DNA of 64,000 nt from a virus. Every line of letters starts with the position of its first letter. The stretch's first letter is position 1. This document shows, one piece after another, positions 1 through 64,000 of the stretch. Both the position numbers and the translations under genes were made by a program. The notes under the pieces are model-generated. The model did no database searches and was not told the DNA's origin. It worked only from the letters and a program-made list of their open reading frames with translations. Where the stretch lies: UHGV virus genome UHGV-0312702, one strand, 5' to 3'.

Positions 1-7
1 TTAGAGA

Positions 8-862
8 TTAGTCTTCTGTATCGAAGTCTTCATCTTCTTCGTCATCTGGGTCTGGCAAGTCTTCATCATCGCCATCAGAATCATTCGAAGGTTTGTGGTC
101 TGTTGCATCTTCTTCAGTGATTTCACCGTTATCTTCAACACCATCAAGACCAAGCATAGCCAGTTCATCTTCATCCAGTTCAGGTTCGCCATTAGCACCG
201 TTACCACCAGTGTAAGGTACAAGAGTGTCAATGATGAACTGTTCCTGAATAGGTTTTGTCAGAACGTTATTCTCAAAAGTGTAGAAGTGAGTAGAAAGAA
301 TCACACTACCAAAAGAACCGTTACCGACTGCAATATCTGGATGAATTACATCATAGTTCTTATCATCTTCATGTTTGTCAGATGCTTGAGCTTTGATTTT
401 CTTCATCGGCTGTTTAACAGCTACACGCTTACCATTTACTTCTTCAATCAGCATTACAGGGAATGACTGTTTAGCTGTCCACACAGCACCATCTTTATAA
501 GCTGCTGCACGACTTACTTTCAAGATGTAGTAAGTATCTGCTTCAAATGGTGGTTTGCAACCAAACTTCTCTTCGAAGTCATCTGCATCAACTGCTTCAG
601 TAGTAACTTTATCCCAACCTTCTGGGTTTTTCTTAGACTTAGTAAACTCTTTAAACAGCTTGTTACCATCTTCTGCCAGAATTGAAACGCTGTAGTTACA
701 ATCTTTGCCTGGGAATTTCTTATCAATGGATTTACCTTTTCCCGGACGTGGTGAAGTGTTCAGGTAATAAAACCAGACATCTTTCAGAAGGTAACGCAGA
801 GTTTGACGTTCAGTGCCATTGTACTTCTCTACCGGAGCTTTCATTTTAACAACTTTAGACAT
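8..862 (-). CDS. hypothetical protein, possible ssDNA-binding protein
   Basis: 284 aa ORF; strongly acidic C-terminal tail (DDEDLPDPDDEEDEDFDTED) as in SSB-type proteins; sits in replication module. Confidence 0.35.
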   Translation of the reverse strand: MSKVVKMKAPVEKYNGTERQTLRYLLKDVWFYYLNTSPRPGKGKSIDKKFPGKDCNYSVSILAEDGNKLFKEFTKSKKNPEGWDKVTTEAVDADDFEEKFGCKPPFEADTYYILKVSRAAAYKDGAVWTAKQSFPVMLIEEVNGKRVAVKQPMKKIKAQASDKHEDDKNYDVIHPDIAVGNGSFGSVILSTHFYTFENNVLTKPIQEQFIIDTLVPYTGGNGANGEPELDEDELAMLGLDGVEDNGEITEEDATDHKPSNDSDGDDEDLPDPDDEEDEDFDTED

Positions 863-934
863 TATTTAAACCTCTATCTCAATTTATGAAGAGTACCAAT
901 TCTAATTTGTTGATACTCTATTGTCAAACATTAA

Positions 935-1084
935 TTACTGGAAGTTGTGCTTATCTTTAGAAGCTGCTTTACGTGCAGTTTTTCCAGTTCTTACACGCTT
1001 CTCTTCATAGTATTTCGCTGGTTTTCCAGCAGTGGCTTTTAAGGAATCCCCAAAAACTTTTTCAAATGCTTTAGAGTGTTTCAT
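935..1084 (-). CDS. small lysine-rich hypothetical protein (49 aa)
   Basis: ORF below track cutoff; ATG overlaps stop of upstream gene (ATGA); basic composition. Confidence 0.3.
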   Translation of the reverse strand: MKHSKAFEKVFGDSLKATAGKPAKYYEEKRVRTGKTARKAASKDKHNFQ

Positions 1085-1374
1085 GATATTCTCCGATATA
1101 CTTGATATTCAAACACATTTTCTTTTATTACAAACAGCCAACCAATATTATGTTTAGGTATAGTAATAGTGACTGTGATTATGCTGTGATGGGACTTTTC
1201 TTCTACCTCAACACCTCCATCACATTTCATGTAGAGCATTCTATAGAACCTATCAACCTTTGTCAAACACTCTGCCTGAAATTCATTTAAACTTTTTTCT
1301 TCAAAGAAGGGTATGAACCCCTCTCTTTTGTAACTATCACTCAGTTTCGAACGGGCAGTCATCTGCATCCTCAC
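1081..1374 (-). CDS. hypothetical protein
   Basis: 97 aa ORF, start overlaps 3' end of primase-helicase gene. Confidence 0.35.
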   Translation of the reverse strand: MRMQMTARSKLSDSYKREGFIPFFEEKSLNEFQAECLTKVDRFYRMLYMKCDGGVEVEEKSHHSIITVTITIPKHNIGWLFVIKENVFEYQVYRRIS

Positions 1375-3328
1375 TTAATACGGGTGGAATCGTTGAGCTT
1401 TGACGCTGCTCTTCAGTATAGACCTCACCAGTCTCACGGTCAAACACTTCATCCTCATAATGTGGCAAAGAGTCATCGTAATGGTCTTCGGCTTCACCAA
1501 TACCAAACTGTTGACGGATATTTTCTGCTGCACCATCAATGTCAACTCCACAACCAGATGCTTTAATGAGACGTCCTGTATCTGGATTGTACCAAGTGTG
1601 ACCAGCAATACCAGTTGACTTACCGTGGCGGCGACATTTAGTTAACTTGATTTTTGTCAAGTTTTTCTTAACAGGGTCTGGGTCAACTTTGTTACGCATT
1701 AACAGGATGTTGTTCATAGAAATCTGGAAGTATGCACCAGAACCCTTAATATCCTCTTCAGAGATGTCTCCACCTTCAGAGTTAGCTTTCTGACCACCTG
1801 CACTCTTACGAACGTGGCAGACGTTCACCTGTGCATACTGGTAGCGTTTACAACGACGCAATAGCTCAGACAAAACTTCCTCTTCATCCGTATCAGAGCG
1901 TGACAGAGCTAACGTAATAGGGTCAAGAATGATAATCTTACAATCTAAGCTGTTAACAAGATAGTCAACAAACTCCAGTAGGTTATCTTGGTCAATTGCC
2001 CCTTGATGGTCAACGATATGGATACGACGACCTTTAGACAGTTCTGCGTGTGCTCCTTTCAATTCGTCCCAATCACGTTCATCATAAGGAATCTCTGAAA
2101 TCTGTTTACTCAGATGGATTGCACAGAGCATTTCCATAAGTTCTTCGTAAGTGTCTTCTACAGGAATTACACCGATATTGTAGTCAGTCTCTTTCCAAGC
2201 TGAATAAATCATCTCACGAGTGTAAGCTGACTTGCCTACTGAAGATGGTGCTGCAATAGTTGTAATCTCACCTAAACCATAACCACCATAAGTTAGTCTG
2301 TTCAAATCTCCGAAAGATTCTGGGAAAGGAATCAATGGAATCTGACCACGATTCTTCATTGCCTCAAAACCATCTGCGAAGTTCTTGATACCAGCAGGGC
2401 AGTAACGAGGTGCATTGTAGATACGCTGCTTGAATCCTTCCAGAACTGTATCTTTCTCTTTATAGAACTTTGTCCACCATTCGTTAAGGTCTTTTACACC
2501 CTCTGGGTACTGGAATAAACGAACCTTTTCAATAGGTAGGATACCAGCAGCCTCTTTGGTAGCTTTAGCACCTGCTTCATCATTATCAAAGCACAAGTAA
2601 ATCTCATCAAATGATGTGATGTACTGATAGTTATCTTTGATAGACTTGATGTTTGCACCTGATGGAACAGATACGTGACAGTAATTCTTACGACGAGACT
2701 TATCTTTAATTGCTAAAGAAGTCATGTAGATTGCTGTAGCACATTCCATCTCACCTTCCCAGATGAACAGGCGGTTGCCACCTTCTGGAGCAATCCATGA
2801 ACCGAACATTGCCAGTTCACCTTTAATGTCTCCAACACCACCTGAAAAGTCTTTTAACTTCCCACGTAGGTGCTCTTTTGGATGGTCTTCTGGGTAACGG
2901 TGACGAACACGATAACCAACATGCTCTAACTTACCATCTTCATTACGTTTGTAAGTTGGGTAGAAATGTGCGTCAATTTCACCGTCACTGTCAATGTCAA
3001 CCTTGATACCTAAACGCTCAAGAACTTTTGCAGGAATCTTCCTGTCTTTCAAGTCCATTGCTTCTAGGTTTTCTTTTACATCATCTAAATCCATTCCACG
3101 GAAGGTACGGTTTTTATTGTCTGAACTAGTAGAATAAGTGCTCACGATTTGTCCTTTATCAAAATCCCACTCTGGGAAACCTTTATTACAGCTAAAGCAA
3201 GTCATCGAATAAGAATCATCATCATGATGGTAGATTGAACCAGCATCTGATGAACCACAACGTGGACATGCACAATGACCAACAAACTGACCAGCCTCTT
3301 TCAATTTACGACCTTTAGACATTAGCAC
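1337..3328 (-). CDS. DNA primase/helicase (zinc finger + Toprim-like + DnaB-like helicase)
   Basis: N-terminal Cys4 zinc finger (CACPRCG...CFSCNKG); acidic DNDEAG motif; Walker A GLGEITTIAAPSSVGKS; Walker B-like IIILDP. Confidence 0.8.
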   Translation of the reverse strand: MLMSKGRKLKEAGQFVGHCACPRCGSSDAGSIYHHDDDSYSMTCFSCNKGFPEWDFDKGQIVSTYSTSSDNKNRTFRGMDLDDVKENLEAMDLKDRKIPAKVLERLGIKVDIDSDGEIDAHFYPTYKRNEDGKLEHVGYRVRHRYPEDHPKEHLRGKLKDFSGGVGDIKGELAMFGSWIAPEGGNRLFIWEGEMECATAIYMTSLAIKDKSRRKNYCHVSVPSGANIKSIKDNYQYITSFDEIYLCFDNDEAGAKATKEAAGILPIEKVRLFQYPEGVKDLNEWWTKFYKEKDTVLEGFKQRIYNAPRYCPAGIKNFADGFEAMKNRGQIPLIPFPESFGDLNRLTYGGYGLGEITTIAAPSSVGKSAYTREMIYSAWKETDYNIGVIPVEDTYEELMEMLCAIHLSKQISEIPYDERDWDELKGAHAELSKGRRIHIVDHQGAIDQDNLLEFVDYLVNSLDCKIIILDPITLALSRSDTDEEEVLSELLRRCKRYQYAQVNVCHVRKSAGGQKANSEGGDISEEDIKGSGAYFQISMNNILLMRNKVDPDPVKKNLTKIKLTKCRRHGKSTGIAGHTWYNPDTGRLIKASGCGVDIDGAAENIRQQFGIGEAEDHYDDSLPHYEDEVFDRETGEVYTEEQRQSSTIPPVLSEDADDCPFETE

Positions 3329-3515
3329 CTCTTCGTTGTAGTTCTGCCTTCAATCCATTTTCAATCTTGTCCAGTTCATGAATCTCATCTGCAATCTCTT
3401 TCCTTCGTGATTCAACTCTCTTAAGACGTTCAATCATTACCTCATTGGAAAGAGATGAGAGTTCCACTAAACGATGGTCAATAACTTTGAAATTATCTTT
3501 TACTCTCATCTTCAT
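3315..3515 (-). CDS. hypothetical protein
   Basis: 66 aa ORF, charged/coiled-coil-like. Confidence 0.35.
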   Translation of the reverse strand: MKMRVKDNFKVIDHRLVELSSLSNEVMIERLKRVESRRKEIADEIHELDKIENGLKAELQRRGANV

Positions 3516-3523
3516 TCTCTCTT

Positions 3524-4267
3524 TTAAATTTTCAGGATAGCTCTTAACTTACTCTCAAGGTCTGCAAGAGTACCATTATTATGGATAATGTCACGCGCAT
3601 ATTTGGTAGAAATCCCATTTTCTGACACATGTGATGAAACCTTATCCACATTGTCTCTTTTTACTTCAATCATTTGGTGCGCAAATCTGCTCAGCCACTC
3701 AGCTTCAGAGTCAAACCTCAAGTCACTGATTAAAACAACACCTTCTTGATTTCTAAGTGAGCAAAGGTCAAAGAAATTCACCATTCGTTTTTCTAGGTCT
3801 TTAGCCCAGAACTTGTCACCCATAACTTTACGGATAACTTCAGTTCCCCAAATCTGTTGGATTTGTCTTGATGAGAATTTATACTTTTTACTAAATCCCA
3901 GACGAGTTAATAGAGTCGGTTTAGCAACCTTCTTCAGTTCCATGATTAATCGTCCGGTTAATTCTGACATAAGCTTGAAGTCAGTATGGTAACGTTCACC
4001 TCTGAAGGTAAACTCCATAGCTTCTGTAACTTTGAACAGAAGTTCAGAATATGATAAATCAAAAACCTGTGGAGTCTCTTTAGTTTCCCCATATAGGTCA
4101 TTCCAAGTCAGGTCAAATATCTTTGATGCAGAGAGTTTAAGATTGTCTGCATAGGCCATTACTGCAACATTGTAGCCATATTCATCTTCTAAGATGTTCT
4201 TCACAATAGAACATGAGGTATCTTTTCCAGAACGTGCCTTTCCAGTAAATGCAATAATATTACTCAT
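3524..4267 (-). CDS. P-loop kinase, possibly deoxynucleoside monophosphate kinase
   Basis: N-terminal P-loop FTGKARSGKDT typical of phage dNMP kinases. Confidence 0.5.
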   Translation of the reverse strand: MSNIIAFTGKARSGKDTSCSIVKNILEDEYGYNVAVMAYADNLKLSASKIFDLTWNDLYGETKETPQVFDLSYSELLFKVTEAMEFTFRGERYHTDFKLMSELTGRLIMELKKVAKPTLLTRLGFSKKYKFSSRQIQQIWGTEVIRKVMGDKFWAKDLEKRMVNFFDLCSLRNQEGVVLISDLRFDSEAEWLSRFAHQMIEVKRDNVDKVSSHVSENGISTKYARDIIHNNGTLADLESKLRAILKI

Positions 4268-4328
4268 TCTGTCTCCCTTAATTACTAAAAAGCCCCCAAC
4301 TAAGGAGGCTTGTAAGATTTATAAAAAC

Positions 4329-5141
4329 TCAGTGCAGTTGTTCAGTGGTAATCTGTGAGTGTTCTTTTTCAGCCATAGCTGTGATTTGCTTCACAAAATC
4401 GTCACCAAAGTTAATGCGCAGTTTCTCTTCAATGATTGAAGCTCCAATGCTAACCAAAACATCATTGATTGCTTGCATACTGACACCACCAGTCATACTC
4501 TCAATGAACTCGATGCTTGTACCCATCATCTGTGAAAGCTGGATTAGTGCAACGATATTCATCATCGTAGATATAGCTGGAATCATCAATGCAACTTTCA
4601 CCTGAAGTGGCTCTATATCAGCTACAGAGTCATTTTCAACAGCTTCTTCCAAAGAATCTTTAGTTTGCTGGATAATCTCTTTGATTCGTGGGCTTAGCTC
4701 TTCTACACCCCAATCAAGTTTTTCATATCGTGAAAGTTTCTCTTCCATGCGCTTCTCAAGAGCAGCCATAACAGCACTCGTTGATGAAATTAACAGGTCA
4801 ATTAGTTCATCATTACCTGCGAGTAGTAGCAAGTCTTTTTCTTCAGAGGTCATGGCAATATAGTCATTTTTCTGCATCTCCTTAAAGATGAACTCTGCAA
4901 GAGCATCAACACCTACAACGATAGATGCCAAAGCGAGCGTTTTGTCACACAGCATCATATTGACCTGTTCTGCAAAAGCACCGTTATCAGACTTATCTTC
5001 AGGCAAGTTGTAGCTTGCAGGCATAAACTGTTCTGTGTAGTTATTTCCACGAAGAATCATAGCCATGCTTTCTACTGCATTGATTAAGAATGCTTCATCA
5101 ACACCTTTCTCTTCAAGCATCTGTTCCACATTGATATTCAT
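4329..5141 (-). CDS. hypothetical protein
   Basis: 270 aa ORF in compact operon. Confidence 0.5.
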   Translation of the reverse strand: MNINVEQMLEEKGVDEAFLINAVESMAMILRGNNYTEQFMPASYNLPEDKSDNGAFAEQVNMMLCDKTLALASIVVGVDALAEFIFKEMQKNDYIAMTSEEKDLLLLAGNDELIDLLISSTSAVMAALEKRMEEKLSRYEKLDWGVEELSPRIKEIIQQTKDSLEEAVENDSVADIEPLQVKVALMIPAISTMMNIVALIQLSQMMGTSIEFIESMTGGVSMQAINDVLVSIGASIIEEKLRINFGDDFVKQITAMAEKEHSQITTEQLH

Positions 5142-5142
5142 A

Positions 5143-5565
5143 TTATTTCTCTCTCAGTTGGTTAAGTTTCTTTCTAGAACATTTTAAGTTTTCGGATGAA
5201 GAAAAGTCAAGTGTCTTTTCAGAACGTGGATAGTAATGTCTATCCCAAGAAGTTTCAACATCATTAATCAGTGACGCTAGATTACACAGGTCTGTACCAC
5301 TTTGCAACCTCTTTTTAAGAGAATCTAGTAAAGCAACTGTGTCTTTAGCTTTACGTCTAGCTGTAGCAACATCTTTCATATGCTCAAATACAGAGCATTT
5401 TAAGTCATCTTCGTAGTCTTCAGACAACTCTATTTCATGTTGTATATCAACCATTCTCCTGTGATGGTGAGCATATTCCCGTTGAGCAGCAATGTCAAGT
5501 TCTTCCAACTTCTGCAAAGCCCTAACAAAGTCAGCTATGTCTGGGTGAACAAACATTTTCTGCAT
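5143..5565 (-). CDS. hypothetical protein
   Basis: 140 aa ORF, first gene of the leftward operon. Confidence 0.5.
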   Translation of the reverse strand: MQKMFVHPDIADFVRALQKLEELDIAAQREYAHHHRRMVDIQHEIELSEDYEDDLKCSVFEHMKDVATARRKAKDTVALLDSLKKRLQSGTDLCNLASLINDVETSWDRHYYPRSEKTLDFSSSENLKCSRKKLNQLREK

Positions 5566-5743
5566 GTAAGCCTCTTTTAAGTAACTATTAAGTTTTAATC
5601 TTTTATCTTAACGTATTCTATACGTTATACTTTAAAGCTTTTTAAAAGCTATTAAATAATCTTTTAAGAGTTTTAAAGTATCTGTATAGTTAAACTGTTA
5701 AGTAACCTTTTAAGTAAAAACCCACTTCGCAAAGATTAACACC

Positions 5744-5795
5744 TTGTCAAGTACATTGTCAACTTGCTTTTTATAATTTTTTGCAGTAATGTATG
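5744..5795 (+). promoter_or_regulatory. putative promoter region upstream of DNA polymerase gene
   Basis: TTGTCA repeats and TATAAT/TAATGT hexamers in divergent intergenic region; exact -35/-10 spacing ambiguous. Confidence 0.3.
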
Positions 5796-5822
5796 GGGTT
5801 AATGATTTTAGAGGGAGTAAAA

Positions 5823-8522
5823 ATGGAAAACGTAGATTTTAAAAACTTACATTTAGTTGGTGATACAGAAACTGATGGTTTACTCCTTGAGTTCACTAAA
5901 GTGCACGTAATGGCTTTCGCAGACTATAAATCTGACGATGAAGAGCCACCTGTATGGGTCTTTACAGATGAGCCTATCCTCGGTCACAAATACACCAAGT
6001 ACATCAAGGGTGGGTTACGCGAAGGTGTTGAATTTGCGTTAAAGGCAAAACGTCTTTGCATCCATAATGGTCTCGGTTATGACTGGTGGGTTTTCAATCA
6101 CATTGCACCTGATTTATGGAACTTTGATAATCCAAAATGTAAGCCGTGGAGTAATTTCTTTCAGGATTCTCTTATCCAGTCTCGTGTTCAGTGGATGGAT
6201 AGGCCAACTCCAAAAGGCTATAAAGGTGCTCATGGCTTGGCAGCATGGGGTGCTCGTGTTGGTGTCCGTAAACCAGAGATTGAACATTGGGGTGTGTGGA
6301 ATGCAGAAATCTTCACTCGTGTTGTGGAAGATATCCGTATTAACGCCAAAACTAAACGTGCACTGGATAATGAATATCTCAAGCTAAAGAAGTGTGGCAT
6401 AGACACTTATGAAACCTACATGCGAGCTAAAGAAACATCTTTCTGGATGAGTCAACAGGCTATCAATGGTTGGAAGGCTGATAAAGAGCTTATGGAGTTC
6501 CATGTAAAGGAACTTGACAAGTTGACTAATGAGCTTGCTTCAGAAGTTGAACCACATCTTCCTCCAACTATTAAGACAAAAGGTAAAGTCACTGGAGAAG
6601 AGTTTGCAAAAGCTTGGAATGAGTATGTTGAATCGTTCGGTCATGCAGATGGACTGAAGAGAATTACCAAGTACCCTAAGACGAAGTACCGTCAGCAGGT
6701 ACGTAACGGTGAGATGCAGACATATGAAATCAAGCCATTTGGTAAGCCAACTACAAAGATTTTTAACATTGAAAAGAGAAATTGCTATACACCAACCAAC
6801 TCTGTAACTGGTGAAGAGTACAAGGAAGGTTTTGTAGCAATGAAGGATGCTCGTGCAATTTGCAACGAGTTGAATGCAAAGATTGGTAAGAAATGCAAAG
6901 ACTGGAAGCCAGTAAAAACTGTTAAAACTGTGAAGTACTATAACAGTCATGTTGTTAACCACTTTGAACTTGAGTCAAGTCGCTATACAGGTTTGATTGA
7001 TGCACCATATACACCAATTGAGTTTGAAGTTTCTCGTATGACTCAGGTAGCAGTTGTTAAAGACTACTTGAAATCAGTTGGTTGGATTCCAGATGACTGG
7101 AACTACAAGAAAGATTCAGATGGTCGCCCTGTCAAAGTTTGTCGTTTCAAAGACAACAAAAAGATGATTACAAAGCATCCTAAGTGGCAGGAGATGGTTG
7201 AACGGTGTGGCTTGAGTTATGTTGAACATGAAGGTGTCCAGTACATTGAGCATAACTGGTCTGTGAAGAAGTACACAGATTTGCTTGAGCCTTGTCTGAT
7301 TAGGACTTCACCAAAACTTACTGAATCATCTTATGATACGATTGAAGGTGAGCTTGGACAGAAGATTGCTAAGTACTATACTTTGATGCACCGACGCAGA
7401 ACTATTGAGAACTCAAAGGATGATGAAAAAGGTTGGTTGAACCAGATTCGTCCTGATGGTCGCCTTAGTGCTGGTGCAATGGTATTTGGTACTTCAACTG
7501 GACGTATGACACAATATGGTATTGTAAACGTACCGTCTGGTGCTGCTGTCTATGGGGAACCAATGAGGGCAGTGTGGATTTGTGAAGAAGGTACTAACGT
7601 TGTCTCTGTAGACATGAACTCAGCCCAGCTAGTTCTTCTTTGTAACTTTATGGGTGACAAAGACTTCACCAAAGCGGTAACGCAAGGTAAAGAAGAAATT
7701 GAGTTCATTCGTCAAGAAGATGGACGCTATTACTGTAAACACTTTGATGAGTACCTCAACCCAGAGATTGATAAGTACCTTCGCTATGACTCTGAGAATG
7801 ACCTGTACGTTGTCTATTCAGGGACTGATGCGCATACACTGAACAGTATTTACTTTAACTTGAACGATGAGCAGGATATCTTGACTTGCCGAGCTACTCA
7901 GGATGAGAATCTTCTTCATGAGATTAGTAAGGGTCGTAAGAAAGCTAAGAATGGTATCTATGCACTACTGTTCGGTGCAGGTGATGAGAAGTTTGCTAAG
8001 ACTATTAAAGCTGCAACCACTCAGGAAGGTGCACTGACTAAACAGACTTACTTTATTCGTTTGCCTAAAATTAAGAAGTTGCTGGATGATTTGGAAGCTG
8101 ACTACAAAGCAACTAAAAAGGCACTTGAAGAGGTGTTTGGTAAGACCGCTGCAATTTCTAAAGGGGGATTTGTAAAGGTTGCTGGAGCTTGGTTGTGGTG
8201 TAAATCTCCACACAAACTGTTGAACTATCTTTTGATGGGTTCAGAGGCTCAGATTCAAAATGAGGCAATCAACCTCGCTTGTCGTCGTATGATTGATGAA
8301 GGTTTGATGAAGTTGAATGGTCGTCAACCAGCTATTGGTGCTCGTTTACTCTGTGCATACCACGATGAAACAAGTTGGGAATGTCCAGAAAGTATGACGG
8401 CAGAGGTGAAAGCAGTTACTGACTGGTATTATGGACAAGCTTCTAAGAACTTAGGTCTTAAGAAAGAAACACTTGTCACAGGTACTGGTAAGGTTGGTAA
8501 AAGCTGGCTTGAAGTACACTAA
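5823..8522 (+). CDS. DNA polymerase, family A, with 3'-5' exonuclease domain
   Basis: Exo motif GDTETDGL; pol motif B-like KKAKNGIYALLFGAG; motif C YHDE; start set at ATG 5823 behind RBS GAGGGAG (track start 5793 lacks RBS). Confidence 0.85.
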   Translation: MENVDFKNLHLVGDTETDGLLLEFTKVHVMAFADYKSDDEEPPVWVFTDEPILGHKYTKYIKGGLREGVEFALKAKRLCIHNGLGYDWWVFNHIAPDLWNFDNPKCKPWSNFFQDSLIQSRVQWMDRPTPKGYKGAHGLAAWGARVGVRKPEIEHWGVWNAEIFTRVVEDIRINAKTKRALDNEYLKLKKCGIDTYETYMRAKETSFWMSQQAINGWKADKELMEFHVKELDKLTNELASEVEPHLPPTIKTKGKVTGEEFAKAWNEYVESFGHADGLKRITKYPKTKYRQQVRNGEMQTYEIKPFGKPTTKIFNIEKRNCYTPTNSVTGEEYKEGFVAMKDARAICNELNAKIGKKCKDWKPVKTVKTVKYYNSHVVNHFELESSRYTGLIDAPYTPIEFEVSRMTQVAVVKDYLKSVGWIPDDWNYKKDSDGRPVKVCRFKDNKKMITKHPKWQEMVERCGLSYVEHEGVQYIEHNWSVKKYTDLLEPCLIRTSPKLTESSYDTIEGELGQKIAKYYTLMHRRRTIENSKDDEKGWLNQIRPDGRLSAGAMVFGTSTGRMTQYGIVNVPSGAAVYGEPMRAVWICEEGTNVVSVDMNSAQLVLLCNFMGDKDFTKAVTQGKEEIEFIRQEDGRYYCKHFDEYLNPEIDKYLRYDSENDLYVVYSGTDAHTLNSIYFNLNDEQDILTCRATQDENLLHEISKGRKKAKNGIYALLFGAGDEKFAKTIKAATTQEGALTKQTYFIRLPKIKKLLDDLEADYKATKKALEEVFGKTAAISKGGFVKVAGAWLWCKSPHKLLNYLLMGSEAQIQNEAINLACRRMIDEGLMKLNGRQPAIGARLLCAYHDETSWECPESMTAEVKAVTDWYYGQASKNLGLKKETLVTGTGKVGKSWLEVH

Positions 8523-8583
8523 TTAGTATTGACAAGGTGCTCATGGAAGAGTACCTTATACAATATCTTATATAGGAGGTCAC

Positions 8584-8796
8584 ATGACACTTTCAGACGT
8601 TATTCAGCAACTTCATGACAACTGCTATACTCCAGAGTTGATTCAGGAGATGTCTATTGTGGTAATGCCTTGTAAGTTCGTAAAAGCTTTTAATGGCGAA
8701 TCTTTAAGGTCTGCACATATCCTTATTGTTGACGGCAAGATTGCAAGAGACCGTACAGGAGTCCTTAAGGGTGAACGTATTAGCATTGACATCTGA
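8584..8796 (+). CDS. hypothetical protein
   Basis: 70 aa ORF preceded by AGGAGG. Confidence 0.4.
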   Translation: MTLSDVIQQLHDNCYTPELIQEMSIVVMPCKFVKAFNGESLRSAHILIVDGKIARDRTGVLKGERISIDI

Positions 8797-8813
8797 TTAT
8801 TGGAGATACCAAA

Positions 8814-8969
8814 ATGAAACGCAAAGTAAAATTCTTTAGTTTATATGGAAGAGTCGGTAAAGGTTTTGATTGGCAACTTCTACGTTCAGATGTTAAAAGC
8901 AACGAGTTAGCACAGCTTATTATACATTATCGACGAACGTACAGAGAAGTAGAACATCGTGAACAGTAA
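8814..8969 (+). CDS. small hypothetical protein (51 aa)
   Basis: ORF below track cutoff with RBS GGAGA 7 nt upstream. Confidence 0.3.
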   Translation: MKRKVKFFSLYGRVGKGFDWQLLRSDVKSNELAQLIIHYRRTYREVEHREQ

Positions 8970-8983
8970 ATAGGAGAAGTATT

Positions 8984-9220
8984 ATGTGGAAAGCAGTAAT
9001 TGTGCTTGGTGTTATCTTTCTATCTGGCTGTAATCCCTCTTACGAGGACAAAAATGCTTCTTATAGTCTCCCACCAGAGATGCAAGATTGCAAAGTCTAT
9101 AAGTTAAATGGGGATGCAATAAGCAGAGATATTGTTGTTGTCAGATGTCCAAACTCTCAAACAACAACATCTTATAGCTATGGCAAAAATGGTCAATCAC
9201 ACACTACTGTTATTGAGTGA
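8984..9220 (+). CDS. small lipoprotein
   Basis: signal peptide with lipobox (VIFLSG-C) then short mature domain. Confidence 0.5.
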   Translation: MWKAVIVLGVIFLSGCNPSYEDKNASYSLPPEMQDCKVYKLNGDAISRDIVVVRCPNSQTTTSYSYGKNGQSHTTVIE

Positions 9221-9230
9221 GGTTTTCAAG

Positions 9231-9437
9231 ATGGAAGTCCTAGTAAACTATATCTACTGTTATGATGTTGTTCACTCCACCACAACCGTAGCTCAACGTA
9301 ACCCAATCGTCCCACGAGAAGGTGAGTTGGTTCGCATTGAGGGTTGGACTTACACTGTGGAAAGCATCATTCATAAGTTTGATGTTGCTGGCGATGTTCA
9401 AGTTATTGACGTAGAGATTGGTGGTAAGAGAAAATGA
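9231..9437 (+). CDS. hypothetical protein
   Basis: in-frame ATG with RBS; track ORF 9132 start would overlap upstream gene. Confidence 0.4.
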   Translation: MEVLVNYIYCYDVVHSTTTVAQRNPIVPREGELVRIEGWTYTVESIIHKFDVAGDVQVIDVEIGGKRK

Positions 9438-9652
9438 ATGTAGAAGATAAATTAAAGAACGCAGTTCTTACAGAAGATGGTGCGCTTGAAACATTCATTC
9501 TTCGTGTTGATGGTAAGTTATTCCGGTGTCGTTGTGGGTCAAACTGTTTCCATAAACCAGATAAAAACGACTTAGAGCTTTACGCATGTAATGCTTGCGA
9601 CACTTGGTATCACTCAGAGGTTAAAAATGACAATTCTATACAAACAAAATAA
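9434..9652 (+). CDS. zinc-ribbon protein
   Basis: CRCGSNC...CNACD Cys4 pattern. Confidence 0.4.
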   Translation: MNVEDKLKNAVLTEDGALETFILRVDGKLFRCRCGSNCFHKPDKNDLELYACNACDTWYHSEVKNDNSIQTK

Positions 9653-10727
9653 AGACGGCTCTTTCAACGTTTGGTCATGCGTTGCTGTAGGTGATAAAGT
9701 TGTTACAACCTACGGTAAAGAAAATGGCAAGATGATGTTTGAAGAGTATACAGCAGAACCTAAAAACATCGGTAAAAAGAATGAGCGTAACGCTGAACAG
9801 CAAGCTCTCTTTGAAGTTGCTGCAAAGTATAAAAAGCAGGTTGACCGCAAAGGTTATGCTTACACAAAAGAGTCTGCACAGAATACTGAGAAGGCAGGTG
9901 TACAGCTTGCTCATGATGCTGCAAAGGTTAGCCACGCAAAGTATTTGAAGTTCCCTGCTGATGCTCAACCAAAACTTGATGGTGTACGTTGCAGAATTTC
10001 AAGAGATGCTGATTCAGTTAGTTTCACAGCTTATTCTCGTGAGAATACTGTTTACAACGTTCCAGTAGAACTAATTCCAGATTTGCTTTTGTTGCTTAAA
10101 TTACATCCACAAGTTGAAGACTTTGATGGAGAGATTTATGCTCATGGTTGGGACTTAGAAGATATTGTATCCATGATTAAGAATGCTGACAATCCAGACC
10201 GTCACCTTCTTAAATTCTACTGGTATGATATCTGTGACAATTCAAAATCTTGGCCTGAGCGTCGTGAAGTTATTGATAGTTCACCTATTGTTGAGCTTGG
10301 GGATACCTGTAGAGTTGTTCCTGTACAGACTATCCGTGTAAATTCTTGGGAAGAGTTTGATGAAGCTCATGATAAGTGGGTTGAAGCTAAGTTTGAAGGT
10401 GCAATGTACCGTTCAATCTCTGAAGACTCCTTCTATGAGTGTTGTCACCGTTCATACTTCTTGATTAAGCACAAGAAGATGCACACTGAAGAGTTTAAAG
10501 TAACTGGTGTAAAGACTGATAAGCGTGGCCACGGTAAGTTCGTTGTAGAGACTCTTCCTAACGTCTTTGTAGATGTCTCATGGAAGACTACTCATGAGAA
10601 GAAACAGTATCTTGCTGAGCATCCTGAAGAGTTTATCGGGAAGCCTTTAACGGTTCAGTTCCAGAAGATGACTCGTAAGGGGTCTTTACAGTTTCCTGTT
10701 GGTCTCGTTATTAGGGATTATGAATAG
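9627..10727 (+). CDS. ATP-dependent DNA ligase
   Basis: motif I KLDGVR (adenylation lysine), FDGEIY, EGAMYR, LIKHKK; start at ATG 9627 with RBS. Confidence 0.75.
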   Translation: MTILYKQNKDGSFNVWSCVAVGDKVVTTYGKENGKMMFEEYTAEPKNIGKKNERNAEQQALFEVAAKYKKQVDRKGYAYTKESAQNTEKAGVQLAHDAAKVSHAKYLKFPADAQPKLDGVRCRISRDADSVSFTAYSRENTVYNVPVELIPDLLLLLKLHPQVEDFDGEIYAHGWDLEDIVSMIKNADNPDRHLLKFYWYDICDNSKSWPERREVIDSSPIVELGDTCRVVPVQTIRVNSWEEFDEAHDKWVEAKFEGAMYRSISEDSFYECCHRSYFLIKHKKMHTEEFKVTGVKTDKRGHGKFVVETLPNVFVDVSWKTTHEKKQYLAEHPEEFIGKPLTVQFQKMTRKGSLQFPVGLVIRDYE

Positions 10728-11897
<1,170 letters not shown>

Positions 11898-11899
11898 TT

Positions 11900-12340
11900 A
11901 TGAATACAAAAGCATTAGCAGCAAAGTTTAGTTACGGTGACACTGTATCACATTCTGAGATGGACACCTTCTTAGGTATTGTGAAGCCAACTTATCAAGG
12001 TGACATTGTTAAGTACGAAGATGAAATGAAGGCTTATGCGCTTACACGCCTAAACCGACTTGAGAAGTTTATTGAGAAGCTTCTTAAAGAAGAGAAGATT
12101 TATCTGGTTGCTTCAATGGGTGTTGGTTATCGTGTGGTTGAACCTAAGCATCAAGCAACTATTGCAAAACGTAAAATGTCTGGCAAGATTGGTCGAGCTT
12201 TAAAGCAAGCTACTCAAGCAATTGAGAATGTGAACACTATGGCACTTAGCCATCAAGAACGTTCACGACTAATTGAACAGCAAAACCATTTAGCTGCTAT
12301 GAAAGCTAACATTAACAAGCAACGTAGAAAACCTTTCTAA
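11900..12340 (+). CDS. hypothetical protein
   Basis: 146 aa ORF, basic C-terminus. Confidence 0.5.
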   Translation: MNTKALAAKFSYGDTVSHSEMDTFLGIVKPTYQGDIVKYEDEMKAYALTRLNRLEKFIEKLLKEEKIYLVASMGVGYRVVEPKHQATIAKRKMSGKIGRALKQATQAIENVNTMALSHQERSRLIEQQNHLAAMKANINKQRRKPF

Positions 12341-12722
12341 GTTGACTAGGTAGCCTCTTCGGAGGCTCCTTTTTAAAAGGTCTTTAAACAGGGTCTTTTA
12401 ATGAGGTATGGTGAGGTGTTGTATGGTAGTGTCTGGTCCGGTAGGGTGAGGTTCGGTCCGGTAGGGTCTGGTATGGGTAGTTAATCGGAGCTACATAAAA
12501 ATTCGATTACATCACTTAAGAGTCTTTTAAAAGGGTTTTTAAGTGTTGTGAGGTGATGTACGGTCGGGTATGGCTATGTCTTGTATGGTTTGGTATGGAA
12601 GGATGGCAGTAGCCTTATAAAAAATCTGCCAAATAAGCTATAAAATCTGTTGACAAGTCAGGTGTTATAGCTTATTTTTATACTCAATGCAATACAAAAT
12701 TTAATATAACTTTGAGGTCATT
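12341..12722. repeat. noncoding GT-rich region B (paralog of region A, modules rearranged)
   Basis: 5-nt periodic tracts approx 12405-12480 and 12549-12610; same boxes and hairpin as region A. Confidence 0.6.
12650..12678 (+). promoter_or_regulatory. putative sigma70-like promoter
   Basis: TTGACA at 12650-12655, 17-nt spacer, TATTTT; duplicated TATAAAA(A)TCTG boxes upstream. Confidence 0.4.
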
Positions 12723-13106
12723 ATGAAAAAGATTTTATTAGCTGCTGCAATGGTTATGGCAATGAATTTACCAGTCAATGCAACAGAACTCCCAAATGTG
12801 GACTTATCAGGTGTTCCAGAAGACACTTGCCAGATTGTTAAAGGTGTTGCTCTAGCTAATGGTGAGCTACTTAAACCAATCTCTGAAGAGTCTTTAACAG
12901 AGATGACTGACAAAGTGACTGACTATCAATATCGCGTTCTTGCAGAGTATTTCCTGCAATCTGCAAACATTAAAGAGAAGCACCCTGATGATATTGATGT
13001 ACAGACTATGCTCAATCATCGTATTCAGTTTAAAGAAGATTTGATGCAAAAAGCTATGTATGGTGTTGAGTATTTCTTAGAAAACAGAAGCTGCACAGGT
13101 ATTTGA
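12723..13106 (+). CDS. secreted/periplasmic hypothetical protein
   Basis: N-terminal signal peptide MKKILLAAAMVMAMNLPVNA. Confidence 0.5.
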   Translation: MKKILLAAAMVMAMNLPVNATELPNVDLSGVPEDTCQIVKGVALANGELLKPISEESLTEMTDKVTDYQYRVLAEYFLQSANIKEKHPDDIDVQTMLNHRIQFKEDLMQKAMYGVEYFLENRSCTGI

Positions 13107-13107
13107 T

Positions 13108-13320
13108 ATGGCTCTTAAAAAGTTACATCCCAGAAGCGGTTATGGTAAGATAATTGACGATACAGACGGCTTTACAGTCTTTACAGTCATCTGTCAAGAT
13201 GATTCACAGATTGAAAAGGCTCTTGATGATTATCTTAACGATGAACGTGAAAAGGTTAGGGCTACAAACATAGATTCATTGATTGACACTTCACGCAAAC
13301 GGAAGAAGAAAGATGAATGA
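13108..13320 (+). CDS. hypothetical protein
   Basis: 70 aa ORF. Confidence 0.4.
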   Translation: MALKKLHPRSGYGKIIDDTDGFTVFTVICQDDSQIEKALDDYLNDEREKVRATNIDSLIDTSRKRKKKDE

Positions 13321-13612
13321 GGTTTTTGACCCTTATGCCCCACAAGATGATTGGGAGGCTGATAGAGAGGCTGAAATGGAGAGTTATATTTGTCCAATGG
13401 ATGTAGACGAAATGAGAGACTTCGTTGCACATCGTTTTAAGAGAGAGATTAAATCCAGAGGTCTTTCTCAAGAGCAAGTTGCTAAAATTTGTGGTATCTC
13501 TCAGGCTCGTGTATCCAACATAATCCATCTCACTGGTAACGTCTCCCTTGAGTATATGTTGGAAGTATGTGAAAAATTTGGTGTTAATTTCAATTTAAGG
13601 TTGGCAGATTAA
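13313..13612 (+). CDS. helix-turn-helix DNA-binding protein
   Basis: HTH-like segment LSQEQVAKICGISQARVSNII; ATGA overlap with upstream stop. Confidence 0.45.
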   Translation: MNEVFDPYAPQDDWEADREAEMESYICPMDVDEMRDFVAHRFKREIKSRGLSQEQVAKICGISQARVSNIIHLTGNVSLEYMLEVCEKFGVNFNLRLAD

Positions 13613-13613
13613 T

Positions 13614-13973
13614 ATGAAACGTGAAAACATTATCCACTCTGAAAACTTCGCATTAGGCTTTTATGGCGTACCAACTCACCTTGAAAAGTATTATGGTGTG
13701 AAGATTCTATCCAATCTCATTATGGCTTACAAAGATGGTAAGATTAAGCACACTGAGAAGAAACGTGTCATGGGCTATATGGCTGTAGGCTCAGCAATCT
13801 CAAACATTAAACTGGAAACAACTAGCAGTCAGGTTGTGAAAGACCACTTCATCAAAGAGCTTTACCAGAATCTTGATGGTGTAGATGTTCAGGCTGTTTG
13901 GCTGGATGTTGACGGTCACAACTACACGAGTTTCGTTTTCAAAAATGATGACATTAAGTGTCTGTTCCCATAA
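13614..13973 (+). CDS. hypothetical protein
   Basis: 119 aa ORF. Confidence 0.45.
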   Translation: MKRENIIHSENFALGFYGVPTHLEKYYGVKILSNLIMAYKDGKIKHTEKKRVMGYMAVGSAISNIKLETTSSQVVKDHFIKELYQNLDGVDVQAVWLDVDGHNYTSFVFKNDDIKCLFP

Positions 13974-13986
13974 TAGGTGATTAACT

Positions 13987-14502
13987 ATGATTGATATCTA
14001 CTTACAAGATGCTCATGCAGATTTCCTTAAAGAAATGCTTAAAAAGTTTATGGCTTCACAGTATGAGAATGAAGCATCTTTTAAAATAGTTACATGTGGC
14101 GACGAAGCTGGTTTTGTTGAGATTGAACATGAAGGTACTGGAAAGACTGTTTGTAAGTTACCTGATAGTATGTTCTCTAACACGTTCTTAACAAAAACTA
14201 GTATAAATGTTAAGCTTGTACCTCAGATTGAAACATACTCTGGTACAGATTACCCTAAAGGCTTTAAGTCACTGATGAAGTACTTCTTAGATGACTTTGT
14301 GAGTAATCTTCTGAGAGAGGTAAAAGAAAGTCGTACAGTGTTGACTGTAGAGAATATGGGAGACACTATTAGGGTTACTTCTGACTGCTTTGTTATGAGC
14401 CTCTTCGACTTCGTTCCTAAGAACTTTGATGGTATTCTGGATGAAGAAGATGACTGTGTAGACTTTATATTGGCTCTTGAGCCAGTTTTTGAGGTTAAAT
14501 AA
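13987..14502 (+). CDS. hypothetical protein
   Basis: 171 aa ORF. Confidence 0.45.
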   Translation: MIDIYLQDAHADFLKEMLKKFMASQYENEASFKIVTCGDEAGFVEIEHEGTGKTVCKLPDSMFSNTFLTKTSINVKLVPQIETYSGTDYPKGFKSLMKYFLDDFVSNLLREVKESRTVLTVENMGDTIRVTSDCFVMSLFDFVPKNFDGILDEEDDCVDFILALEPVFEVK

Positions 14503-14763
14503 ATGAAAATTGAACACTGCTATGAGTCTGACGGAGCACCTATCCGTTGTCCACATTGTGGATGTACAGACTTACAAGGTGAGGTAAGTGAAATAGTCAA
14601 CGGTCATATTGCTGAAGAGAGTACAAGGTGTACAGGGTGTAGTGAAATTATTGCTTTCTGGGCTTATGGTTCATACCAACCAGCACCACACTTAATCTAC
14701 CATAGCAATAAAGCTGTGAAAAATGTTATCAACTGGTTCATTAAGAAAGGGTTTACAAAATGA
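14503..14763 (+). CDS. zinc-ribbon protein
   Basis: CPHCGC...CTGC motif. Confidence 0.4.
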   Translation: MKIEHCYESDGAPIRCPHCGCTDLQGEVSEIVNGHIAEESTRCTGCSEIIAFWAYGSYQPAPHLIYHSNKAVKNVINWFIKKGFTK

Positions 14764-15305
14764 TTAAATTAATCTTTGCAAGTGGTGAAAATGGTGAGTT
14801 TGGTACTCCAACTGGTATGCCGTGGCCTCGACATAAACAGGACATGCAAGAGTTTAAGAGACTCACTAAAAACAACTTAGTAGTGATGGGTAACGAGACT
14901 TTCAAGACTCTGGGGAATAAGCCTTTACCAGAACGTGCAAATCTCATCTTAACAAATTCTGTACCATATCTAGGCATAGACTTTGGCAAAGATGATGTGA
15001 TGTATGCTAAGGCCACTAAAGAGTCATTTGGAGCATTTTTGAAGTATCTTGATAGCTCTATTGATGAAGATGTCTTTGTAATTGGTGGTGCAGGTGTACT
15101 TGTCAATGCTTTACCGTATGCTGATGTAGTGTTCCATACAGTTTTCCATAAAGTTACTGAAGAGGCCACTGTGCATTTACCTTTTGAAAACTTCTTCGAT
15201 AAACTGTATGATAGCCGTGTATTTGCAAAGGTTCAGTCAAGACCATCAGATGATGGTAAAGCAACCTTTGAAATTTATGTTCCACAAGTAAAAGGACACT
15301 TTTGA
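14760..15305 (+). CDS. dihydrofolate reductase
   Basis: IFA...MPW...VVMGNETFKTLG...LILTNS pattern typical of DHFR. Confidence 0.85.
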   Translation: MIKLIFASGENGEFGTPTGMPWPRHKQDMQEFKRLTKNNLVVMGNETFKTLGNKPLPERANLILTNSVPYLGIDFGKDDVMYAKATKESFGAFLKYLDSSIDEDVFVIGGAGVLVNALPYADVVFHTVFHKVTEEATVHLPFENFFDKLYDSRVFAKVQSRPSDDGKATFEIYVPQVKGHF

Positions 15306-15306
15306 T

Positions 15307-16206
15307 ATGTCACAAGCAGATACAAGTTACAAAAATATCCTGAACCATGTTTTATCCGTTGGTGAACTGCGTACTACACGAACTGGAGATGTTATCTCTG
15401 CATTCGCTCCACCTAAGTTTCGTTTTGATATGAGAACTGGTTTCCCGCTCTTAACATCTAAACAGGTGTTTACACGGCAAGTTATTGGGGAAGCTTTATG
15501 GTTCCTGAACGGAGAGAATAAGCTTGGTGAACTCCGTTACCGTACTTGGGGTGAAAATGACGGAGAACGCTGGACTATCTGGTCAGATGATTTTAAACGC
15601 TGGTTAAGCTCTAATTATTCTTCTGAACAAGATTGGTTAGAGGATGCAGGTGGAAGAATCTATGGGGTTCAGTGGAGAAACTTTGAAGGTCATAATGGTT
15701 GTGTTGTAGACCAACTAGAGACCTTAGTAACGAAGATGAAGGGTGATATCACAGACCGTTACATGCTTGTTAATGCTTGGAATGCAGCAGATATTGCAGC
15801 AAACTCAATGGCTTTAGCACCTTGTCATGTTCTGTTTCAGATTTATATCACTAATGAGGGTGAAGTTGACTTACAATGGTATCAGCGTTCGGTAGACACC
15901 TTTTTAGGACTTCCATTTAATATTGCATCTTATGGTTTTATTCTGGAAGTTCTTTGCAAGATGACTGGATACACTCCACGATACTTGATAGGTGTCTTTG
16001 GGGATACTCAGATTTATCATAACCATATGAAGCAGGTTTATGAACTGATGAACAATCAAGAGTTCCATGCACCTACTTTTGAGATTGGTGTGCAGCTTAA
16101 CACACTAAGTGACCTTAAACATCTTACTGCAAGTGATTTTATTGGTGGTATTAACAACTACCAACACGCAGGGAAGATTGAAGCACCTCTGTCAGTAGGT
16201 AAGTAA
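15307..16206 (+). CDS. thymidylate synthase
   Basis: catalytic LAPCH motif and NAWNAAD motif; directly follows DHFR. Confidence 0.85.
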   Translation: MSQADTSYKNILNHVLSVGELRTTRTGDVISAFAPPKFRFDMRTGFPLLTSKQVFTRQVIGEALWFLNGENKLGELRYRTWGENDGERWTIWSDDFKRWLSSNYSSEQDWLEDAGGRIYGVQWRNFEGHNGCVVDQLETLVTKMKGDITDRYMLVNAWNAADIAANSMALAPCHVLFQIYITNEGEVDLQWYQRSVDTFLGLPFNIASYGFILEVLCKMTGYTPRYLIGVFGDTQIYHNHMKQVYELMNNQEFHAPTFEIGVQLNTLSDLKHLTASDFIGGINNYQHAGKIEAPLSVGK

Positions 16207-16214
16207 AAACAAAA

Positions 16215-16245
16215 AAGGCTCCCGTAAAAAGGAGCCTTAAAATTT
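16215..16245. terminator. bidirectional intrinsic terminator between convergent genes
   Basis: AAGGCTCC-cgtaaaaa-GGAGCCTT hairpin flanked by A/T tracts. Confidence 0.6.
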
Positions 16246-16616
16246 TATTTTTCAGTATTCTTTGTGTTCTTTTCAGTAATAGCTTGCAAGGCTGATACTG
16301 ATTGAGCCAGATTGTTCACACTGTCAGAGAATTTATCAAGAGTTTTGGTAAGTTTTGCGTTTTCGCCCTTAACGTTCTCTAACTGAACTTTCTGGTTCTC
16401 CATCCCTAACTGAAGCAATCTCATGTCAGACTGTAAATCACGAATAGCTGAGTAATTAGATTTACTGTAATTATCTAGCTGCTGTAATTTTGTTGTGATA
16501 GACACTTCTTGCTTACCATCCGAAACTTGCATGGTGGTATACATCCCAATAACACTAAAAATACCAACTACAATTGCACCAATATTATTTTTAAAAGCTT
16601 CCTCTAGCCACCTCAT
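16245..16616 (-). CDS. membrane protein with N-terminal TM helix and coiled-coil domain
   Basis: hydrophobic IGAIVVGIFSVIGMY then heptad-like Q/L-rich region. Confidence 0.45.
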   Translation of the reverse strand: MRWLEEAFKNNIGAIVVGIFSVIGMYTTMQVSDGKQEVSITTKLQQLDNYSKSNYSAIRDLQSDMRLLQLGMENQKVQLENVKGENAKLTKTLDKFSDSVNNLAQSVSALQAITEKNTKNTEK

Positions 16617-16811
16617 TTATTTCTCCCCCTTAAAAGCTTTTTCTAAGTTATCTACGAACTCATCATCAATAGGTGTGTCTGTTTTACTCGCAAGGTATCT
16701 TGCAAGCCTAAAGAACACTTTCTCAATCATGTATTCACTTAGAAGGGATAAAATGAGTTTCCAGAAGAAACTACCTAGATTTTTTAGAAGAATTGCTAGG
16801 ATTGTAGGCAT
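16617..16811 (-). CDS. small membrane protein
   Basis: 64 aa, one hydrophobic helix plus charged C-terminus. Confidence 0.4.
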   Translation of the reverse strand: MPTILAILLKNLGSFFWKLILSLLSEYMIEKVFFRLARYLASKTDTPIDDEFVDNLEKAFKGEK

Positions 16812-16889
16812 TTAATCACCTCATCAGCCAAGATGGTGAGAATACCCTAAAGAATATTAACACCATCTTAACAATCAGTCAATAAGGGA

Positions 16890-19451
16890 TTAAGCAGTTC
16901 TTACCCAAGCCATTAACTTGTAGAACTGGTTAGTAACACTAAATGCTGAACCAGAACCTGTACCACCAGTGTTACCACTAACTGTATGAGTGTGAGCACC
17001 GATACCTACAGAGTGGGTGTGAGCACCAGTGTTGCTTGTAGTACCAGACCATGTGTGTGTATGGTTACCAGTTGTGTTAGTGTTAGGGAACTTGTTATCA
17101 GTTCTGTCAAGCCAGTCAAGAGTCCTTGTCTTATTGTTACCAACTGTTGTATAACCGTACAAAGCATCACCACCATTAACTAATAACAAACCTAAGTGGT
17201 GAGCGTGGTTACCAGCAGCACTTGTTGTACCACTTACAGTGTGAGTATGACCACCAGTGCTATTAGTGCTCTTCGTACCATAATCAAAAGATGAAGTGGT
17301 AGCAGAAAAGCTGTGAGTGTGTGATGGTAAGTTACCAACAGCTAACGTCACAGAATCTGAACCACCTGTTGTAGCAACATCTGAACCATTTGCTGCTGCG
17401 ATTCTGATAGTTCTACCAACACCATTATTCAGGTACGTCCAAGTTAACCCAGGCAACGCTGTGTTAGGGTCAACATTGCTGTTAAACCATGTCACAATAC
17501 CTACTGGATAGATTTTATTAAGGTCTGTAGAGTCACTTACAGCCTGTGCAATCTTCTGGTCAGTCTCAGCTTTAGTATATGCACCAATATCTGAAGGGGT
17601 TGGTTTCAAGAGACTAGTATAATAATAAGCAATTGTCCCAGCAACATAGTCAGATGGAGCACTGTCAGATGTCTCTGGGATTTCAAACAGTTGTACTGTT
17701 GCGTTATCTGATGACTGAACCCTAGCTGTCGTAGCGTTTTGGTAGTTACCAGCTTTGCAATAGATATCATAATTATCGCCAGATGTATTAACATACCCAA
17801 TTTCCATCACAACACCATTCGGTGAGTTTTTCCATGCAACAACATTTAATCCTTTTGGTTTACCATTCCCTGCTCTAATAACAATCTCTGTTTTACATGC
17901 TTGGTCAGGCGTATTATAGTTGAACCCAGACCCACCAAACAGCTCAATTACCGCTGTCGATGTTGCCTGCGGCATAGTAACAGTTGCAATCTTAGCCCAT
18001 TTAGTCACACCATTAGTGTTAAAGCCAGCACTTCTTACCCTCAGATACCTATTATCAGCAGATGATTTGTTGTAGTATCTCCCATCAATGTTAGTCCAAT
18101 CAGAAGGTTGAACTTGACCAGTGATTCTAACTGTTTTGTTCAGTAAGAAGTCATCCTTCATGTAAATGGTAGTAGCAGTCCTGTCATTGTGGATAATGAA
18201 CCTTTCTGGGTTGCTTGGTTCCCCATTACCGATATACCACCTTCTAACACCATCAGCATTAAAACCAGCAAAGTATAACTCCCTGTCTTGTGCAGTATTC
18301 CTTAGTTGTAACAATAAGCCATTTTGATTAATAATCTGTGCAGACCTGAAATTGTTTACATCACTTAGCTTAGCAAGATTACTCAAAGTAGCTGCTGGGA
18401 TATATCTAGAGTCAATGTTAGCCCAATCAGAAGGTTGAACTTGACCACCAATTTGGACTGTTCTACTCATGGTAATGGTGTTACCTAGTGAGATTTGTGT
18501 TTTTGCTAAATAGTTATAGATGTTTACAATATTCTCATCACCGTCATTACCAATGTACCACTTATTAGTTCCGTCTGACTTTCTTGCTTGGATATACAAA
18601 GCCGCAGTTGTATCTACATTTTGAATAGTAATAGCATTAGCATTCTTCTTAATAACAAAATTAGTGAAAATATTAGAACCACTAAAAGTATTATTGCCAG
18701 CTAACTGTGCAAATCTCTGATTAGCAACTGTCTGAGTAAAATATCTAGCATCTAGGTTAGAGAAATCAGAAGGTTGAACTTGACCAGTGATTCTTAGTGT
18801 TTTATTGATAGCAATGTCGTTAGCAAGATTAACATATGCACCGGTCTTGTAGTTGGAGATAGTAACATCATCACTCCCTGAACCATTACCTACATACCAC
18901 CTATTATTACCAGCACTATCCTGACCTCTGATATACAACGGTGAGTTCTCAGAAGAGTTTTTTACCCTAAGAGCTTCACCATTTGCTTGGATAATTTGCT
19001 GGAAGGTGAAGATGTTATTTGCCGTTAATCTTGAGTATCTTGCATCATTCTCTTCATTAGTTCTCATCCCAAGTTCATTAGGGCTTGGTTTATTCAGAGT
19101 GTGATAAACAGTTGCTGACCTTGAAGCATCTGCAATAGTCAGTTTAAGACCATTTGCATTGATTTTAAAAGTCTTTAAAACATCCCCAATATTAATCTCA
19201 GAAGAACCTGTTGGGTTAAATACTACCTTACCACCATAAAGTAACTTAACAATCCCTAAGTCACCCGTCATAGTGCTACCAGCAATCTGAACAAATCTTT
19301 CAAGTTTAAAAGATGCTAAGAAGTCTTGATAGGTCATTCGACGGTCTTCATCACCAAGCATTTCAGGTCTCTTTTTAACTCTGACATGAAGAAGGTCGTC
19401 TGAACGGATTGTGTCGATTGAGTTTAATTCACTCAACTTGTAATCTGCCAT
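16890..19451 (-). CDS. tail fibre protein with internal repeats and His-x-His C-terminal tip
   Basis: three [10 protein letters not shown](x)N(I/L)D(x)RY modules; C-terminal GNHTHT/GAHTHS/GAHTHT repeats. Confidence 0.7.
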
Positions 19452-19497
19452 TATAAATTTTCCTCTAAAAAGGGGCTATAAAGCCCCTGTAAAGAAA

Positions 19498-20685
19498 TTA
19501 AGCTGTTCTCTGCCATACATACAGTACGAAGGATGGCTGCTCAATGTTGAAAGCTTGTCCACCACCAACACTATTAGTGTTCCCGCTATGCGTATGTTCA
19601 GAAGAAGAAACTGTTACAGTACCATTATGTGTATGCGAGCCAATACCAACTGTGTGGCTGTGAGCACCAATACCTACTGTATGGTTGTGGTTACCAGTTG
19701 TGTTGGTTGTGACACTGAAAGAGTGTGTGTGTGCACCAGCGACTTCACAGACAGCATCTGCTGAGTACCATGATTGGTCATTCCTTGTAGACCAAACCAT
19801 TGCAGGTCTTTCCGATAGACCACCACCTGCTTCATATGTCAATCTGTGGTTGTGAGCACCAGCAGTACTTGTTGACCCACTACCAACATGGTTGTGGTTA
19901 CCTGTTGTGTTAGTAGTCTTTGTTCCATAATCAAAAGAGTTGGTAGTCTTAGCTCCATAGTCAAAAGCTGAAATTGACACAGTTGCATTATGAGTGTGAG
20001 CACCACCACTAAGAGATACAGAGTGGGAATGCTGAGGCATATTATTAACTGACAAAGTAACAGTTGAAGCACCAAATACAGAACCTGCTGGTCTTGTGTC
20101 AGAGTCATAACCAACCAATGCTCTACCCTTTGAAACTAACTCCCAAGTACCTCCACAAATTAAATATGTAGAAGGGTTTGCAGAGTTCATAGAAAGATGA
20201 ATAGTACCTACCGGATAAGAAGCCTGAACAGCCTTGTACAAGTTATTTACTGCTCTTGCTGTAGCATACTTATTTGCATCTTCATTATAAAGGTCAGATG
20301 TTGTCCAGTTCTGAACATTACTTAAGCCAACCTGTGCCTTAGTTGTATTGTGTGGGTTACTCTTGTCCTTGATATGTTGTTGGACAAGATTATTAACCTC
20401 TTCTGAAGACATAATCTGTAGATTTGCTCTTGCTTCAGCCACATCAACAATATCTGATAAGTTATTTGCAGCGACTAACTGGAGAGCATTAATAACATTA
20501 TCTAAACCAATTTGTGTTTTAGTAACACCATGAGGGTTGTTTCTTAGGCTTGAGTGTGGAGCAAGTAATTGCTCAAGAGTACACCTTTTATCCTCAATAC
20601 CCTGCTTAAGATGGAAGATATCGCTAAGGTCAATTGGTAAGGCTGCTTGAGGCAAGGCACTAATTTGAATTTCACCTACTGCCAT
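19498..20685 (-). CDS. tail fibre protein with His-x-His C-terminal repeats
   Basis: NPH..TK.Q.GL.NV collar-like repeats; C-terminal GNHNH/GAHNH/GAHTH/GSHTH motifs. Confidence 0.65.
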   Translation of the reverse strand: MAVGEIQISALPQAALPIDLSDIFHLKQGIEDKRCTLEQLLAPHSSLRNNPHGVTKTQIGLDNVINALQLVAANNLSDIVDVAEARANLQIMSSEEVNNLVQQHIKDKSNPHNTTKAQVGLSNVQNWTTSDLYNEDANKYATARAVNNLYKAVQASYPVGTIHLSMNSANPSTYLICGGTWELVSKGRALVGYDSDTRPAGSVFGASTVTLSVNNMPQHSHSVSLSGGAHTHNATVSISAFDYGAKTTNSFDYGTKTTNTTGNHNHVGSGSTSTAGAHNHRLTYEAGGGLSERPAMVWSTRNDQSWYSADAVCEVAGAHTHSFSVTTNTTGNHNHTVGIGAHSHTVGIGSHTHNGTVTVSSSEHTHSGNTNSVGGGQAFNIEQPSFVLYVWQRTA

Positions 20686-20687
20686 TA

Positions 20688-28703
<8,016 letters not shown>

Positions 28704-28704
<1 letters not shown>

Positions 28705-28943
28705 TACATTTTTCCTGCTCTTCTAAGTTCATTGTAAGCAATTTCCTCTTTATACGACCTCTGAATTTCAAGAAATTGTCTCAATGATAATAAATCAGAG
28801 AATGTCATAGCAAAGAGTTGGTCAAGTGTCTCTTTACACCCTTCCATACCATAAATAGCAAGCACAAATTTCATCTCGTCTGCTTCTTCATAGGTTGCCT
28901 CTACAGCAGCATCAGTTAGTGGTGTCTGTAGAGTGTTACCCAT
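28704..28943 (-). CDS. tail assembly chaperone (downstream ORF)
   Basis: small ORF pair between tube and tape measure. Confidence 0.4.
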
Positions 28944-28945
28944 GT

Positions 28946-29344
28946 TTACTGAGAAGTTAGGCTTTTGAAAATGCTTGCTTCGAAAAAACTTCCGAAGTTT
29001 GCCTCCAGCGCAAATGCTAAGTAATCAATAAATTCACCATAGTTTGCTTGGAAGTACGTATCAATATTAAGTGGGAAGTCATCAACAGTTGCCCCTTGAA
29101 ATAACAAGGTAGCCATCTCTTCTAGGTTAATTTCTTCAATTCTGTCAAAACAAGCTTCAACAAGTTCTTTAAATGGAACCATTGGAGCTTCTTTCTTATC
29201 TTTATCAGTCAGACTTGACAGCATCTGTGCAAATGTTGGAACAACAATTTTACCCAACTTCATAGACATCTTAATACCATCTCTTGCCCCAAGCAGAACG
29301 ATATTTACTTTCTTACCATTAATTACTCTAGATTCTGTTTTCAT
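28946..29344 (-). CDS. tail assembly chaperone
   Basis: 132 aa ORF before tape measure. Confidence 0.4.
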   Translation of the reverse strand: MKTESRVINGKKVNIVLLGARDGIKMSMKLGKIVVPTFAQMLSSLTDKDKKEAPMVPFKELVEACFDRIEEINLEEMATLLFQGATVDDFPLNIDTYFQANYGEFIDYLAFALEANFGSFFEASIFKSLTSQ

Positions 29345-29359
29345 TGTGATTCCTTAATA

Positions 29360-29405
29360 CTTTTAAAAGAAACAAAAAAGGGGAAGACCTTTTAAAGTCT
29401 CCCCC
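29360..29405 (-). terminator. intrinsic terminator after tail tube gene
   Basis: minus strand GGGGAGAC...GTCTTCCCC hairpin followed by TTTTTT. Confidence 0.5.
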
Positions 29406-29417
29406 TTATAGGATTTA

Positions 29418-29864
29418 TTAAACACTTGACGCTGGAATTGTAGAAGTGTAGTCTAGCTTCTCACAACCAAAAATCCAAGTTTTAGAGTTCTGGTCACGAC
29501 CAAGTTCAATCTGCGGTAATTCCTGCAACCAAGCATTAATACCAGTTGCCAGAACAGAGCCTGATGGGTCGTAGATTACGAAGTTAGAAGAGATATCTTC
29601 TTCAAGTTCCATATTGTCTTGTTTAGCTTGAATTGCAGAAAGCATCTGGTTAGAGAGAGAAGTCTGCATTAACTCAATCTCAATAGTACCTGTCTTGTCT
29701 GCATTTCTTGTCAGAGCAACTTGACCACCTGCACCAACAACTGGTGTCACAAGCGGTGATGTTCTCTGTAGACGCAAGAATGAATCTGGGGCAAAGCCTT
29801 CAATGGCAATACCATTCCAGCTACATACAACGTCTTTAGGGGAATATTGCTGATACATAGCCAT
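29418..29864 (-). CDS. putative tail tube protein
   Basis: 148 aa directly after 450 aa gene, followed by terminator. Confidence 0.5.
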   Translation of the reverse strand: MAMYQQYSPKDVVCSWNGIAIEGFAPDSFLRLQRTSPLVTPVVGAGGQVALTRNADKTGTIEIELMQTSLSNQMLSAIQAKQDNMELEEDISSNFVIYDPSGSVLATGINAWLQELPQIELGRDQNSKTWIFGCEKLDYTSTIPASSV

Positions 29865-29879
29865 TCCAATTTACCTCTA

Positions 29880-31232
29880 TTATTCGTAAGCCACTGTACC
29901 TTTCAAGTCAACATCCAAGATAGCCCCTGCTAAGATACCTGCGAAGGTAACATCTTTCAGGATACGAGCTTTCTTGTCTGCCAAAGCAACTTGAGAGGCT
30001 TTAGGAACATTAACTGTGTAAGATGACAGGAAGTTTCTGTTGACTGCTCTTTGTAGAGAGGTTTCAATGACTTGACGAATACGGGTAATACCAGTATCAT
30101 CATAAGTAATCTTACCACCCTTCTGGTTAATTAGCAAGTCTCTCAGAGAAGTTTTCAGGTCTGATTCTAACCAGTCAACGCCACGGACGATATCAATCCA
30201 TTCCCCACCAGAAGTAATCCCTCTACGAACCACTGGAACACCACCATCAAGGTCAATAAAGTTACAGTGACGTACATCTAAAGCAGACTTCTGAATACTT
30301 GTCAGAGGTCTCTGATTAGATGGTTGTAGAGAAGCTGCTACACCAGTTAGCTGAGCATTACCCCAAGCAATTGAACCTGCATCATATGGAGCACCATAAG
30401 CAATGTATGCCATCTCTGGATAGTCTTCTGCTGCTGCGTGATGCCACAAGCAAACTGTACGAGTGTACATATTCTTAGCAAGCTGTGCTGGAACATCATT
30501 TGCACTGGCTAATTCTGTACCTTGCAGGGCTGTTACATCAGAGTTAGCTGTAAAGAAGATTTTCTTGCGAGCCTGAATCTCAGAAGCCATTGCTAAGACA
30601 AACTGTTGAGTTCTGTCTTCTGCTGCAATGAAATACCAGTCAGTAGAGTAAGCTTCGATAGCTGCCAGAGCAGTTGATGCTGTATCGGCAGTTGTACTTG
30701 CAATATACACAGTCTGTGCTGTAGTTGTTACTTTCACAAAGTCATTATCACCAGCTTTGGTAATAATCATTGTGGCAGAGCCATTGCTACCAGTTACGTT
30801 CACAGAAACCTTATCTTTGATTGTTGGGTCAGCTTCAATCTGTGTTTTAAACTGTTGCAACACGTTTTCAGCAGTGTCTTCAGCTTGCGCTGTATACTGA
30901 TATGGTTGAGAAATTCCACCGCCAGCAGCTACAGTAATTGAGTAGTCTGTACTTTCGGTAACAGCATCAGGAATTGATACAGTATACTGCATAGCACGTC
31001 TACCAATATAAAGCTGAGTTACTTTAGGAGTCTGACTCCAAAGTTGTTTAGCAGCCTTATATGCAGCAGTATTCTCATCGAAATCTTCAGCAACTTCAGT
31101 TAAGGAAGTGTAGCCACGCACTCTTTCTTCAAAGTTATCTGTTGAAGCTAAGAATAGTGGCAAACCAAAACCTTCTCTTGTAGTTCCTGCGGTGTTCAAT
31201 GTAATATCTACATTAACAATTGGATTCCACAT
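29880..31232 (-). CDS. putative tail sheath protein
   Basis: 450 aa preceding tube gene. Confidence 0.5.
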   Translation of the reverse strand: MWNPIVNVDITLNTAGTTREGFGLPLFLASTDNFEERVRGYTSLTEVAEDFDENTAAYKAAKQLWSQTPKVTQLYIGRRAMQYTVSIPDAVTESTDYSITVAAGGGISQPYQYTAQAEDTAENVLQQFKTQIEADPTIKDKVSVNVTGSNGSATMIITKAGDNDFVKVTTTAQTVYIASTTADTASTALAAIEAYSTDWYFIAAEDRTQQFVLAMASEIQARKKIFFTANSDVTALQGTELASANDVPAQLAKNMYTRTVCLWHHAAAEDYPEMAYIAYGAPYDAGSIAWGNAQLTGVAASLQPSNQRPLTSIQKSALDVRHCNFIDLDGGVPVVRRGITSGGEWIDIVRGVDWLESDLKTSLRDLLINQKGGKITYDDTGITRIRQVIETSLQRAVNRNFLSSYTVNVPKASQVALADKKARILKDVTFAGILAGAILDVDLKGTVAYE

Positions 31233-31832
31233 TTATTTTACCCCTTTGGAGTCTACATCTAGATGGATAGTATATTCTGGTGGCTCTTGTCCTTCTTCAT
31301 AAACCAACTCACCATCAACAATGACACGCTCAATAATACTTCCACGTTCATCTTTCAGGACTGAATTTTTTACAAGAGTTACAACAAGAGGCGCAGAATT
31401 TTCGAAATCTGTATTGAGATAAGTGTAGTCATTAGGGATTGCTCCAGTGTCCAGCACTGTAGCTCCTGTTTCTTCAAGGATTAAATCTCTGACTGAACTC
31501 ATCTCTAATCGTTGTTTAAGCTCAAGCATAACACTGTGAGCACCTTTACCATTTACCGTAATCAATACAGGAATCTGAAAAGCAATTCTGTAACAAACTA
31601 CATCATCTTCAACAAACTTATCAAGAACCCAACCATAAGGTGTTGCAGCATCTTGACAATATACGGTAATAAATGGCTGGTCAGGTTTTAAACCTTTGTC
31701 ATTTGAGTTATCAGAAGGGTAAGCTCTAATTACGTTTGGTCTATTATTTTTATCACGAGCTAATCTGTGACCAATAACATCCACTAAGGTTCTAACTAGA
31801 CCTTTTTCAAGTTCTGCTGTTTCTAACTGCAT
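31233..31832 (-). CDS. hypothetical head-tail joining protein
   Basis: position. Confidence 0.35.
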   Translation of the reverse strand: MQLETAELEKGLVRTLVDVIGHRLARDKNNRPNVIRAYPSDNSNDKGLKPDQPFITVYCQDAATPYGWVLDKFVEDDVVCYRIAFQIPVLITVNGKGAHSVMLELKQRLEMSSVRDLILEETGATVLDTGAIPNDYTYLNTDFENSAPLVVTLVKNSVLKDERGSIIERVIVDGELVYEEGQEPPEYTIHLDVDSKGVK

Positions 31833-32208
31833 TCATTTTATCCCTTCTAATAATGATATATTCATAATGGGACGTATGGGCTAATTGCTGTGACCAATCC
31901 ATAGTCATAAATACTTCATACTCATGACCATCAATCATAACAATATCAGACTCATTCCACTCTACATCATCTGAAGTTCTAAGTTTATATGTAGTATACA
32001 GGATTCTTGTATCGGTTAGCCTAATACCTTCCGGTAAAGCAATCTGTGTACCGTTCTTTACAGAACCTTTGATATATGGCTGGATATTACCTTTGCAGTT
32101 AACCTCTACAATATCTTGTGAAGCTACCCAATCACCATCATCATTATAATAACCGTCTTCAGAGACTTTACGCTTTACTACAAAGCTGTGTCTGTTTAAG
32201 AGTCTCAT
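31807..32208 (-). CDS. hypothetical head-tail joining protein
   Basis: position. Confidence 0.35.
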   Translation of the reverse strand: MRLLNRHSFVVKRKVSEDGYYNDDGDWVASQDIVEVNCKGNIQPYIKGSVKNGTQIALPEGIRLTDTRILYTTYKLRTSDDVEWNESDIVMIDGHEYEVFMTMDWSQQLAHTSHYEYIIIRRDKMNAVRNSRT

Positions 32209-32687
32209 TTTTTAATACCCTTCTTAGTAGAAATTTTATAAGCAAGGTTATCCCTTAAGTCACCTGTCTCAACAAGAGGTGCATTAAAGCCTTTTTTCTT
32301 GACTGTGGAAGGTGCGTTAGGAGGGAGGATAGCAGAATTACCAAAACCTCTTTTAATTGCCTTCTGAGCATTCTTTGCAAATGCTTCTAAGGTATTTGAA
32401 GGGTCTACGTTGAGACTGCTAAGTTGCTTATATAGATTCTTCTTAGTCTGCTCTAACAAGGTCTGTCTGTTTAGCATCATAGTGATTTCAAACAACCTAC
32501 GATATACTTTACCAGAAGCTGAGGGAACCCCAATAACTTCTTGTAAATACATTAAAGCAGGATAAGAAAAACCAGAGCTATGTTGACCTTGTTCTTGAAA
32601 ATACCCAACTTGAGCATTAGCCGTTTGCAAGTTCTTCATAGCCCCGACTAATTTTGCTCTAGCGGGGTGAATAACCCTTTTAACCAT
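32205..32687 (-). CDS. hypothetical head completion protein
   Basis: position. Confidence 0.35.
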   Translation of the reverse strand: MVKRVIHPARAKLVGAMKNLQTANAQVGYFQEQGQHSSGFSYPALMYLQEVIGVPSASGKVYRRLFEITMMLNRQTLLEQTKKNLYKQLSSLNVDPSNTLEAFAKNAQKAIKRGFGNSAILPPNAPSTVKKKGFNAPLVETGDLRDNLAYKISTKKGIKK

Positions 32688-33136
32688 TATTCATCTCGCT
32701 CGATAATAAATACGCCATTAACACGGTTGCAGTAATCTCTGCCCTCGTATCTGGCAGCATCACCATATTCTGTGTATTTCTTGACAGAGCAAGGATTTTG
32801 ACGACGCATGTCAATATCGCACTGGTTAATACCACCTGCATAGGGTAGTCCTGAAACAGAGCTTTTAACAAGGTCATCATAAACAGCTTTCAGAGATTTG
32901 AATCTGGAAGAGTTACGTAAATAAACACCACCAACCTTCTCATCTCCCATCTTGGCTACTTGAAAGAGTAAATATTTAAGAGCTTTGATGGCTGCTTTCT
33001 TTTCATCCTTTCCAGATTCTAGATAGAACCACTCTAGCACAGACTGCTCAATAAGAATTTCATCATTATTGGTGTCTGTGCAGAGGATTCTTACTCTATC
33101 AAGAGGGTTATTGGCTGGGTCGCCTGTATAACACAT
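32687..33136 (-). CDS. hypothetical protein
   Basis: position. Confidence 0.35.
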   Translation of the reverse strand: MCYTGDPANNPLDRVRILCTDTNNDEILIEQSVLEWFYLESGKDEKKAAIKALKYLLFQVAKMGDEKVGGVYLRNSSRFKSLKAVYDDLVKSSVSGLPYAGGINQCDIDMRRQNPCSVKKYTEYGDAARYEGRDYCNRVNGVFIIERDE

Positions 33137-33157
33137 TCATAACCCTCCTTAAGAATA

Positions 33158-34264
33158 TTATTCGCCTTTAGCATCAGCGCGAACATCTACCAGCAACTGA
33201 GGACGAGTACAGTATGGCAGCATGTAAGAGTGAGCTTCGAAGTCAATACCTTCGTCACGGTCTTTTTCGTATTCGAATACGTACAGTTCCTGACCAAGTG
33301 TATTTGCGTAACCCATCTTAGGACATGGACCATATGCAACTTCGAAGATGTTGTTAGCTTCACCCAGCATAGATACGTTAGGGAAAGCATGACCAACACC
33401 AACAGTGTCTGCTACGCTGTCAATGCTCACCAGAGTGTGAACCTTACCACGCTTGTCTTTGAACTTACCGTTGTACTGGACAAACTTAACACCACCGTAG
33501 TAGAAAGTGTTCATGTGAGCCTGAACGCCGTCAGTACCACCAGTTCTCAGAGAACCAGTAATCTGTTGCCAAGCCAGCGGAGTCTGCTGTGCAAGATAAG
33601 CGTCACGAATCTTAGGATGCTTAGTCAGCTTGCTGAAGAATACACGGTCAACAACTACGTGAATTTCTTCACCGTTGATTACAGTGCCAGTCTTAGCTTC
33701 GTCTTCCATGTGCATACGAAGTTCTTCAATAGAAGCGTCGATGTCAGCATTAGGGTTGTCAAGGTCGAAGTAAATAGTCTTCTTCTCAACGTCGAACTGC
33801 TTGTACAGGTCAGCGTACAGAGTACCACGAGCATCAACAACTTTACCCTTCAGAGCTTGCATGAACAGGAACTCACGAGTAATATCGAACTTGGTACGAA
33901 TCTTCATCAGCTTCTTAGCACGTACTACAGCTTCAGTAGTCAGTTCGTTTGCAGTGCCTGGCTGACGTACACCCTGAATTTCATCAGGAGTAATGCTTTC
34001 AACTTCTTTGAAGTACATCATTGGGAAGCTGATTTGACGAACACGCTCAGGTGCGCTAGTCTCTGCTTTACGGCTGTCACGGTCTACCGCATCAAGCAAG
34101 CTAACATCCCAATCAGTCAAGTCCATAAGGAAAGTAGTTTGGGTGATTGGTGCTGAACGGAACAGACCTAAGTTGGAAATATACCCATAAGTATTTGGGA
34201 TAGACTGGACTTCACCAGTCAGGTCAGCAAGGAAAAATCTGCTTTTTTCAGAATTAGTCAACAT
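33158..34264 (-). CDS. putative major capsid protein
   Basis: 368 aa, follows protease/scaffold and small decoration-like gene. Confidence 0.55.
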   Translation of the reverse strand: MLTNSEKSRFFLADLTGEVQSIPNTYGYISNLGLFRSAPITQTTFLMDLTDWDVSLLDAVDRDSRKAETSAPERVRQISFPMMYFKEVESITPDEIQGVRQPGTANELTTEAVVRAKKLMKIRTKFDITREFLFMQALKGKVVDARGTLYADLYKQFDVEKKTIYFDLDNPNADIDASIEELRMHMEDEAKTGTVINGEEIHVVVDRVFFSKLTKHPKIRDAYLAQQTPLAWQQITGSLRTGGTDGVQAHMNTFYYGGVKFVQYNGKFKDKRGKVHTLVSIDSVADTVGVGHAFPNVSMLGEANNIFEVAYGPCPKMGYANTLGQELYVFEYEKDRDEGIDFEAHSYMLPYCTRPQLLVDVRADAKGE

Positions 34265-34297
34265 TGTAAAATTCTCCAGAATGTCTTATTATTGTTA

Positions 34298-34675
34298 TTA
34301 CAGGCCAGTTGGTACGAAATCAATACCTTTAGCAGCCAGAGCTGTCTTGACTGCATCAGCATCAACACCTGATTCAAGAGTAAGCAGGTCTTTTAGCTCT
34401 GCGTCACGGTAGATACCAACAACTTTCAACTGACCGTGGTAAGACAGTTGCAGGTCTGCATAAAAGTTAACGATACATACTGAATCAGCCTGAGCTTCTT
34501 GCCCTGCTGTAACCTTAGTACCGTCTGCTTTCAGAACTTCACCTACACGGTATTCTGTTGAAGCAACCGGAGTGTACTCTTTACGAGAGTGGCCTGTTGG
34601 GGTAATCTGTTCCCAAAGAATGATATCATTCAGAGGTTCTCTTTTACCTAACTTAGTAAAACCTTGATATGCCAT
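34298..34675 (-). CDS. hypothetical head protein
   Basis: 125 aa between protease and capsid genes. Confidence 0.4.
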   Translation of the reverse strand: MAYQGFTKLGKREPLNDIILWEQITPTGHSRKEYTPVASTEYRVGEVLKADGTKVTAGQEAQADSVCIVNFYADLQLSYHGQLKVVGIYRDAELKDLLTLESGVDADAVKTALAAKGIDFVPTGL

Positions 34676-34686
34676 TATTGTGTTCC

Positions 34687-36033
34687 TTATTTGATAAGAG
34701 ATTTTAGAGCATTCTGGAGAGCCAGTTTGCGTTGTTCAGCGGTGTCTTCGGAAGCATTCTTAGCTGGTTCTTTTTCTTCTTCAACCAAATCAGCTTCGCC
34801 GTCATTACCCACTTCTTCCATAGCATTGGAATGTTCAAGAACAGCACCAGCAGTTTCTTTCAGCTTGGTAATTTCTGATTCTTTTTCTTCCATTGCAGAA
34901 GCATGGGACGCGATAGTTTCATTAAGTTTCTGGTTAGCACCTTCCATAGCATTCATAAACAGAACACTCAGAGGGTTATCAAGACCAGCACCTAAAATAG
35001 TCGTTGCAGCTTCTTTTGCGTCAAATCCAAAAGCTTCAGCAGAAGCAGAAATCTTATTAGTCAAATCTGACAAAGCAGCTTCCTGTTCTTTAGCTTTCAT
35101 TTGAGCAACCTGAAGACGCAAAGCTTCTAGTTCTTGCTTTTCTTGTTCAGTCATTTCTTCACCTGAATTGTTAACGTTTAAACTTACAGGAGCCTCTTCA
35201 GAACCTTGTAAGTAATTTAAGAAATCATCTTGAGACATGATTGAGTTAATTAAACCAAGTTCAAGAGCTTCCTGAGCAGAATAAACATTCGCCTCAGTAT
35301 TCTTTACAGCTTCTTCAGAGAGATTACGCGATTCAGCTACAAAGCCTGTAAAGGTTGCGTAGGTATCATTAATTCTCTTTTGAAGTCTTTCTTTGCTTTC
35401 TTCTGAAAGTGCTTGGAATGGTGAACCCATACCTTTAAACTCACCAGCTTTGATGACGTTAATTGTTACGCCATTCTTTTCAAATGCCTTAGTTAATTCC
35501 TGATGAACCATGATTACACCAATAGAACCAACATCTGCATCTGGTGATGCAATAATTTCTTCAGCAGAAGATGCAAGAGCGTATGCAGCGGAACAAGCGA
35601 ACTCATCTACATAGGCAATAATTTTCTTTTGGCCTCTTGAAGCCATGATGTGACGTGCTAATTCAAAGCAACCTGAAGCTTCACCACCACCAGAATCAAT
35701 GTGCAGAACAATAGTCTTGATTGACTCATCTGCTAAAGCTTCGTCAAAGCCTCTACGTAAACCCTCATAAGAGCTTAAGCCACCTGTACACATTGCATCA
35801 ATGAATGTCATACGATGGGTTAAACCACCCATAATAGGGATAATAGCAATATCATCTTTTACTTTTAAAAGACTTCTTGCTTCACCTTTGGGTTTATCAA
35901 AGTTTACTGCTGCTTGGACATCACCCAGCAATCTGTTATTCACATAAGTTGCTGCTGAGTGAGCTAATGATTCAGTGGCTAGTAAAGGTTGGTTGAATAA
36001 TCTATCAGCAAGTCTGAAGATATTCGAACTCAT
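34687..36033 (-). CDS. prohead protease (S49/SppA-like) fused to scaffold-like C-terminal domain
   Basis: S49-like core GGGEASGCFELARHI...SAAYALASSAEEI...GSIGV; coiled-coil Glu/Lys-rich C-terminus. Confidence 0.65.
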   Translation of the reverse strand: MSSNIFRLADRLFNQPLLATESLAHSAATYVNNRLLGDVQAAVNFDKPKGEARSLLKVKDDIAIIPIMGGLTHRMTFIDAMCTGGLSSYEGLRRGFDEALADESIKTIVLHIDSGGGEASGCFELARHIMASRGQKKIIAYVDEFACSAAYALASSAEEIIASPDADVGSIGVIMVHQELTKAFEKNGVTINVIKAGEFKGMGSPFQALSEESKERLQKRINDTYATFTGFVAESRNLSEEAVKNTEANVYSAQEALELGLINSIMSQDDFLNYLQGSEEAPVSLNVNNSGEEMTEQEKQELEALRLQVAQMKAKEQEAALSDLTNKISASAEAFGFDAKEAATTILGAGLDNPLSVLFMNAMEGANQKLNETIASHASAMEEKESEITKLKETAGAVLEHSNAMEEVGNDGEADLVEEEKEPAKNASEDTAEQRKLALQNALKSLIK

Positions 36034-36044
36034 TTTTACTCACC

Positions 36045-36377
36045 CTATTTGTTTAAATCTACAGAGACTGAAGAGATAACATAGATACCTTCTTCAGCAA
36101 AGAATTGAGGTTTGCTAAGAGCACCAGTTGCCACGCATTTATCGTTAGCATCCCACAAGCTATAGTGTGAGACCGTTGCAGAAGCTGGAACAGTAATATT
36201 AACTGTGTCTTCTGAGGCAATTAAGCCGTTATCCGGTTCAGAAAAATAAATAGCCACTGGCTGAGTAACCTTATTTGCTGTAGGGTCTGCCGTTGGGTCT
36301 ACATTGTGTAAAATAATAGTCGTTGGGGTTAGCGTGGCGAGGATTTTATTCTTACCATCAATAGTTAATGTTCCCAT
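36045..36377 (-). CDS. hypothetical protein
   Basis: 110 aa. Confidence 0.4.
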   Translation of the reverse strand: MGTLTIDGKNKILATLTPTTIILHNVDPTADPTANKVTQPVAIYFSEPDNGLIASEDTVNITVPASATVSHYSLWDANDKCVATGALSKPQFFAEEGIYVISSVSVDLNK

Positions 36378-36877
36378 TAATTAAACCTTACTTTTTGTTT
36401 AAGGACTGTTGAATGGTTACCAGATTCATCTACCACATTTACAATCATATCATATACTTTACCTTTGACAAGTACTTTGTAATCATTTTGTGAAAAAATG
36501 TATTCAAGTCTGTTTGTTTCTTTATTAACTGTCATTGGAGATTGAAATGCAGTGTCGAGGGTAATGAAAGCGGCTTCAATGCTATTAACATTGATACGTT
36601 TATTCTCGCAGTTATATAACTTTACACCCAAAAGGCATGAACTGTCAAATGGAATTTTAACAATTTCACTACAATTTCCTGAAATAAACGATTTTCCACT
36701 CATTGGTGCATCAAGTAACCTACAAATAGTGAAAACGTCAGAGGTTCCACCATCACTAACATAACCTGAAAGGTTGACCCTTGAGCCAACCTCTACAGAT
36801 AACTTGTCAGTGATGATAAGAACACCTCTATACGAATGCACTCGTGTAGCATTTGAAATAGAGATAACTTCAGCCAT
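36377..36877 (-). CDS. hypothetical protein
   Basis: 166 aa. Confidence 0.4.
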   Translation of the reverse strand: MAEVISISNATRVHSYRGVLIITDKLSVEVGSRVNLSGYVSDGGTSDVFTICRLLDAPMSGKSFISGNCSEIVKIPFDSSCLLGVKLYNCENKRINVNSIEAAFITLDTAFQSPMTVNKETNRLEYIFSQNDYKVLVKGKVYDMIVNVVDESGNHSTVLKQKVRFN

Positions 36878-38352
36878 TATTTATTTGCCTTATTTGCTGT
36901 GCTTGGGTCTTTCGCTGAAGGTGTCTTTGCGGTACCTTCTCCAGCGGTCTTATAACCATCTCCTGAGCGGCTTTGGCTATTTGGAGAAAGTTTCTCAGAT
37001 ACTGGCTGAGACTCATCAGCAGGAGGAAGACCAATATGCTCTCTAAGCTTGTTAGATAGTTCCTTATCAACTTCCAAAGCACCCACTGCAACAGTCTTCT
37101 GAATATAAGAACCAATTACTTCAAGGTCTGGAGTTTCGATATCATCATATGTAATCTGCACATGTTCTTCATCATCCCACATATTAAGAGCATAAGTCTG
37201 TGCAACTAAATCGCGGTTAATTACGTTCTTAATTTGCTTCAGCAGAATATCTACTGACATTGCCAGTAAGCTTGTCTTAGAATCTGCAAGAGAGAATGAA
37301 CCATATTTTGACTGACCCATAGCAAGAACATCTGACATGAATGCCATCATAATCTGCTTGGAATATCTGTCAATAATAGAACCTGTGTCATATGCTTTAG
37401 CACCCTGTCTAGAAACTAATGAGAACTCAAAAATATCCTCTTTAGTATCTGGGTCGATATATCTAGGCCAGATTAAACCTGCTCTATCATTAGCAATCAT
37501 GTCATTGACAACAGTTTTGCAGTATTGTACGAAAGCTTTCTTTTCAGGTTCTGCGTTTTCATCGAGATAATCTGGTGGCAAACCAATCTTTGGCATACCT
37601 ACCAAGTCTCTTGAAACACCAACAGCTTCATACTCTTCAATCTGTACTTTATACTTCCACGGTACATAGGCATTAAGTAATGGTGAACGACCTTCTGGGT
37701 TTCCATATTCATCATCATACTTAAACAGCATGAATTTAGCTCGTGGAAGTTTTCTTGTTAGTGGTCTTTCTCCGAGATTAATTGCTCCAGCAATATGTGA
37801 AACATTTCTCAGATTCTGTCTAACACCAGTAACTTTTCTAAAGTCTTCGTCAAAATACCACTTATCAAGTGTTGACTGGTTTCTGATTGGTAATTTAGCC
37901 CATCCAATTAAACCGTCATCAAATTTTGACTGGTACTTTCCTTTCTTACCCTGACGTTTCTTATAAACCTTTTCATTAACACAGAACCCATAAGTGCAGA
38001 ATGACATTACAGAATTAATAAAATCTGCCCAATCATGCTCCATGTCATCCATTAAAGAATTAAAGAAGTCTGCTCTTTCAAGCATTTTAGGGTCTTGCTC
38101 TTTTCCCTTTGGAGGTACGAATCTCCAGTTGACTTTTCTGACAAACATCTTAATAATATTTACAGATGCTGCTACAGCAGGGTCACGCATCATTAATTGG
38201 AAAGTTTTAATACTTTCAGGGAACCTTAGTGCCTGACGAGGTTCTTCATAGATTCTTCCATTCTTAACCTTCAGACCCAAAGAACCTACTTCACCCATTC
38301 TAAATGGTGGTAAGCTTTCTTGTGTTTCTGTAATATCTGCCATTCTTCTCAC
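36877..38352 (-). CDS. putative portal protein
   Basis: 491 aa immediately downstream of large terminase. Confidence 0.6.
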   Translation of the reverse strand: MRRMADITETQESLPPFRMGEVGSLGLKVKNGRIYEEPRQALRFPESIKTFQLMMRDPAVAASVNIIKMFVRKVNWRFVPPKGKEQDPKMLERADFFNSLMDDMEHDWADFINSVMSFCTYGFCVNEKVYKKRQGKKGKYQSKFDDGLIGWAKLPIRNQSTLDKWYFDEDFRKVTGVRQNLRNVSHIAGAINLGERPLTRKLPRAKFMLFKYDDEYGNPEGRSPLLNAYVPWKYKVQIEEYEAVGVSRDLVGMPKIGLPPDYLDENAEPEKKAFVQYCKTVVNDMIANDRAGLIWPRYIDPDTKEDIFEFSLVSRQGAKAYDTGSIIDRYSKQIMMAFMSDVLAMGQSKYGSFSLADSKTSLLAMSVDILLKQIKNVINRDLVAQTYALNMWDDEEHVQITYDDIETPDLEVIGSYIQKTVAVGALEVDKELSNKLREHIGLPPADESQPVSEKLSPNSQSRSGDGYKTAGEGTAKTPSAKDPSTANKANK

Positions 38353-38359
38353 CTAGCTA

Positions 38360-39976
38360 TCAACGTCTAAGCCCCTCATATGGGTTTCCTCTCACTAAGT
38401 CTGTGTGAGCACCCATTGATGGTGGCTTGAATAATTTAACTTCGTTAAGACTGTTGAAAGCATCACTGGTAGCATCCACTTGGTCATCTTTAGTTTTACC
38501 ATCACCACAAAAGCCTTCAAGCTCTTGGAAGTAAGCTTCATTCCAACTACCTCTCAAGACTTTTACAAGCCCAGCTTCAGAAGCAGCAGAAAACCCCGCA
38601 AATCGGGTAACTTTGTCTTTGTTTGTTGGTTTAGCTCTTGCTCGATAACCTTTCTCGGCAAGTTTCCTGATGAGGGATGTTGCGTAGGATTTACCAGCAG
38701 CGCCTGGGTCTTGAGGGATAAAAATACCAGTTCGCTTACCGTCACTTTCAGCAGTCAAATTAATTTGTGTTTCGACTCCAGAGGGTCTATCTCTAAATCT
38801 TACTACATCAATGATATAATAGCAACCGTCTTTTTTAGATTTACCCATCTTAACACCTGCTGTCCAGTCTGGATTAGGGTTAATCTCAGATGGTAAAGTT
38901 GCTGCTAAGTCCCATGCCCTGACATCGAATACGTCTTCTGGGAGTGAATCAACAATCTCACACCACTGTCTTTGCCAATAGTTTGAACCTTCTGCACGAG
39001 CCTTCCAGTTACCGAAACGAAGTCTTGCAACGTTTACAGGAGTGTTGTTTTCCAACTTACCACGATACTTTGGTTCTAAGAAGTCAAGAATTGGGTTATC
39101 ATCAATCGTACCGGAGATGAAGGTGTATGTTTGAGGAATCTCAAGAGGGAACATTTCAAGAATCTTGTCTCTTTCCCAATCAGAAACCATCACACCATCA
39201 TTCATCACATACCAACGAATACGACCACACTTTTCAGGGTCTGGATAACCTTCTTCATCTAAGAATGGTTCTACCCAATCATAAATAAAATGGTCCCTGT
39301 CTGGGTTCATGGAAATCTTCATGTATGAGTCACCTTCAGCACCAGAACGTAGACGAGTCTGTAGGTATGAAATCTGTGAAGCAGAGAAGTGTGTACCTTC
39401 GTCAAAGTAAATAGCTGAGTATTCAATACCCTGATGACCTTCAGCGTGCTTTTCAAGTTCTAGGTAGGTAAACTTGATAGTTGCCCCAGAAGGGAATGTG
39501 ATAGTCATCTTCTGCTCGTGAGGAACCCCACCAAACTTACCAAACAGTTTCTTTGCAGCAGGCCACAAACCACCTTGTAACTGTGTCGTATTTCGACGGA
39601 AATATACAGCATTATAATTAGGGTCTTCAATAAATCTTAAAGAGTCCATTAATAATGCAGCAGTTTTACCAGCACCAGCAGCACCACCATATAGAACCAA
39701 GTCAGCATTGGTGTTTAAAAAGACCTCTTGAGAACCCGGCTGAGGGGCTACATAATTCTTATCAGTCATTAATTTGAAGATAAGTCTAACTTGGTCTGGT
39801 GTGTATCTTAATAAAGTCAGAATTTGAGTTGGAAGGAATTTAGAGGGGTCTTTACCGAATGATTTAATAATTTCTTTTACTTCATCAGAAAGCCCCAACT
39901 CTCCAGCTAGGACTTTCCTAACATCTTCCACTCGCTTCTGCTTAACAGCGTTTAAGTCCATTAAGCACCTCCGCAA
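38360..39976 (-). CDS. terminase large subunit
   Basis: Walker A LYGGAAGAGKT, Walker B-like AIYFDEGTHF, C-terminal nuclease-like region. Confidence 0.85.
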   Translation of the reverse strand: MRRCLMDLNAVKQKRVEDVRKVLAGELGLSDEVKEIIKSFGKDPSKFLPTQILTLLRYTPDQVRLIFKLMTDKNYVAPQPGSQEVFLNTNADLVLYGGAAGAGKTAALLMDSLRFIEDPNYNAVYFRRNTTQLQGGLWPAAKKLFGKFGGVPHEQKMTITFPSGATIKFTYLELEKHAEGHQGIEYSAIYFDEGTHFSASQISYLQTRLRSGAEGDSYMKISMNPDRDHFIYDWVEPFLDEEGYPDPEKCGRIRWYVMNDGVMVSDWERDKILEMFPLEIPQTYTFISGTIDDNPILDFLEPKYRGKLENNTPVNVARLRFGNWKARAEGSNYWQRQWCEIVDSLPEDVFDVRAWDLAATLPSEINPNPDWTAGVKMGKSKKDGCYYIIDVVRFRDRPSGVETQINLTAESDGKRTGIFIPQDPGAAGKSYATSLIRKLAEKGYRARAKPTNKDKVTRFAGFSAASEAGLVKVLRGSWNEAYFQELEGFCGDGKTKDDQVDATSDAFNSLNEVKLFKPPSMGAHTDLVRGNPYEGLRR

Positions 39977-39982
39977 ATAGAA

Positions 39983-40183
39983 TTATTCAGAGTCTGTAGC
40001 AGTCTCTTCTTTCTTAACTTCGAACTTTGCATCAACAGCATCAAGAAGTTCATCCATAGATGCTTCTTTGATATCGATACCAGTGGCTACAGATAGTCTG
40101 TCTGCAATTGCCATGATAGTATTCTGCATAAACTCTAACTTCTTGTTAGCTTCATAAAGTTCTTTATAAACGGTCTCGCTCAT
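39983..40183 (-). CDS. hypothetical small protein
   Basis: 66 aa acidic ORF upstream of terminase. Confidence 0.4.
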   Translation of the reverse strand: MSETVYKELYEANKKLEFMQNTIMAIADRLSVATGIDIKEASMDELLDAVDAKFEVKKEETATDSE

Positions 40184-40215
40184 TATGTTTTCTCCAAATA
40201 ATTAATTTTGTTTCT

Positions 40216-40256
40216 CCTTAAAAAAGACGGCACAGAGACCGTCAAGGAGAAACCAC
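40216..40256 (-). terminator. palindromic hairpin with T-tract, putative terminator/attenuator
   Basis: TTCTCCTT...GACGG-cacagaga-CCGTC...AAGGAGAA; minus strand reads hairpin + TTTTTT. Confidence 0.4.
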
Positions 40257-40405
40257 AATGTACGTCAGAGACATACTGTATAAGGCTTCTTATAAAGTAT
40301 AACTCTGTAAAAAAGCCCTGTCTAAAAATACTCTTCGGTAGCGAAAGGAAGAATACTTATAGCAGGGCATTATTATTATTTTAATTGAGAGAGAGTAAAA
40401 TAACT

Positions 40406-40481
40406 TGGAGAATCCGAAGGGACTCGAACCCTTATAAACCTGTTTTGCAGACAGGCACATAGCCATTTCTGTCACGGATTC
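40406..40481 (-). tRNA. tRNA-Cys (anticodon GCA)
   Basis: manual fold: acceptor GAATCCG/CGGATTC, T-loop GGTTCGAGTCC, loop CTGCAAA, CCA encoded. Confidence 0.65.
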
Positions 40482-40485
40482 AAAT

Positions 40486-40578
40486 TGGAGGAAGATACCA
40501 GACTTGAACTGGTACACCGATTTCTCAGCTACTGGCAGTTTAGCAAACTGCTCCCTTACCTTTTAGGGTTAATCTTCC
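40486..40578 (-). tRNA. tRNA-Ser (anticodon GCU), long variable arm
   Basis: 93 nt; acceptor GGAAGAT/ATCTTCC; anticodon loop TTGCTAA. Confidence 0.65.
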
Positions 40579-40579
40579 A

Positions 40580-41314
40580 TTATTTCTGTAATGCGCTCTT
40601 CATTTCTGGTGTTGCAATAGTGTCAATCACACCAGTTTTACAAGCATCATCAAACCAGTCTGGTAAGATACCTGCTAAGAACCCATTGATATTCGTTTTA
40701 AGGTACTCTGCAATAAGGGCAGCTTCTTCTTCAATCATCTGCACAACTTCATCTGCATAAGCTGTAATCTTTGAGATACCTTCATTAATCTTACTAACAG
40801 CCTGATTAGCTAAATCAGAAACAGTATCAAGACCCTTATCAATAGCATCTTGTAAGTCACTTAATACATCATTAACGCTGTCTAGTGTATCATTAATAGC
40901 ATCAATAGCTTTTTGACCATACTCTGTAGCAACACCCATAATACCGCTGAATGGTGTACAACCAACTTGTTCTCCCGCTGCACCCATAACATTGGAATAT
41001 CCCTTTGCTACCTGCATACGTGATGAAAACTCGTCAATAGACTTTTGACCGTAGTCTGTTAGGGTCTTAGTAGTTGCTGTAGTGCTTGTCAGACTCGTTG
41101 TAAAGCTGTTTAGAAGGACTGTTGTAAGTCCAGCAGCAACAAGTTTTTCCTTCATTGCAGGGTCTGTTACAGAGCTAATAGAGCTTACAAGTGATGTAGA
41201 GGCAGCTACGGTTCCACCTAGAACTGCTGCACCAGTAATAAGGGGGTTAGAAAACCCTTTACCAGTTTTTAAGAGATTAAAAATCTCCTTACCTTGTCCT
41301 GTCATCTCTTTCAT
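40580..41314 (-). CDS. hypothetical protein inside tRNA cluster
   Basis: start set at ATG 41314 with RBS AAAGGTG; track start 41377 runs through tRNA-Phe. Confidence 0.45.
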   Translation of the reverse strand: MKEMTGQGKEIFNLLKTGKGFSNPLITGAAVLGGTVAASTSLVSSISSVTDPAMKEKLVAAGLTTVLLNSFTTSLTSTTATTKTLTDYGQKSIDEFSSRMQVAKGYSNVMGAAGEQVGCTPFSGIMGVATEYGQKAIDAINDTLDSVNDVLSDLQDAIDKGLDTVSDLANQAVSKINEGISKITAYADEVVQMIEEEAALIAEYLKTNINGFLAGILPDWFDDACKTGVIDTIATPEMKSALQK

Positions 41315-41330
41315 TAAGCACCTTTGAAAT

Positions 41331-41407
41331 TGGTAGTCCAGTGGGATTTGAACCCTCTTCTCATGTTTTTCAGACACGCGCTTTAACCATATAAGCTACT
41401 TGGACTA
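41331..41407 (-). tRNA. tRNA-Phe (anticodon GAA)
   Basis: acceptor TAGTCCA/TGGACTA; loop CTGAAAA; T-loop GGTTCAAATCC. Confidence 0.65.
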
Positions 41408-41412
41408 TAAAT

Positions 41413-41489
41413 TGGGGTGACCTACGGGATTTGAACCCGTATAGACCATGTTCACAGCATGGGTCATTACCATTTATGATAAGGCCACA
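41413..41489 (-). tRNA. tRNA-His (anticodon GUG)
   Basis: loop CTGTGAA, discriminator C. Confidence 0.6.
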
Positions 41490-41519
41490 TTTAAGGACTC
41501 TCGTAAGAACCCTTAGAAG

Positions 41520-41595
41520 TGGCAGCGGCATAAGGATTTGAACCTTAATAGGACAGCTTCAGAGACTGTTGCATTGCCAGTTATGCTATACCGCT
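41520..41595 (-). tRNA. tRNA-Gln (anticodon CUG)
   Basis: loop CTCTGAA, discriminator G. Confidence 0.6.
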
Positions 41596-41600
41596 AAATT

Positions 41601-41679
41601 TGGTACTCCATATCGGATTCGAACCGATACATAACACAGATTTTAAGTCTGGCCTCTCTGCCAATTGGAGTAATGGAGC
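41601..41679 (-). tRNA. tRNA with anticodon UAA (Leu codon UUA) but short variable loop
   Basis: loop CTTAAAA; T-arm ATCGG-TTCGAAT-CCGAT; discriminator A; no long variable arm. Confidence 0.45.
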
Positions 41680-41681
41680 AT

Positions 41682-41756
41682 TGGCGGGGGATGTTGGAAT
41701 TGAACCAACTTCTTCGATTTCAAAGACCGAGGTTTTAACCTTGTAAACTAATCCCC
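41682..41756 (-). tRNA. tRNA-Gln (anticodon UUG)
   Basis: loop CTTTGAA, discriminator G. Confidence 0.6.
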
Positions 41757-41765
41757 TTTAAATCT

Positions 41766-42323
41766 TTACTTTCTTAGTGGATGAATAAAGAATGCCAACA
41801 TAACTCTTTCCCTTGAGAATGCTCTTTCTTCTGGGACAACACTTTTAAGTTTCCACCCAACATAAATTCTCCAGTAAAATTGTTTACCAAAGACTTTAAT
41901 TGATGGGATAAAAGCAAATAATCCCCAAGCATTGCTGTTCCACATTAGGAGATAACCTGTCTGATTATCTTCAGGGTTAGAACTTACGTTGATATTACCT
42001 TTCCACTTAGTAACATCTTTTACATCTCTTCCTAACACATGGTAAGAGAAGTTATAAGCTTTGTTTCTCCAGAGCCATCCAACTCTCTGCATATAAACAC
42101 CGAGCTTACCAATCTTTCTAATCTTAGCCCATCGTTTGATATGACCTGCATCACCATCAATTGGGTTGTCATAAGTCTCCATCCATCTGAAACCAAAAGG
42201 CAGATGACCTTTCTTCTCACTGTAGAATGGGACTACGAAAGGTGCTAAGATAACTGCCAAGATTGCTGCAAATGGCTCTAACAAAGCTAAGAAAATCCAT
42301 GAAGCATACTTCAAATATCTCAT
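41766..42323 (-). CDS. membrane protein
   Basis: hydrophobic N-terminus WIFLALLEPFAAILAVILAPFVVPF. Confidence 0.5.
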   Translation of the reverse strand: MRYLKYASWIFLALLEPFAAILAVILAPFVVPFYSEKKGHLPFGFRWMETYDNPIDGDAGHIKRWAKIRKIGKLGVYMQRVGWLWRNKAYNFSYHVLGRDVKDVTKWKGNINVSSNPEDNQTGYLLMWNSNAWGLFAFIPSIKVFGKQFYWRIYVGWKLKSVVPEERAFSRERVMLAFFIHPLRK

Positions 42324-42562
42324 TGTCTAATCCTAGTAAGGAGGTAAACATTATTATTTGTTTCTGAGTTTTCTGGTAAAGCTGTCTCAAAATTGACGCT
42401 TTTAAATTGTCTCCCACCAAAGTAATGACCAATAAATTTTTGTACTTTTATTGGGTCACATTCCCAGCCAACTTTCAAGAAAATGTGGGTATCTATAGTG
42501 GGAACCCTTACAAACTCAATACTATTGGAATTTTCATGTTCAACGACGATTAATGTTTGCAT
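42320..42562 (-). CDS. hypothetical protein
   Basis: 80 aa coupled ORF. Confidence 0.35.
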   Translation of the reverse strand: MQTLIVVEHENSNSIEFVRVPTIDTHIFLKVGWECDPIKVQKFIGHYFGGRQFKSVNFETALPENSETNNNVYLLTRIRQ

Positions 42563-42580
42563 AAATCTCTCTTATTTATC

Positions 42581-42656
42581 TGGCGCAGGATAAGGGACTT
42601 GAACCCCTATTAACAGCTTCGTAGACTGTTGCTCTATCCATTTGAACTAATCCTGC
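42581..42656 (-). tRNA. tRNA-Arg (anticodon ACG)
   Basis: acceptor GCAGGAT/ATCCTGC; loop CTACGAA. Confidence 0.65.
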
Positions 42657-42661
42657 AAAAT

Positions 42662-42739
42662 TGGTGTTCCAAGACGGATTCGAACCGTCACTAGTACAAG
42701 GTTTGAGCTTGCATCCTCTGCCAATTGGGATACTGGAAC
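42662..42739 (-). tRNA. tRNA with anticodon CAA (Leu codon UUG) but short variable loop
   Basis: loop CTCAAAC; T-arm GACGG-TTCGAAT-CCGTC; discriminator A. Confidence 0.45.
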
Positions 42740-42740
42740 A

Positions 42741-42815
42741 TGGTACTCACTAAAGGACTTGAACCTTTTTCTTCATCTTGTAAGGGTGATGTTTTACCAT
42801 ATAAACTAAGCGAGT
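42741..42815 (-). tRNA. tRNA-Val (anticodon UAC)
   Basis: loop CTTACAA. Confidence 0.55.
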
Positions 42816-42911
42816 GTGAAAGAGGTCTGAAGTTGTGCCACTAACTCAACTCCGTGGAATTTGTTACGGTCTTCAGTTGACTCAAAGTGGTCTTTCACTT
42901 GACCTCTGAAT

Positions 42912-42987
42912 TGGTGCTCCCACAAGGATTCGAACCCTGATAAGTTGCTTACAAGGCAACCGTAATAGCCAATTATACGATAGGAGC
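42912..42987 (-). tRNA. tRNA-Thr (anticodon UGU)
   Basis: stem GTTGC/GCAAC, loop CTTGTAA. Confidence 0.65.
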
Positions 42988-42994
42988 ATTAATT

Positions 42995-43069
42995 TGGAGC
43001 ATCCAGAGGGAATCGAACCCTCAACCTCAGTTTGGAAGACTGTAATTTTCCCGTTTAAACTATGGATGC
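42995..43069 (-). tRNA. tRNA-Gly (anticodon UCC)
   Basis: acceptor GCATCCA/TGGATGC; loop CTTCCAA; discriminator U. Confidence 0.6.
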
Positions 43070-43075
43070 ACTAAT

Positions 43076-43151
43076 TGGTGGAGAAGCAGGGAATTGAACC
43101 CTGTACTTAAGTTTGCAAAACTTATGTTTTAACCATGTAAACTACATCCCC
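43076..43151 (-). tRNA. tRNA-Ala (anticodon UGC)
   Basis: G3:U70 wobble in acceptor stem; loop TTTGCAA. Confidence 0.6.
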
Positions 43152-43157
43152 AATGTT

Positions 43158-43233
43158 TGGTACAGGTGGAGGGAATTGAACCCATCGTCTTACTGATTAA
43201 GAGTCAGCCGCATAACCATTTTGCTACACCTGC
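43158..43233 (-). tRNA. tRNA-Lys (anticodon CUU)
   Basis: loop CTCTTAA. Confidence 0.55.
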
Positions 43234-43240
43234 ATTAATT

Positions 43241-43316
43241 TGGTACACCTAGAGAGATTCGAACTCACACTGAGCAGATTCTAAGTCTGCTGCCTCTACC
43301 AGTTGGGCTATAGGTG
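43241..43316 (-). tRNA. tRNA with anticodon UAG (Leu codon CUA) but short variable loop
   Basis: 6-bp anticodon stem AGCAGA/TCTGCT; loop CTTAGAA; discriminator A. Confidence 0.45.
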
Positions 43317-43563
43317 CATTAAATCTTTTTAGAGAACTTCTAAGAACCTAAGCAACAAGGTTCCACAACAAGCTGTAATAACCTTAGAAGCCCTCTAAAA
43401 AGACCTAAAAAGGTCTTTGCATAGTCTTGTTTAATCCGGTGACTAGAACCTTTGGAGAGCTTGATATTATCTCTTCTCCGTGACACCTACTAGGTGCTTT
43501 ACTGTGCGTGTACGACAATACACGAGGGATACCAAAGCAACATCCGAATGAAGCTTGGCTTTA

Positions 43564-43653
43564 AATCTTATTAGGCGGTAAGTAAAGGAGTCGAACCCTC
43601 ACCGTATCTCTACAGTGGCAACTGTTTTCAAGACAGTTTGGCTACCATTAGCC
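43564..43653 (-). tRNA. tRNA-Ser (anticodon UGA), long variable arm
   Basis: acceptor GGTAGGT/ACTTACC; loop CTTGAAA; discriminator G; CC but no terminal A encoded. Confidence 0.55.
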
Positions 43654-43676
43654 GCTACCTACCCCTAATAAGACTT

Positions 43677-43759
43677 TGGCATGGGACGGAGGAGTTGAAC
43701 CCCTTTGAAACGGTTTTGGAGGCCGTTGCTCATGCCTTAGAGTCTTAACATCGTCCCAC
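43677..43759 (-). tRNA. atypical tRNA-like gene, candidate tRNA-Trp (anticodon CCA)
   Basis: acceptor GTGGGAC/GTCCCAT; loop CTCCAAA; about 7 extra nt in D-arm region. Confidence 0.4.
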
Positions 43760-43901
43760 ACTATAATTCGAAACTTACCGTATTATCTCAACACTGTAAA
43801 GCCCCTTCTCAGATTATTTACATGTTCTGGAAAACATGAGATACAGACCACCTCCCTACAGGAAGACCCGCTTAGGTCGTCTAAGTAATCTGCTAACTAA
43901 T

Positions 43902-43978
43902 TGGCACACCCTACAGGATTCGAACCTGTAACTAACGATTTAGAAGACCGTTGCTCTATCCAATTGAACTAAGGGTGC
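43902..43978 (-). tRNA. tRNA-Arg (anticodon UCU)
   Basis: acceptor GCACCCT/AGGGTGT; loop CTTCTAA. Confidence 0.65.
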
Positions 43979-44271
43979 ATTAATCTTTAAAGACTCTCTT
44001 AGAAAGCCCTTAAAGATGCCCACCTTATTAATCATACCGTGGGCTAGTACGCCAAATTCTTTGATGAGGGATTGGAAGACCTCACTGGTGTTTAGCCTAT
44101 CAAGCTACTGCCAGAAAAACATTGTCGTTTGCATTTATTTTAAATTTGCAAAATAGACGCTACGCAACGAAAACTATTCAGAATATGTACAACAAATTTC
44201 CCCACATTGTGTTACGTCTAACGCTCATGTATTGGTGTTTGAATTATACATATTATGAATTATTTTTAGTT

Positions 44272-44300
44272 ACTATAAAGTAGTCACATCTCAATGTCAA
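44272..44300 (-). promoter_or_regulatory. strong sigma70-like promoter inside tRNA cluster
   Basis: minus strand TTGACA (44295-44300), 17-nt spacer, TATAGT (44272-44277). Confidence 0.55.
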
Positions 44301-44315
44301 CAACTTTATTGAAAT

Positions 44316-44390
44316 TGGTTGTAGGTGAGGGTATCGAACCCTCTTCTAACGGTTATCAGCCGTTTGCATTACCATTTATGCTAACCCACA
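44316..44390 (-). tRNA. tRNA-Ile (anticodon GAU)
   Basis: loop CTGATAA. Confidence 0.6.
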
Positions 44391-44392
44391 AT

Positions 44393-44469
44393 TGGAGGTT
44401 CAGGTGGGAATCGAACCCACATTCATAGGGCTTATGAAACCCCTGCATTACCTTATCTGCGACTGAACC
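44393..44469 (-). tRNA. tRNA-Met (anticodon CAU)
   Basis: loop TTCATAA; G-C-rich anticodon stem. Confidence 0.55.
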
Positions 44470-44473
44470 ATAT

Positions 44474-44549
44474 TGGTAGAAGTGGAGGGATTCGAACCCA
44501 TCGCCTGTCAGATTAAAAGTCTGCCGCATCACCATTCTGCTACACTTCC
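44474..44549 (-). tRNA. tRNA-Lys (anticodon UUU)
   Basis: loop CTTTTAA. Confidence 0.55.
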
Positions 44550-44698
44550 ATTAAATTATCTTTGTAGATAAGCTACCCAGACTTGCTTAAGGTCTGTAGC
44601 GATGTGCCTTGTTGGGTTTAAATCTAGAATTTACCCTTTCACCCTTTGTGGTCGCATACTCACAGGTAAGCTTAATAGCTCACCTACAAAGATAATTA

Positions 44699-44830
44699 CC
44701 AGACCGTTGTTTATCATCTTAAGTGCTACCATTACACCAACTCGACATCTGCCGAGTGAAGGAATCGAACCTTCGCCTTTTCTTTACCGGAGAAATAGAT
44801 TGTTTAAGTTTTGCTGTAAACGGTCTTCTG
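44699..44830 (-). ncRNA. candidate Y-RNA-like ncRNA E1 with tRNA-like module
   Basis: 5' box CAGAAGACC; terminal helix AGACCGTT/AACGGTCT; internal T-arm GAAGG-TTCGATT-CCTTC, acceptor-like hairpin ACTCGGC-AGAT-GTCGAGT, D-arm-like TGGTGTAATGGTAGCAC. Confidence 0.4.
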
Positions 44831-44843
44831 TAAATTTGTTGAG

Positions 44844-44917
44844 CCAGACCAAGTTTTAAATTTTCAAAATTAAATTGGCTTGAAATTTCATACATTCTTG
44901 CTGAATTTGGTCTTCTG
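44844..44917 (-). ncRNA. candidate Y-RNA-like ncRNA E2
   Basis: same 5' box; terminal helix AGACCAA/TTGGTCT (covaries with E1/E3). Confidence 0.35.
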
Positions 44918-45004
44918 CTCCTTTAAAGAATACTCGCAAGAACTCTTTAAGGGAGGGGCTAAATAGCCCTCTCAAAACATCATTTTGAAATACTTATTAT
45001 AATT

Positions 45005-45082
45005 TGGCGGTTACGAAGGGATTTGAACCCTCATCATCTCCCGTGACAGGGGAGTATTTTAACCAGATTAAACTACATAACC
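45005..45082 (-). tRNA. tRNA-Asp (anticodon GUC)
   Basis: stem CTCCC/GGGAG, loop CTGTCAC, discriminator G. Confidence 0.65.
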
Positions 45083-45087
45083 TTTAT

Positions 45088-45175
45088 TGGTGTGCCGTGT
45101 AGGAGTCGAACCTACCGAGTCTCAATGACAAGGGATTTACAGTCCCCACCGCTACCATCTACGGGATAACGACAC
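45088..45175 (-). tRNA. tRNA-Tyr (anticodon GUA), long variable arm
   Basis: 88 nt; loop CTGTAAA. Confidence 0.6.
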
Positions 45176-45184
45176 ATTTTAATT

Positions 45185-45261
45185 TGGCGGTTAGTCAGGG
45201 ATTCGAACCCTGTGCCATTCGCTTAACAGGCGACCGCACATACCTTATGTGCTTCCTAACC
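45185..45261 (-). tRNA. tRNA-Asn (anticodon GUU)
   Basis: loop CTGTTAA. Confidence 0.6.
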
Positions 45262-45272
45262 TTAATACATTG

Positions 45273-45331
45273 CCAGACCGTGTTTTTCTTTTATCCGCAA
45301 AAAGTAGTTTGTTGCTGAATACGGTCTTCTG
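45273..45331 (-). ncRNA. candidate Y-RNA-like ncRNA E3
   Basis: 5' box; terminal helix AGACCGT/ACGGTCT; begins about 6 nt after a tRNA 3' end. Confidence 0.35.
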
Positions 45332-45337
45332 CAAAAT

Positions 45338-45413
45338 TGGAGGCGGGTGCAGGAGTCGAACCTGCCGATACCATGCTAATGAGACATGTGAGACGCCCTT
45401 TCTCTATACCCGC
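45338..45413 (-). tRNA. tRNA-Met (anticodon CAU), second copy
   Basis: loop CTCATTA; possible 1:72 mismatch. Confidence 0.55.
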
Positions 45414-45425
45414 AATTCTTAATGA

Positions 45426-45498
45426 CCAGACCAAATCTCTTCTTTGTCCGATTGAATGTCAGATGAATAAGATTAAATTTGCTGTAATTGGTCTTCTG
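45426..45498 (-). ncRNA. candidate Y-RNA-like ncRNA E4
   Basis: 5' box; terminal helix AGACCAA/TTGGTCT. Confidence 0.35.
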
Positions 45499-45505
45499 TC
45501 AAAAC

Positions 45506-45580
45506 TGGTGTCGTAGACAGGATTCGAACCTGCGAGCAACTGATTGAAGGTCAGGTGGCTAACCATTTGCCTTCTACGAC
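45506..45580 (-). tRNA. tRNA-Glu (anticodon UUC)
   Basis: acceptor GTCGTAG/CTACGAC; loop CCTTCAA. Confidence 0.6.
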
Positions 45581-45581
45581 A

Positions 45582-45938
45582 TTAAACCATTGTAATTCCA
45601 CTATGAACCTCTCTGTGGCAATTAGCGCATAGCAAAACACATTTATCAAGTTCTTTTTTAACCTTTTCCCAAGATGCACCCATAAGTTTTGATGGTGTAT
45701 TCTCTTTTTCGTTTGGGTTAAGGTGATGCCATTCTAAAGCATTTTTACATTTATTATAGCCACAAATTATGCAACTATCGCCATAAAGCTTATATGCTTT
45801 CTCCCTATTGGCATCCTCTCTAAGTTTTGTCCTTAATGCACAACATTTTAGACAATTTACTCTATTACCGGCGTTACCATTCTTATGAATGCTATGTTCA
45901 GTTAAACCATGAACTGGACATTCTTTTAAAAATCTCAT
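45582..45938 (-). CDS. HNH endonuclease
   Basis: EWHHLNP and CANCHREVH motifs plus Cys pairs; start at ATG 45938 with RBS AAGGGG; track start 46016 runs through tRNA-Pro. Confidence 0.7.
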   Translation of the reverse strand: MRFLKECPVHGLTEHSIHKNGNAGNRVNCLKCCALRTKLREDANREKAYKLYGDSCIICGYNKCKNALEWHHLNPNEKENTPSKLMGASWEKVKKELDKCVLLCANCHREVHSGITMV

Positions 45939-45955
45939 AGTAACCCCTTTAAATT

Positions 45956-46032
45956 TGGTCTCTGTTGGAGGACTTGAACCTCCGGCCTTACCGCCCCAAA
46001 CGGAACGCTCTACCAAGCTGAGCTAAACAGAG
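45956..46032 (-). tRNA. tRNA-Pro (anticodon UGG)
   Basis: acceptor CTCTGTT/AACAGAG; loop TTTGGGG. Confidence 0.6.
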
Positions 46033-46140
46033 ATAAACTTTTCAAACTCTATGTAACCACTTTAACATTATTTTTTAGTGGTTGTCAAGAACTTTTTTAA
46101 AATATTTTTCAGTATCTTAGAAAAGCTCTCATTTCGTTTC

Positions 46141-46169
46141 TATGTAGAACATATTAAAGGGTATCAAAC
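46141..46169 (-). promoter_or_regulatory. sigma70-like promoter at head of tRNA cluster
   Basis: minus strand TTGACA (46164-46169), 17-nt spacer, TAATAT (46141-46146); embedded in AAAGGGTA/TACCCTTT hairpin. Confidence 0.5.
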
Positions 46170-46197
46170 ACATTGTCAATACCCTTTTTAAAACTTT

Positions 46198-47613
46198 TTA
46201 CCAGATGTAACGGTCAATCATTACTGCTTTGAGCATTACGCTGATTGGGTCAAACTTCTCACCACCAAGCAGGGCTTTTAAAGTGGCTGGGGAGAACCCT
46301 GATACCATTGCTACACCGTTATCCTTAACAGACACTTCGCAAGTACCACTACGGTTTGCTAAGTACCAGAATACCAGTTGTGGCATTTCGTATCCAGCTT
46401 TTTTGTACTTACTACGAATTGCTTCAAAGTTTGTACGACCATTTGCACCATCAACCTGATTGAACTCCATATCAGAGAAGATGATAAGCTTACTTGGCAT
46501 ATCTTTCTGAGTCAAGTTGTTTCTCTTGCCTGTCTCAAGAATACGGTCAAAAGCTGCTTGTAAGTTGGTTGAACCATATTCAACATGACGCATTACCTGA
46601 CGGTGACGGTTTCGTAAATCACCACTCAGTTCGATGAAATGAGGGTTTGTTGAATAAACCATTAACTCGTTCTTAAAGCAACCTGTATTGCGTTCTGCTA
46701 CATACAAGGCAAGTGATACACCAATATCGAGGGCAGTAATTGAGCCAAGATTCACCCAAGACATTGAGCTTGAAACATCAGTCATACACAAGATGTTTTC
46801 ACCTTCTGCCATCCAGTTTGGTAGTGCTTTCCACTGCTCATTAGCAACATCTGCATTACCATACTTGATAGATTTAATCACATCGTATGGATAAACAGCA
46901 CCAGCATTAATCTTAGTCTCACCCTTTGATAAGGACTCAACGTAAGCTTTGTAGCGTTCTCCATCTTTACGGTTAAATAATTTTTGGTAACGTGCAGCAG
47001 CAAGTGAAGGAATCTTACTGTAGTCAATCTTACCAAACTCATTAGCAGAGATTTTTTGTTCAACTGTATCAGATAGTGCAGACAGCAGTGTGCGGTACTC
47101 TTTCTCGCTCAAGTTTGCAAACTTACAGAAACGTTTTACAAACTGTTTGTGACGTGGTTTTACTCGTGGTAACCACTTAGCTGCTAAACCTGCTGTTGCA
47201 GGGTCTAGTAAAGCTGCTTCTAAATGTTTGAAGGCATCTGTCTCAAAACGAGTACCTACAAAGATTTTGAAGTCATCAAAGCGACCAAGCTCTGCAATCT
47301 TATCCATAATGCGAAGAACCTGTGTAGGCTCTAAAACTTTATCTTCAATCGCTTGAAGTAAAACAGTTCGGAAAGCCTTACGCTCACCCATACCTTCTCG
47401 TACATCTCGCATATGCAGTAAAATACGAACTGCAACATCAACATCCTCATGCAAAGCTTTGTAGAACAAGTCTGGTAAGATTTCTACATTGCTACGGCTA
47501 GAACCAGCAGCTTTGTAAAAGTCTACAAGAGCAGACATTGATGAAGTATGGTTTACAGCACCATTTTCAGTTCGACCTGCATGAAGGTGCGCATGTTTAA
47601 ATAATTCGCTCAT
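46198..47613 (-). CDS. Ro60/Rsr-like protein (TROVE-like N-terminus + vWA domain)
   Basis: MIDAS DVSSSM plus LGSI, GSTN...IIFSDMEF segments resembling Ro60 vWA as recalled from memory. Confidence 0.55.
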   Translation of the reverse strand: MSELFKHAHLHAGRTENGAVNHTSSMSALVDFYKAAGSSRSNVEILPDLFYKALHEDVDVAVRILLHMRDVREGMGERKAFRTVLLQAIEDKVLEPTQVLRIMDKIAELGRFDDFKIFVGTRFETDAFKHLEAALLDPATAGLAAKWLPRVKPRHKQFVKRFCKFANLSEKEYRTLLSALSDTVEQKISANEFGKIDYSKIPSLAAARYQKLFNRKDGERYKAYVESLSKGETKINAGAVYPYDVIKSIKYGNADVANEQWKALPNWMAEGENILCMTDVSSSMSWVNLGSITALDIGVSLALYVAERNTGCFKNELMVYSTNPHFIELSGDLRNRHRQVMRHVEYGSTNLQAAFDRILETGKRNNLTQKDMPSKLIIFSDMEFNQVDGANGRTNFEAIRSKYKKAGYEMPQLVFWYLANRSGTCEVSVKDNGVAMVSGFSPATLKALLGGEKFDPISVMLKAVMIDRYIW

Positions 47614-47694
47614 ATTTTACTCTCTTCTCTCATTTGTTGTTTGATGTGACAGACTTTAGAGCAACTTTGTAGAGTCTGTCAACACCTTTTAAAA

Positions 47695-48066
47695 TTATTT
47701 TTTAAGAGTCGCTACAGCAGAGAACGTTGGTTTGTTATCTGTCTGAGGTTGACCACCGTTATCGGGGGTCTTCTTAGTGTCTGCTGCAAGTGCTTTCATC
47801 TCACCTGCTGAGTGAGTAAAGATAGTTTTACCAACTTCAATCATGCTCTTGATGGTTACGTCATCTGTATTTAACCCGAACTCTGCAAGCTTAGCAGCAT
47901 CCCTTGTAACAATCGCTTCAAATAACTTTGCAGCAAACTCAGCAGAATTGTCAATGGTCAGTTGAGCTTTTACAAGTGAGCTTTTGTTACGAGAGCCTTT
48001 TGGTCTTCCAGATGGGTTTCCAGATTGGCCTTTTTTAAACTGGCCTTTGTTTGTTCTGTTTTTCAT
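47695..48066 (-). CDS. small basic protein with AT-hook-like motif
   Basis: N-terminal KGQSGNPSGRPKGSRNK. Confidence 0.45.
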   Translation of the reverse strand: MKNRTNKGQFKKGQSGNPSGRPKGSRNKSSLVKAQLTIDNSAEFAAKLFEAIVTRDAAKLAEFGLNTDDVTIKSMIEVGKTIFTHSAGEMKALAADTKKTPDNGGQPQTDNKPTFSAVATLKK

Positions 48067-48294
48067 TGCTATGCCTCTTATAAGACCTCTTAAAAGGCTT
48101 TTAAGATAAAAGATAGATATCCAGAAAGATATCTGTTTAAATAGCCTTTTTAGAGGAACCTTTTAAGTTATCTTCTAAGTATTTATAAGCCTATACCTTG
48201 TCAAGCCCTTTGTCAACAACTTTTTTAACTTGCAATAGTTCTTGACTTGTTGTATGGATTACTGTACCATCTTACTTAAAGCTGTAGGTCTGCC

Positions 48295-48477
48295 TTGTTC
48301 TACAAAGGAGACTTAATGAGAAAATCAAACAACCCGAAGAAAGGTAAGAATACCAATCACTGTAAGGAATCAAAAAGGGTAGAATTAATCTACTATTCAT
48401 CCTCTGAAATTGGTCTGTACCTGTTCTTTCAAAATTACAGAAGACAAGAGGATTATCTATGTGTAGTTCCCAATTAG
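48295..48477 (+). CDS. hypothetical protein
   Basis: 60 aa ORF with RBS AAGGAG. Confidence 0.35.
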   Translation: MFYKGDLMRKSNNPKKGKNTNHCKESKRVELIYYSSSEIGLYLFFQNYRRQEDYLCVVPN

Positions 48478-48692
48478 AAATCGCAGATATTATAGATTTA
48501 TATCAAACTGCAAAGAGTCATGGCTATATAACCTCAATTGGAAAGAATAGTCACTATGATGCTTTGACTGGAATGTATTTCAGGGCAATGGCTCAATCTA
48601 GTGAACAGCACTTGATGGTTTCTTCCAGTGAGTTTACTTCGTTTCTCTATTGCAGCAAAATTATAAATCGCAGGAGAACTGAAAAATGTTAA
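48459..48692 (+). CDS. hypothetical protein
   Basis: 77 aa ORF, start uncertain. Confidence 0.3.
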   Translation: MCSSQLEIADIIDLYQTAKSHGYITSIGKNSHYDALTGMYFRAMAQSSEQHLMVSSSEFTSFLYCSKIINRRRTEKC

Positions 48693-49276
48693 CAGTAAGT
48701 TTTAATTACAATAGTGACGGCTCTGTATCAATTAATTCACCATATGCAAATGACCTATTGAAAGAGCTAGTTAATCAGTGTGATAGAGGTCTTCACTATG
48801 TTCCAAATTCTTTTAAGCAGAAGACTATTGCTAATAACTTGATGCGCGTGACGGTTACAACATCAAACCCAAACTATGACATTGATAGTGAAAGTCCTTA
48901 CTCTTTAGTGGCTCTTGGAGAATGTAGTCAATTCAAACTTGTATGTCACGACTCAGAAACATTTCTTAAGGTGTTTTCAAACCTTATTCATAATAACAAG
49001 TATGGGTATGTTGATGGGAGTGTTAACTTCTATCCAGCGAACTATACCTGTCTATTAATTGATAATATGAGAAGTAGCAAGCAAGAACCTACAGAGATTT
49101 CATTTGATGTGAACTCTAGTCCAGACGCAGAAACAAGTAATAACTTTGATATGAGTTACGCATTATCACTTAGCAAGAAATCCGAGTTCATTGATTATGT
49201 CAATGGATTTGGTTTTAAGTTTGACGAGAGCATGAATCTCAAAAAGCTTAAGAACCTACTTAAGACCAAAGCTTAA
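48686..49276 (+). CDS. hypothetical protein
   Basis: 196 aa ORF. Confidence 0.45.
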   Translation: MLTVSFNYNSDGSVSINSPYANDLLKELVNQCDRGLHYVPNSFKQKTIANNLMRVTVTTSNPNYDIDSESPYSLVALGECSQFKLVCHDSETFLKVFSNLIHNNKYGYVDGSVNFYPANYTCLLIDNMRSSKQEPTEISFDVNSSPDAETSNNFDMSYALSLSKKSEFIDYVNGFGFKFDESMNLKKLKNLLKTKA

Positions 49277-49323
49277 GTATAAACAGGGGCTAATGCCCCT
49301 TTATCTATTTATAAGGATATTTA

Positions 49324-49695
49324 ATGAAGGCTAAGAGTGCAAAAGACTTTTATTGCTTCCTACAATCCTATATTAATTCCGTGGAGAAAGGTGAGAGATA
49401 TAATCTTAACGATGTTATTGCATCACCTTTAACATGGAGACTAAGTAGATGGCCTGAAGAAGATATCACACCAACTAGTGAACACCCTACCTACAAACCA
49501 GATATTAATCTCCCAGATTCAGAAAAGTTACTATACCCAATGTTCCACATTGTTGGGCTTGGTACGTTTCTTATGGATATTCAGTATGTAATTGGTAAGG
49601 GTTATAAGGTAGAAGGTATTGTTGTTGGTGATGTATCTCCACAACATAAAGGCTATTTTAGATTAAACGCACGTTTAGAGGCTAAAAAGAAATGA
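49324..49695 (+). CDS. hypothetical protein, paralog of N-terminal domain of next gene
   Basis: shares KAK..DF..F..G.RY...YKPD...LLY...MD(I/L)QY with 49692-50825. Confidence 0.5.
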   Translation: MKAKSAKDFYCFLQSYINSVEKGERYNLNDVIASPLTWRLSRWPEEDITPTSEHPTYKPDINLPDSEKLLYPMFHIVGLGTFLMDIQYVIGKGYKVEGIVVGDVSPQHKGYFRLNARLEAKKK

Positions 49696-50825
49696 TTAAA
49701 GCAAAGACTTACCCAGACTTCAAAGAGTTTGTAAAGGGCTTCGTTGCAAATGTAAAGGCTGGTAAGAGATATGATTTTAGAACATATCAAGAAGCTATTT
49801 TGCCACTTACCTATAGTTCATATTGGCCTGAAGCTGATATCGCAGAAGTTGAGAAGTTTGACTACAAACCAGACTACAAAGTACCTTTTAGTGATGATTT
49901 GCTTTACAGCATCGGTGCTCAAATGAGAACTTCTGACTTCTTCATGGATTTACAATATGCAATTGTCAATGGTAAAGATGTTGATACAGTGTATTGTGAA
50001 TGGTTGGCAAGAGTTAAGCCGTTCTCAATGTTAAATGCTAAGTTGAAGGATGCTATCAAACCACCATCAATCACTCAGCAACCAACCAATCAGACAGTTA
50101 ATGAGGGCGGTACACTTACCTTAAGCATTGTTGCAGCTAATGCCACAGGGTATCAGTGGAAGAAGGGTGATGAGGATATCACTAGTGCTACCTCTGCAAC
50201 TTACACAAAACAGTCAGTTGTTCCTTCTGATGCTGGTTCATACACTTGCGTTGTGTCTGGAGAGGGTGGAACAAGTGTAACTTCAGATGCAGCAACAGTC
50301 ACTGTGAATGCCTTACCAGTGATTACCAAGCAACCTTCTAACCAGACCATTAATGAAGGTGGAAACATCAGCTTAGCAGTTACTGCAACAGGTGCAACTG
50401 GTTATCAATGGAAGAAAGATGGTTCTGACATCCCTTCAGCTACAAATGCCACATATAGCAAATCTGGTGCACTTCCAGCAGATGCTGGTTCATACACTTG
50501 CGTTGTAACAGGTGCGGGAGGTTCTGTAACTTCTAACCCTGCAACAGTTACTGTGAAAGCTCTACCAGTTATCACTCAACAACCAACCAATCAGGAAATC
50601 ACTGAAGGTGAGACCTTAACGCTGAATGTTGTGGCAACAGGTGCAACAGGTTATCAGTGGAAGAAGGGTGGGGAAAACATCCCAGATGCAACGACTGCAA
50701 CTTACACCAAAGAGGGTGCAACTGCTGCTGATGCAGGAAGCTACACTTGTGTAGTTACTGGCGCAGGTGGCTCTGTAACATCTAGTGCGGCAACAGTTAC
50801 AGTTAACCCAGCAGGGGAGGCATAA
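49692..50825 (+). CDS. protein with three tandem Ig-like domains
   Basis: three ~90 aa repeats with YQWKK and GSYTCVV(T/S)G motifs. Confidence 0.6.
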   Translation: MIKAKTYPDFKEFVKGFVANVKAGKRYDFRTYQEAILPLTYSSYWPEADIAEVEKFDYKPDYKVPFSDDLLYSIGAQMRTSDFFMDLQYAIVNGKDVDTVYCEWLARVKPFSMLNAKLKDAIKPPSITQQPTNQTVNEGGTLTLSIVAANATGYQWKKGDEDITSATSATYTKQSVVPSDAGSYTCVVSGEGGTSVTSDAATVTVNALPVITKQPSNQTINEGGNISLAVTATGATGYQWKKDGSDIPSATNATYSKSGALPADAGSYTCVVTGAGGSVTSNPATVTVKALPVITQQPTNQEITEGETLTLNVVATGATGYQWKKGGENIPDATTATYTKEGATAADAGSYTCVVTGAGGSVTSSAATVTVNPAGEA

Positions 50826-51289
50826 TGCAACTCTCAAGAAAAGGTTTAGAAGCTATTAAGTTCTTCGAAGGTCTGAAGTTAGAGGCTTACGAAGACTCTG
50901 CCGGAATCCCAACAATCGGGTATGGGACAATCCGTATTAACGGAAAACCTGTTAAGATGGGTATGAAAATTACTGCTGAACAAGCTGAACAGTATCTTCT
51001 CGCGGATGTTGAGAAGTTTGTTGCAGCAGTGAACAAAGCTATCAAGGTTCCAACTACTCAGAACGAGTTCGATGCACTTGTAAGTGAAACATACAACATT
51101 GGTATCACAGCTATGCAGGATTCCACATTTATCAAGCGCCACAACGCTGGTAATAAGGTAGGTTGTGCAGAAGCTATGCAGTGGTGGAACAAGGTTACAG
51201 TCAAAGGTCAGAAGGTCACTTCAAACGGACTGAAAAACAGACGTAGAATGGAAGCTAACATTTATCTTGACAGTGTATATCCAAAGTAA
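50825..51289 (+). CDS. endolysin, T4-lysozyme-like (GH24)
   Basis: LEAYEDSAGIPTIGYGT catalytic region. Confidence 0.85.
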   Translation: MQLSRKGLEAIKFFEGLKLEAYEDSAGIPTIGYGTIRINGKPVKMGMKITAEQAEQYLLADVEKFVAAVNKAIKVPTTQNEFDALVSETYNIGITAMQDSTFIKRHNAGNKVGCAEAMQWWNKVTVKGQKVTSNGLKNRRRMEANIYLDSVYPK

Positions 51290-51298
51290 TATCTTCAT

Positions 51299-51322
51299 AG
51301 GCTCCTTCGGGAGCCTTTTTTA
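51299..51322 (+). terminator. intrinsic terminator after endolysin
   Basis: AGGCTCC-ttcg-GGAGCCT followed by TTTTTT. Confidence 0.7.
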
Positions 51323-51340
51323 TTTTCTAAGGAGAAAACT

Positions 51341-51739
51341 ATGAAACTTTGGGCTAGTGACTTTGGGACTTTTAAATACACTCGCAATGGCTCAATGGTG
51401 AGAATCATTGGCAGCCAGATTGTAGTAAATGGAGATGAGGTTTCTACAAAGTTCACTGTAGAGTTAGCTGAGCTATCACCTATTACCCGTGCTAAAGATG
51501 GGCTTTTCAGGTTCGAGATTTACAAAGTAGATGAGTATGGTCGTTTCAACCCTCTTGGAGAAAGTGGATTAGATATTATTTCTGAACACCCATTGACAGC
51601 AGAGCAATTGTCAGGTTACTATAAAACCATCCTTGAAAGAGAGTTAGCAACCCATGAATGTGAAGCAAGATACCACATCGAACGTTGTGAAACACTCAAA
51701 GAAAAGATAAAACTAGCAGAGAGAGGTTTTTATGAATAA
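51341..51739 (+). CDS. hypothetical protein
   Basis: 132 aa ORF with RBS GGAGAA. Confidence 0.45.
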   Translation: MKLWASDFGTFKYTRNGSMVRIIGSQIVVNGDEVSTKFTVELAELSPITRAKDGLFRFEIYKVDEYGRFNPLGESGLDIISEHPLTAEQLSGYYKTILERELATHECEARYHIERCETLKEKIKLAERGFYE

Positions 51740-52127
51740 TAACAGTCATATCCACGTTAAAGTTGATGTCAGTCGTTACAGCGAAAATGAAGAATTAGAC
51801 CTGAAAGATGCTCTTCTCTTTGAGAAGAATGGTAACCTTCATTTGCATTTTGAAGGCACAAATACATATCTCCACAGATGCCGAGATGATGCAGATGGTT
51901 GTCCTGTTTTTGCTTGGTATAATTTAGAGTTCCCTCTTTATGCAATCCACTACCCAGATGGTGGAGAGGACTGGACTACTCAATCAATCTTTGATGAGCT
52001 TAATGGTGTTCCAGTTGAGCAAGAAGAGCAAGAACCTGTTGAACTAACCTTTACCTTCATCAAAGAAGAGAAGGTAGGTGATTTATCTGTAACTGAAGCA
52101 ATTCAAGTCTCACAGGTTATTCGTTAA
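51732..52127 (+). CDS. hypothetical protein
   Basis: 131 aa, coupled. Confidence 0.45.
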   Translation: MNNNSHIHVKVDVSRYSENEELDLKDALLFEKNGNLHLHFEGTNTYLHRCRDDADGCPVFAWYNLEFPLYAIHYPDGGEDWTTQSIFDELNGVPVEQEEQEPVELTFTFIKEEKVGDLSVTEAIQVSQVIR

Positions 52128-52420
52128 TGAGCAAAGTACAGGTTATTTTCCCTATTTGTGACTTCTCACTAGAGCGTGAACTTGACCTGTACGAAGAGAT
52201 TACTGACGAAATCATCTGGTCTGTTGTAGAAGAGGCTATCAAGAAACTGTATGGTGGCCTCTTAAACCCATCAAGTAAAAAGCTCACTACTAAGCAAGTA
52301 GCTGATACGTATACTTCATATGATGCCTACAACAAACCTTTTGAAAATACCTGCTTTGACCTTATGGTAGGTAATAATAAAGTCAACTATTTCTTCGTCA
52401 GAGAGTTTAACGATGAGTAA
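52127..52420 (+). CDS. hypothetical protein
   Basis: 97 aa, coupled. Confidence 0.45.
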   Translation: MSKVQVIFPICDFSLERELDLYEEITDEIIWSVVEEAIKKLYGGLLNPSSKKLTTKQVADTYTSYDAYNKPFENTCFDLMVGNNKVNYFFVREFNDE

Positions 52421-52757
52421 GCTCCATGTCACAGTGTACAAAAACTTCTCAGATATCAAAGAGTCTTTGACAAATAAGCTAGATATGCAGCGTAAAAGAC
52501 TCTTTTTGATGTATGACATCGACAACTACAACCATCCTAAAGAGTTTAACTACAAAGATGGTACAAAGGTCGTTGAATTTGAAGATTCTGTAACGGTGTA
52601 TGTTAAACACGACTTACCAGCAAAGTACATAGGGATGTTAGAGTACTATATATTCAAACATACTGGTATGCGTGGTGAGTCTGTCAAGATATCTTCTATA
52701 GAAGTTTTTGAGAAACCAAACACACAACTTAAAAAGTATTTAATGAGGAAACTGTAA
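52413..52757 (+). CDS. hypothetical protein
   Basis: 114 aa, coupled. Confidence 0.45.
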   Translation: MSKLHVTVYKNFSDIKESLTNKLDMQRKRLFLMYDIDNYNHPKEFNYKDGTKVVEFEDSVTVYVKHDLPAKYIGMLEYYIFKHTGMRGESVKISSIEVFEKPNTQLKKYLMRKL

Positions 52758-53338
52758 TGCCCGAAGAGCAACAAAGTATCACTCCACAAGTGACATTAGT
52801 ACAACATTTTGGAAACATTGAAGGGTGTATTGCACTTTTTCAACCAAACATCAATTCTCCTGCAAAAGTCTGTAAGTTGACTATGAATGTCAACAATATC
52901 AGTGTTTGTCTTGTTGATGAAGTCCAATACTTCAAATTCAATGACAGAGAGGTTGATGCTGCACTATTGAAGTATCGAGCAAGCCTCGAAAAAGACATTG
53001 ACCATAAAGAGCTTGTAACACTGTTTGGTGACCTACACAAGCTTCTTGAAAAGGTTATGAAGCGTACATACTACATGAACAACGGTTCAATTATCACAAC
53101 TTTGATTTCACCATGTATCTCAGAACCTATCCTGACTGATGACGGTGGGTATTACGTGGTAGCATCAGCAGATTCTGACTGGTGGATGAAAAATACAGCA
53201 CTGAAGACGGTTATTGAGGCTATTCGTGAACACATACCTTCATTCAGCCCGTGGAAAGGTAAAGGTGACGAATTTATCGCACTTTTGAGTGAAGAGAGCA
53301 ACAAACGCAGTGCATTACTGCCTAAAAAATACTCTTGA
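52757..53338 (+). CDS. hypothetical protein
   Basis: 193 aa, coupled. Confidence 0.45.
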   Translation: MPEEQQSITPQVTLVQHFGNIEGCIALFQPNINSPAKVCKLTMNVNNISVCLVDEVQYFKFNDREVDAALLKYRASLEKDIDHKELVTLFGDLHKLLEKVMKRTYYMNNGSIITTLISPCISEPILTDDGGYYVVASADSDWWMKNTALKTVIEAIREHIPSFSPWKGKGDEFIALLSEESNKRSALLPKKYS

Positions 53339-53421
53339 CCGAGTATACAGTACTGATTATGATGGGAGCTATCGAGAGGTAGTTCCCTTTTTAGTTTCTA
53401 GAGAAACGTTACGGTGAAAGA

Positions 53422-53640
53422 ATGAAAAAACTAACTACAGTTGAAGATTACTACAAACTGTCTTTATTAGAACAGTATCGTAGAAGCCAGAACATAAGAA
53501 AGTGCTACGGTAAACACGCTGAAGGTGACTTCTACCATTGCTACGATGCAGATTTAAAAGGTGTAACACCTAGAGGAAAAGTCCTACAAAGACTTGTTGA
53601 CCTTGAGTGGAACAAACGATTGAGAGGGATTGGAAAATGA
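53422..53640 (+). CDS. hypothetical protein
   Basis: 72 aa ORF. Confidence 0.4.
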   Translation: MKKLTTVEDYYKLSLLEQYRRSQNIRKCYGKHAEGDFYHCYDADLKGVTPRGKVLQRLVDLEWNKRLRGIGK

Positions 53641-54140
53641 TTTATGAAGAAAGATACAAAATAGACTATCAAGATACTCGTCATCACACCTCTTTGAGAG
53701 TAACCAAACCAAATGGGGATACCGGTATCATAGCACACTTTGGTGGTGATTATTGGTACGGTACAGGTTGCTTTGAAGGCTACACTCAAGAATACTTGAA
53801 AGCTTTCTACAGAGACTTTACAAATGACTACAACAGAGTTGTTGAAGAGAAGAATAAGTGCATTAAGCATGAATACCATGCCAGAGGTTGTCTGAATATT
53901 GCTATGATACTGGTTTTCTTCTTAGCAACATTACTAGCCGTATCAGCAATCAGCTACATAGCTCAAGACTTGACCATTACACAGATTACCGCAAAGGTAT
54001 ATGATGTTTGGTACTTGTATGCTGTTCCTTTAGCTGGTATCATCATCTCACTACTAAGATTCAGAGTTCATAAGAAACGACTTAAGGACTCGGAGATTAA
54101 ACTTGAAGAGGTAAGTAAAGAATGCAACCTACAATTATAG
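53637..54140 (+). CDS. membrane protein
   Basis: TM segment NIAMILVFFLATLLAVSAISYI plus a second hydrophobic stretch; ATGA-coupled start. Confidence 0.45.
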   Translation: MIYEERYKIDYQDTRHHTSLRVTKPNGDTGIIAHFGGDYWYGTGCFEGYTQEYLKAFYRDFTNDYNRVVEEKNKCIKHEYHARGCLNIAMILVFFLATLLAVSAISYIAQDLTITQITAKVYDVWYLYAVPLAGIIISLLRFRVHKKRLKDSEIKLEEVSKECNLQL

Positions 54141-54216
54141 CTGTATGTGTTCGTTTTGCAATCGCTGAAATGATTAACAAGGCAATCTTAAAAGATGCCT
54201 ATGGAGAGACTAAGTA

Positions 54217-54441
54217 ATGATTAAGACACCTGTACCAATTTTTGGATTTCCTTCTATTGAAGAGTTCAAAGTTTATCTTGACAAAAACTTCTACAATGAG
54301 CAGCCTGTTACTTTGCTGAAGAGTGACCTATCAGAGCTTCTTGATATGGTTATCAAGGCAACTTCTGAGAAGGAACCTGAGCAGAAAGCTGAGAAGAAGA
54401 CTAGTAAGAAATCCGATAAGAAGACTGAAAAGTCTGAGTAG
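54217..54441 (+). CDS. hypothetical protein
   Basis: 74 aa, Lys/Glu-rich C-terminus. Confidence 0.4.
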   Translation: MIKTPVPIFGFPSIEEFKVYLDKNFYNEQPVTLLKSDLSELLDMVIKATSEKEPEQKAEKKTSKKSDKKTEKSE

Positions 54442-54494
54442 TAGCTTGAGGGGTTATTTGATAGCCCCTTTATAGAAACTTAGAAGGTAGCGAA

Positions 54495-54959
54495 ATGAAA
54501 GTTAAAGTAGTAGTTCAAAAAGCAATGCTTAACAACTCAACTAAAGATAAAATGTACAAAGAGATTTGTGATAAGTTGAATTGTTCAAGACATGCTGCTA
54601 AGGCTCTTGTACATTGCTTTATCTTGGAATGCTCAGAAGCTTATATGAAACATGTAGCTTTTGAAAGTTCTAGCTTACTAGGTGATGTAGAAGTTGGTGA
54701 GAAGCTAAAAGAGCCTGAGATGAAAACAGTTCCTAAAGTTGGTAATGTATACCGCCTTAAAGACTTCAAGACTGGAGAGGTTGTTGCAAAAGGTGTAGTA
54801 GAATCTGTTTATCATGACGGTAAATACCTATTTAAGATATTTGAGTGTGATAGCATCTATTTACATTTGTTTGGGCTTACATTCTTAGTAACAGAAGAAG
54901 ACCTCATTAAGAACAACGGCAACAAGTTTGCAGTTCCAGCTTACCAAGTTTTACGATAA
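54495..54959 (+). CDS. hypothetical protein
   Basis: 154 aa ORF. Confidence 0.45.
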   Translation: MKVKVVVQKAMLNNSTKDKMYKEICDKLNCSRHAAKALVHCFILECSEAYMKHVAFESSSLLGDVEVGEKLKEPEMKTVPKVGNVYRLKDFKTGEVVAKGVVESVYHDGKYLFKIFECDSIYLHLFGLTFLVTEEDLIKNNGNKFAVPAYQVLR

Positions 54960-54972
54960 TGGTGTGATAGAT

Positions 54973-55521
54973 ATGGAAAAAGATAACTTAAAAGATGTTG
55001 AAGGTAACTATCTAGTCCTTGATTGGAGTGATGCTCAAGAAGCACTCTCTGAAGAAAGTCTTGACAGATTAAAACAGATTGTTTTTGCAGTACGGGGTTA
55101 CAGAGAAGTTAAAAATGGTAAAGACCCACTTGAAGGAGTCTTTGTAGAGAAATCTTATCCGTTCTATGAAGACACTTTGCAGAAAGTCAAGATGTACTTT
55201 AGACAGAAGAACCGTAAAGTGGTCACTATGGTATCTCTTGGTGGACAGAGTATGTCTGTGATGGAAGATATCAACCCTAAGAGACCGAGTAAAGGTGTTT
55301 GTATAAAAACCACAGGTCATGAAGAGTACATCTCAGTGGATGATTTTAGTTCATTCTGTAGTGGTTCTTGTGTCTTTAATGGTTTTCACTATGATATCCG
55401 AGTGTACCCAATCAAGGGAGATGATATCATGATGCAGGTATTCGATAATAACAATGGATTTACTCATTTTTATCAGACAACCAAGTCATCGCTGAAGACA
55501 GTTCTGGAAACACTGATTTAA
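54973..55521 (+). CDS. hypothetical protein
   Basis: start set at internal ATG 54973 to avoid overlap. Confidence 0.4.
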   Translation: MEKDNLKDVEGNYLVLDWSDAQEALSEESLDRLKQIVFAVRGYREVKNGKDPLEGVFVEKSYPFYEDTLQKVKMYFRQKNRKVVTMVSLGGQSMSVMEDINPKRPSKGVCIKTTGHEEYISVDDFSSFCSGSCVFNGFHYDIRVYPIKGDDIMMQVFDNNNGFTHFYQTTKSSLKTVLETLI

Positions 55522-55532
55522 AATATCTTAAG

Positions 55533-55560
55533 AGCCTCCTTAATCGGGGGCTTTTTAATT
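55533..55560 (+). terminator. intrinsic terminator ending the plus-strand block
   Basis: AGCCTCC-ttaatc-GGGGGCT followed by TTTTTAATTTTT. Confidence 0.65.
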
Positions 55561-57115
55561 TTTATAAAATTTTATCGGTTGTCCCAACCTCTGGGTCACC
55601 ATCATATGTGAACAAAATATCTACCCTCTTAATAACCTTCTTAATCTTACTCTCTATATAGTTATATAGTACTATATAGTATCTTAGTACCTATCTAGTG
55701 GTTTTAATAGCCCCTCTGTATAGCCCTTCTAAACACTCTTCTAACAAGCCTTTTTAACAACCTATACAATCACCTTAACCACCTCTCTATACACTCTTAG
55801 AAGCTCCTATACACATCTTAATCTCTATGTCAGCTATGATACCCTCTATAGGTGTTCACTAGGTATTACTAAGCCTCTATATAGACTGTTTTAACAAACT
55901 TAACAGGAATATCTTCACAGACCTTATCTCACAAGGTCTAACACGGTACTAACAAGGTATCTTATAAGCCTGTTTCTACCTGTATTTTTAAAAGACTGTC
56001 TAGGTAATTATTCAGAATTTTAAAATTTTTATAAAATAGGACTATCAAGTCATTTTTTAGGGTCTTTGAAGGAACTGAAAAATATCTGTCTAGGATGTAT
56101 ATCTGCTTGGTAGCCCTTAACATCCCTGTAACATCCCCTTTGCAGAATTTTAAAATATCCTTAACAATCTCTTAACAGCTCTTACATCTTCTTAACATCT
56201 CTTCAGAGGTCTTAACAGATTCTTAACAGAACTAACAAGGATGTAACAAGTTCTTAACAGTCGATACATAGGCTTTACAGAGTCTTAACAGATGACTAAC
56301 AAGAGCTAACAAGTTAATTTTTAAGAGTTATTTTGTTAAGATAATTAACAAGTTTCTAACAAGTGTTTAATCTTTTTAACAAGCTATTAACATGGTCACT
56401 ACTCTTTTCTTATCGTTCCCTCTACCTTCTTAGTGATTCTCTAAACATACCTCTTAAAAGCTCTCTATAGCTACTTATAAGCCCTTTTAAGCCTCTTCCT
56501 AGTAACTACACCCCAACTATACAGACACCTATTTATAGAGCTTTACAGGAGCTTTTAAGGCTATGCCAAAGGTTCTTACAAGTCTTTTACGTGGTCTTAA
56601 CAGAGATTTAACAAGGGGCTAACAAGTTGCTAACAAGTGCCTTAAAAGCATAACTATGTAGGGATTGTTAAGAAATTGTTAAGAAAATGTTAAGGGGGCT
56701 AGCATTTACGTAACTTTATAGCCTCTTTTACGTAACTTTTAAGCTACTTCAGAGTAACTTTATAGCCCCTATAACATACTTTTTAGTGACTATCAAGGGG
56801 ATTGTTTAACTATTCACAAGATACTAACGAGATAATAAAGCTCATAACCTTATAAGATTCTTTTAAGCCTCTATAAAGCCCTGTAAAGAGCTTTTAAGGG
56901 TGAGTTAATGCAATCCCTTAAGTTAGATTGATAAGGCTGTTATAGCGCTTTATAGAGCGTTTAAACGGTTGCCCTTCCCTTTCGGGTTATGGGCTTATAT
57001 TTAAGTTGATTTGATAAGGGGCTATAGAGTAAGCTATAGAGTTATTACTTTTAAGGTATGAGATAGATTCTATCGAATCAGTGGGAAAGATTCTGGGAAG
57101 GGATTGGATAGACGT
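55561..57115. repeat. 1.6 kb noncoding iteron-rich region
   Basis: no ORF of 60 aa or more; dense short repeats (TCTTAACAG, CTAACAAG, TTGTTAAG inverted copies, TATAGCC/TTAAGCC families), densest approx 56150-56340 and 56590-56700. Confidence 0.6.
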
Positions 57116-57170
57116 AAAAAAGCCCCTATAAGAAGGAGCTTTTCAGGTATCTGGGGCTATTTAGCCCCGT
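57115..57170 (-). terminator. terminator hairpins after the small-gene array
   Basis: GGGGCT-AAAT-AGCCCC and downstream GGGGCT + TTTTTT on minus strand. Confidence 0.5.
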
Positions 57171-57178
57171 TGCGTCGA

Positions 57179-57427
57179 TTAGTTGTAACCTTGTTTGCTG
57201 TAGTATAGGGAGACGATTTTTTCTCCCCAGTAGTGGTAGTGATATTCCTCGTTTATGGCTTCTTTTACAGCATCCTTCCAAAAGTCATCGGTAGGGTTAT
57301 AATCTGGTAGCACCTGCTGAATCAGCATTTTGATAAGGTCAAAGGTGTTATCTGTGCCACCGATATCGAATTTTGCATCAAGTTCGTGGCAGCCATAAGC
57401 ATTAACAGTTACGCGGATAGTTGACAT
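57179..57427 (-). CDS. hypothetical small protein
   Basis: 82 aa behind conserved cassette. Confidence 0.5.
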   Translation of the reverse strand: MSTIRVTVNAYGCHELDAKFDIGGTDNTFDLIKMLIQQVLPDYNPTDDFWKDAVKEAINEEYHYHYWGEKIVSLYYSKQGYN

Positions 57428-57494
57428 AATTTAGATTCTCCAGTTTAGGACTTTATTTAGTGGGAAGGTTAATCCCTCCCCGTTGATTAGTAAT
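57428..57494 (-). promoter_or_regulatory. conserved upstream cassette, type B
   Basis: GGGGAGGG...CCCC hairpin, CACTAAAT box, GGAGA RBS. Confidence 0.55.
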
Positions 57495-57758
57495 TTACTG
57501 CATGTTGGCGTATGTTGCAAGCCTTTTTTCGTTGTATTTTGTCAGAATCTCACAAGATAAAACATCATATTTTGTAACCGCTTTGCCTTTGTCGAGGTCA
57601 AAGAATCCGAACGCTTTACCGTCTTTGAATCCGACAACCTCGTAAGACTCTTTGATGATTTCACCATTGAACAAATCACTTTCGATACGGTGGAATAGTG
57701 CTACATCCTCTTTGTCGGATGCAATTTGTAAAAGTGTGGTCAGTTCGACGTGTTCCAT
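57495..57758 (-). CDS. hypothetical small protein
   Basis: 87 aa behind cassette. Confidence 0.5.
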   Translation of the reverse strand: MEHVELTTLLQIASDKEDVALFHRIESDLFNGEIIKESYEVVGFKDGKAFGFFDLDKGKAVTKYDVLSCEILTKYNEKRLATYANMQ

Positions 57759-57819
57759 TTTGAATCTCCAGTTTAGGATTTTATTTAGTGGGGGAGGTCA
57801 TCCCCCGTTGATTGACAAT
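57759..57819 (-). promoter_or_regulatory. conserved upstream cassette, type B
   Basis: GGGGGATGACCTCCCCC hairpin + CACTAAAT + GGAGAT. Confidence 0.55.
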
Positions 57820-58350
57820 TTACAGATTTTTGATTGTCTCGTCAATATCTTTTTCAATATCTTTTAAAGTTTTTTCTAAGTTCTTGATATTAAACGTTAA
57901 ACCTTCACCGAGAGTCTTAGAATAACCGCTAGGACGTAAACCATATAGCTCGATTTCTTCCACTTCAAAGAGGTTAACAGTCCAACCGCCTACGCCATAG
58001 GCTGAAGCAACAGTATTTGCAGGTGCGTTGTAAAACTTGTTCAAATTATGAATAGAACGTTCATAAGCCATTTTATAGCTATTTAAAAGGTTTTTAACGT
58101 GGCTGTGAACGTTTTTACACTCATCTAAGTAAAGACCTAAAAACATCGGGAGAAGTTCCGCGACAGCTTGCATAAAGTGAGAGACTACCACGGTTGCAAC
58201 ATTACGACGATGAACGTAATAAGCCCCGTTTCCTGATTTGGTAATGGTTGCAAAGTGTACCCCATTACAACGGAATTCATAGGTATCTTTAACAGGCTTA
58301 GACATTACATTATTTGAACGAATATAGTTGATAGCTTTGAACTTGTTCAT
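57820..58350 (-). CDS. hypothetical protein
   Basis: 176 aa behind cassette. Confidence 0.5.
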   Translation of the reverse strand: MNKFKAINYIRSNNVMSKPVKDTYEFRCNGVHFATITKSGNGAYYVHRRNVATVVVSHFMQAVAELLPMFLGLYLDECKNVHSHVKNLLNSYKMAYERSIHNLNKFYNAPANTVASAYGVGGWTVNLFEVEEIELYGLRPSGYSKTLGEGLTFNIKNLEKTLKDIEKDIDETIKNL

Positions 58351-58430
58351 TTTAGAATCTCCTAGTTTAAGGACTTTATTTAGTGGGGAAGGTCATTCCC
58401 TCCCCGTTGATTAGTAATTTACTTGTTTTG
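58351..58430 (-). promoter_or_regulatory. conserved upstream cassette, type B
   Basis: GGGGAGGGAATGACCTTCCCC hairpin + CACTAAATAAAG + GGAGAT. Confidence 0.55.
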
Positions 58431-58573
58431 ATAGTTGATTGCAAGCAATTTTTTAAGTTTATCTATAAAGAATCTTTTAAGTAAATCCCTTTTAGATAAA
58501 CCCCCTCGAACAAATGTACTATTGTCAAGGGGTATCGTCAAGTAATTTTTTAAAGTTTTTTGTAAGTTATTGA

Positions 58574-58915
58574 TTAACTGATGAATATTTTTTCAGGTTT
58601 TACATAGCTGATACGCTGGCTTTTTAGCAGGTCATCCCAGATTAGCGCGGCAATATGAGAATAACCGGATTCACGTAAGAGCTTCATTGCTTTACTTCTC
58701 GTTTCAAAACGGCTTGCGTAGTACTCGCTATTCAGTGTCGTTTTATTCCCTTCGTTATCTGTATGGATGATTTGCATCACTTGAAAGGGGCTGACATCCT
58801 CGCCTTTGTTCCACTGCTCAAAGTATTTTAGGCACTGCATAGGTGACATCTTATCACTGACTTGAGTTGACCAAGATGAATCTTCTTTATTGGTAATTAC
58901 AGTTACATAAGCCAT
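58574..58915 (-). CDS. hypothetical protein
   Basis: start set at ATG after cassette RBS; track start 58981 reads through the cassette. Confidence 0.5.
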   Translation of the reverse strand: MAYVTVITNKEDSSWSTQVSDKMSPMQCLKYFEQWNKGEDVSPFQVMQIIHTDNEGNKTTLNSEYYASRFETRSKAMKLLRESGYSHIAALIWDDLLKSQRISYVKPEKIFIS

Positions 58916-58990
58916 TTTAGAATCTCCTAGTTTAAGGACTTTATTTAGTAGGGAGGTTATTGCCTCCCCGTTGATTGGCAATTTACAGAC
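58916..58990 (-). promoter_or_regulatory. conserved upstream cassette, type B
   Basis: GGGGAGGCAATAACCTCCC hairpin + CTAAATAAAG + GGAGAT. Confidence 0.55.
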
Positions 58991-59005
58991 TTTTATCAGG
59001 CTTGT

Positions 59006-59239
59006 CTAGTCTTTTTCAATGATAATTTCATATTGACCATCGACACTGTCAAAATAGACGCCGTCTTCATCTTCTGTCTTAAAGTAGCATTGAATATCAT
59101 CACTGGCGGGATAGTCTTGTCTTGCTATCTGGCAAACTTGAATAGCATTTTCTTTACTCCCTGTAAACTCCTCAAGCCCTTTAAAATCACATGAATGACC
59201 ATTACAAATAGAAAGGATAAGATAAACGGTTGTAAGCAT
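59006..59239 (-). CDS. small secreted Cys-containing protein
   Basis: hydrophobic N-terminus MLTTVYLILSICNG; no canonical cassette upstream. Confidence 0.45.
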   Translation of the reverse strand: MLTTVYLILSICNGHSCDFKGLEEFTGSKENAIQVCQIARQDYPASDDIQCYFKTEDEDGVYFDSVDGQYEIIIEKD

Positions 59240-59302
59240 GATTTAAGCCCTTTAAATGGCCCTGTATGGGCCTTAAGTTGGAAGTTGGTGTCTTTGTACT
59301 GA

Positions 59303-59866
59303 TTAACCTAAAAAGTCTTTTAAATTGCGCTCTGTGATGTTTGCCGTGATTTTATCCAGCAAGTCACAAAACACGGAACTATCACCGCTATTCTGTACAA
59401 TTTTCGCCATACTTAACAAATCATCGTCAACATAGCCTAAATTGCGGTTAGTTGCATCTGGTACAAAGAAAGGTGCATACATCGCACTAAATTTCGTCGA
59501 GTGAAGGCCAATAATCCAATTTTTATCAAAGTGTCCGGTAAAGCTGGCGATATCGCTCATGTTGTCACAAGAATAATCATCCTCTAGCTCTTCCTCTGGG
59601 ATATCCATCTCAATGACAATTACGTCCTGCGTTTCCATTTGGAAAGCTGCCGTAATAAGCCCAGATTCTAAAGCGTTTTGAATGCAGCGTTCACGAATGT
59701 AAGAATCTTCCTCATCTTCCAGACATTCCGTTTTGATAATCTTGTTCATTGGGTAAACGTAGAAACAATCATCCATGTAGGAGCAGTTCCAGATTCCTTC
59801 TGGCTTGTCACCACCATTCAGCAAGTTTACAAAGTTTTTGAGGGTAGTGCCGTGATAGCATTTCAT
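59303..59866 (-). CDS. hypothetical protein, possible H-Y-E type ADP-ribosyltransferase
   Basis: N-terminal CYHGT motif followed by YVY; weak motif-level evidence only. Confidence 0.3.
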   Translation of the reverse strand: MKCYHGTTLKNFVNLLNGGDKPEGIWNCSYMDDCFYVYPMNKIIKTECLEDEEDSYIRERCIQNALESGLITAAFQMETQDVIVIEMDIPEEELEDDYSCDNMSDIASFTGHFDKNWIIGLHSTKFSAMYAPFFVPDATNRNLGYVDDDLLSMAKIVQNSGDSSVFCDLLDKITANITERNLKDFLG

Positions 59867-59951
59867 TTTTGAATCTCCAGTTTAGGATTTAGTGGTAAAG
59901 CTCTTTATCTGGGGCTTAAGATATCAACTTTTAAGCCCCCTGTAAAGTACT
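59867..59951 (-). promoter_or_regulatory. conserved upstream cassette, type A
   Basis: GGGGCTTAA-aagttgatatc-TTAAGCCCC hairpin + CCACTAAATCCTAAACTGGAGAT. Confidence 0.55.
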
Positions 59952-60200
59952 TTATTTAACTTTCTTTGAGAAAATTAGTTTAACTGCAACCGTAGGAATC
60001 TCGTCAGCGCTTGTAACCAGCATTACTTTTTGGGTAACCAACTTATAACCGTTCTTTGCAGCATATGCGGTAAAACGGTTAACATTGTAACTATAAGTTT
60101 TTGGTGTGCTATCTGGCATGTGGTAAAGAAAAGGTTTACCCAAATTTTCTTCTTGTGTCAACAGTCGGCAGGTATCAGGGATATTGAAATAGTTCATCAT
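59952..60200 (-). CDS. hypothetical small protein
   Basis: 82 aa behind cassette. Confidence 0.5.
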   Translation of the reverse strand: MMNYFNIPDTCRLLTQEENLGKPFLYHMPDSTPKTYSYNVNRFTAYAAKNGYKLVTQKVMLVTSADEIPTVAVKLIFSKKVK

Positions 60201-60292
60201 TTTTGAATCTCCAGTTTAGGATTTAGTGGTAAAGCTCTTTATCTGGGGCTTAAGATATCAACTTTTAAGCCCCCTGTAAAGTACTTTATCAG
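60201..60292 (-). promoter_or_regulatory. conserved upstream cassette, type A
   Basis: identical to 59867-59951 element. Confidence 0.55.
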
Positions 60293-60490
60293 TTATTTTT
60301 TGACAACTTTTAAAACTGCAAGATAACCTAAGCAATAAGAATCACCGAAGAGAGTTCTGCCCATGAAAGAATCCTCTTTGATATCCTTTGCAGTGACAGT
60401 TTTTTCTACGCCGTGGGAAAGGACTACATCACCGACTTTGATGTCTTTGATGTGTGTTGTTTCAATGGTTAAGCCGTTAATAATAGCCAT
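60293..60490 (-). CDS. hypothetical small protein
   Basis: 65 aa behind cassette. Confidence 0.5.
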   Translation of the reverse strand: MAIINGLTIETTHIKDIKVGDVVLSHGVEKTVTAKDIKEDSFMGRTLFGDSYCLGYLAVLKVVKK

Positions 60491-60593
60491 TTTAAAATCT
60501 CCTAGTTTAAGGACTTTATTTAGTGGGGAAGGTCATTCCCTCCCCGTTGATGTGTAATTTAGCCTATCTAAAAATCAGTGTCAATAATTTTTT
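60491..60593 (-). promoter_or_regulatory. conserved upstream cassette, type B, with extension
   Basis: type B hairpin plus GATGTGTAATTTAGCCTATCTAAAAATCAGTGTCAA block repeated at 61542-61630. Confidence 0.55.
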
Positions 60594-60998
60594 TTAGAGT
60601 TCTGCGTAAATTGCATCACAGATATTACGGAAGTCATGATTTGACAAATTACGTTGTAACCAAGTGGCGAAGAAATCAGCGATTGCAAAATTAGCATCAT
60701 ACTCGACAGATAGCCACACTTTAACAGCAAATCGGAACATTTTCAAGTCTAACTCTTTATTCATTACCTTAGATTTGCCTAACATGTCGGACATCTCATA
60801 TTGTGCACCGTCTAGCGTGATACCTGCTGCAACGTCAGACAATGAGTTTTTTACGTTTTCAACGTCTAAGATAACACTTTGAATCTTCCCGATAATGTTG
60901 TGCAATGTTTCATCCGGTGCTGATGATGTAATAACATTAATCCGGTTAACGGTCAAACGTGCTTTTAAAATTGATAACTCACGGTTATTAATAGCCAT
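60594..60998 (-). CDS. hypothetical protein
   Basis: 134 aa behind cassette. Confidence 0.5.
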   Translation of the reverse strand: MAINNRELSILKARLTVNRINVITSSAPDETLHNIIGKIQSVILDVENVKNSLSDVAAGITLDGAQYEMSDMLGKSKVMNKELDLKMFRFAVKVWLSVEYDANFAIADFFATWLQRNLSNHDFRNICDAIYAEL

Positions 60999-61084
60999 TT
61001 TTTAGTTCTCCAATTTAGGATTTAGTGGTAAAGCTCTTTATCTGGGGCTTACTTTATCGAACTATAAGCCCCTTGTAAAGTACT
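60999..61084 (-). promoter_or_regulatory. conserved upstream cassette, type A variant
   Basis: stem GGGGCTTA/TAAGCCCC kept, loop sequence differs. Confidence 0.5.
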
Positions 61085-61357
61085 TTATACTAAATGCAGC
61101 TTTTTACCTTTTACTATGATGTAACTAGATGCGCTATTGCTGCATACATCTTGGTAAATTCTGCGCAAACGCCCTTCATAGTGTACTTTCCAACTGGTTG
61201 GAATCTTTTTCCCGTATCCTGTAGCAGTTTTTTGGAGTCCTGCAACTTGCCAATCCAAAATGTGCTGTTCAGCTTGTAAATCCTCGAAGTGCATTACACC
61301 GTTCACATAGTGGCGTAGGGTTACGTTTAAAGTGCGACCGTTGTTAGTAGTGTACAT
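61085..61357 (-). CDS. hypothetical protein
   Basis: start set at ATG 61357 (MYTTNNGR) behind RBS AAGAG. Confidence 0.45.
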   Translation of the reverse strand: MYTTNNGRTLNVTLRHYVNGVMHFEDLQAEQHILDWQVAGLQKTATGYGKKIPTSWKVHYEGRLRRIYQDVCSNSASSYIIVKGKKLHLV

Positions 61358-61382
61358 TTTAAAAGCTCTTAGTTTAAGGGTT

Positions 61383-61541
61383 TTATTTTGACAGTTCACT
61401 AATTAAGACATCAAAGATTATATCATTATCTGCTACAGTTGCAACACCAGTGATATAATCAATTTCTAGGATAACAACAACTTTCGTACATAAACCGTCA
61501 TCTATATCATTCCAGACAACTTTATCACCTGCACAAAACAT
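61383..61541 (-). CDS. small hypothetical protein (52 aa)
   Basis: ORF below track cutoff, preceded by canonical cassette and GGAGAT RBS. Confidence 0.45.
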   Translation of the reverse strand: MFCAGDKVVWNDIDDGLCTKVVVILEIDYITGVATVADNDIIFDVLISELSK

Positions 61542-61630
61542 TTTCAGAATCTCCAGTTTAGGACTTTATTTAGTGGGGAAGGTCATTCCCTCCCCGTTGA
61601 TGTGTAATTTAGCCTATCTAAAAATCAGTG
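61542..61630 (-). promoter_or_regulatory. conserved upstream cassette, type B, with extension
   Basis: near-identical to 60491-60593. Confidence 0.55.
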
Positions 61631-61963
61631 TCAAACACTTTGTTTTCGTTTGCTCAATTCTTGAACAATTACAGCGTAGTAGTCTTTTAAGTCACTGATA
61701 TTTAAAGCATTTATTAGTGAATTATAATCATCGACTAACTGAAAATCATCTTTGAAGATGTCACTTATCTGATAGGTGTTAGCTTTGTATCTGAAGCTCA
61801 TTTCTAACCGTTTTATTTGTTCATCACTTAAACGCTCCAGAAAACTCATTACAAGGCTATTATTGACCTGTTGCGTGATTGCCTTACTTGCCAGATTGTA
61901 GGCGCTGTACGCCTTATATAGCGCCATAATAGCAATGATTGCAGTGACTCCCATCATTAACAT
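61631..61963 (-). CDS. small membrane protein
   Basis: N-terminal TM MLMMGVTAIIAIMALY; coupled to upstream gene, no cassette. Confidence 0.5.
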   Translation of the reverse strand: MLMMGVTAIIAIMALYKAYSAYNLASKAITQQVNNSLVMSFLERLSDEQIKRLEMSFRYKANTYQISDIFKDDFQLVDDYNSLINALNISDLKDYYAVIVQELSKRKQSV

Positions 61964-62253
61964 GGTGTTACCTCTTTACGTGACACTTTGCCATTTACAG
62001 ATATCTCATAAGATTCTAATAAATCACTTTTAGACTTTACTGGACTTTTAAAAGTATCATCATAAATATTAACTTGCAATACAGGTTTTTTATACTCCCT
62101 GCAACTGTTCCATAAACAAATCACTACACGACGGCCTTTTATTTTGCCGTGTAACCATTCCATAACATCATGACTATTCCTTGATGTTTCAATGAAATCA
62201 ATTTTATTAAGTAACTTGCTTAGATTTTCACGAACTTTATTTGATAATTTCAT
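61957..62253 (-). CDS. hypothetical small protein
   Basis: 98 aa behind cassette. Confidence 0.5.
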   Translation of the reverse strand: MKLSNKVRENLSKLLNKIDFIETSRNSHDVMEWLHGKIKGRRVVICLWNSCREYKKPVLQVNIYDDTFKSPVKSKSDLLESYEISVNGKVSRKEVTPC

Positions 62254-62346
62254 TTTAGAATCTCCTAGTTTAAGGGCTTTATTTTGATAAATCTTTTTAT
62301 CTGGGGCTATCCTACCAGCTTGATAACCCCGTGTAAAGAAATCTAT
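62254..62346 (-). promoter_or_regulatory. conserved upstream cassette, type A variant
   Basis: GGGGTTATCAAGCTGGTAGGATAGCCCC hairpin variant + RBS. Confidence 0.5.
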
Positions 62347-62859
62347 TTAGTTCTTAAAGATATTCATCACTGAGTCTTTCAACGATTCCAAACGTTCTAA
62401 TACTTCAGTTTCTGCGTCTGAATTGCTCACCTCTTCTTTTAGTCTATCCTCTAAATCATCACCGTCACGATAGCACCAATCGAAAGCATAACCAAGATAA
62501 AAACTTTCTAAAACCGTGTTACCGTTTGCATCCACAACTTTCGCGGCAAGGTTGTACTCTGAAGCCTCTAAATCTCTTTCTAGTTCTTTCTGTAAGCTGG
62601 TGTAAGCCTCTTTTGATGGATTTTCCCGACCTTGTTTTGCATAGTCACTAGAAAGCTGTTTAAGGCTGTAATGTAAAGGGATTGCATATTTAAACTCATT
62701 ATGCTGATGGTTAGGATTTTTAATAGTTACACCGCCTTGATGGTCATCTGTAAACTGCCAATTATCAAGGTTATGGCTTGCTTCAAAGCAATTAACAGCC
62801 TCATAGATGATAGAAAATTTTTCTTTTACAACTTCAAAGGTAGCGTCTACAGTTTTCAT
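62347..62859 (-). CDS. hypothetical protein
   Basis: 170 aa behind cassette. Confidence 0.5.
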   Translation of the reverse strand: MKTVDATFEVVKEKFSIIYEAVNCFEASHNLDNWQFTDDHQGGVTIKNPNHQHNEFKYAIPLHYSLKQLSSDYAKQGRENPSKEAYTSLQKELERDLEASEYNLAAKVVDANGNTVLESFYLGYAFDWCYRDGDDLEDRLKEEVSNSDAETEVLERLESLKDSVMNIFKN

Positions 62860-62947
62860 TTTTGAATCTCCAGTTTAGGATTTAGTGGTAAAGCTCTTTA
62901 TCTGGGGCTTAAGATATCAACTTTTAAGCCCCCTGTAAAGTACTTTA
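62860..62947 (-). promoter_or_regulatory. conserved upstream cassette, type A
   Basis: identical to 59867-59951 element. Confidence 0.55.
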
Positions 62948-63205
62948 TCAGATTAAATTGCCAGTTAATGATAAGTGCATTTTATAGCCTTTTTTGGTAA
63001 AAACGTTCACTTTACCTAGTGTTTTTACACCTTTAAAAAGGTTGTTTGAACTGCGTTTTAAAGTTAACTGCTTATCAACCTTCACGCCCCACCTTACAGC
63101 AGATTGTTTCCCGTTGTCAATCACTTTACCGCATAACTTTTTAGCCATGTTGCGAGCGTCATCACGAGTCTTTGCAGTAATTACAACGTTTTTGATAATA
63201 GCCAT
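62948..63205 (-). CDS. hypothetical small basic protein
   Basis: start set at ATG 63205 (MAIIKN) behind cassette RBS. Confidence 0.45.
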   Translation of the reverse strand: MAIIKNVVITAKTRDDARNMAKKLCGKVIDNGKQSAVRWGVKVDKQLTLKRSSNNLFKGVKTLGKVNVFTKKGYKMHLSLTGNLI

Positions 63206-63291
63206 TTTTAAGTTCTCCAATTTAGGATTGAGTGGTAAAGTTCTTTATCTGGGGCTTACTTTATCGAACTATAAGCCCCTTGTAAAGTACT
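63206..63291 (-). promoter_or_regulatory. conserved upstream cassette, type A variant
   Basis: same variant as 60999-61084. Confidence 0.5.
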
Positions 63292-63672
63292 TTATTTAAT
63301 TTTGAAAATTGTTACATAACCATCACTACCGATTATTTGAGACACTCCAGCTTTTTCTACTTGATAGCCCATATTTTCAAGATGATAAACAGCATCATCA
63401 TAACCATATGCGCCGCCTTGATAACGTCTCTTATCACATCTTACTAATACCTTTCCACGTCCAGCAAGTGCATTCAGTACAGCTTTTTCACTTGAGAGTG
63501 TGCCATCTAACATGGTTGCCGTGTAATGGTTGATTCTATTCCCGTTAATATCATACTTAAAATTGAATGCGTGAACAACAATCAATTTGCCGTTAAATTT
63601 TTCATCAAGTGACTTCTCCAGTGCGTTGCGGAAGTTGTCTTTGTTGATGAATTTTGGTGCACGATAAGCCAT
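63292..63672 (-). CDS. hypothetical protein
   Basis: 126 aa behind cassette. Confidence 0.5.
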   Translation of the reverse strand: MAYRAPKFINKDNFRNALEKSLDEKFNGKLIVVHAFNFKYDINGNRINHYTATMLDGTLSSEKAVLNALAGRGKVLVRCDKRRYQGGAYGYDDAVYHLENMGYQVEKAGVSQIIGSDGYVTIFKIK

Positions 63673-63761
63673 TTTGAATCTCCTAGTTTAAGGGTTAATT
63701 TAGTAAAGCTCTTTATCTGGGGCTTAAGATATCAGCTTTTAAGCCCCCTGTAAAGTACTTT
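63673..63761 (-). promoter_or_regulatory. conserved upstream cassette, type A
   Basis: GGGGCTTAAAAGCTGATATCTTAAGCCCC hairpin + RBS. Confidence 0.55.
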
Positions 63762-63968
63762 TTATTTATCGTAGTAGTAAATTGCTGTCTGTCTTGTAAA
63801 CTTCTTAGTGTTTATTGTAAGGTAGCAATTAGAATTAATAGCCGTTTCTACATAGTTGCAATAGTCAGCTTCTGAAATTCTACGCCATGCGCCGCACACT
63901 TGCATGTAAAAACGTTTTACATTTGTATTAACGTTGGTTGTAACCATCAATTCACGACTGTAAAGCAT
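63762..63968 (-). CDS. hypothetical small protein
   Basis: 68 aa behind cassette; next cassette truncated by window end. Confidence 0.45.
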   Translation of the reverse strand: MLYSRELMVTTNVNTNVKRFYMQVCGAWRRISEADYCNYVETAINSNCYLTINTKKFTRQTAIYYYDK

Positions 63969-64000
63969 TTTTGATTCTCCAGTTTAGGAAGTGGGCTTGA

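Follow-up and report, generated by a model that had tools for sequence, protein, structure and literature searches.

An 11-bp-phased, gene-free region at the genome ends of a Felix O1-like phage: a probable packaging and terminal-repeat region

What function could be served by 1.55 kb of phage DNA that is free of genes and crowded with short repeated motifs? The question is raised by positions 55561-57115 of the 64,000-nucleotide stretch of the UHGV virus genome UHGV-0312702 that was analyzed here as a whole (hereinafter, the window) and that comes from a Felixounavirus, a Felix O1-like myovirus. The initial annotation described the region as lacking open reading frames (ORFs) of at least 60 aa, lying between convergent gene blocks and being bounded by intrinsic terminators, and this description is accurate in all its parts. 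The longest ORFs encompass 53 aa (55962-56123, minus strand) and 35 aa; the plus-strand genes stop at 55521 and the minus-strand genes at 57179; and a terminator is identifiable on each side of the region:

55530-55555, plus strand: intrinsic terminator at the end of the plus-strand gene block, found by a consensus scan as a 10-pair stem followed by a T-run
57116-57141 (approximate), minus strand: intrinsic terminator at the end of the minus-strand gene block, read from the sequence

In phage ASO1A, terminators are annotated at places homologous to both of these. Approximately 260 records of Felixounavirus, Suspvirus and Mooglevirus match the region at 85-93% identity and are unannotated or gene-free there as well. 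Small hypothetical ORFs (25-53 aa in several GenBank records) are annotated in the region in H12, UAB_69 and the LMP phages.

Several related phages have genome ends that have been mapped or can be read off the ends of their database records. UAB_Phi87 has been shown by Bal31 digestion and run-off sequencing to possess a direct terminal repeat (DTR) of 608 bp, and a heat-treatment restriction test for cohesive ends was negative (PMC4837284); DTRs of 581 bp and 613 bp have been reported for Pr103Blw (PMC8303462) and Ro111lw (PMC6454146), respectively, and Kolesnikviruses also carry short DTRs (PMC11984208). As the GenBank record of UAB_Phi87 does not open at the genome ends, the mapping relied instead on UAB_69, a phage from that same laboratory, whose 618-bp 'DTR' annotation corresponds to 56107-56701. 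In the HP1 record, a 570-bp repeat is found at either end and maps to 56109-56699, and the records of H12, NBEco004 and NBEco005 are opened between 56699 and 56700. In SPARTY, which belongs to another genus, an exact 439-bp repeat (100% identical copies) is found at both record ends and is delimited by homologs of the two boundaries in the window: the record starts at the left-boundary base, and the DTR ends in AAAGTGGC. The records of MM7 and related Erwinia phages open 1-2 nt from the left boundary, and the left-boundary motif was found in 30 Ounavirinae contigs of IMG/VR. The placement of the boundaries varies by up to 2 nt depending on the source (56107 or 56109; 56699 or 56701). The ends of the BPS15Q2 record miss the boundary by 14-67 bp and were considered imprecise. 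The ends of the UHGV phage were placed by homology to these relatives, and the following features were delineated (a slash marks the cut):

56109-56699: DTR of 591 bp, a single collapsed copy, from the record ends and annotation of relatives
56096-56115, plus strand: left DTR boundary, TGTATATCTGCTT/GGTAGCC (boundary word CTGCTT/GGTAGCC), cut between 56108 and 56109, from the HP1 repeat ends and the UAB_69 DTR annotation
56699/56700, abutting array C (see below): right DTR boundary, GGGGGC/TAGC, from the record ends of HP1, H12, NBEco004 and NBEco005

Judged by the mapped ends of its relatives, the gene-free stretch is the start and the end of the genome of a Felix O1-type phage, and homology to these phages shows where the ends lie. 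Among the possibilities raised in the initial annotation, namely, a replication origin, a partition site, and a packaging or terminal region, the last one is strengthened, given that the ends of both close and distant relatives map inside the region, between 56108 and 56109 and between 56699 and 56700. Nothing was found in favor of a partition site, and the phage is virulent; the origin, which also fared poorly, is discussed below. Independent records belonging to three genera share these two conserved terminal sequences, which, by homology, implies fixed, non-permuted ends. A headful pac site, with circularly permuted, terminally redundant ends, does not agree with the fixed ends and exact repeats of the relatives. 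[quoted passage not shown] The large terminase (38360-39976, minus strand; phrog_979 match, E = 1e-233) appears to belong to a clade tied to DTR packaging, going by the published tree in which the terminases of the Felix O1 group form their own DTR cluster (PMC4837284).

The dense arrays of short motifs that originally drew attention to the region are borne out by exact counts: TCTTAACAG occurs in it 6 times, CTAACAAG 8 times and inverted TTGTTAAG 3 times, at 40-260 times their frequency in the remainder of the window, and the other exact words include CTTAACAG (7 copies), TATAGCC (3) and TTAAGCC (2). With expectations derived from the rest of the window, TAACAAG is found 12 times versus 0.18 expected, CTAACAAG 8 times versus 0.03 and CTTAACAG 7 times versus 0.15; the generalized core YTWACAR is found 19 times in kilobase 56-57 versus approximately 1.4 per kb elsewhere (Poisson P ~1e-15). 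The TATAGCC/TTAAGCC families that had also been proposed are weak as exact words and real only as degenerate 11- or 22-bp units. A feature absent from the initial annotation is a period of 11 bp that spans the region from end to end. The whole 1.55 kb is an array of ~11-bp units, that is, units of one DNA helical turn, with totals of ~30 cores and ~140 units: the lag-11 base autocorrelation is 0.40 in the region versus 0.265 +/- 0.013 in 1555-bp windows taken elsewhere in the window, and in a separate scan with 600-bp windows, the top six values of the whole 64 kb all fall inside the region. Three arrays were mapped within the repeat:

56118-56392, plus strand: iteron array A, ~22 units with the core T(T/A)ACA (TCTTAACAG or CTAACAAG), mostly 11 bp apart, from the motif map
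56576-56635, plus strand: iteron array B, five units 11 bp apart, from the motif map and Tandem Repeats Finder (TRF)
56664-56699, minus strand: inverted iteron array C, three copies of ATTGTTAAGAA abutting the right DTR boundary (TRF: period 11, 95% matches)

Array A, most of whose cores are preserved in 91-100% of 22 relatives, is broken by an AT-rich spacer at 56312-56345; in the spacing histogram, 11 bp occurs 13 times, and the other distances are 20-22 and 33 bp. Array C comprises 2 to 5 copies in relatives, which differ by exact 11-bp steps, with the right boundary invariant. In the window, HP1 and SPARTY, plus iterons prevail in the left part of the DTR, and minus iterons cluster at its right end; the iterons point inward from both DTR ends in three genera. 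Outside the repeat, the 11-bp phasing reaches ~500 bp further on each side, into flanks with these features:

55561-56108: unique non-coding flank next to the right-end DTR copy in virion DNA, lag 11-12 autocorrelation 0.36-0.37
55654-55699: TATAG-type tandem repeat, unit CTATATAGTA (TRF)
56700-57115: unique non-coding flank next to the left-end DTR copy in virion DNA, lag-11 autocorrelation 0.38
56857-56994, plus strand: long imperfect inverted repeat (56857-56967) and, after it, a small GC hairpin (56971-56994), from RNA folding

The first of these flanks consists of degenerate ~11-12 bp units of the CTCTATAG, CTTAACA and CTAACAAG types, ends in an AT-rich stretch (~55995-56055) and has a mean column identity of 0.88 across 22 non-redundant relatives, among which no conserved ORF was found in it; the repeat_region annotated in phage mio maps to the TATAG-type repeat at 55654-55699. 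The other flank contains 22-bp repeats, TTTACGTAACTTTATAGCCNCT, at 56705-56767 (TRF period 22) and has a mean column identity of 0.78.

The interpretation that we favor, with a probability of roughly 0.6, is that the region is the concatemer-junction and packaging (terminal) region of a phage with unit-length packaging and short exact DTRs, in which the iterons position the terminase cuts. Virion DNA would start at 56109 and end at 56699 one genome length on, so that 56109-56699 would be present at both ends, and the 591-bp repeat would be present once in replicating concatemers as it is in the UHGV assembly; the flanks of ~550 bp and ~415 bp would be non-coding, with the outermost gene blocks transcribed onto them and terminated there. 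The iterons probably form a phased protein-binding scaffold that would position the terminase cuts. The phased cores would be bound cooperatively, on a single helical face, by a sequence-specific protein of the phage (most likely the terminase component that recognizes DNA), and the bound scaffold would set the large terminase at the two invariant boundaries. One enzyme would then nick opposite strands at the two boundaries, generating 5' overhangs across the repeat, which DNA polymerase would fill in to yield a full repeat copy for each packaged genome; such a fill-in scheme is the classical staggered-nick model for T7-type ends. The boundaries are alike in inverted orientation, TGCTT/GGTAGCCCTTAACA versus, on the other strand, TGCTA/GCCCCCTTAACA, and this similarity is only suggestive of symmetric nicking because the shared word is short (TGCTW/G) and is weaker in Kolesnikvirus. 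In this scheme, we infer the identity of the iteron binder and the polarity of the nicks. The PHROG and Pfam searches, which covered the ten proteins flanking the region and four small proteins encoded upstream of the large terminase, gave matches to families of unknown function only and yielded no small terminase or DNA-binding candidate; the large-terminase gene is 16 kb away from the region, and we know of no iteron-binding protein. Predicted DNA folding at the two boundaries is no better than in shuffled sequences (z = 0.08 and 0.78) and, for this reason, a hairpin-primed mechanism at the cut sites is not suggested.

A replication origin, another of the functions associated with iterons in the initial annotation, is a weaker rival than a packaging region, and we consider it unlikely. 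According to this explanation, the arrays would be, or would also be, the site where an initiator or a T7-type primase-helicase loads, and the DTR would overlap the origin. The same-orientation direct repeats do adjoin AT-rich stretches, both the spacer of array A and the one that closes the flank next to the left boundary, as is the case in the iteron origins of lambda (ori) and plasmids (oriV); furthermore, the replisome encoded by the phage is of the T7 kind, comprising a primase/helicase and a PolA-type polymerase, and T7 has secondary origins near its ends. However, searches of the region with the DnaA-box and IHF consensus sequences gave no match, and there is no adjacent gene resembling that of an initiator: for the ten proteins encoded next to the region, the only matches are to PHROG families of unknown function, and no Pfam match exceeds the cut-off. 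The units are 11 bp long with a 7-8-bp core, in contrast to the 17-22-bp iterons of the lambda and plasmid origins, and GC skew tracks only the orientation of the genes, that is, the direction of transcription. The arrays also coincide here with mapped termini, and an origin leaves unexplained the inverted arrays that lie exactly at the mapped cut sites.

The symmetry of the ends could also be accounted for by an architectural or end-binding protein, encoded by the phage or by the host, that binds the arrays without a role in cutting; possible roles of such a protein include protection from RecBCD, pairing of the ends after ejection, and organization, in the capsid or tail channel, of the DNA that is packaged first or ejected last. 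Both virion ends are alike when read inward (5'-GGTAGCCCTTAACA and 5'-GCCCCCTTAACA), inward-facing iterons are present at both ends in three genera, and the phasing continues far beyond the repeat on both sides; in addition, a RecBCD inhibitor may be missing from Bas63, a phage of this genus, as suggested by the authors of PhageMaP. (The knockouts that PhageMaP made in Bas63 were confined to genes.) Nevertheless, a terminase that cuts at both boundaries would need the same symmetry, and there is neither a candidate protein nor an experimental hint of end-bound proteins in this group of phages, and we regard this alternative as unlikely. A broader reading, to which we likewise assign a low likelihood, is that the entire 1.55-kb block is a phased nucleoprotein scaffold of ~140 units along which a candidate phage protein would polymerize; its inward-facing iterons would make the virion ends equivalent and telomere-like, in the service of both packaging initiation and the protection or post-ejection pairing of the ends.

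The repeats are conserved in relatives, a point on which the initial annotation had made its proposal depend, and the pattern of conservation can be compared to that of DNA evolving by slippage. The boundaries are nearly invariant, with an identity of 0.95-0.98 for the left-boundary motif in the alignment, and the TAACA cores show an identity of 0.93 versus 0.82 for the other DTR positions (P = 2e-10; none of 5000 permutations reaches the observed value). Almost half of the gap events of at least 5 nt (30 of 65) are exact multiples of 11 (P ~7e-15). The Erwinia phage phiEa104 contains a 1.43-kb gene-free region that is mostly unalignable with that in the window and includes 14 copies of TCTTAAC, with a lag-11 autocorrelation of 0.36. 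The motif families of the flanks differ by genus, CTTAGAAG in phiEa104 versus TTTATAGCC here, which could mean that, in the flanks, phasing or DNA shape matters more than one binding protein. The identity in the region is 0.85-0.88 compared to 0.62-0.65 in the adjacent small genes. By contrast, identity in the major capsid gene amounts to 95-98% within the genus and to 88-90% with sister genera, above the respective values of 85-93% and 75-79% for the region; hence the non-coding region exceeds in conservation only the neighboring small accessory genes and not a core gene. The possibility that the repeats are a by-product, that is, slippage-prone satellite DNA at gene-free ends in which only the two boundary sequences are functional, draws on the shifts of copy number in 11-bp steps among close relatives and on the genus-specific flank motifs. 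It appears very unlikely in view of the significantly better conservation of the cores compared to the spacers, with most sites intact in nearly all relatives, the persistence of the TCTTAAC core in Erwinia phages where the DNA is otherwise unalignable, and the conservation of the region above that of the adjacent small genes.

Least probable of all is expression of the region, be it as small proteins or, in the right flank, as a structured non-coding RNA: notwithstanding the small ORFs annotated in several GenBank records and the inverted repeat at 56857-56967, the 53-aa ORF is broken in the majority of relatives and lacks a third-position excess of substitutions (115/86/81 by codon position), an Rfam scan of 55300-57400 with permissive thresholds matched no family (the best matches, MIR390 at 25.8 versus 77 bits and Phe_leader at 24.8 versus 55 bits, are sub-threshold), sigma-70 promoters are predicted at chance level (9 sites versus 6.9 +/- 3.2 in shuffles), and the 11-bp motif period is a feature of DNA and not of coding or RNA. 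The small ORFs called here in some GenBank records are spurious. The segment 56857-56994 folds as RNA at -50.1 kcal/mol (z = -4.3); the pairing of the hairpin is kept in 13 relatives, with double changes at 3 pairs, so that compensatory changes are few, and in one lineage the small GC hairpin is swapped for a different one.

How does this region compare with known terminal systems? The DTRs of the Felix O1-like phages UAB_Phi87, Ro111lw, Pr103Blw, UAB_69, HP1 and SPARTY are homologous DNA (75-93% identical) with identical boundary sequences and length class, situated likewise between these convergent gene blocks, and there is no essential difference from the repeat described here. The terminal repeat is thus already known from close relatives; its motif organization appears to be undescribed. 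In a non-exhaustive search, in which absence does not amount to proof, the literature on Felix O1-like DTRs was found to report their existence and length only, with no description of 11-bp iterons, of inverted arrays at the DTR boundaries or of conserved non-coding DNA extending over 1.55 kb.

Beyond this group, the closest parallel is in the architecture of the T7 ends. In T7 (NC_001604), CCTAAAG occurs 11 times in the first 400 bp, 3 times within the 160-bp repeat and 8 times just after it, with a 13-bp period (lag-13 autocorrelation 0.54), and more copies precede the right-end repeat; in the description of the T7 genome, these arrays of short repeats are reportedly called SRL and SRR. Both systems combine a short exact repeat with a 7-8-bp core that recurs at about one helical turn within the repeat and in both flanks. 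The two differ in that there is no sequence homology, the period is 13 bp in T7 versus 11 bp here, the repeat is 160 bp versus 591 bp, and the non-coding block here is roughly three times the size of that in T7; moreover, the left flank of T7 carries inward early promoters, whereas here the two gene blocks are directed outward into the region, where they terminate. By this analogy, the region would qualify as a case of T7-like terminal short-repeat arrays through shared architecture, not homology. T7 concatemers contain one copy of the repeat, and the second copy is synthesized during packaging (PMC10438801).

Reiterated short elements are also found at the terminase sites of other phages, such as the R sites of lambda cosB, the hexamers of P1 pac and the boxes of SPP1 pacL/pacR. 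As in the region analyzed here, several short phased binding elements are located beside a cleavage site; however, those phages employ cos or headful packaging and have other end structures, and their elements are far fewer than the ~30 cores and ~140 units observed here.

For annotators, the implication is that the true genome starts at 56109 and ends at 56699 one genome length later, and that the assembly is short of one 591-bp copy. More generally, the recognition, cutting and duplication of short exact terminal repeats are only partly understood, and the Felix O1 group, whose phages are widely used in Salmonella and E. coli typing and in biocontrol, presents clear landmarks of this process: two invertedly similar, invariant boundaries, inward-facing iteron arrays, and strict quantization of indels in 11-bp steps. 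These landmarks lead to direct and cheap predictions for mutagenesis and binding work. If the nucleoprotein scaffold spanning the whole block turned out to be real, the phages of this group would become a tractable model for the recognition and duplication of exact terminal repeats.

The GenBank records of several relatives end within the gene-free, iteron-rich region of the window (55561-57115), and these ends were mapped base by base. The two copies of the 570-bp repeat found at the record ends of HP1 map to 56109-56699; the 618-bp sequence annotated as a direct terminal repeat (DTR) in Salmonella phage UAB_69 maps to 56107-56701; the record of H12, whose authors report direct terminal repeats determined by PhageTerm, is opened between 56699 and 56700, and those of NBEco004 and NBEco005 are split at this junction too. 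Hafnia phage SPARTY, from the more distant genus Kolesnikvirus, has an exact 439-bp repeat at both ends, which directly follows ...CTGCTT and has ...AAAGTGGC as its last bases, both homologous to the boundaries in the window; the right boundary had been predicted beforehand from the phiEa104 sequence, and the SPARTY record then matched. Among Erwinia phages, the records of MM7, vEam_W_28 and others start 1-2 nt or less from the homologous left boundary. Published evidence includes a 608-bp DTR, without cohesive ends, determined by Bal31 sensitivity and sequencing run-off in UAB_Phi87 (PMC4837284), DTRs of 581 bp in Pr103Blw (PMC8303462) and 613 bp in Ro111lw (PMC6454146) obtained with PhageTerm, and short DTRs indicated by PhageTerm in Erwinia Kolesnikviruses (PMC11984208). 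Short terminal repeats had already been deduced in the original Felix O1 paper, where the sequenced length of 86,155 bp fell short of the ~86.5 kb estimated by PFGE. The 591-bp segment occurs only once in the window, as is usual when a short-read assembler collapses the DTR and linearises the contig elsewhere (PMC10438801). Taken together, the mapped ends, the published DTRs and the single copy indicate that the region is most likely the concatemer junction of a phage with DTRs, laid out as follows.

Predicted layout of the region and its edges (window coordinates)
55530-55555, left terminator, found by scan
55561-56108, unique non-coding DNA adjoining the right genome end; this left flank carries CTCTATAG and TATAG repeats (11- or 22-bp period)
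56109-56699, DTR
56118-56392, plus strand, array of ~22 units with the core T(T/A)ACA within TCTTAACAG or CTAACAAG, inside the DTR
56576-56635, plus strand, second array of five units, inside the DTR
56664-56696, three inverted units ATTGTTAAGAA adjoining the right DTR boundary
56700-57115, unique non-coding DNA adjoining the left genome end; this right flank carries the 22-bp unit TTTACGTAACTTTATAGCC
~57116-57141, minus strand, right terminator, read straight from the sequence

This location of the genome ends is well supported (probability about 0.9). The element is homologous to the DTR that was mapped experimentally in Felix O1-like phages, so the region's identity as the DTR-bearing end of the genome is already known for the genus. 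The initial annotation had left three interpretations open, and with the ends of relatives mapping inside the region, that of a terminal or packaging region is retained whereas those of a replication origin and a partition site are not.

About 260 GenBank phage records match the region and its flanks at 85-93% identity, nearly all of them from Felixounavirus; the remaining matches, with 75-79% identity to the region, come from the sister genera Suspvirus and Mooglevirus. As expected, the window contains the Felix O1-type gene set, namely the large terminase (38360-39976, minus strand), portal, protease and major capsid genes, a T7-like primase/helicase with a PolA-type polymerase, and 25 tRNAs. 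The tRNAs form a minus-strand cluster (40406-46032), mixed with small ORFs, between the terminase gene and the gene for an RNA-binding (Ro-like) protein (46198-47613); a PhageMaP preprint speculates that some 'tRNAs' of Bas63 could be Y-RNA-like partners of the Ro-like protein. Felixounavirus DNA at high identity also turns up in some records filed under unrelated hosts, such as 'Campylobacter phage A132' (MG065664), which is 96% identical across the major capsid gene, and the record of a 'Staphylococcus' phage (the ASO1A annotation notes cite SA1); in these deposits the host is probably misattributed or the material contaminated.

The motif counts equal or exceed those initially claimed (TCTTAACAG, 6; CTAACAAG, 8; TTGTTAAG, 3), and motifs of these types are 40- to 260-fold enriched in the region compared to the remainder of the window; for the generalised core YTWACAR, one kilobase holds 19 copies versus ~1.4 elsewhere (P ~1e-15). 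The most striking property, missed by the initial annotation, is a periodicity that extends over the full 1.55 kb. The lag-11 base autocorrelation is 0.40 in the region versus 0.265 +/- 0.013 in equally long windows elsewhere, is elevated in all three sub-segments, and in a 600-bp-window scan of the 64 kb reaches its six top values inside the region. Cores of the first DTR array are spaced by 11 bp in 13 cases, the rest by 9-10, 20-22 or 33 bp, and the flanks contain other unit families, which again recur every 11 or 22 bp. Because the plus-strand arrays are followed by inverted units that abut the right boundary, the iterons point inward from both DTR ends. Read inward, the virion ends look alike (5'-GGTAGCCCTTAACA... 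and 5'-GCCCCCTTAACA...), as do, in inverted orientation, the unique bases just beyond the cuts (TGCTT| and TGCTA|). HP1 and SPARTY share the layout: iterons in plus orientation occupy the left 60%, and those in minus orientation are clustered in the final 35-90 bp.

Conservation was assessed in an alignment of 22 non-redundant homologous regions, drawn from records of relatives and 30 IMG/VR contigs matching the left-boundary word TGTATATCTGCTTRGTRGCC. Column identity to the window averages 0.88 in the left flank, 0.85 in the DTR and 0.78 in the right flank, and 0.95 and 0.92 at the two boundaries, versus 0.62-0.65 in neighbouring small genes. The region is more constrained than adjacent accessory genes but less than core genes, of which the major capsid gene shows 95-98% identity within the genus and 88-90% to the sister genera. 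Core positions in the DTR score 0.93 versus 0.82 for the rest (Mann-Whitney P = 2e-10; 0 of 5000 random placements as high), and most single cores are intact in 91-100% of the aligned sequences. Among 65 distinct gap runs of at least 5 nt, 30 are exact multiples of 11 (11, 22, 33, 44, 55, 88, 99, 110, 143) versus 9% expected (P ~7e-15, the runs not being fully independent). The inverted unit at the right boundary, read at 56664-56696 and the aligned position in relatives L018, L022 and L035, is present in 2, 3, 4 or 5 copies across Felixounavirus genomes while the boundary itself is constant; this variation accounts for part of the spread in DTR length among isolates (570-618 bp). Just outside the left boundary (left of 56094), a palindrome-containing 24-bp insertion, TTGATTCGGTAGAATCTACCTCAT, is carried by some relatives (L016 Moogle, L028 and L041). 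The homologous gene-free region of Erwinia phage phiEa104 (1.43 kb) is alignable only over 127 bp at the left boundary, yet TCTTAAC occurs in it 14 times, its lag-11 autocorrelation is 0.36, and a flank motif of its own, CTTAGAAG, is present 9 times. Thus, motif, phase and boundary sequences are maintained while other DNA turns over.

Phages with short exact DTRs form concatemers with one repeat copy per junction; cleavage by the terminase is site-specific, and synthesis of the second copy is linked to packaging (PMC10438801). Here, the two invariant boundaries are alike in inverted orientation, each with phased, inward-pointing iterons on its inner side. In the simplest scenario, one sequence-specific protein would bind the phased cores on a single helix face and set the nuclease identically, on opposite strands, at both boundaries. 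Nicks 591 nt apart would then, with the polarity speculatively read from the short shared word TGCTW|G, leave 5' overhangs over the repeat on both products that a polymerase could fill. Staggered nicking followed by fill-in is the classical scheme proposed for T7. That the iterons are a terminase-positioning scaffold is a tentative proposal, with the odds close to even or slightly below. An end-binding or architectural role of the iterons, which need not exclude one in packaging, is compatible with the symmetry of the two ends and with phasing that reaches 400-550 bp past the repeat.

In the right flank, 56857-56994 holds a long imperfect inverted repeat (RNA fold -50.1 kcal/mol, z = -4.3) and, after it, a small GC hairpin. 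Thirteen relatives preserve the pairing, with both sides changed in three pairs, and in one lineage the small hairpin is swapped for a different one, GGCCATCCCC...GGGGTTATTGGC. The element may represent a cruciform, a structured RNA or the terminator of a short unannotated transcript; a structured RNA is possible for this segment only, although the region has no Rfam match and its promoter-like sites occur only at chance level.

A replication origin, suggested by direct repeats adjoining AT-rich DNA, is a weaker explanation: an initiator gene was not found nearby, nor DnaA or IHF sites in the region, the iteron units are of atypical size, and it would be left unexplained why inverted arrays coincide with mapped cut sites. 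That the repeats are a pure slippage satellite is contradicted by the conservation of the cores and the persistence of the motif across genera.

The initial description of the region as gene-free and terminator-bounded holds: the longest ORFs in 55521-57179 are of 53 and 35 aa, a terminator lies at each edge, and careful annotations of the relatives ASO1A/AYO145A leave the stretch otherwise empty. The outermost gene blocks on both sides are transcribed outward into the region and end at its edges. Expression as small proteins is contradicted, since the 53-aa ORF (55962-56123, minus strand) is broken in most relatives and shows no third-position substitution excess among them. In several GenBank records, 2-4 'hypothetical proteins' of 25-53 aa are called within the region, at positions homologous to 55962-56123 (minus strand) and 56363-56470 (plus strand) in PP952733, OL656108, MK482688-90 and OQ850288-90; these calls are almost certainly spurious because the longest reading frame is not conserved and runs across the physical end of the genome.

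Beyond the region, cassettes of 60-110 bp recur in minus-strand intergenic spacers between small genes (57420-63780).

Examples of intergenic cassettes (window coordinates)
58345-58455, 60485-60595 and 61535-61645, minus strand
59863-59972, 60197-60306 and 62856-62965, minus strand, second family

Read on the minus strand, each contains a TTGACA-type promoter-like box, the GC hairpin GGGGAGGGAATGACCTTCCCC and a ribosome-binding site directly ahead of the next start codon. The cassettes match the 39- and 57-bp direct repeats of the Felix O1 paper and are similar to repeated early-promoter elements described for related PAK_P1-like phages.

The architecturally closest well-studied case is T7, whose reference sequence has a 160-bp terminal repeat and 11 copies of CCTAAAG in the first 400 bp, 3 within the repeat and 8 directly after it at a 13-bp period, with more ahead of the right-end repeat. 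The Felix O1-type region differs from T7 in its motif, its period of 11 rather than 13 bp, its size (a 591-bp repeat within 1.55 kb of non-coding DNA) and its flanks, with outward-reading genes in place of inward-reading early promoters. Two of the tandem repeats are annotated as repeat_region in the records of mio, momo and others; no description of the iteron organisation was found in the literature searched, and the 11-bp-phased, inward-facing architecture appears to be undescribed so far. This architecture gives clear experimental predictions, yet it is a variation on the T7 arrangement.

Follow-up and report, generated by a model that had tools for sequence, protein, structure and literature searches.

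Predicted sigma-70 promoters and GC-rich stem-loops in the repeated cassettes of a Felix O1-like phage small-gene array

Why should a run of small phage genes carry closely similar structured repeats, one in front of almost every start codon? The question arises near one end of the window, the 64-kb stretch of viral DNA analysed here, which megablast assigns to Felixounavirus (Felix O1-like myoviruses; 257 records, best 92%). The region corresponds to ORF15-23 of Felix O1 and forms an array of 17 small minus-strand ORFs of unknown function. A preliminary description had counted about 14 cassettes before these genes, and the repeats are real: searching both strands of the 64-kb window with the leader motif CCT{1,2}AAA[CT]T[AG]?GGAGA gave 14 matches, all on the minus strand within 57437-63988, and none outside that interval on either strand, with one degenerate copy (TAAACTAAGAG, 61366-61376) beyond the 14. 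A cassette lies directly 5' of 14 of the 17 ORFs. Among the other three, ORF 61631-61963 lacks one and its start overlaps the ORF upstream, ORF 61085-61357 has no full cassette but a 25-nt remnant alone, and ORF 59006-59239 has a different hairpin of its own instead.

The hairpins are of two main types. Type A, present in seven copies in the window, reads GGGGCTTA...TAAGCCCC followed by AGATAAAG; type B, in six copies, reads CAAC-GGGGAGGG-AATGA-CCTTCCCC. The cassette at 63969-64000 is truncated by the window end; relatives show that its hairpin is of a third kind, GGGCaagcaaGCCC. The full type C element in P54, skuden, pEP20 and Felix O1 consists of an AT-rich tract, TTGACT/TTGACA-N17-TA(G/A/C)TAT, ttgcatcaga and the CGGGCAAGCAAGCCC hairpin. 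The features of the array, with promoter elements as predicted, are as follows.

63969..64000 (-): type C cassette, 3' part, first of the array; GGGC..GCCC hairpin remnant, CCTAAACTGGAGA, ATG at 63968; promoter beyond the window end
63673..63754 (-): type A cassette of ORF 63292-63672; -35 TTTACA 63749-63754; -10 TATCTT 63726-63731; hairpin 63719-63747; SD GGAG 63680-63683
63206..63286 (-): type A cassette of ORF 62948-63205; -35 63281-63286; -10 TAAAGT 63258-63263; hairpin 63251-63279; SD 63215-63218
62860..62939 (-): type A cassette of ORF 62347-62859; -35 62934-62939; -10 TATCTT 62911-62916; hairpin 62904-62932; SD 62868-62871
62254..62337 (-): type A cassette with variant stem GGGGTTATC/GATAGCCCC, of ORF 61957-62253; -35 62332-62337; -10 TAGGAT 62309-62314; hairpin 62303-62330; SD 62262-62265
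61542..61634 (-): type B cassette of ORF 61383-61541; -35 TTGACA 61629-61634, overlapping the upstream stop codon; -10 TAAATT 61606-61611; hairpin 61575-61595; SD 61551-61554
61358..61382 (-): 25-nt remnant CCTTAAACTAAGAG before ORF 61085-61357, without promoter or hairpin
60999..61079 (-): type A cassette of ORF 60594-60998; -35 61074-61079; -10 TAAAGT 61051-61056; hairpin 61044-61072; SD 61008-61011
60491..60584 (-): type B cassette of ORF 60293-60490; -35 TTGACA 60579-60584; -10 TAAATT 60556-60561; hairpin 60525-60545; SD 60499-60502
60201..60280 (-): type A cassette of ORF 59952-60200; -35 60275-60280; -10 TATCTT 60252-60257; hairpin 60245-60273; SD 60209-60212
59867..59946 (-): type A cassette of ORF 59303-59866; -35 59941-59946; -10 TATCTT 59918-59923; hairpin 59911-59939; SD 59875-59878
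58916..59008 (-): type B cassette of ORF 58574-58915; -35 TAGACA 59003-59008; -10 TAAATT 58980-58985; hairpin 58950-58969; SD 58924-58927
58351..58444 (-): type B cassette of ORF 57820-58350; -35 TTGCAA 58439-58444; -10 TAAATT 58416-58421; hairpin 58385-58405; SD 58359-58362; listed with an additional promoter-like site, 58513-58541, from the consensus scan
57759..57845 (-): type B cassette of ORF 57495-57758; -35 TTGACG 57840-57845, inside the upstream ORF; -10 TAAATT 57817-57822, holding the upstream stop codon; hairpin 57790-57806; SD 57766-57769
57428..57520 (-): type B cassette of ORF 57179-57427; -35 TTGCAA 57515-57520; -10 TAAATT 57492-57497; hairpin 57462-57481; SD 57438-57441
57148..57172 (-): orphan hybrid hairpin CAAC-GGGGCTAAATAGCCCC-AGATA, 3' of the last ORF and preceding no gene; conserved in Moogle and SUSP2
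57116..57139 (-): array end, hairpin GCTCC-N8-GGGGC then T6, read from the sequence

Every cassette carries a predicted host sigma-70-type promoter, a feature that the preliminary description had overlooked. All seven type A copies read TTTACA-17-TA(TCT/AAG/GGA)T, with the 9-bp hairpin set between -35 and -10 and overlapping the -10. In all six type B copies a TTGACA-like hexamer is followed by 17 bp, TAAATT, 10 nt and then the hairpin. TAAATTN4ATCAACGGG occurs six times against 0.01 expected by chance, and TTTACA-N17-TAnnnT ten times against 1.8, seven of them within the array. A consensus promoter scan with a 9-of-12 cut-off lists 7/7 type A and 4/6 type B copies; the remaining two are unlisted because their TTGCAA falls under the cut-off.

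The same pattern extends to related phages. Over the window and 11 related genomes, the type B/C spacer is 17 bp in 71/71 cassettes and the -10 is TAAATT in 62 of them, with a fixed 10 nt from -10 to hairpin (nnnnATCAAC in type B, TTGCATCAGA in type C). Cassette alignment across relatives, proposed in the preliminary description as a check, leaves TTTACA and -10 positions 1, 2 and 6 invariant in 22 unique type A cores while positions 3-5 and other loop bases vary and the stem covaries. With three genera added, type A has 12 distinct -10 hexamers, every one TAnnnT; the -35 and -10 positions 1, 2 and 6 are constant across four Ounavirinae genera. The promoter pattern is present in 75/75 sequences having the type A 3' flank and hairpin; two type A variants of related phages have an 18-bp spacer, and otherwise it is 17 bp. 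Start sites are predicted at 63718, 63250, 62903, 62302, 61043, 60244 and 59910 for type A, and at about 61598, 60548, 58972, 58408, 57809 and 57484 (each +/-2 nt) for type B. These sites and the promoter activity are predictions, because our search of the literature on Felix O1-like phages found no transcript-end data for any such phage.

The stems are under structural selection with compensatory changes. In type A, 97.9% of cells are paired and both sides have changed at 5 of the 9 pairs. The covariation score is 0.442 against 0.150 when shuffled (0/500 shuffles reach 0.442) and no more than 0.082 with the partners slid, although independent events are few because much of the signal stems from few paralogue or genus lineages. 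The G.U pairs in the type A stem are compatible with the sense strand only. The earlier reading that the type A loop changes while the stem is kept thus holds for the stem, whereas the loop is constrained by the -10 element within it, whose TA is invariant.

From the observed anatomy, conservation pattern, stem covariation and indel junctions, we propose that each cassette is probably a self-contained early-gene module that combines a host sigma-70 promoter and a GC-rich stem-loop with a shared leader, the latter serving as recombination site. Host sigma-70 RNA polymerase would read each cassette as a separate early-gene expression unit. Types B and C have the promoter first; with the type B hairpin 10 nt after the -10, it begins 2-3 nt past the predicted +1, as in type C, so that the mRNA would begin with a 5'-terminal stem-loop of the kind that impedes RppH/RNase E 5'-end-dependent decay in E. 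coli. In type A, the transcript would start at the A right after the stem, and the hairpin would therefore be RNA only in read-through from upstream, where it would most likely act as an attenuator or 3' barrier insulating successive units. Such an attenuator/insulator role has been shown experimentally for the stem-loops of PeSLs (promoter-early stem-loops) in phages RB49 and phi1 (PMC2839356). The shared 3' leader would give both types a uniform translation start.

Could a single long RNA instead run through the array from the first promoter, with the hairpins and AU-rich leader acting as 3' stabilisers or as sites where RNase E (or another enzyme) cuts it into stable monocistronic mRNAs, and with the hexamers incidental? 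Selection on the stem at the RNA level and in the sense strand (G.U pairs, compensatory changes) is consistent with this, as are the AU-rich single-stranded stretches after every stem and the orphan hairpin at the 3' end of the last gene. However, hexamers that stay invariant at -35 and -10 positions 1, 2 and 6 in four genera, while neighbouring loop bases vary, are not incidental. Promoter spacing is fixed at 17-18 bp, and stems of 8-9 bp are too short for RNase III. We consider processing unlikely as a replacement for the promoter module; it is compatible with that module as an extra role.

The leader raises a further question. This conserved tract of about 35 nt is common to all cassette architectures and ends 3' in GGAG, 7-10 nt and ATG. 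Box 1 (CCACTAAAT, variants CCACTCAAT/CTACTAAAT) is present in 11/14 cassettes. Box 2 had been described as containing a free A/G position; it occurs instead as CCTTAAACTAGGAG or CCTAAACTGGAG, whose differences are linked, and as a third variant, CCTAAATTGGAG. The strong conservation of boxes 1 and 2 exceeds the needs of promoter or SD function, and could be due to concerted evolution or a further function. One such function would be to bind a phage-encoded regulator at the leader (boxes 1, 2, SD), the palindromic AGATAAAGAGCTTTA or both; this regulator, a repressor of early transcription or a RegA/RegB-like mRNA factor, would shut the array off together. The sharing of the leader by two unrelated promoter architectures points this way, and so does a predicted mini-hairpin, UCC(U)-UAAACU-(A)GGA, which pairs part of the SD and is in the minimum-free-energy fold of 11/13 predicted leaders, the SD being partly paired in the remaining two; yet it is weak, with 3-4 bp only. 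The predicted SD-unpaired probability is lower in the array than in other window genes (median 0.25 vs 0.50, p = 0.001), a test that overstates independence, given that the copies in the array are paralogous. Between the box 2 forms, two single-base differences always occur together and jointly add one U-A pair, but ancestry alone predicts linkage of two sites 6 nt apart. By RT-PCR some array genes of Felix O1 peak at 5 min after infection (ORFs 16, 20, 21 and 22) and others at 25 min (PMC3185647, Table 3), which would suit such control. Such a regulator is hypothetical, and we regard this explanation as improbable.

It is rather doubtful that the hairpins are plain terminators after each small gene and the downstream repeat a conserved RBS only. 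The GC-rich stems are stable, at -7 to -15 kcal/mol, WebGeSTer-based 'terminator' features are placed on type B hairpins in GenBank MZ726791 (phage ASO1A), and a PeSL stem-loop lowered downstream lacZ expression in vivo (PMC2839356). However, a scan for a terminator-like hairpin with a T-run found none at any cassette, in agreement with the earlier remark that the hairpins lack a U-tract. Type A stems would for this reason be inefficient as canonical intrinsic terminators, which also counts against the attenuator role proposed for them above. A terminator in type B, 10 nt past the -10 of a consensus-spaced promoter, would abort the cassette's own transcript, and the terminator reading gives no account of why TTTACA and TA...T around the type A stem are invariant. 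The hairpin with T6 at 57116..57139, absent from the output of that scan, occupies the same place after the last array ORF as Felix O1 terminator t23 (12345-12368; PMC3185647, Table 2).

The suggestion of phage-specific promoters is supported as far as promoters are concerned. A highly repeated, conserved sequence ahead of many genes is typical of phage-specific promoters, but a phage-specific RNA polymerase or sigma factor is very hard to credit. Conservation falls precisely on the sigma-70 -35 and -10 with their 17-bp spacing, expression of several array genes is under way by 5 min, and Felix O1 reportedly has no genes for an RNA polymerase or known specificity factors (PMC3185647).

Comparison among relatives supports the earlier idea that the repeats drive recombinational shuffling, here seen as gain and loss of small-gene units. 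Array gene order is collinear, 10 of 19 gene families are variably present, and related phages differ by exactly one ORF plus one cassette. At most indel junctions the alignment ends 0-5 nt inside an ORF start and restarts 3-6 nt before the stop. Such gene-border breakpoints are weak evidence alone, because selection would purge ORF-breaking indels anyway, and the argument therefore rests on overlapping homology: the one cassette present in the shorter genome matches each of the two that flank the indel in the longer genome, and these alignments overlap by 35-125 nt. Where the upstream gene is missing, the cassette type before the next gene switches, and in hybrid cassettes the crossover sits between box 1 and the SD, in the shared leader. 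Phages without the 52-aa ORF have the type B cassette joined directly to the gene of ORF 61085-61357. Within the window, cassettes 60201..60280 and 59867..59946 form a 110-nt direct repeat, 93% identical, on either side of ORF 59952-60200.

Several known systems resemble parts of this arrangement. Intrinsic (Rho-independent) terminators are also intergenic GC-rich stem-loops; the cassette hairpins differ in lacking a U-tract and, in type B, in lying downstream of a promoter. Integron gene cassettes are likewise co-oriented, variably present single-gene units split by structured repeats, yet the array has no integrase, attC sites or single common promoter; each unit has its own predicted promoter, and exchange is apparently by general homologous recombination. 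Lambdoid morons, genes with their own promoter and terminator, are small accessory genes with their own expression signals between other genes. Unlike the units here, which are all co-oriented and whose flanking cassettes would be the recombination substrate, morons have no conserved repeat at their borders, and their insertion is attributed to illegitimate recombination. The type B/C hairpin, 2-3 nt past the predicted +1, resembles E. coli 5'-terminal stem-loop stabilisers (ompA, papA, bla + 5' hairpin). A stem-loop in this position hinders the decay that starts from the 5' end through RppH and RNase E; on bla mRNA, an added 5' hairpin has a stabilising effect and impedes RppH (review PMC3997798). 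The type B/C start sites are predicted, and the analogy fails for type A because its hairpins lie upstream of their own predicted start.

The closest likeness is to the PeSLs of the T4-like phages RB49, phi1, PST/T4 and nt-1/KVP40 (Arbiol et al. 2010, PMC2839356; Comeau et al. 2014, PMC4122927), whose architecture and promoter and terminator activity have been shown for RB49 and phi1 (PMC2839356). Both combine a sigma-70-type promoter with a GGGG...CCCC stem-loop between -35 and -10, over the -10 or just past it, both cluster in a region of small ORFs of unknown function, and in both indels between related phages end within the elements. The cassettes here differ in that their sequences are not homologous to PeSLs, that they come in only two or three sharply defined architectures, and that all have one conserved leader of ~35 nt, where crossovers map; promoter/terminator activity and mini-circles have been shown for PeSLs, whereas promoter activity of the cassettes is predicted. 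As judged by these features, the Felix O1-like cassettes share the PeSL architecture in another phage subfamily, the Ounavirinae. As a direct repeat, the leader would supply homology for recombination events that remove, add or exchange 'ORF + cassette' units, and would thereby generate the presence/absence differences among Felix O1-like phages.

The 64 kb contain 14 copies of the motif CCT(T)AAA[CT]T(A)GGAGA, all on the minus strand between 57437 and 63988 and none in the other 57 kb. The motif belongs to cassettes of 60-100 nt that precede the ORFs of the array (57179-63968) and combine a promoter, a hairpin and a common leader ending in a Shine-Dalgarno (SD) sequence. A second motif, TAAATTN4ATCAACGGG, was observed 6 times against 0.01 expected from shuffles; together these counts bear out the claim of the preliminary description that repeated hairpin, box and ribosome-binding-site (RBS) cassettes stand before the small ORFs. 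Seven of the array cassettes have the hairpin between -35 and -10 (type A), six have it 3' of the -10 (type B), and one further cassette is cut by the window end. The ORFs that lack a full cassette comprise one with a 25-nt remnant, one that overlaps its upstream neighbour and one preceded by an unrelated hairpin. All but one of the intergenic spacers measure 61-103 nt, the other 223 nt, and every one terminates in GGAG-N7-10-ATG; in several a stop codon lies inside or beside the promoter, and it is common for the -35 or -10 to run into the stop codon or 3' end of the ORF upstream. We judge the cassette array to be real, non-random and functional.

By megablast, 257 phage records match 57000-64000, the best at 92% identity over 96% of the query. 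Nearly all are Felixounavirus phages of Escherichia, Salmonella, Shigella or Citrobacter, and the window and every matching record fall within Ounavirinae (Felixounavirus, Suspvirus, Mooglevirus, Kolesnikvirus). One of the compared relatives, phage vB_EcoM_P54 (PV390658, locus L002), has a GenBank taxonomy line of Straboviridae/Tequatrovirus; because its sequence matches this Felixounavirus region at 92% identity and its genes follow the Felix O1 order, it is probably misclassified. The rIIA/rIIB to phosphatase block is upstream of the array region, which is the counterpart of Felix O1 ORF15-23 and contains 17 ORFs of 52-187 aa, all on the minus strand. PHROG matches were found for 16 of the 17, all of 'unknown function', and none for the remaining one. 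In Felix O1, array ORFs 16, 20, 21 and 22 peak by RT-PCR at 5 min after infection (PMC3185647). Being early, variable and of unknown function, the small array ORFs are likely host-takeover or anti-defence genes. Individual features in and beside the array are as follows.

57116-57139: hairpin followed by T6, at the end of the array
57148-57172, minus strand: orphan hairpin CAAC-GGGGCTAAATAGCCCC-AGATA, directly before the array terminator, with no gene after it
58351-58573, minus strand: unusually long spacer of 223 nt, containing a type B cassette and an extra promoter-like site
58513-58541, minus strand: the extra promoter-like site, TTGACG-17-TACATT, upstream of the type B cassette in this spacer
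within 59240-59302, minus strand: hairpin GGCCC-ataca-GGGCC, just before the weak SD of the cassette-free ORF 59006-59239
61383-61541, minus strand: 52-aa ORF without a PHROG match, present in 7 of 12 compared phages and absent from 5

The orphan hairpin joins a type B 5' flank to a type A 3' flank and is kept in Citrobacter phage Moogle and in SUSP2. At the place of the 59240-59302 hairpin the same two phages have GCCCC-gca(c/t)a-GGGGC, and this compensatory change suggests a separate conserved RNA structure. Beyond the array, 55560-57100 is a 1.5-kb gap without ORFs between two convergent transcription units. It is dense with short repeats in a phase of about 10-11 nt (TCTTAACAG, CTAACAAG, TTGTTAAGAA) and includes three 22-nt GTAACTTTATAGCC units; several GenBank records of related phages open in or beside its counterpart. 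The gap may be a replication origin or a packaging end.

Every cassette contains a sigma-70-type promoter, as judged from sequence. In type A, TTTACA stands one base 5' of the stem and, exactly 17 bp on, a TAnnnT hexamer (TATCTT, TAAAGT or TAGGAT in the window) straddles the loop and the 3' arm. Type B runs from a TTGACA-like hexamer (TTGACA, TTGCAA, TAGACA or TTGACG) through 17 bp to TAAATT, then 10 nt (nnnnATCAAC) and the hairpin. We compared the window with the corresponding arrays from 11 further Felixounavirus genomes and with one genome each of the distant genera Kolesnikvirus (Erwinia phage phiEa104), Mooglevirus and Suspvirus. Across 22 unique type A cores, all six TTTACA bases and -10 positions 1, 2 and 6 are invariant, and the variable bases are -10 positions 3-5 and the rest of the loop. 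With the distant genera included there are 12 different type A -10 hexamers, every one TAnnnT. The key promoter positions are the same in all four genera. The promoter pattern is present in all 75 sequences that bear the type A 3' flank and hairpin, and the spacer is 17 bp in 71 of 71 parsed cassettes of type B or type C (a third hairpin, GGGC..GCCC). Conservation of this kind marks a sigma-70 promoter rather than a free hairpin loop. The preliminary description was correct in what it described and partial in its explanation, having overlooked the sigma-70 promoter. Felix O1 is reported to encode neither an RNA polymerase nor a specificity factor (PMC3185647).

With the usual 7-9 nt from -10 to +1, the type A transcript is predicted to start at the A just 3' of the stem. 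The same rule places the type B start 2-3 nt 5' of the stem, leaving 2-3 unpaired 5' nucleotides if transcription begins at this predicted site 7-9 nt past TAAATT; such spacing would suit a 5'-terminal hairpin that stabilises mRNA. In the predicted type A transcript, nt 1-16 (for example 62286-62301, minus strand) form an imperfect palindrome, GATAAA-N4-TTTA(C/T)C; the 62253 cassette and copies from phiEa104 and SUSP2 have a perfect version. The palindrome may be an operator or else a weak AU-rich hairpin at the 5' end.

Other promoters within the type A leader fit less well. A T4-type middle promoter is suggested by GCTTTA-N11-TAAACT, which resembles a MotA box and -10; we rejected it because transcription would then begin within or beyond the SD and the mRNA would have no RBS, and because Felix O1 reportedly has no MotA/AsiA-like factors (PMC3185647). 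The pairing of TTTACC with TAAACT was rejected on its 9-bp spacing, and AGATAA or TAAAGA as a -35 on poor match.

The hairpins are conserved as paired structures. The stem of type A occupies the interval from -35 to -10 and runs into the final -10 bases, and the type B stem begins 10 nt past the -10; stems of both types are 8-9 bp long, with folding energies of -7 to -15 kcal/mol. In a whole-core MAFFT alignment of type A the 62,253-type variant fell out of register, and we therefore counted pairs on the arms alone, with a fixed linker between them. Standard pairs make up 97.9% across 26 distinct arm pairs, and two-sided changes occur at five of nine positions (GC/UA; CG/UG/UA; UA/AU; AU/UA; and five pair types at position 9). 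The covariation score of 0.442 compares with 0.150 in shuffles, none of 500 of which reached it, and with at most 0.082 when partners were slid. G.U pairs are frequent in type A stems and would be A.C mismatches on the opposite strand, which argues that selection acts on the sense-strand RNA. Since the type A stem lies 5' of its own predicted start, this RNA form would exist only in read-through transcripts from upstream units. Variation in type B stems is mainly G-C/G.U and every variant folds; the distant genera have different hairpins at the same distance from the -10 as type B.

RNase III processing calls for an RNA duplex of roughly 20 bp, or about two turns of the helix, and the stems here, at 8-9 bp, are too short. 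Intrinsic termination would call for a GC-rich hairpin followed by a U-rich tract, and a scan of both strands found no terminator-like site at any cassette: as the preliminary description had observed, no hairpin is followed by a T-run, the sequence directly after the stems being AGATAAAG or ACTAAATA. A terminator on the opposite strand fails likewise, there being no plus-strand T-run. A search of Rfam returned no family above the gathering threshold, the sole match (E = 0.59, far below threshold) lying inside an ORF.

Most indels between the genomes also end in the cassettes. Gene order in the array is strictly collinear in 12 phages, but of 19 gene families 10 are found in some of the phages and not in others; the adjoining cassette-free block is nearly constant in the same phages. 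When the window was chained by blastn against each relative, alignment at most junctions broke off 0-5 nt into the ORF start and resumed 3-6 nt ahead of the stop. Where the shorter genome has just one cassette, that cassette aligned to each of the two that flank the ORF in the longer genome, the overlaps measuring 35-125 nt. Gains and losses therefore involve a single ORF together with one cassette, with direct repeats on either side. We count about 11 distinct indel events, most of which remove such a unit; one exception is the L27 loss of the 98-aa ORF, with no cassette at the junction. In the window, 110-nt repeats with 93% identity lie on either side of ORF 59952-60200.

The type of cassette before a gene switches where the upstream gene is missing: in TH10, for example, the 82-aa ORF is preceded by type B instead of type A, and in five phages the 90-aa ORF has type B instead of no cassette. 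In phages without the 52-aa ORF 61383-61541, its type B cassette directly precedes the next gene, which it is predicted to drive. Hybrid cassettes have their crossover between box 1, a conserved block of the leader, and the SD, within sequence common to both architectures. Scars are seen in DR094, where half a cassette abuts a full one, and in VpaE1, where box 2, the other conserved block, is duplicated.

The common leader, about 35 nt long (CCACTAAAT...CCT(T)AAACT(A)GGAG), is conserved more strongly than an RBS alone would require. In the window and loci L001-L011 of its relatives, box 2 takes the forms CCTTAAACTAGGAG (67 copies), CCTAAACTGGAG (51) and CCTAAATTGGAG (24), and the mixed forms CCTTAAACTGGAG or CCTAAACTAGGAG were never found there. 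The extra T and A are placed symmetrically about TAAACT, and these two linked single-base differences would jointly extend, by one U-A pair, a mini-hairpin, UCC(U)-UAAACU-(A)GGA, that includes the SD and is part of the predicted minimum-free-energy fold of 11 of 13 leaders. The mini-hairpin reduces the predicted accessibility of the SD, the median being 0.25 in the array vs 0.50 for other genes, a comparison whose independence is overstated by paralogous copies. It is tempting to speculate, at rather long odds, that the leader is an Ounavirinae-wide module, in which the SD-sequestering mini-hairpin would be a putative phage-factor site switching the whole ORFan array off or on, and the common sequence would act as the 'attachment' point of a platform that captures genes in integron-like fashion without a recombinase. 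If true, such a platform would let any promoter type join any incoming gene.

The closest known counterpart is the promoter-early stem-loop (PeSL) cassette of T4-like phages such as RB49 and phi1. PeSLs combine a strong sigma-70-like promoter with a GGGG...CCCC stem-loop between -35 and -10, over the -10 or just past it, span the distance from stop codon to SD/ATG, cluster among ORFans and mediate indels (PMC2839356; PMC4122927). Their experimental features are promoter and attenuator/terminator activity and mini-circles (PMC2839356). The cassettes studied here likewise form a repeated intergenic motif restricted to a plastic region of small ORFs of unknown function, with sigma-70-like -35 and -10 hexamers at the sequence level. 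A stable stem-loop sits between -35 and -10, overlapping the -10 (type A), or just downstream (type B); the element fills the intergenic spacer, in several cases with a stop codon in or near the promoter, and has GGAG-N7-10-ATG at its end; and indel end points between related phages lie mostly in the elements. All features that define PeSLs in sequence terms are thus present, and on this ground we regard the cassettes as a PeSL-like promoter/stem-loop/RBS array in Ounavirinae. They differ from PeSLs as described in that those belong to T4-like myoviruses, which is a matter of the taxonomic scope of the description and not a mechanistic requirement.

To our knowledge, PeSL-type composite cassettes, which serve both the expression and the shuffling of accessory genes, have previously been described only in T4-like phages. 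Our literature search found no PeSL-type description for Felix O1-like phages, nor a transcriptome, start-site map or prior account of these cassettes, and the PhageMaP paper on Bas63 and the ICP1 paper held nothing relevant to them. The existing literature consists of generic promoter and terminator counts and the 2010 Felix O1 genome paper, which lists 57-bp and 39-bp 'direct repeats' without interpretation (PMC3185647). Some GenBank records carry a 'promoter' annotation with a 'terminator' right behind it, as MZ726791 does for type B. The cassette reading accounts for both the repeats and this odd annotation.

We propose, as the likeliest mechanism, that host RNA polymerase would initiate at every cassette early in infection, and that type B and type C mRNAs would carry a 5'-terminal stem-loop. 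In E. coli a 5'-terminal stem-loop impedes RppH and 5'-end-dependent RNase E decay (PMC3997798). Type A stems, when transcribed from upstream, could act as attenuators or 3' barriers between units, a role shown for a PeSL stem-loop (PMC2839356). The common leader would provide both uniform translation initiation and a recombination site.

That PeSL-type cassettes also occur in the subfamily of Felix O1 suggests that large virulent phages have converged on a general solution. Felix O1-like phages serve in the typing and biocontrol of Salmonella and E. coli, and their engineering is now under way. For such work, the cassettes mark sites at which genes may be removed or inserted with expression signals intact, and they lead to the prediction that engineered inserts between cassettes would be lost by recombination.
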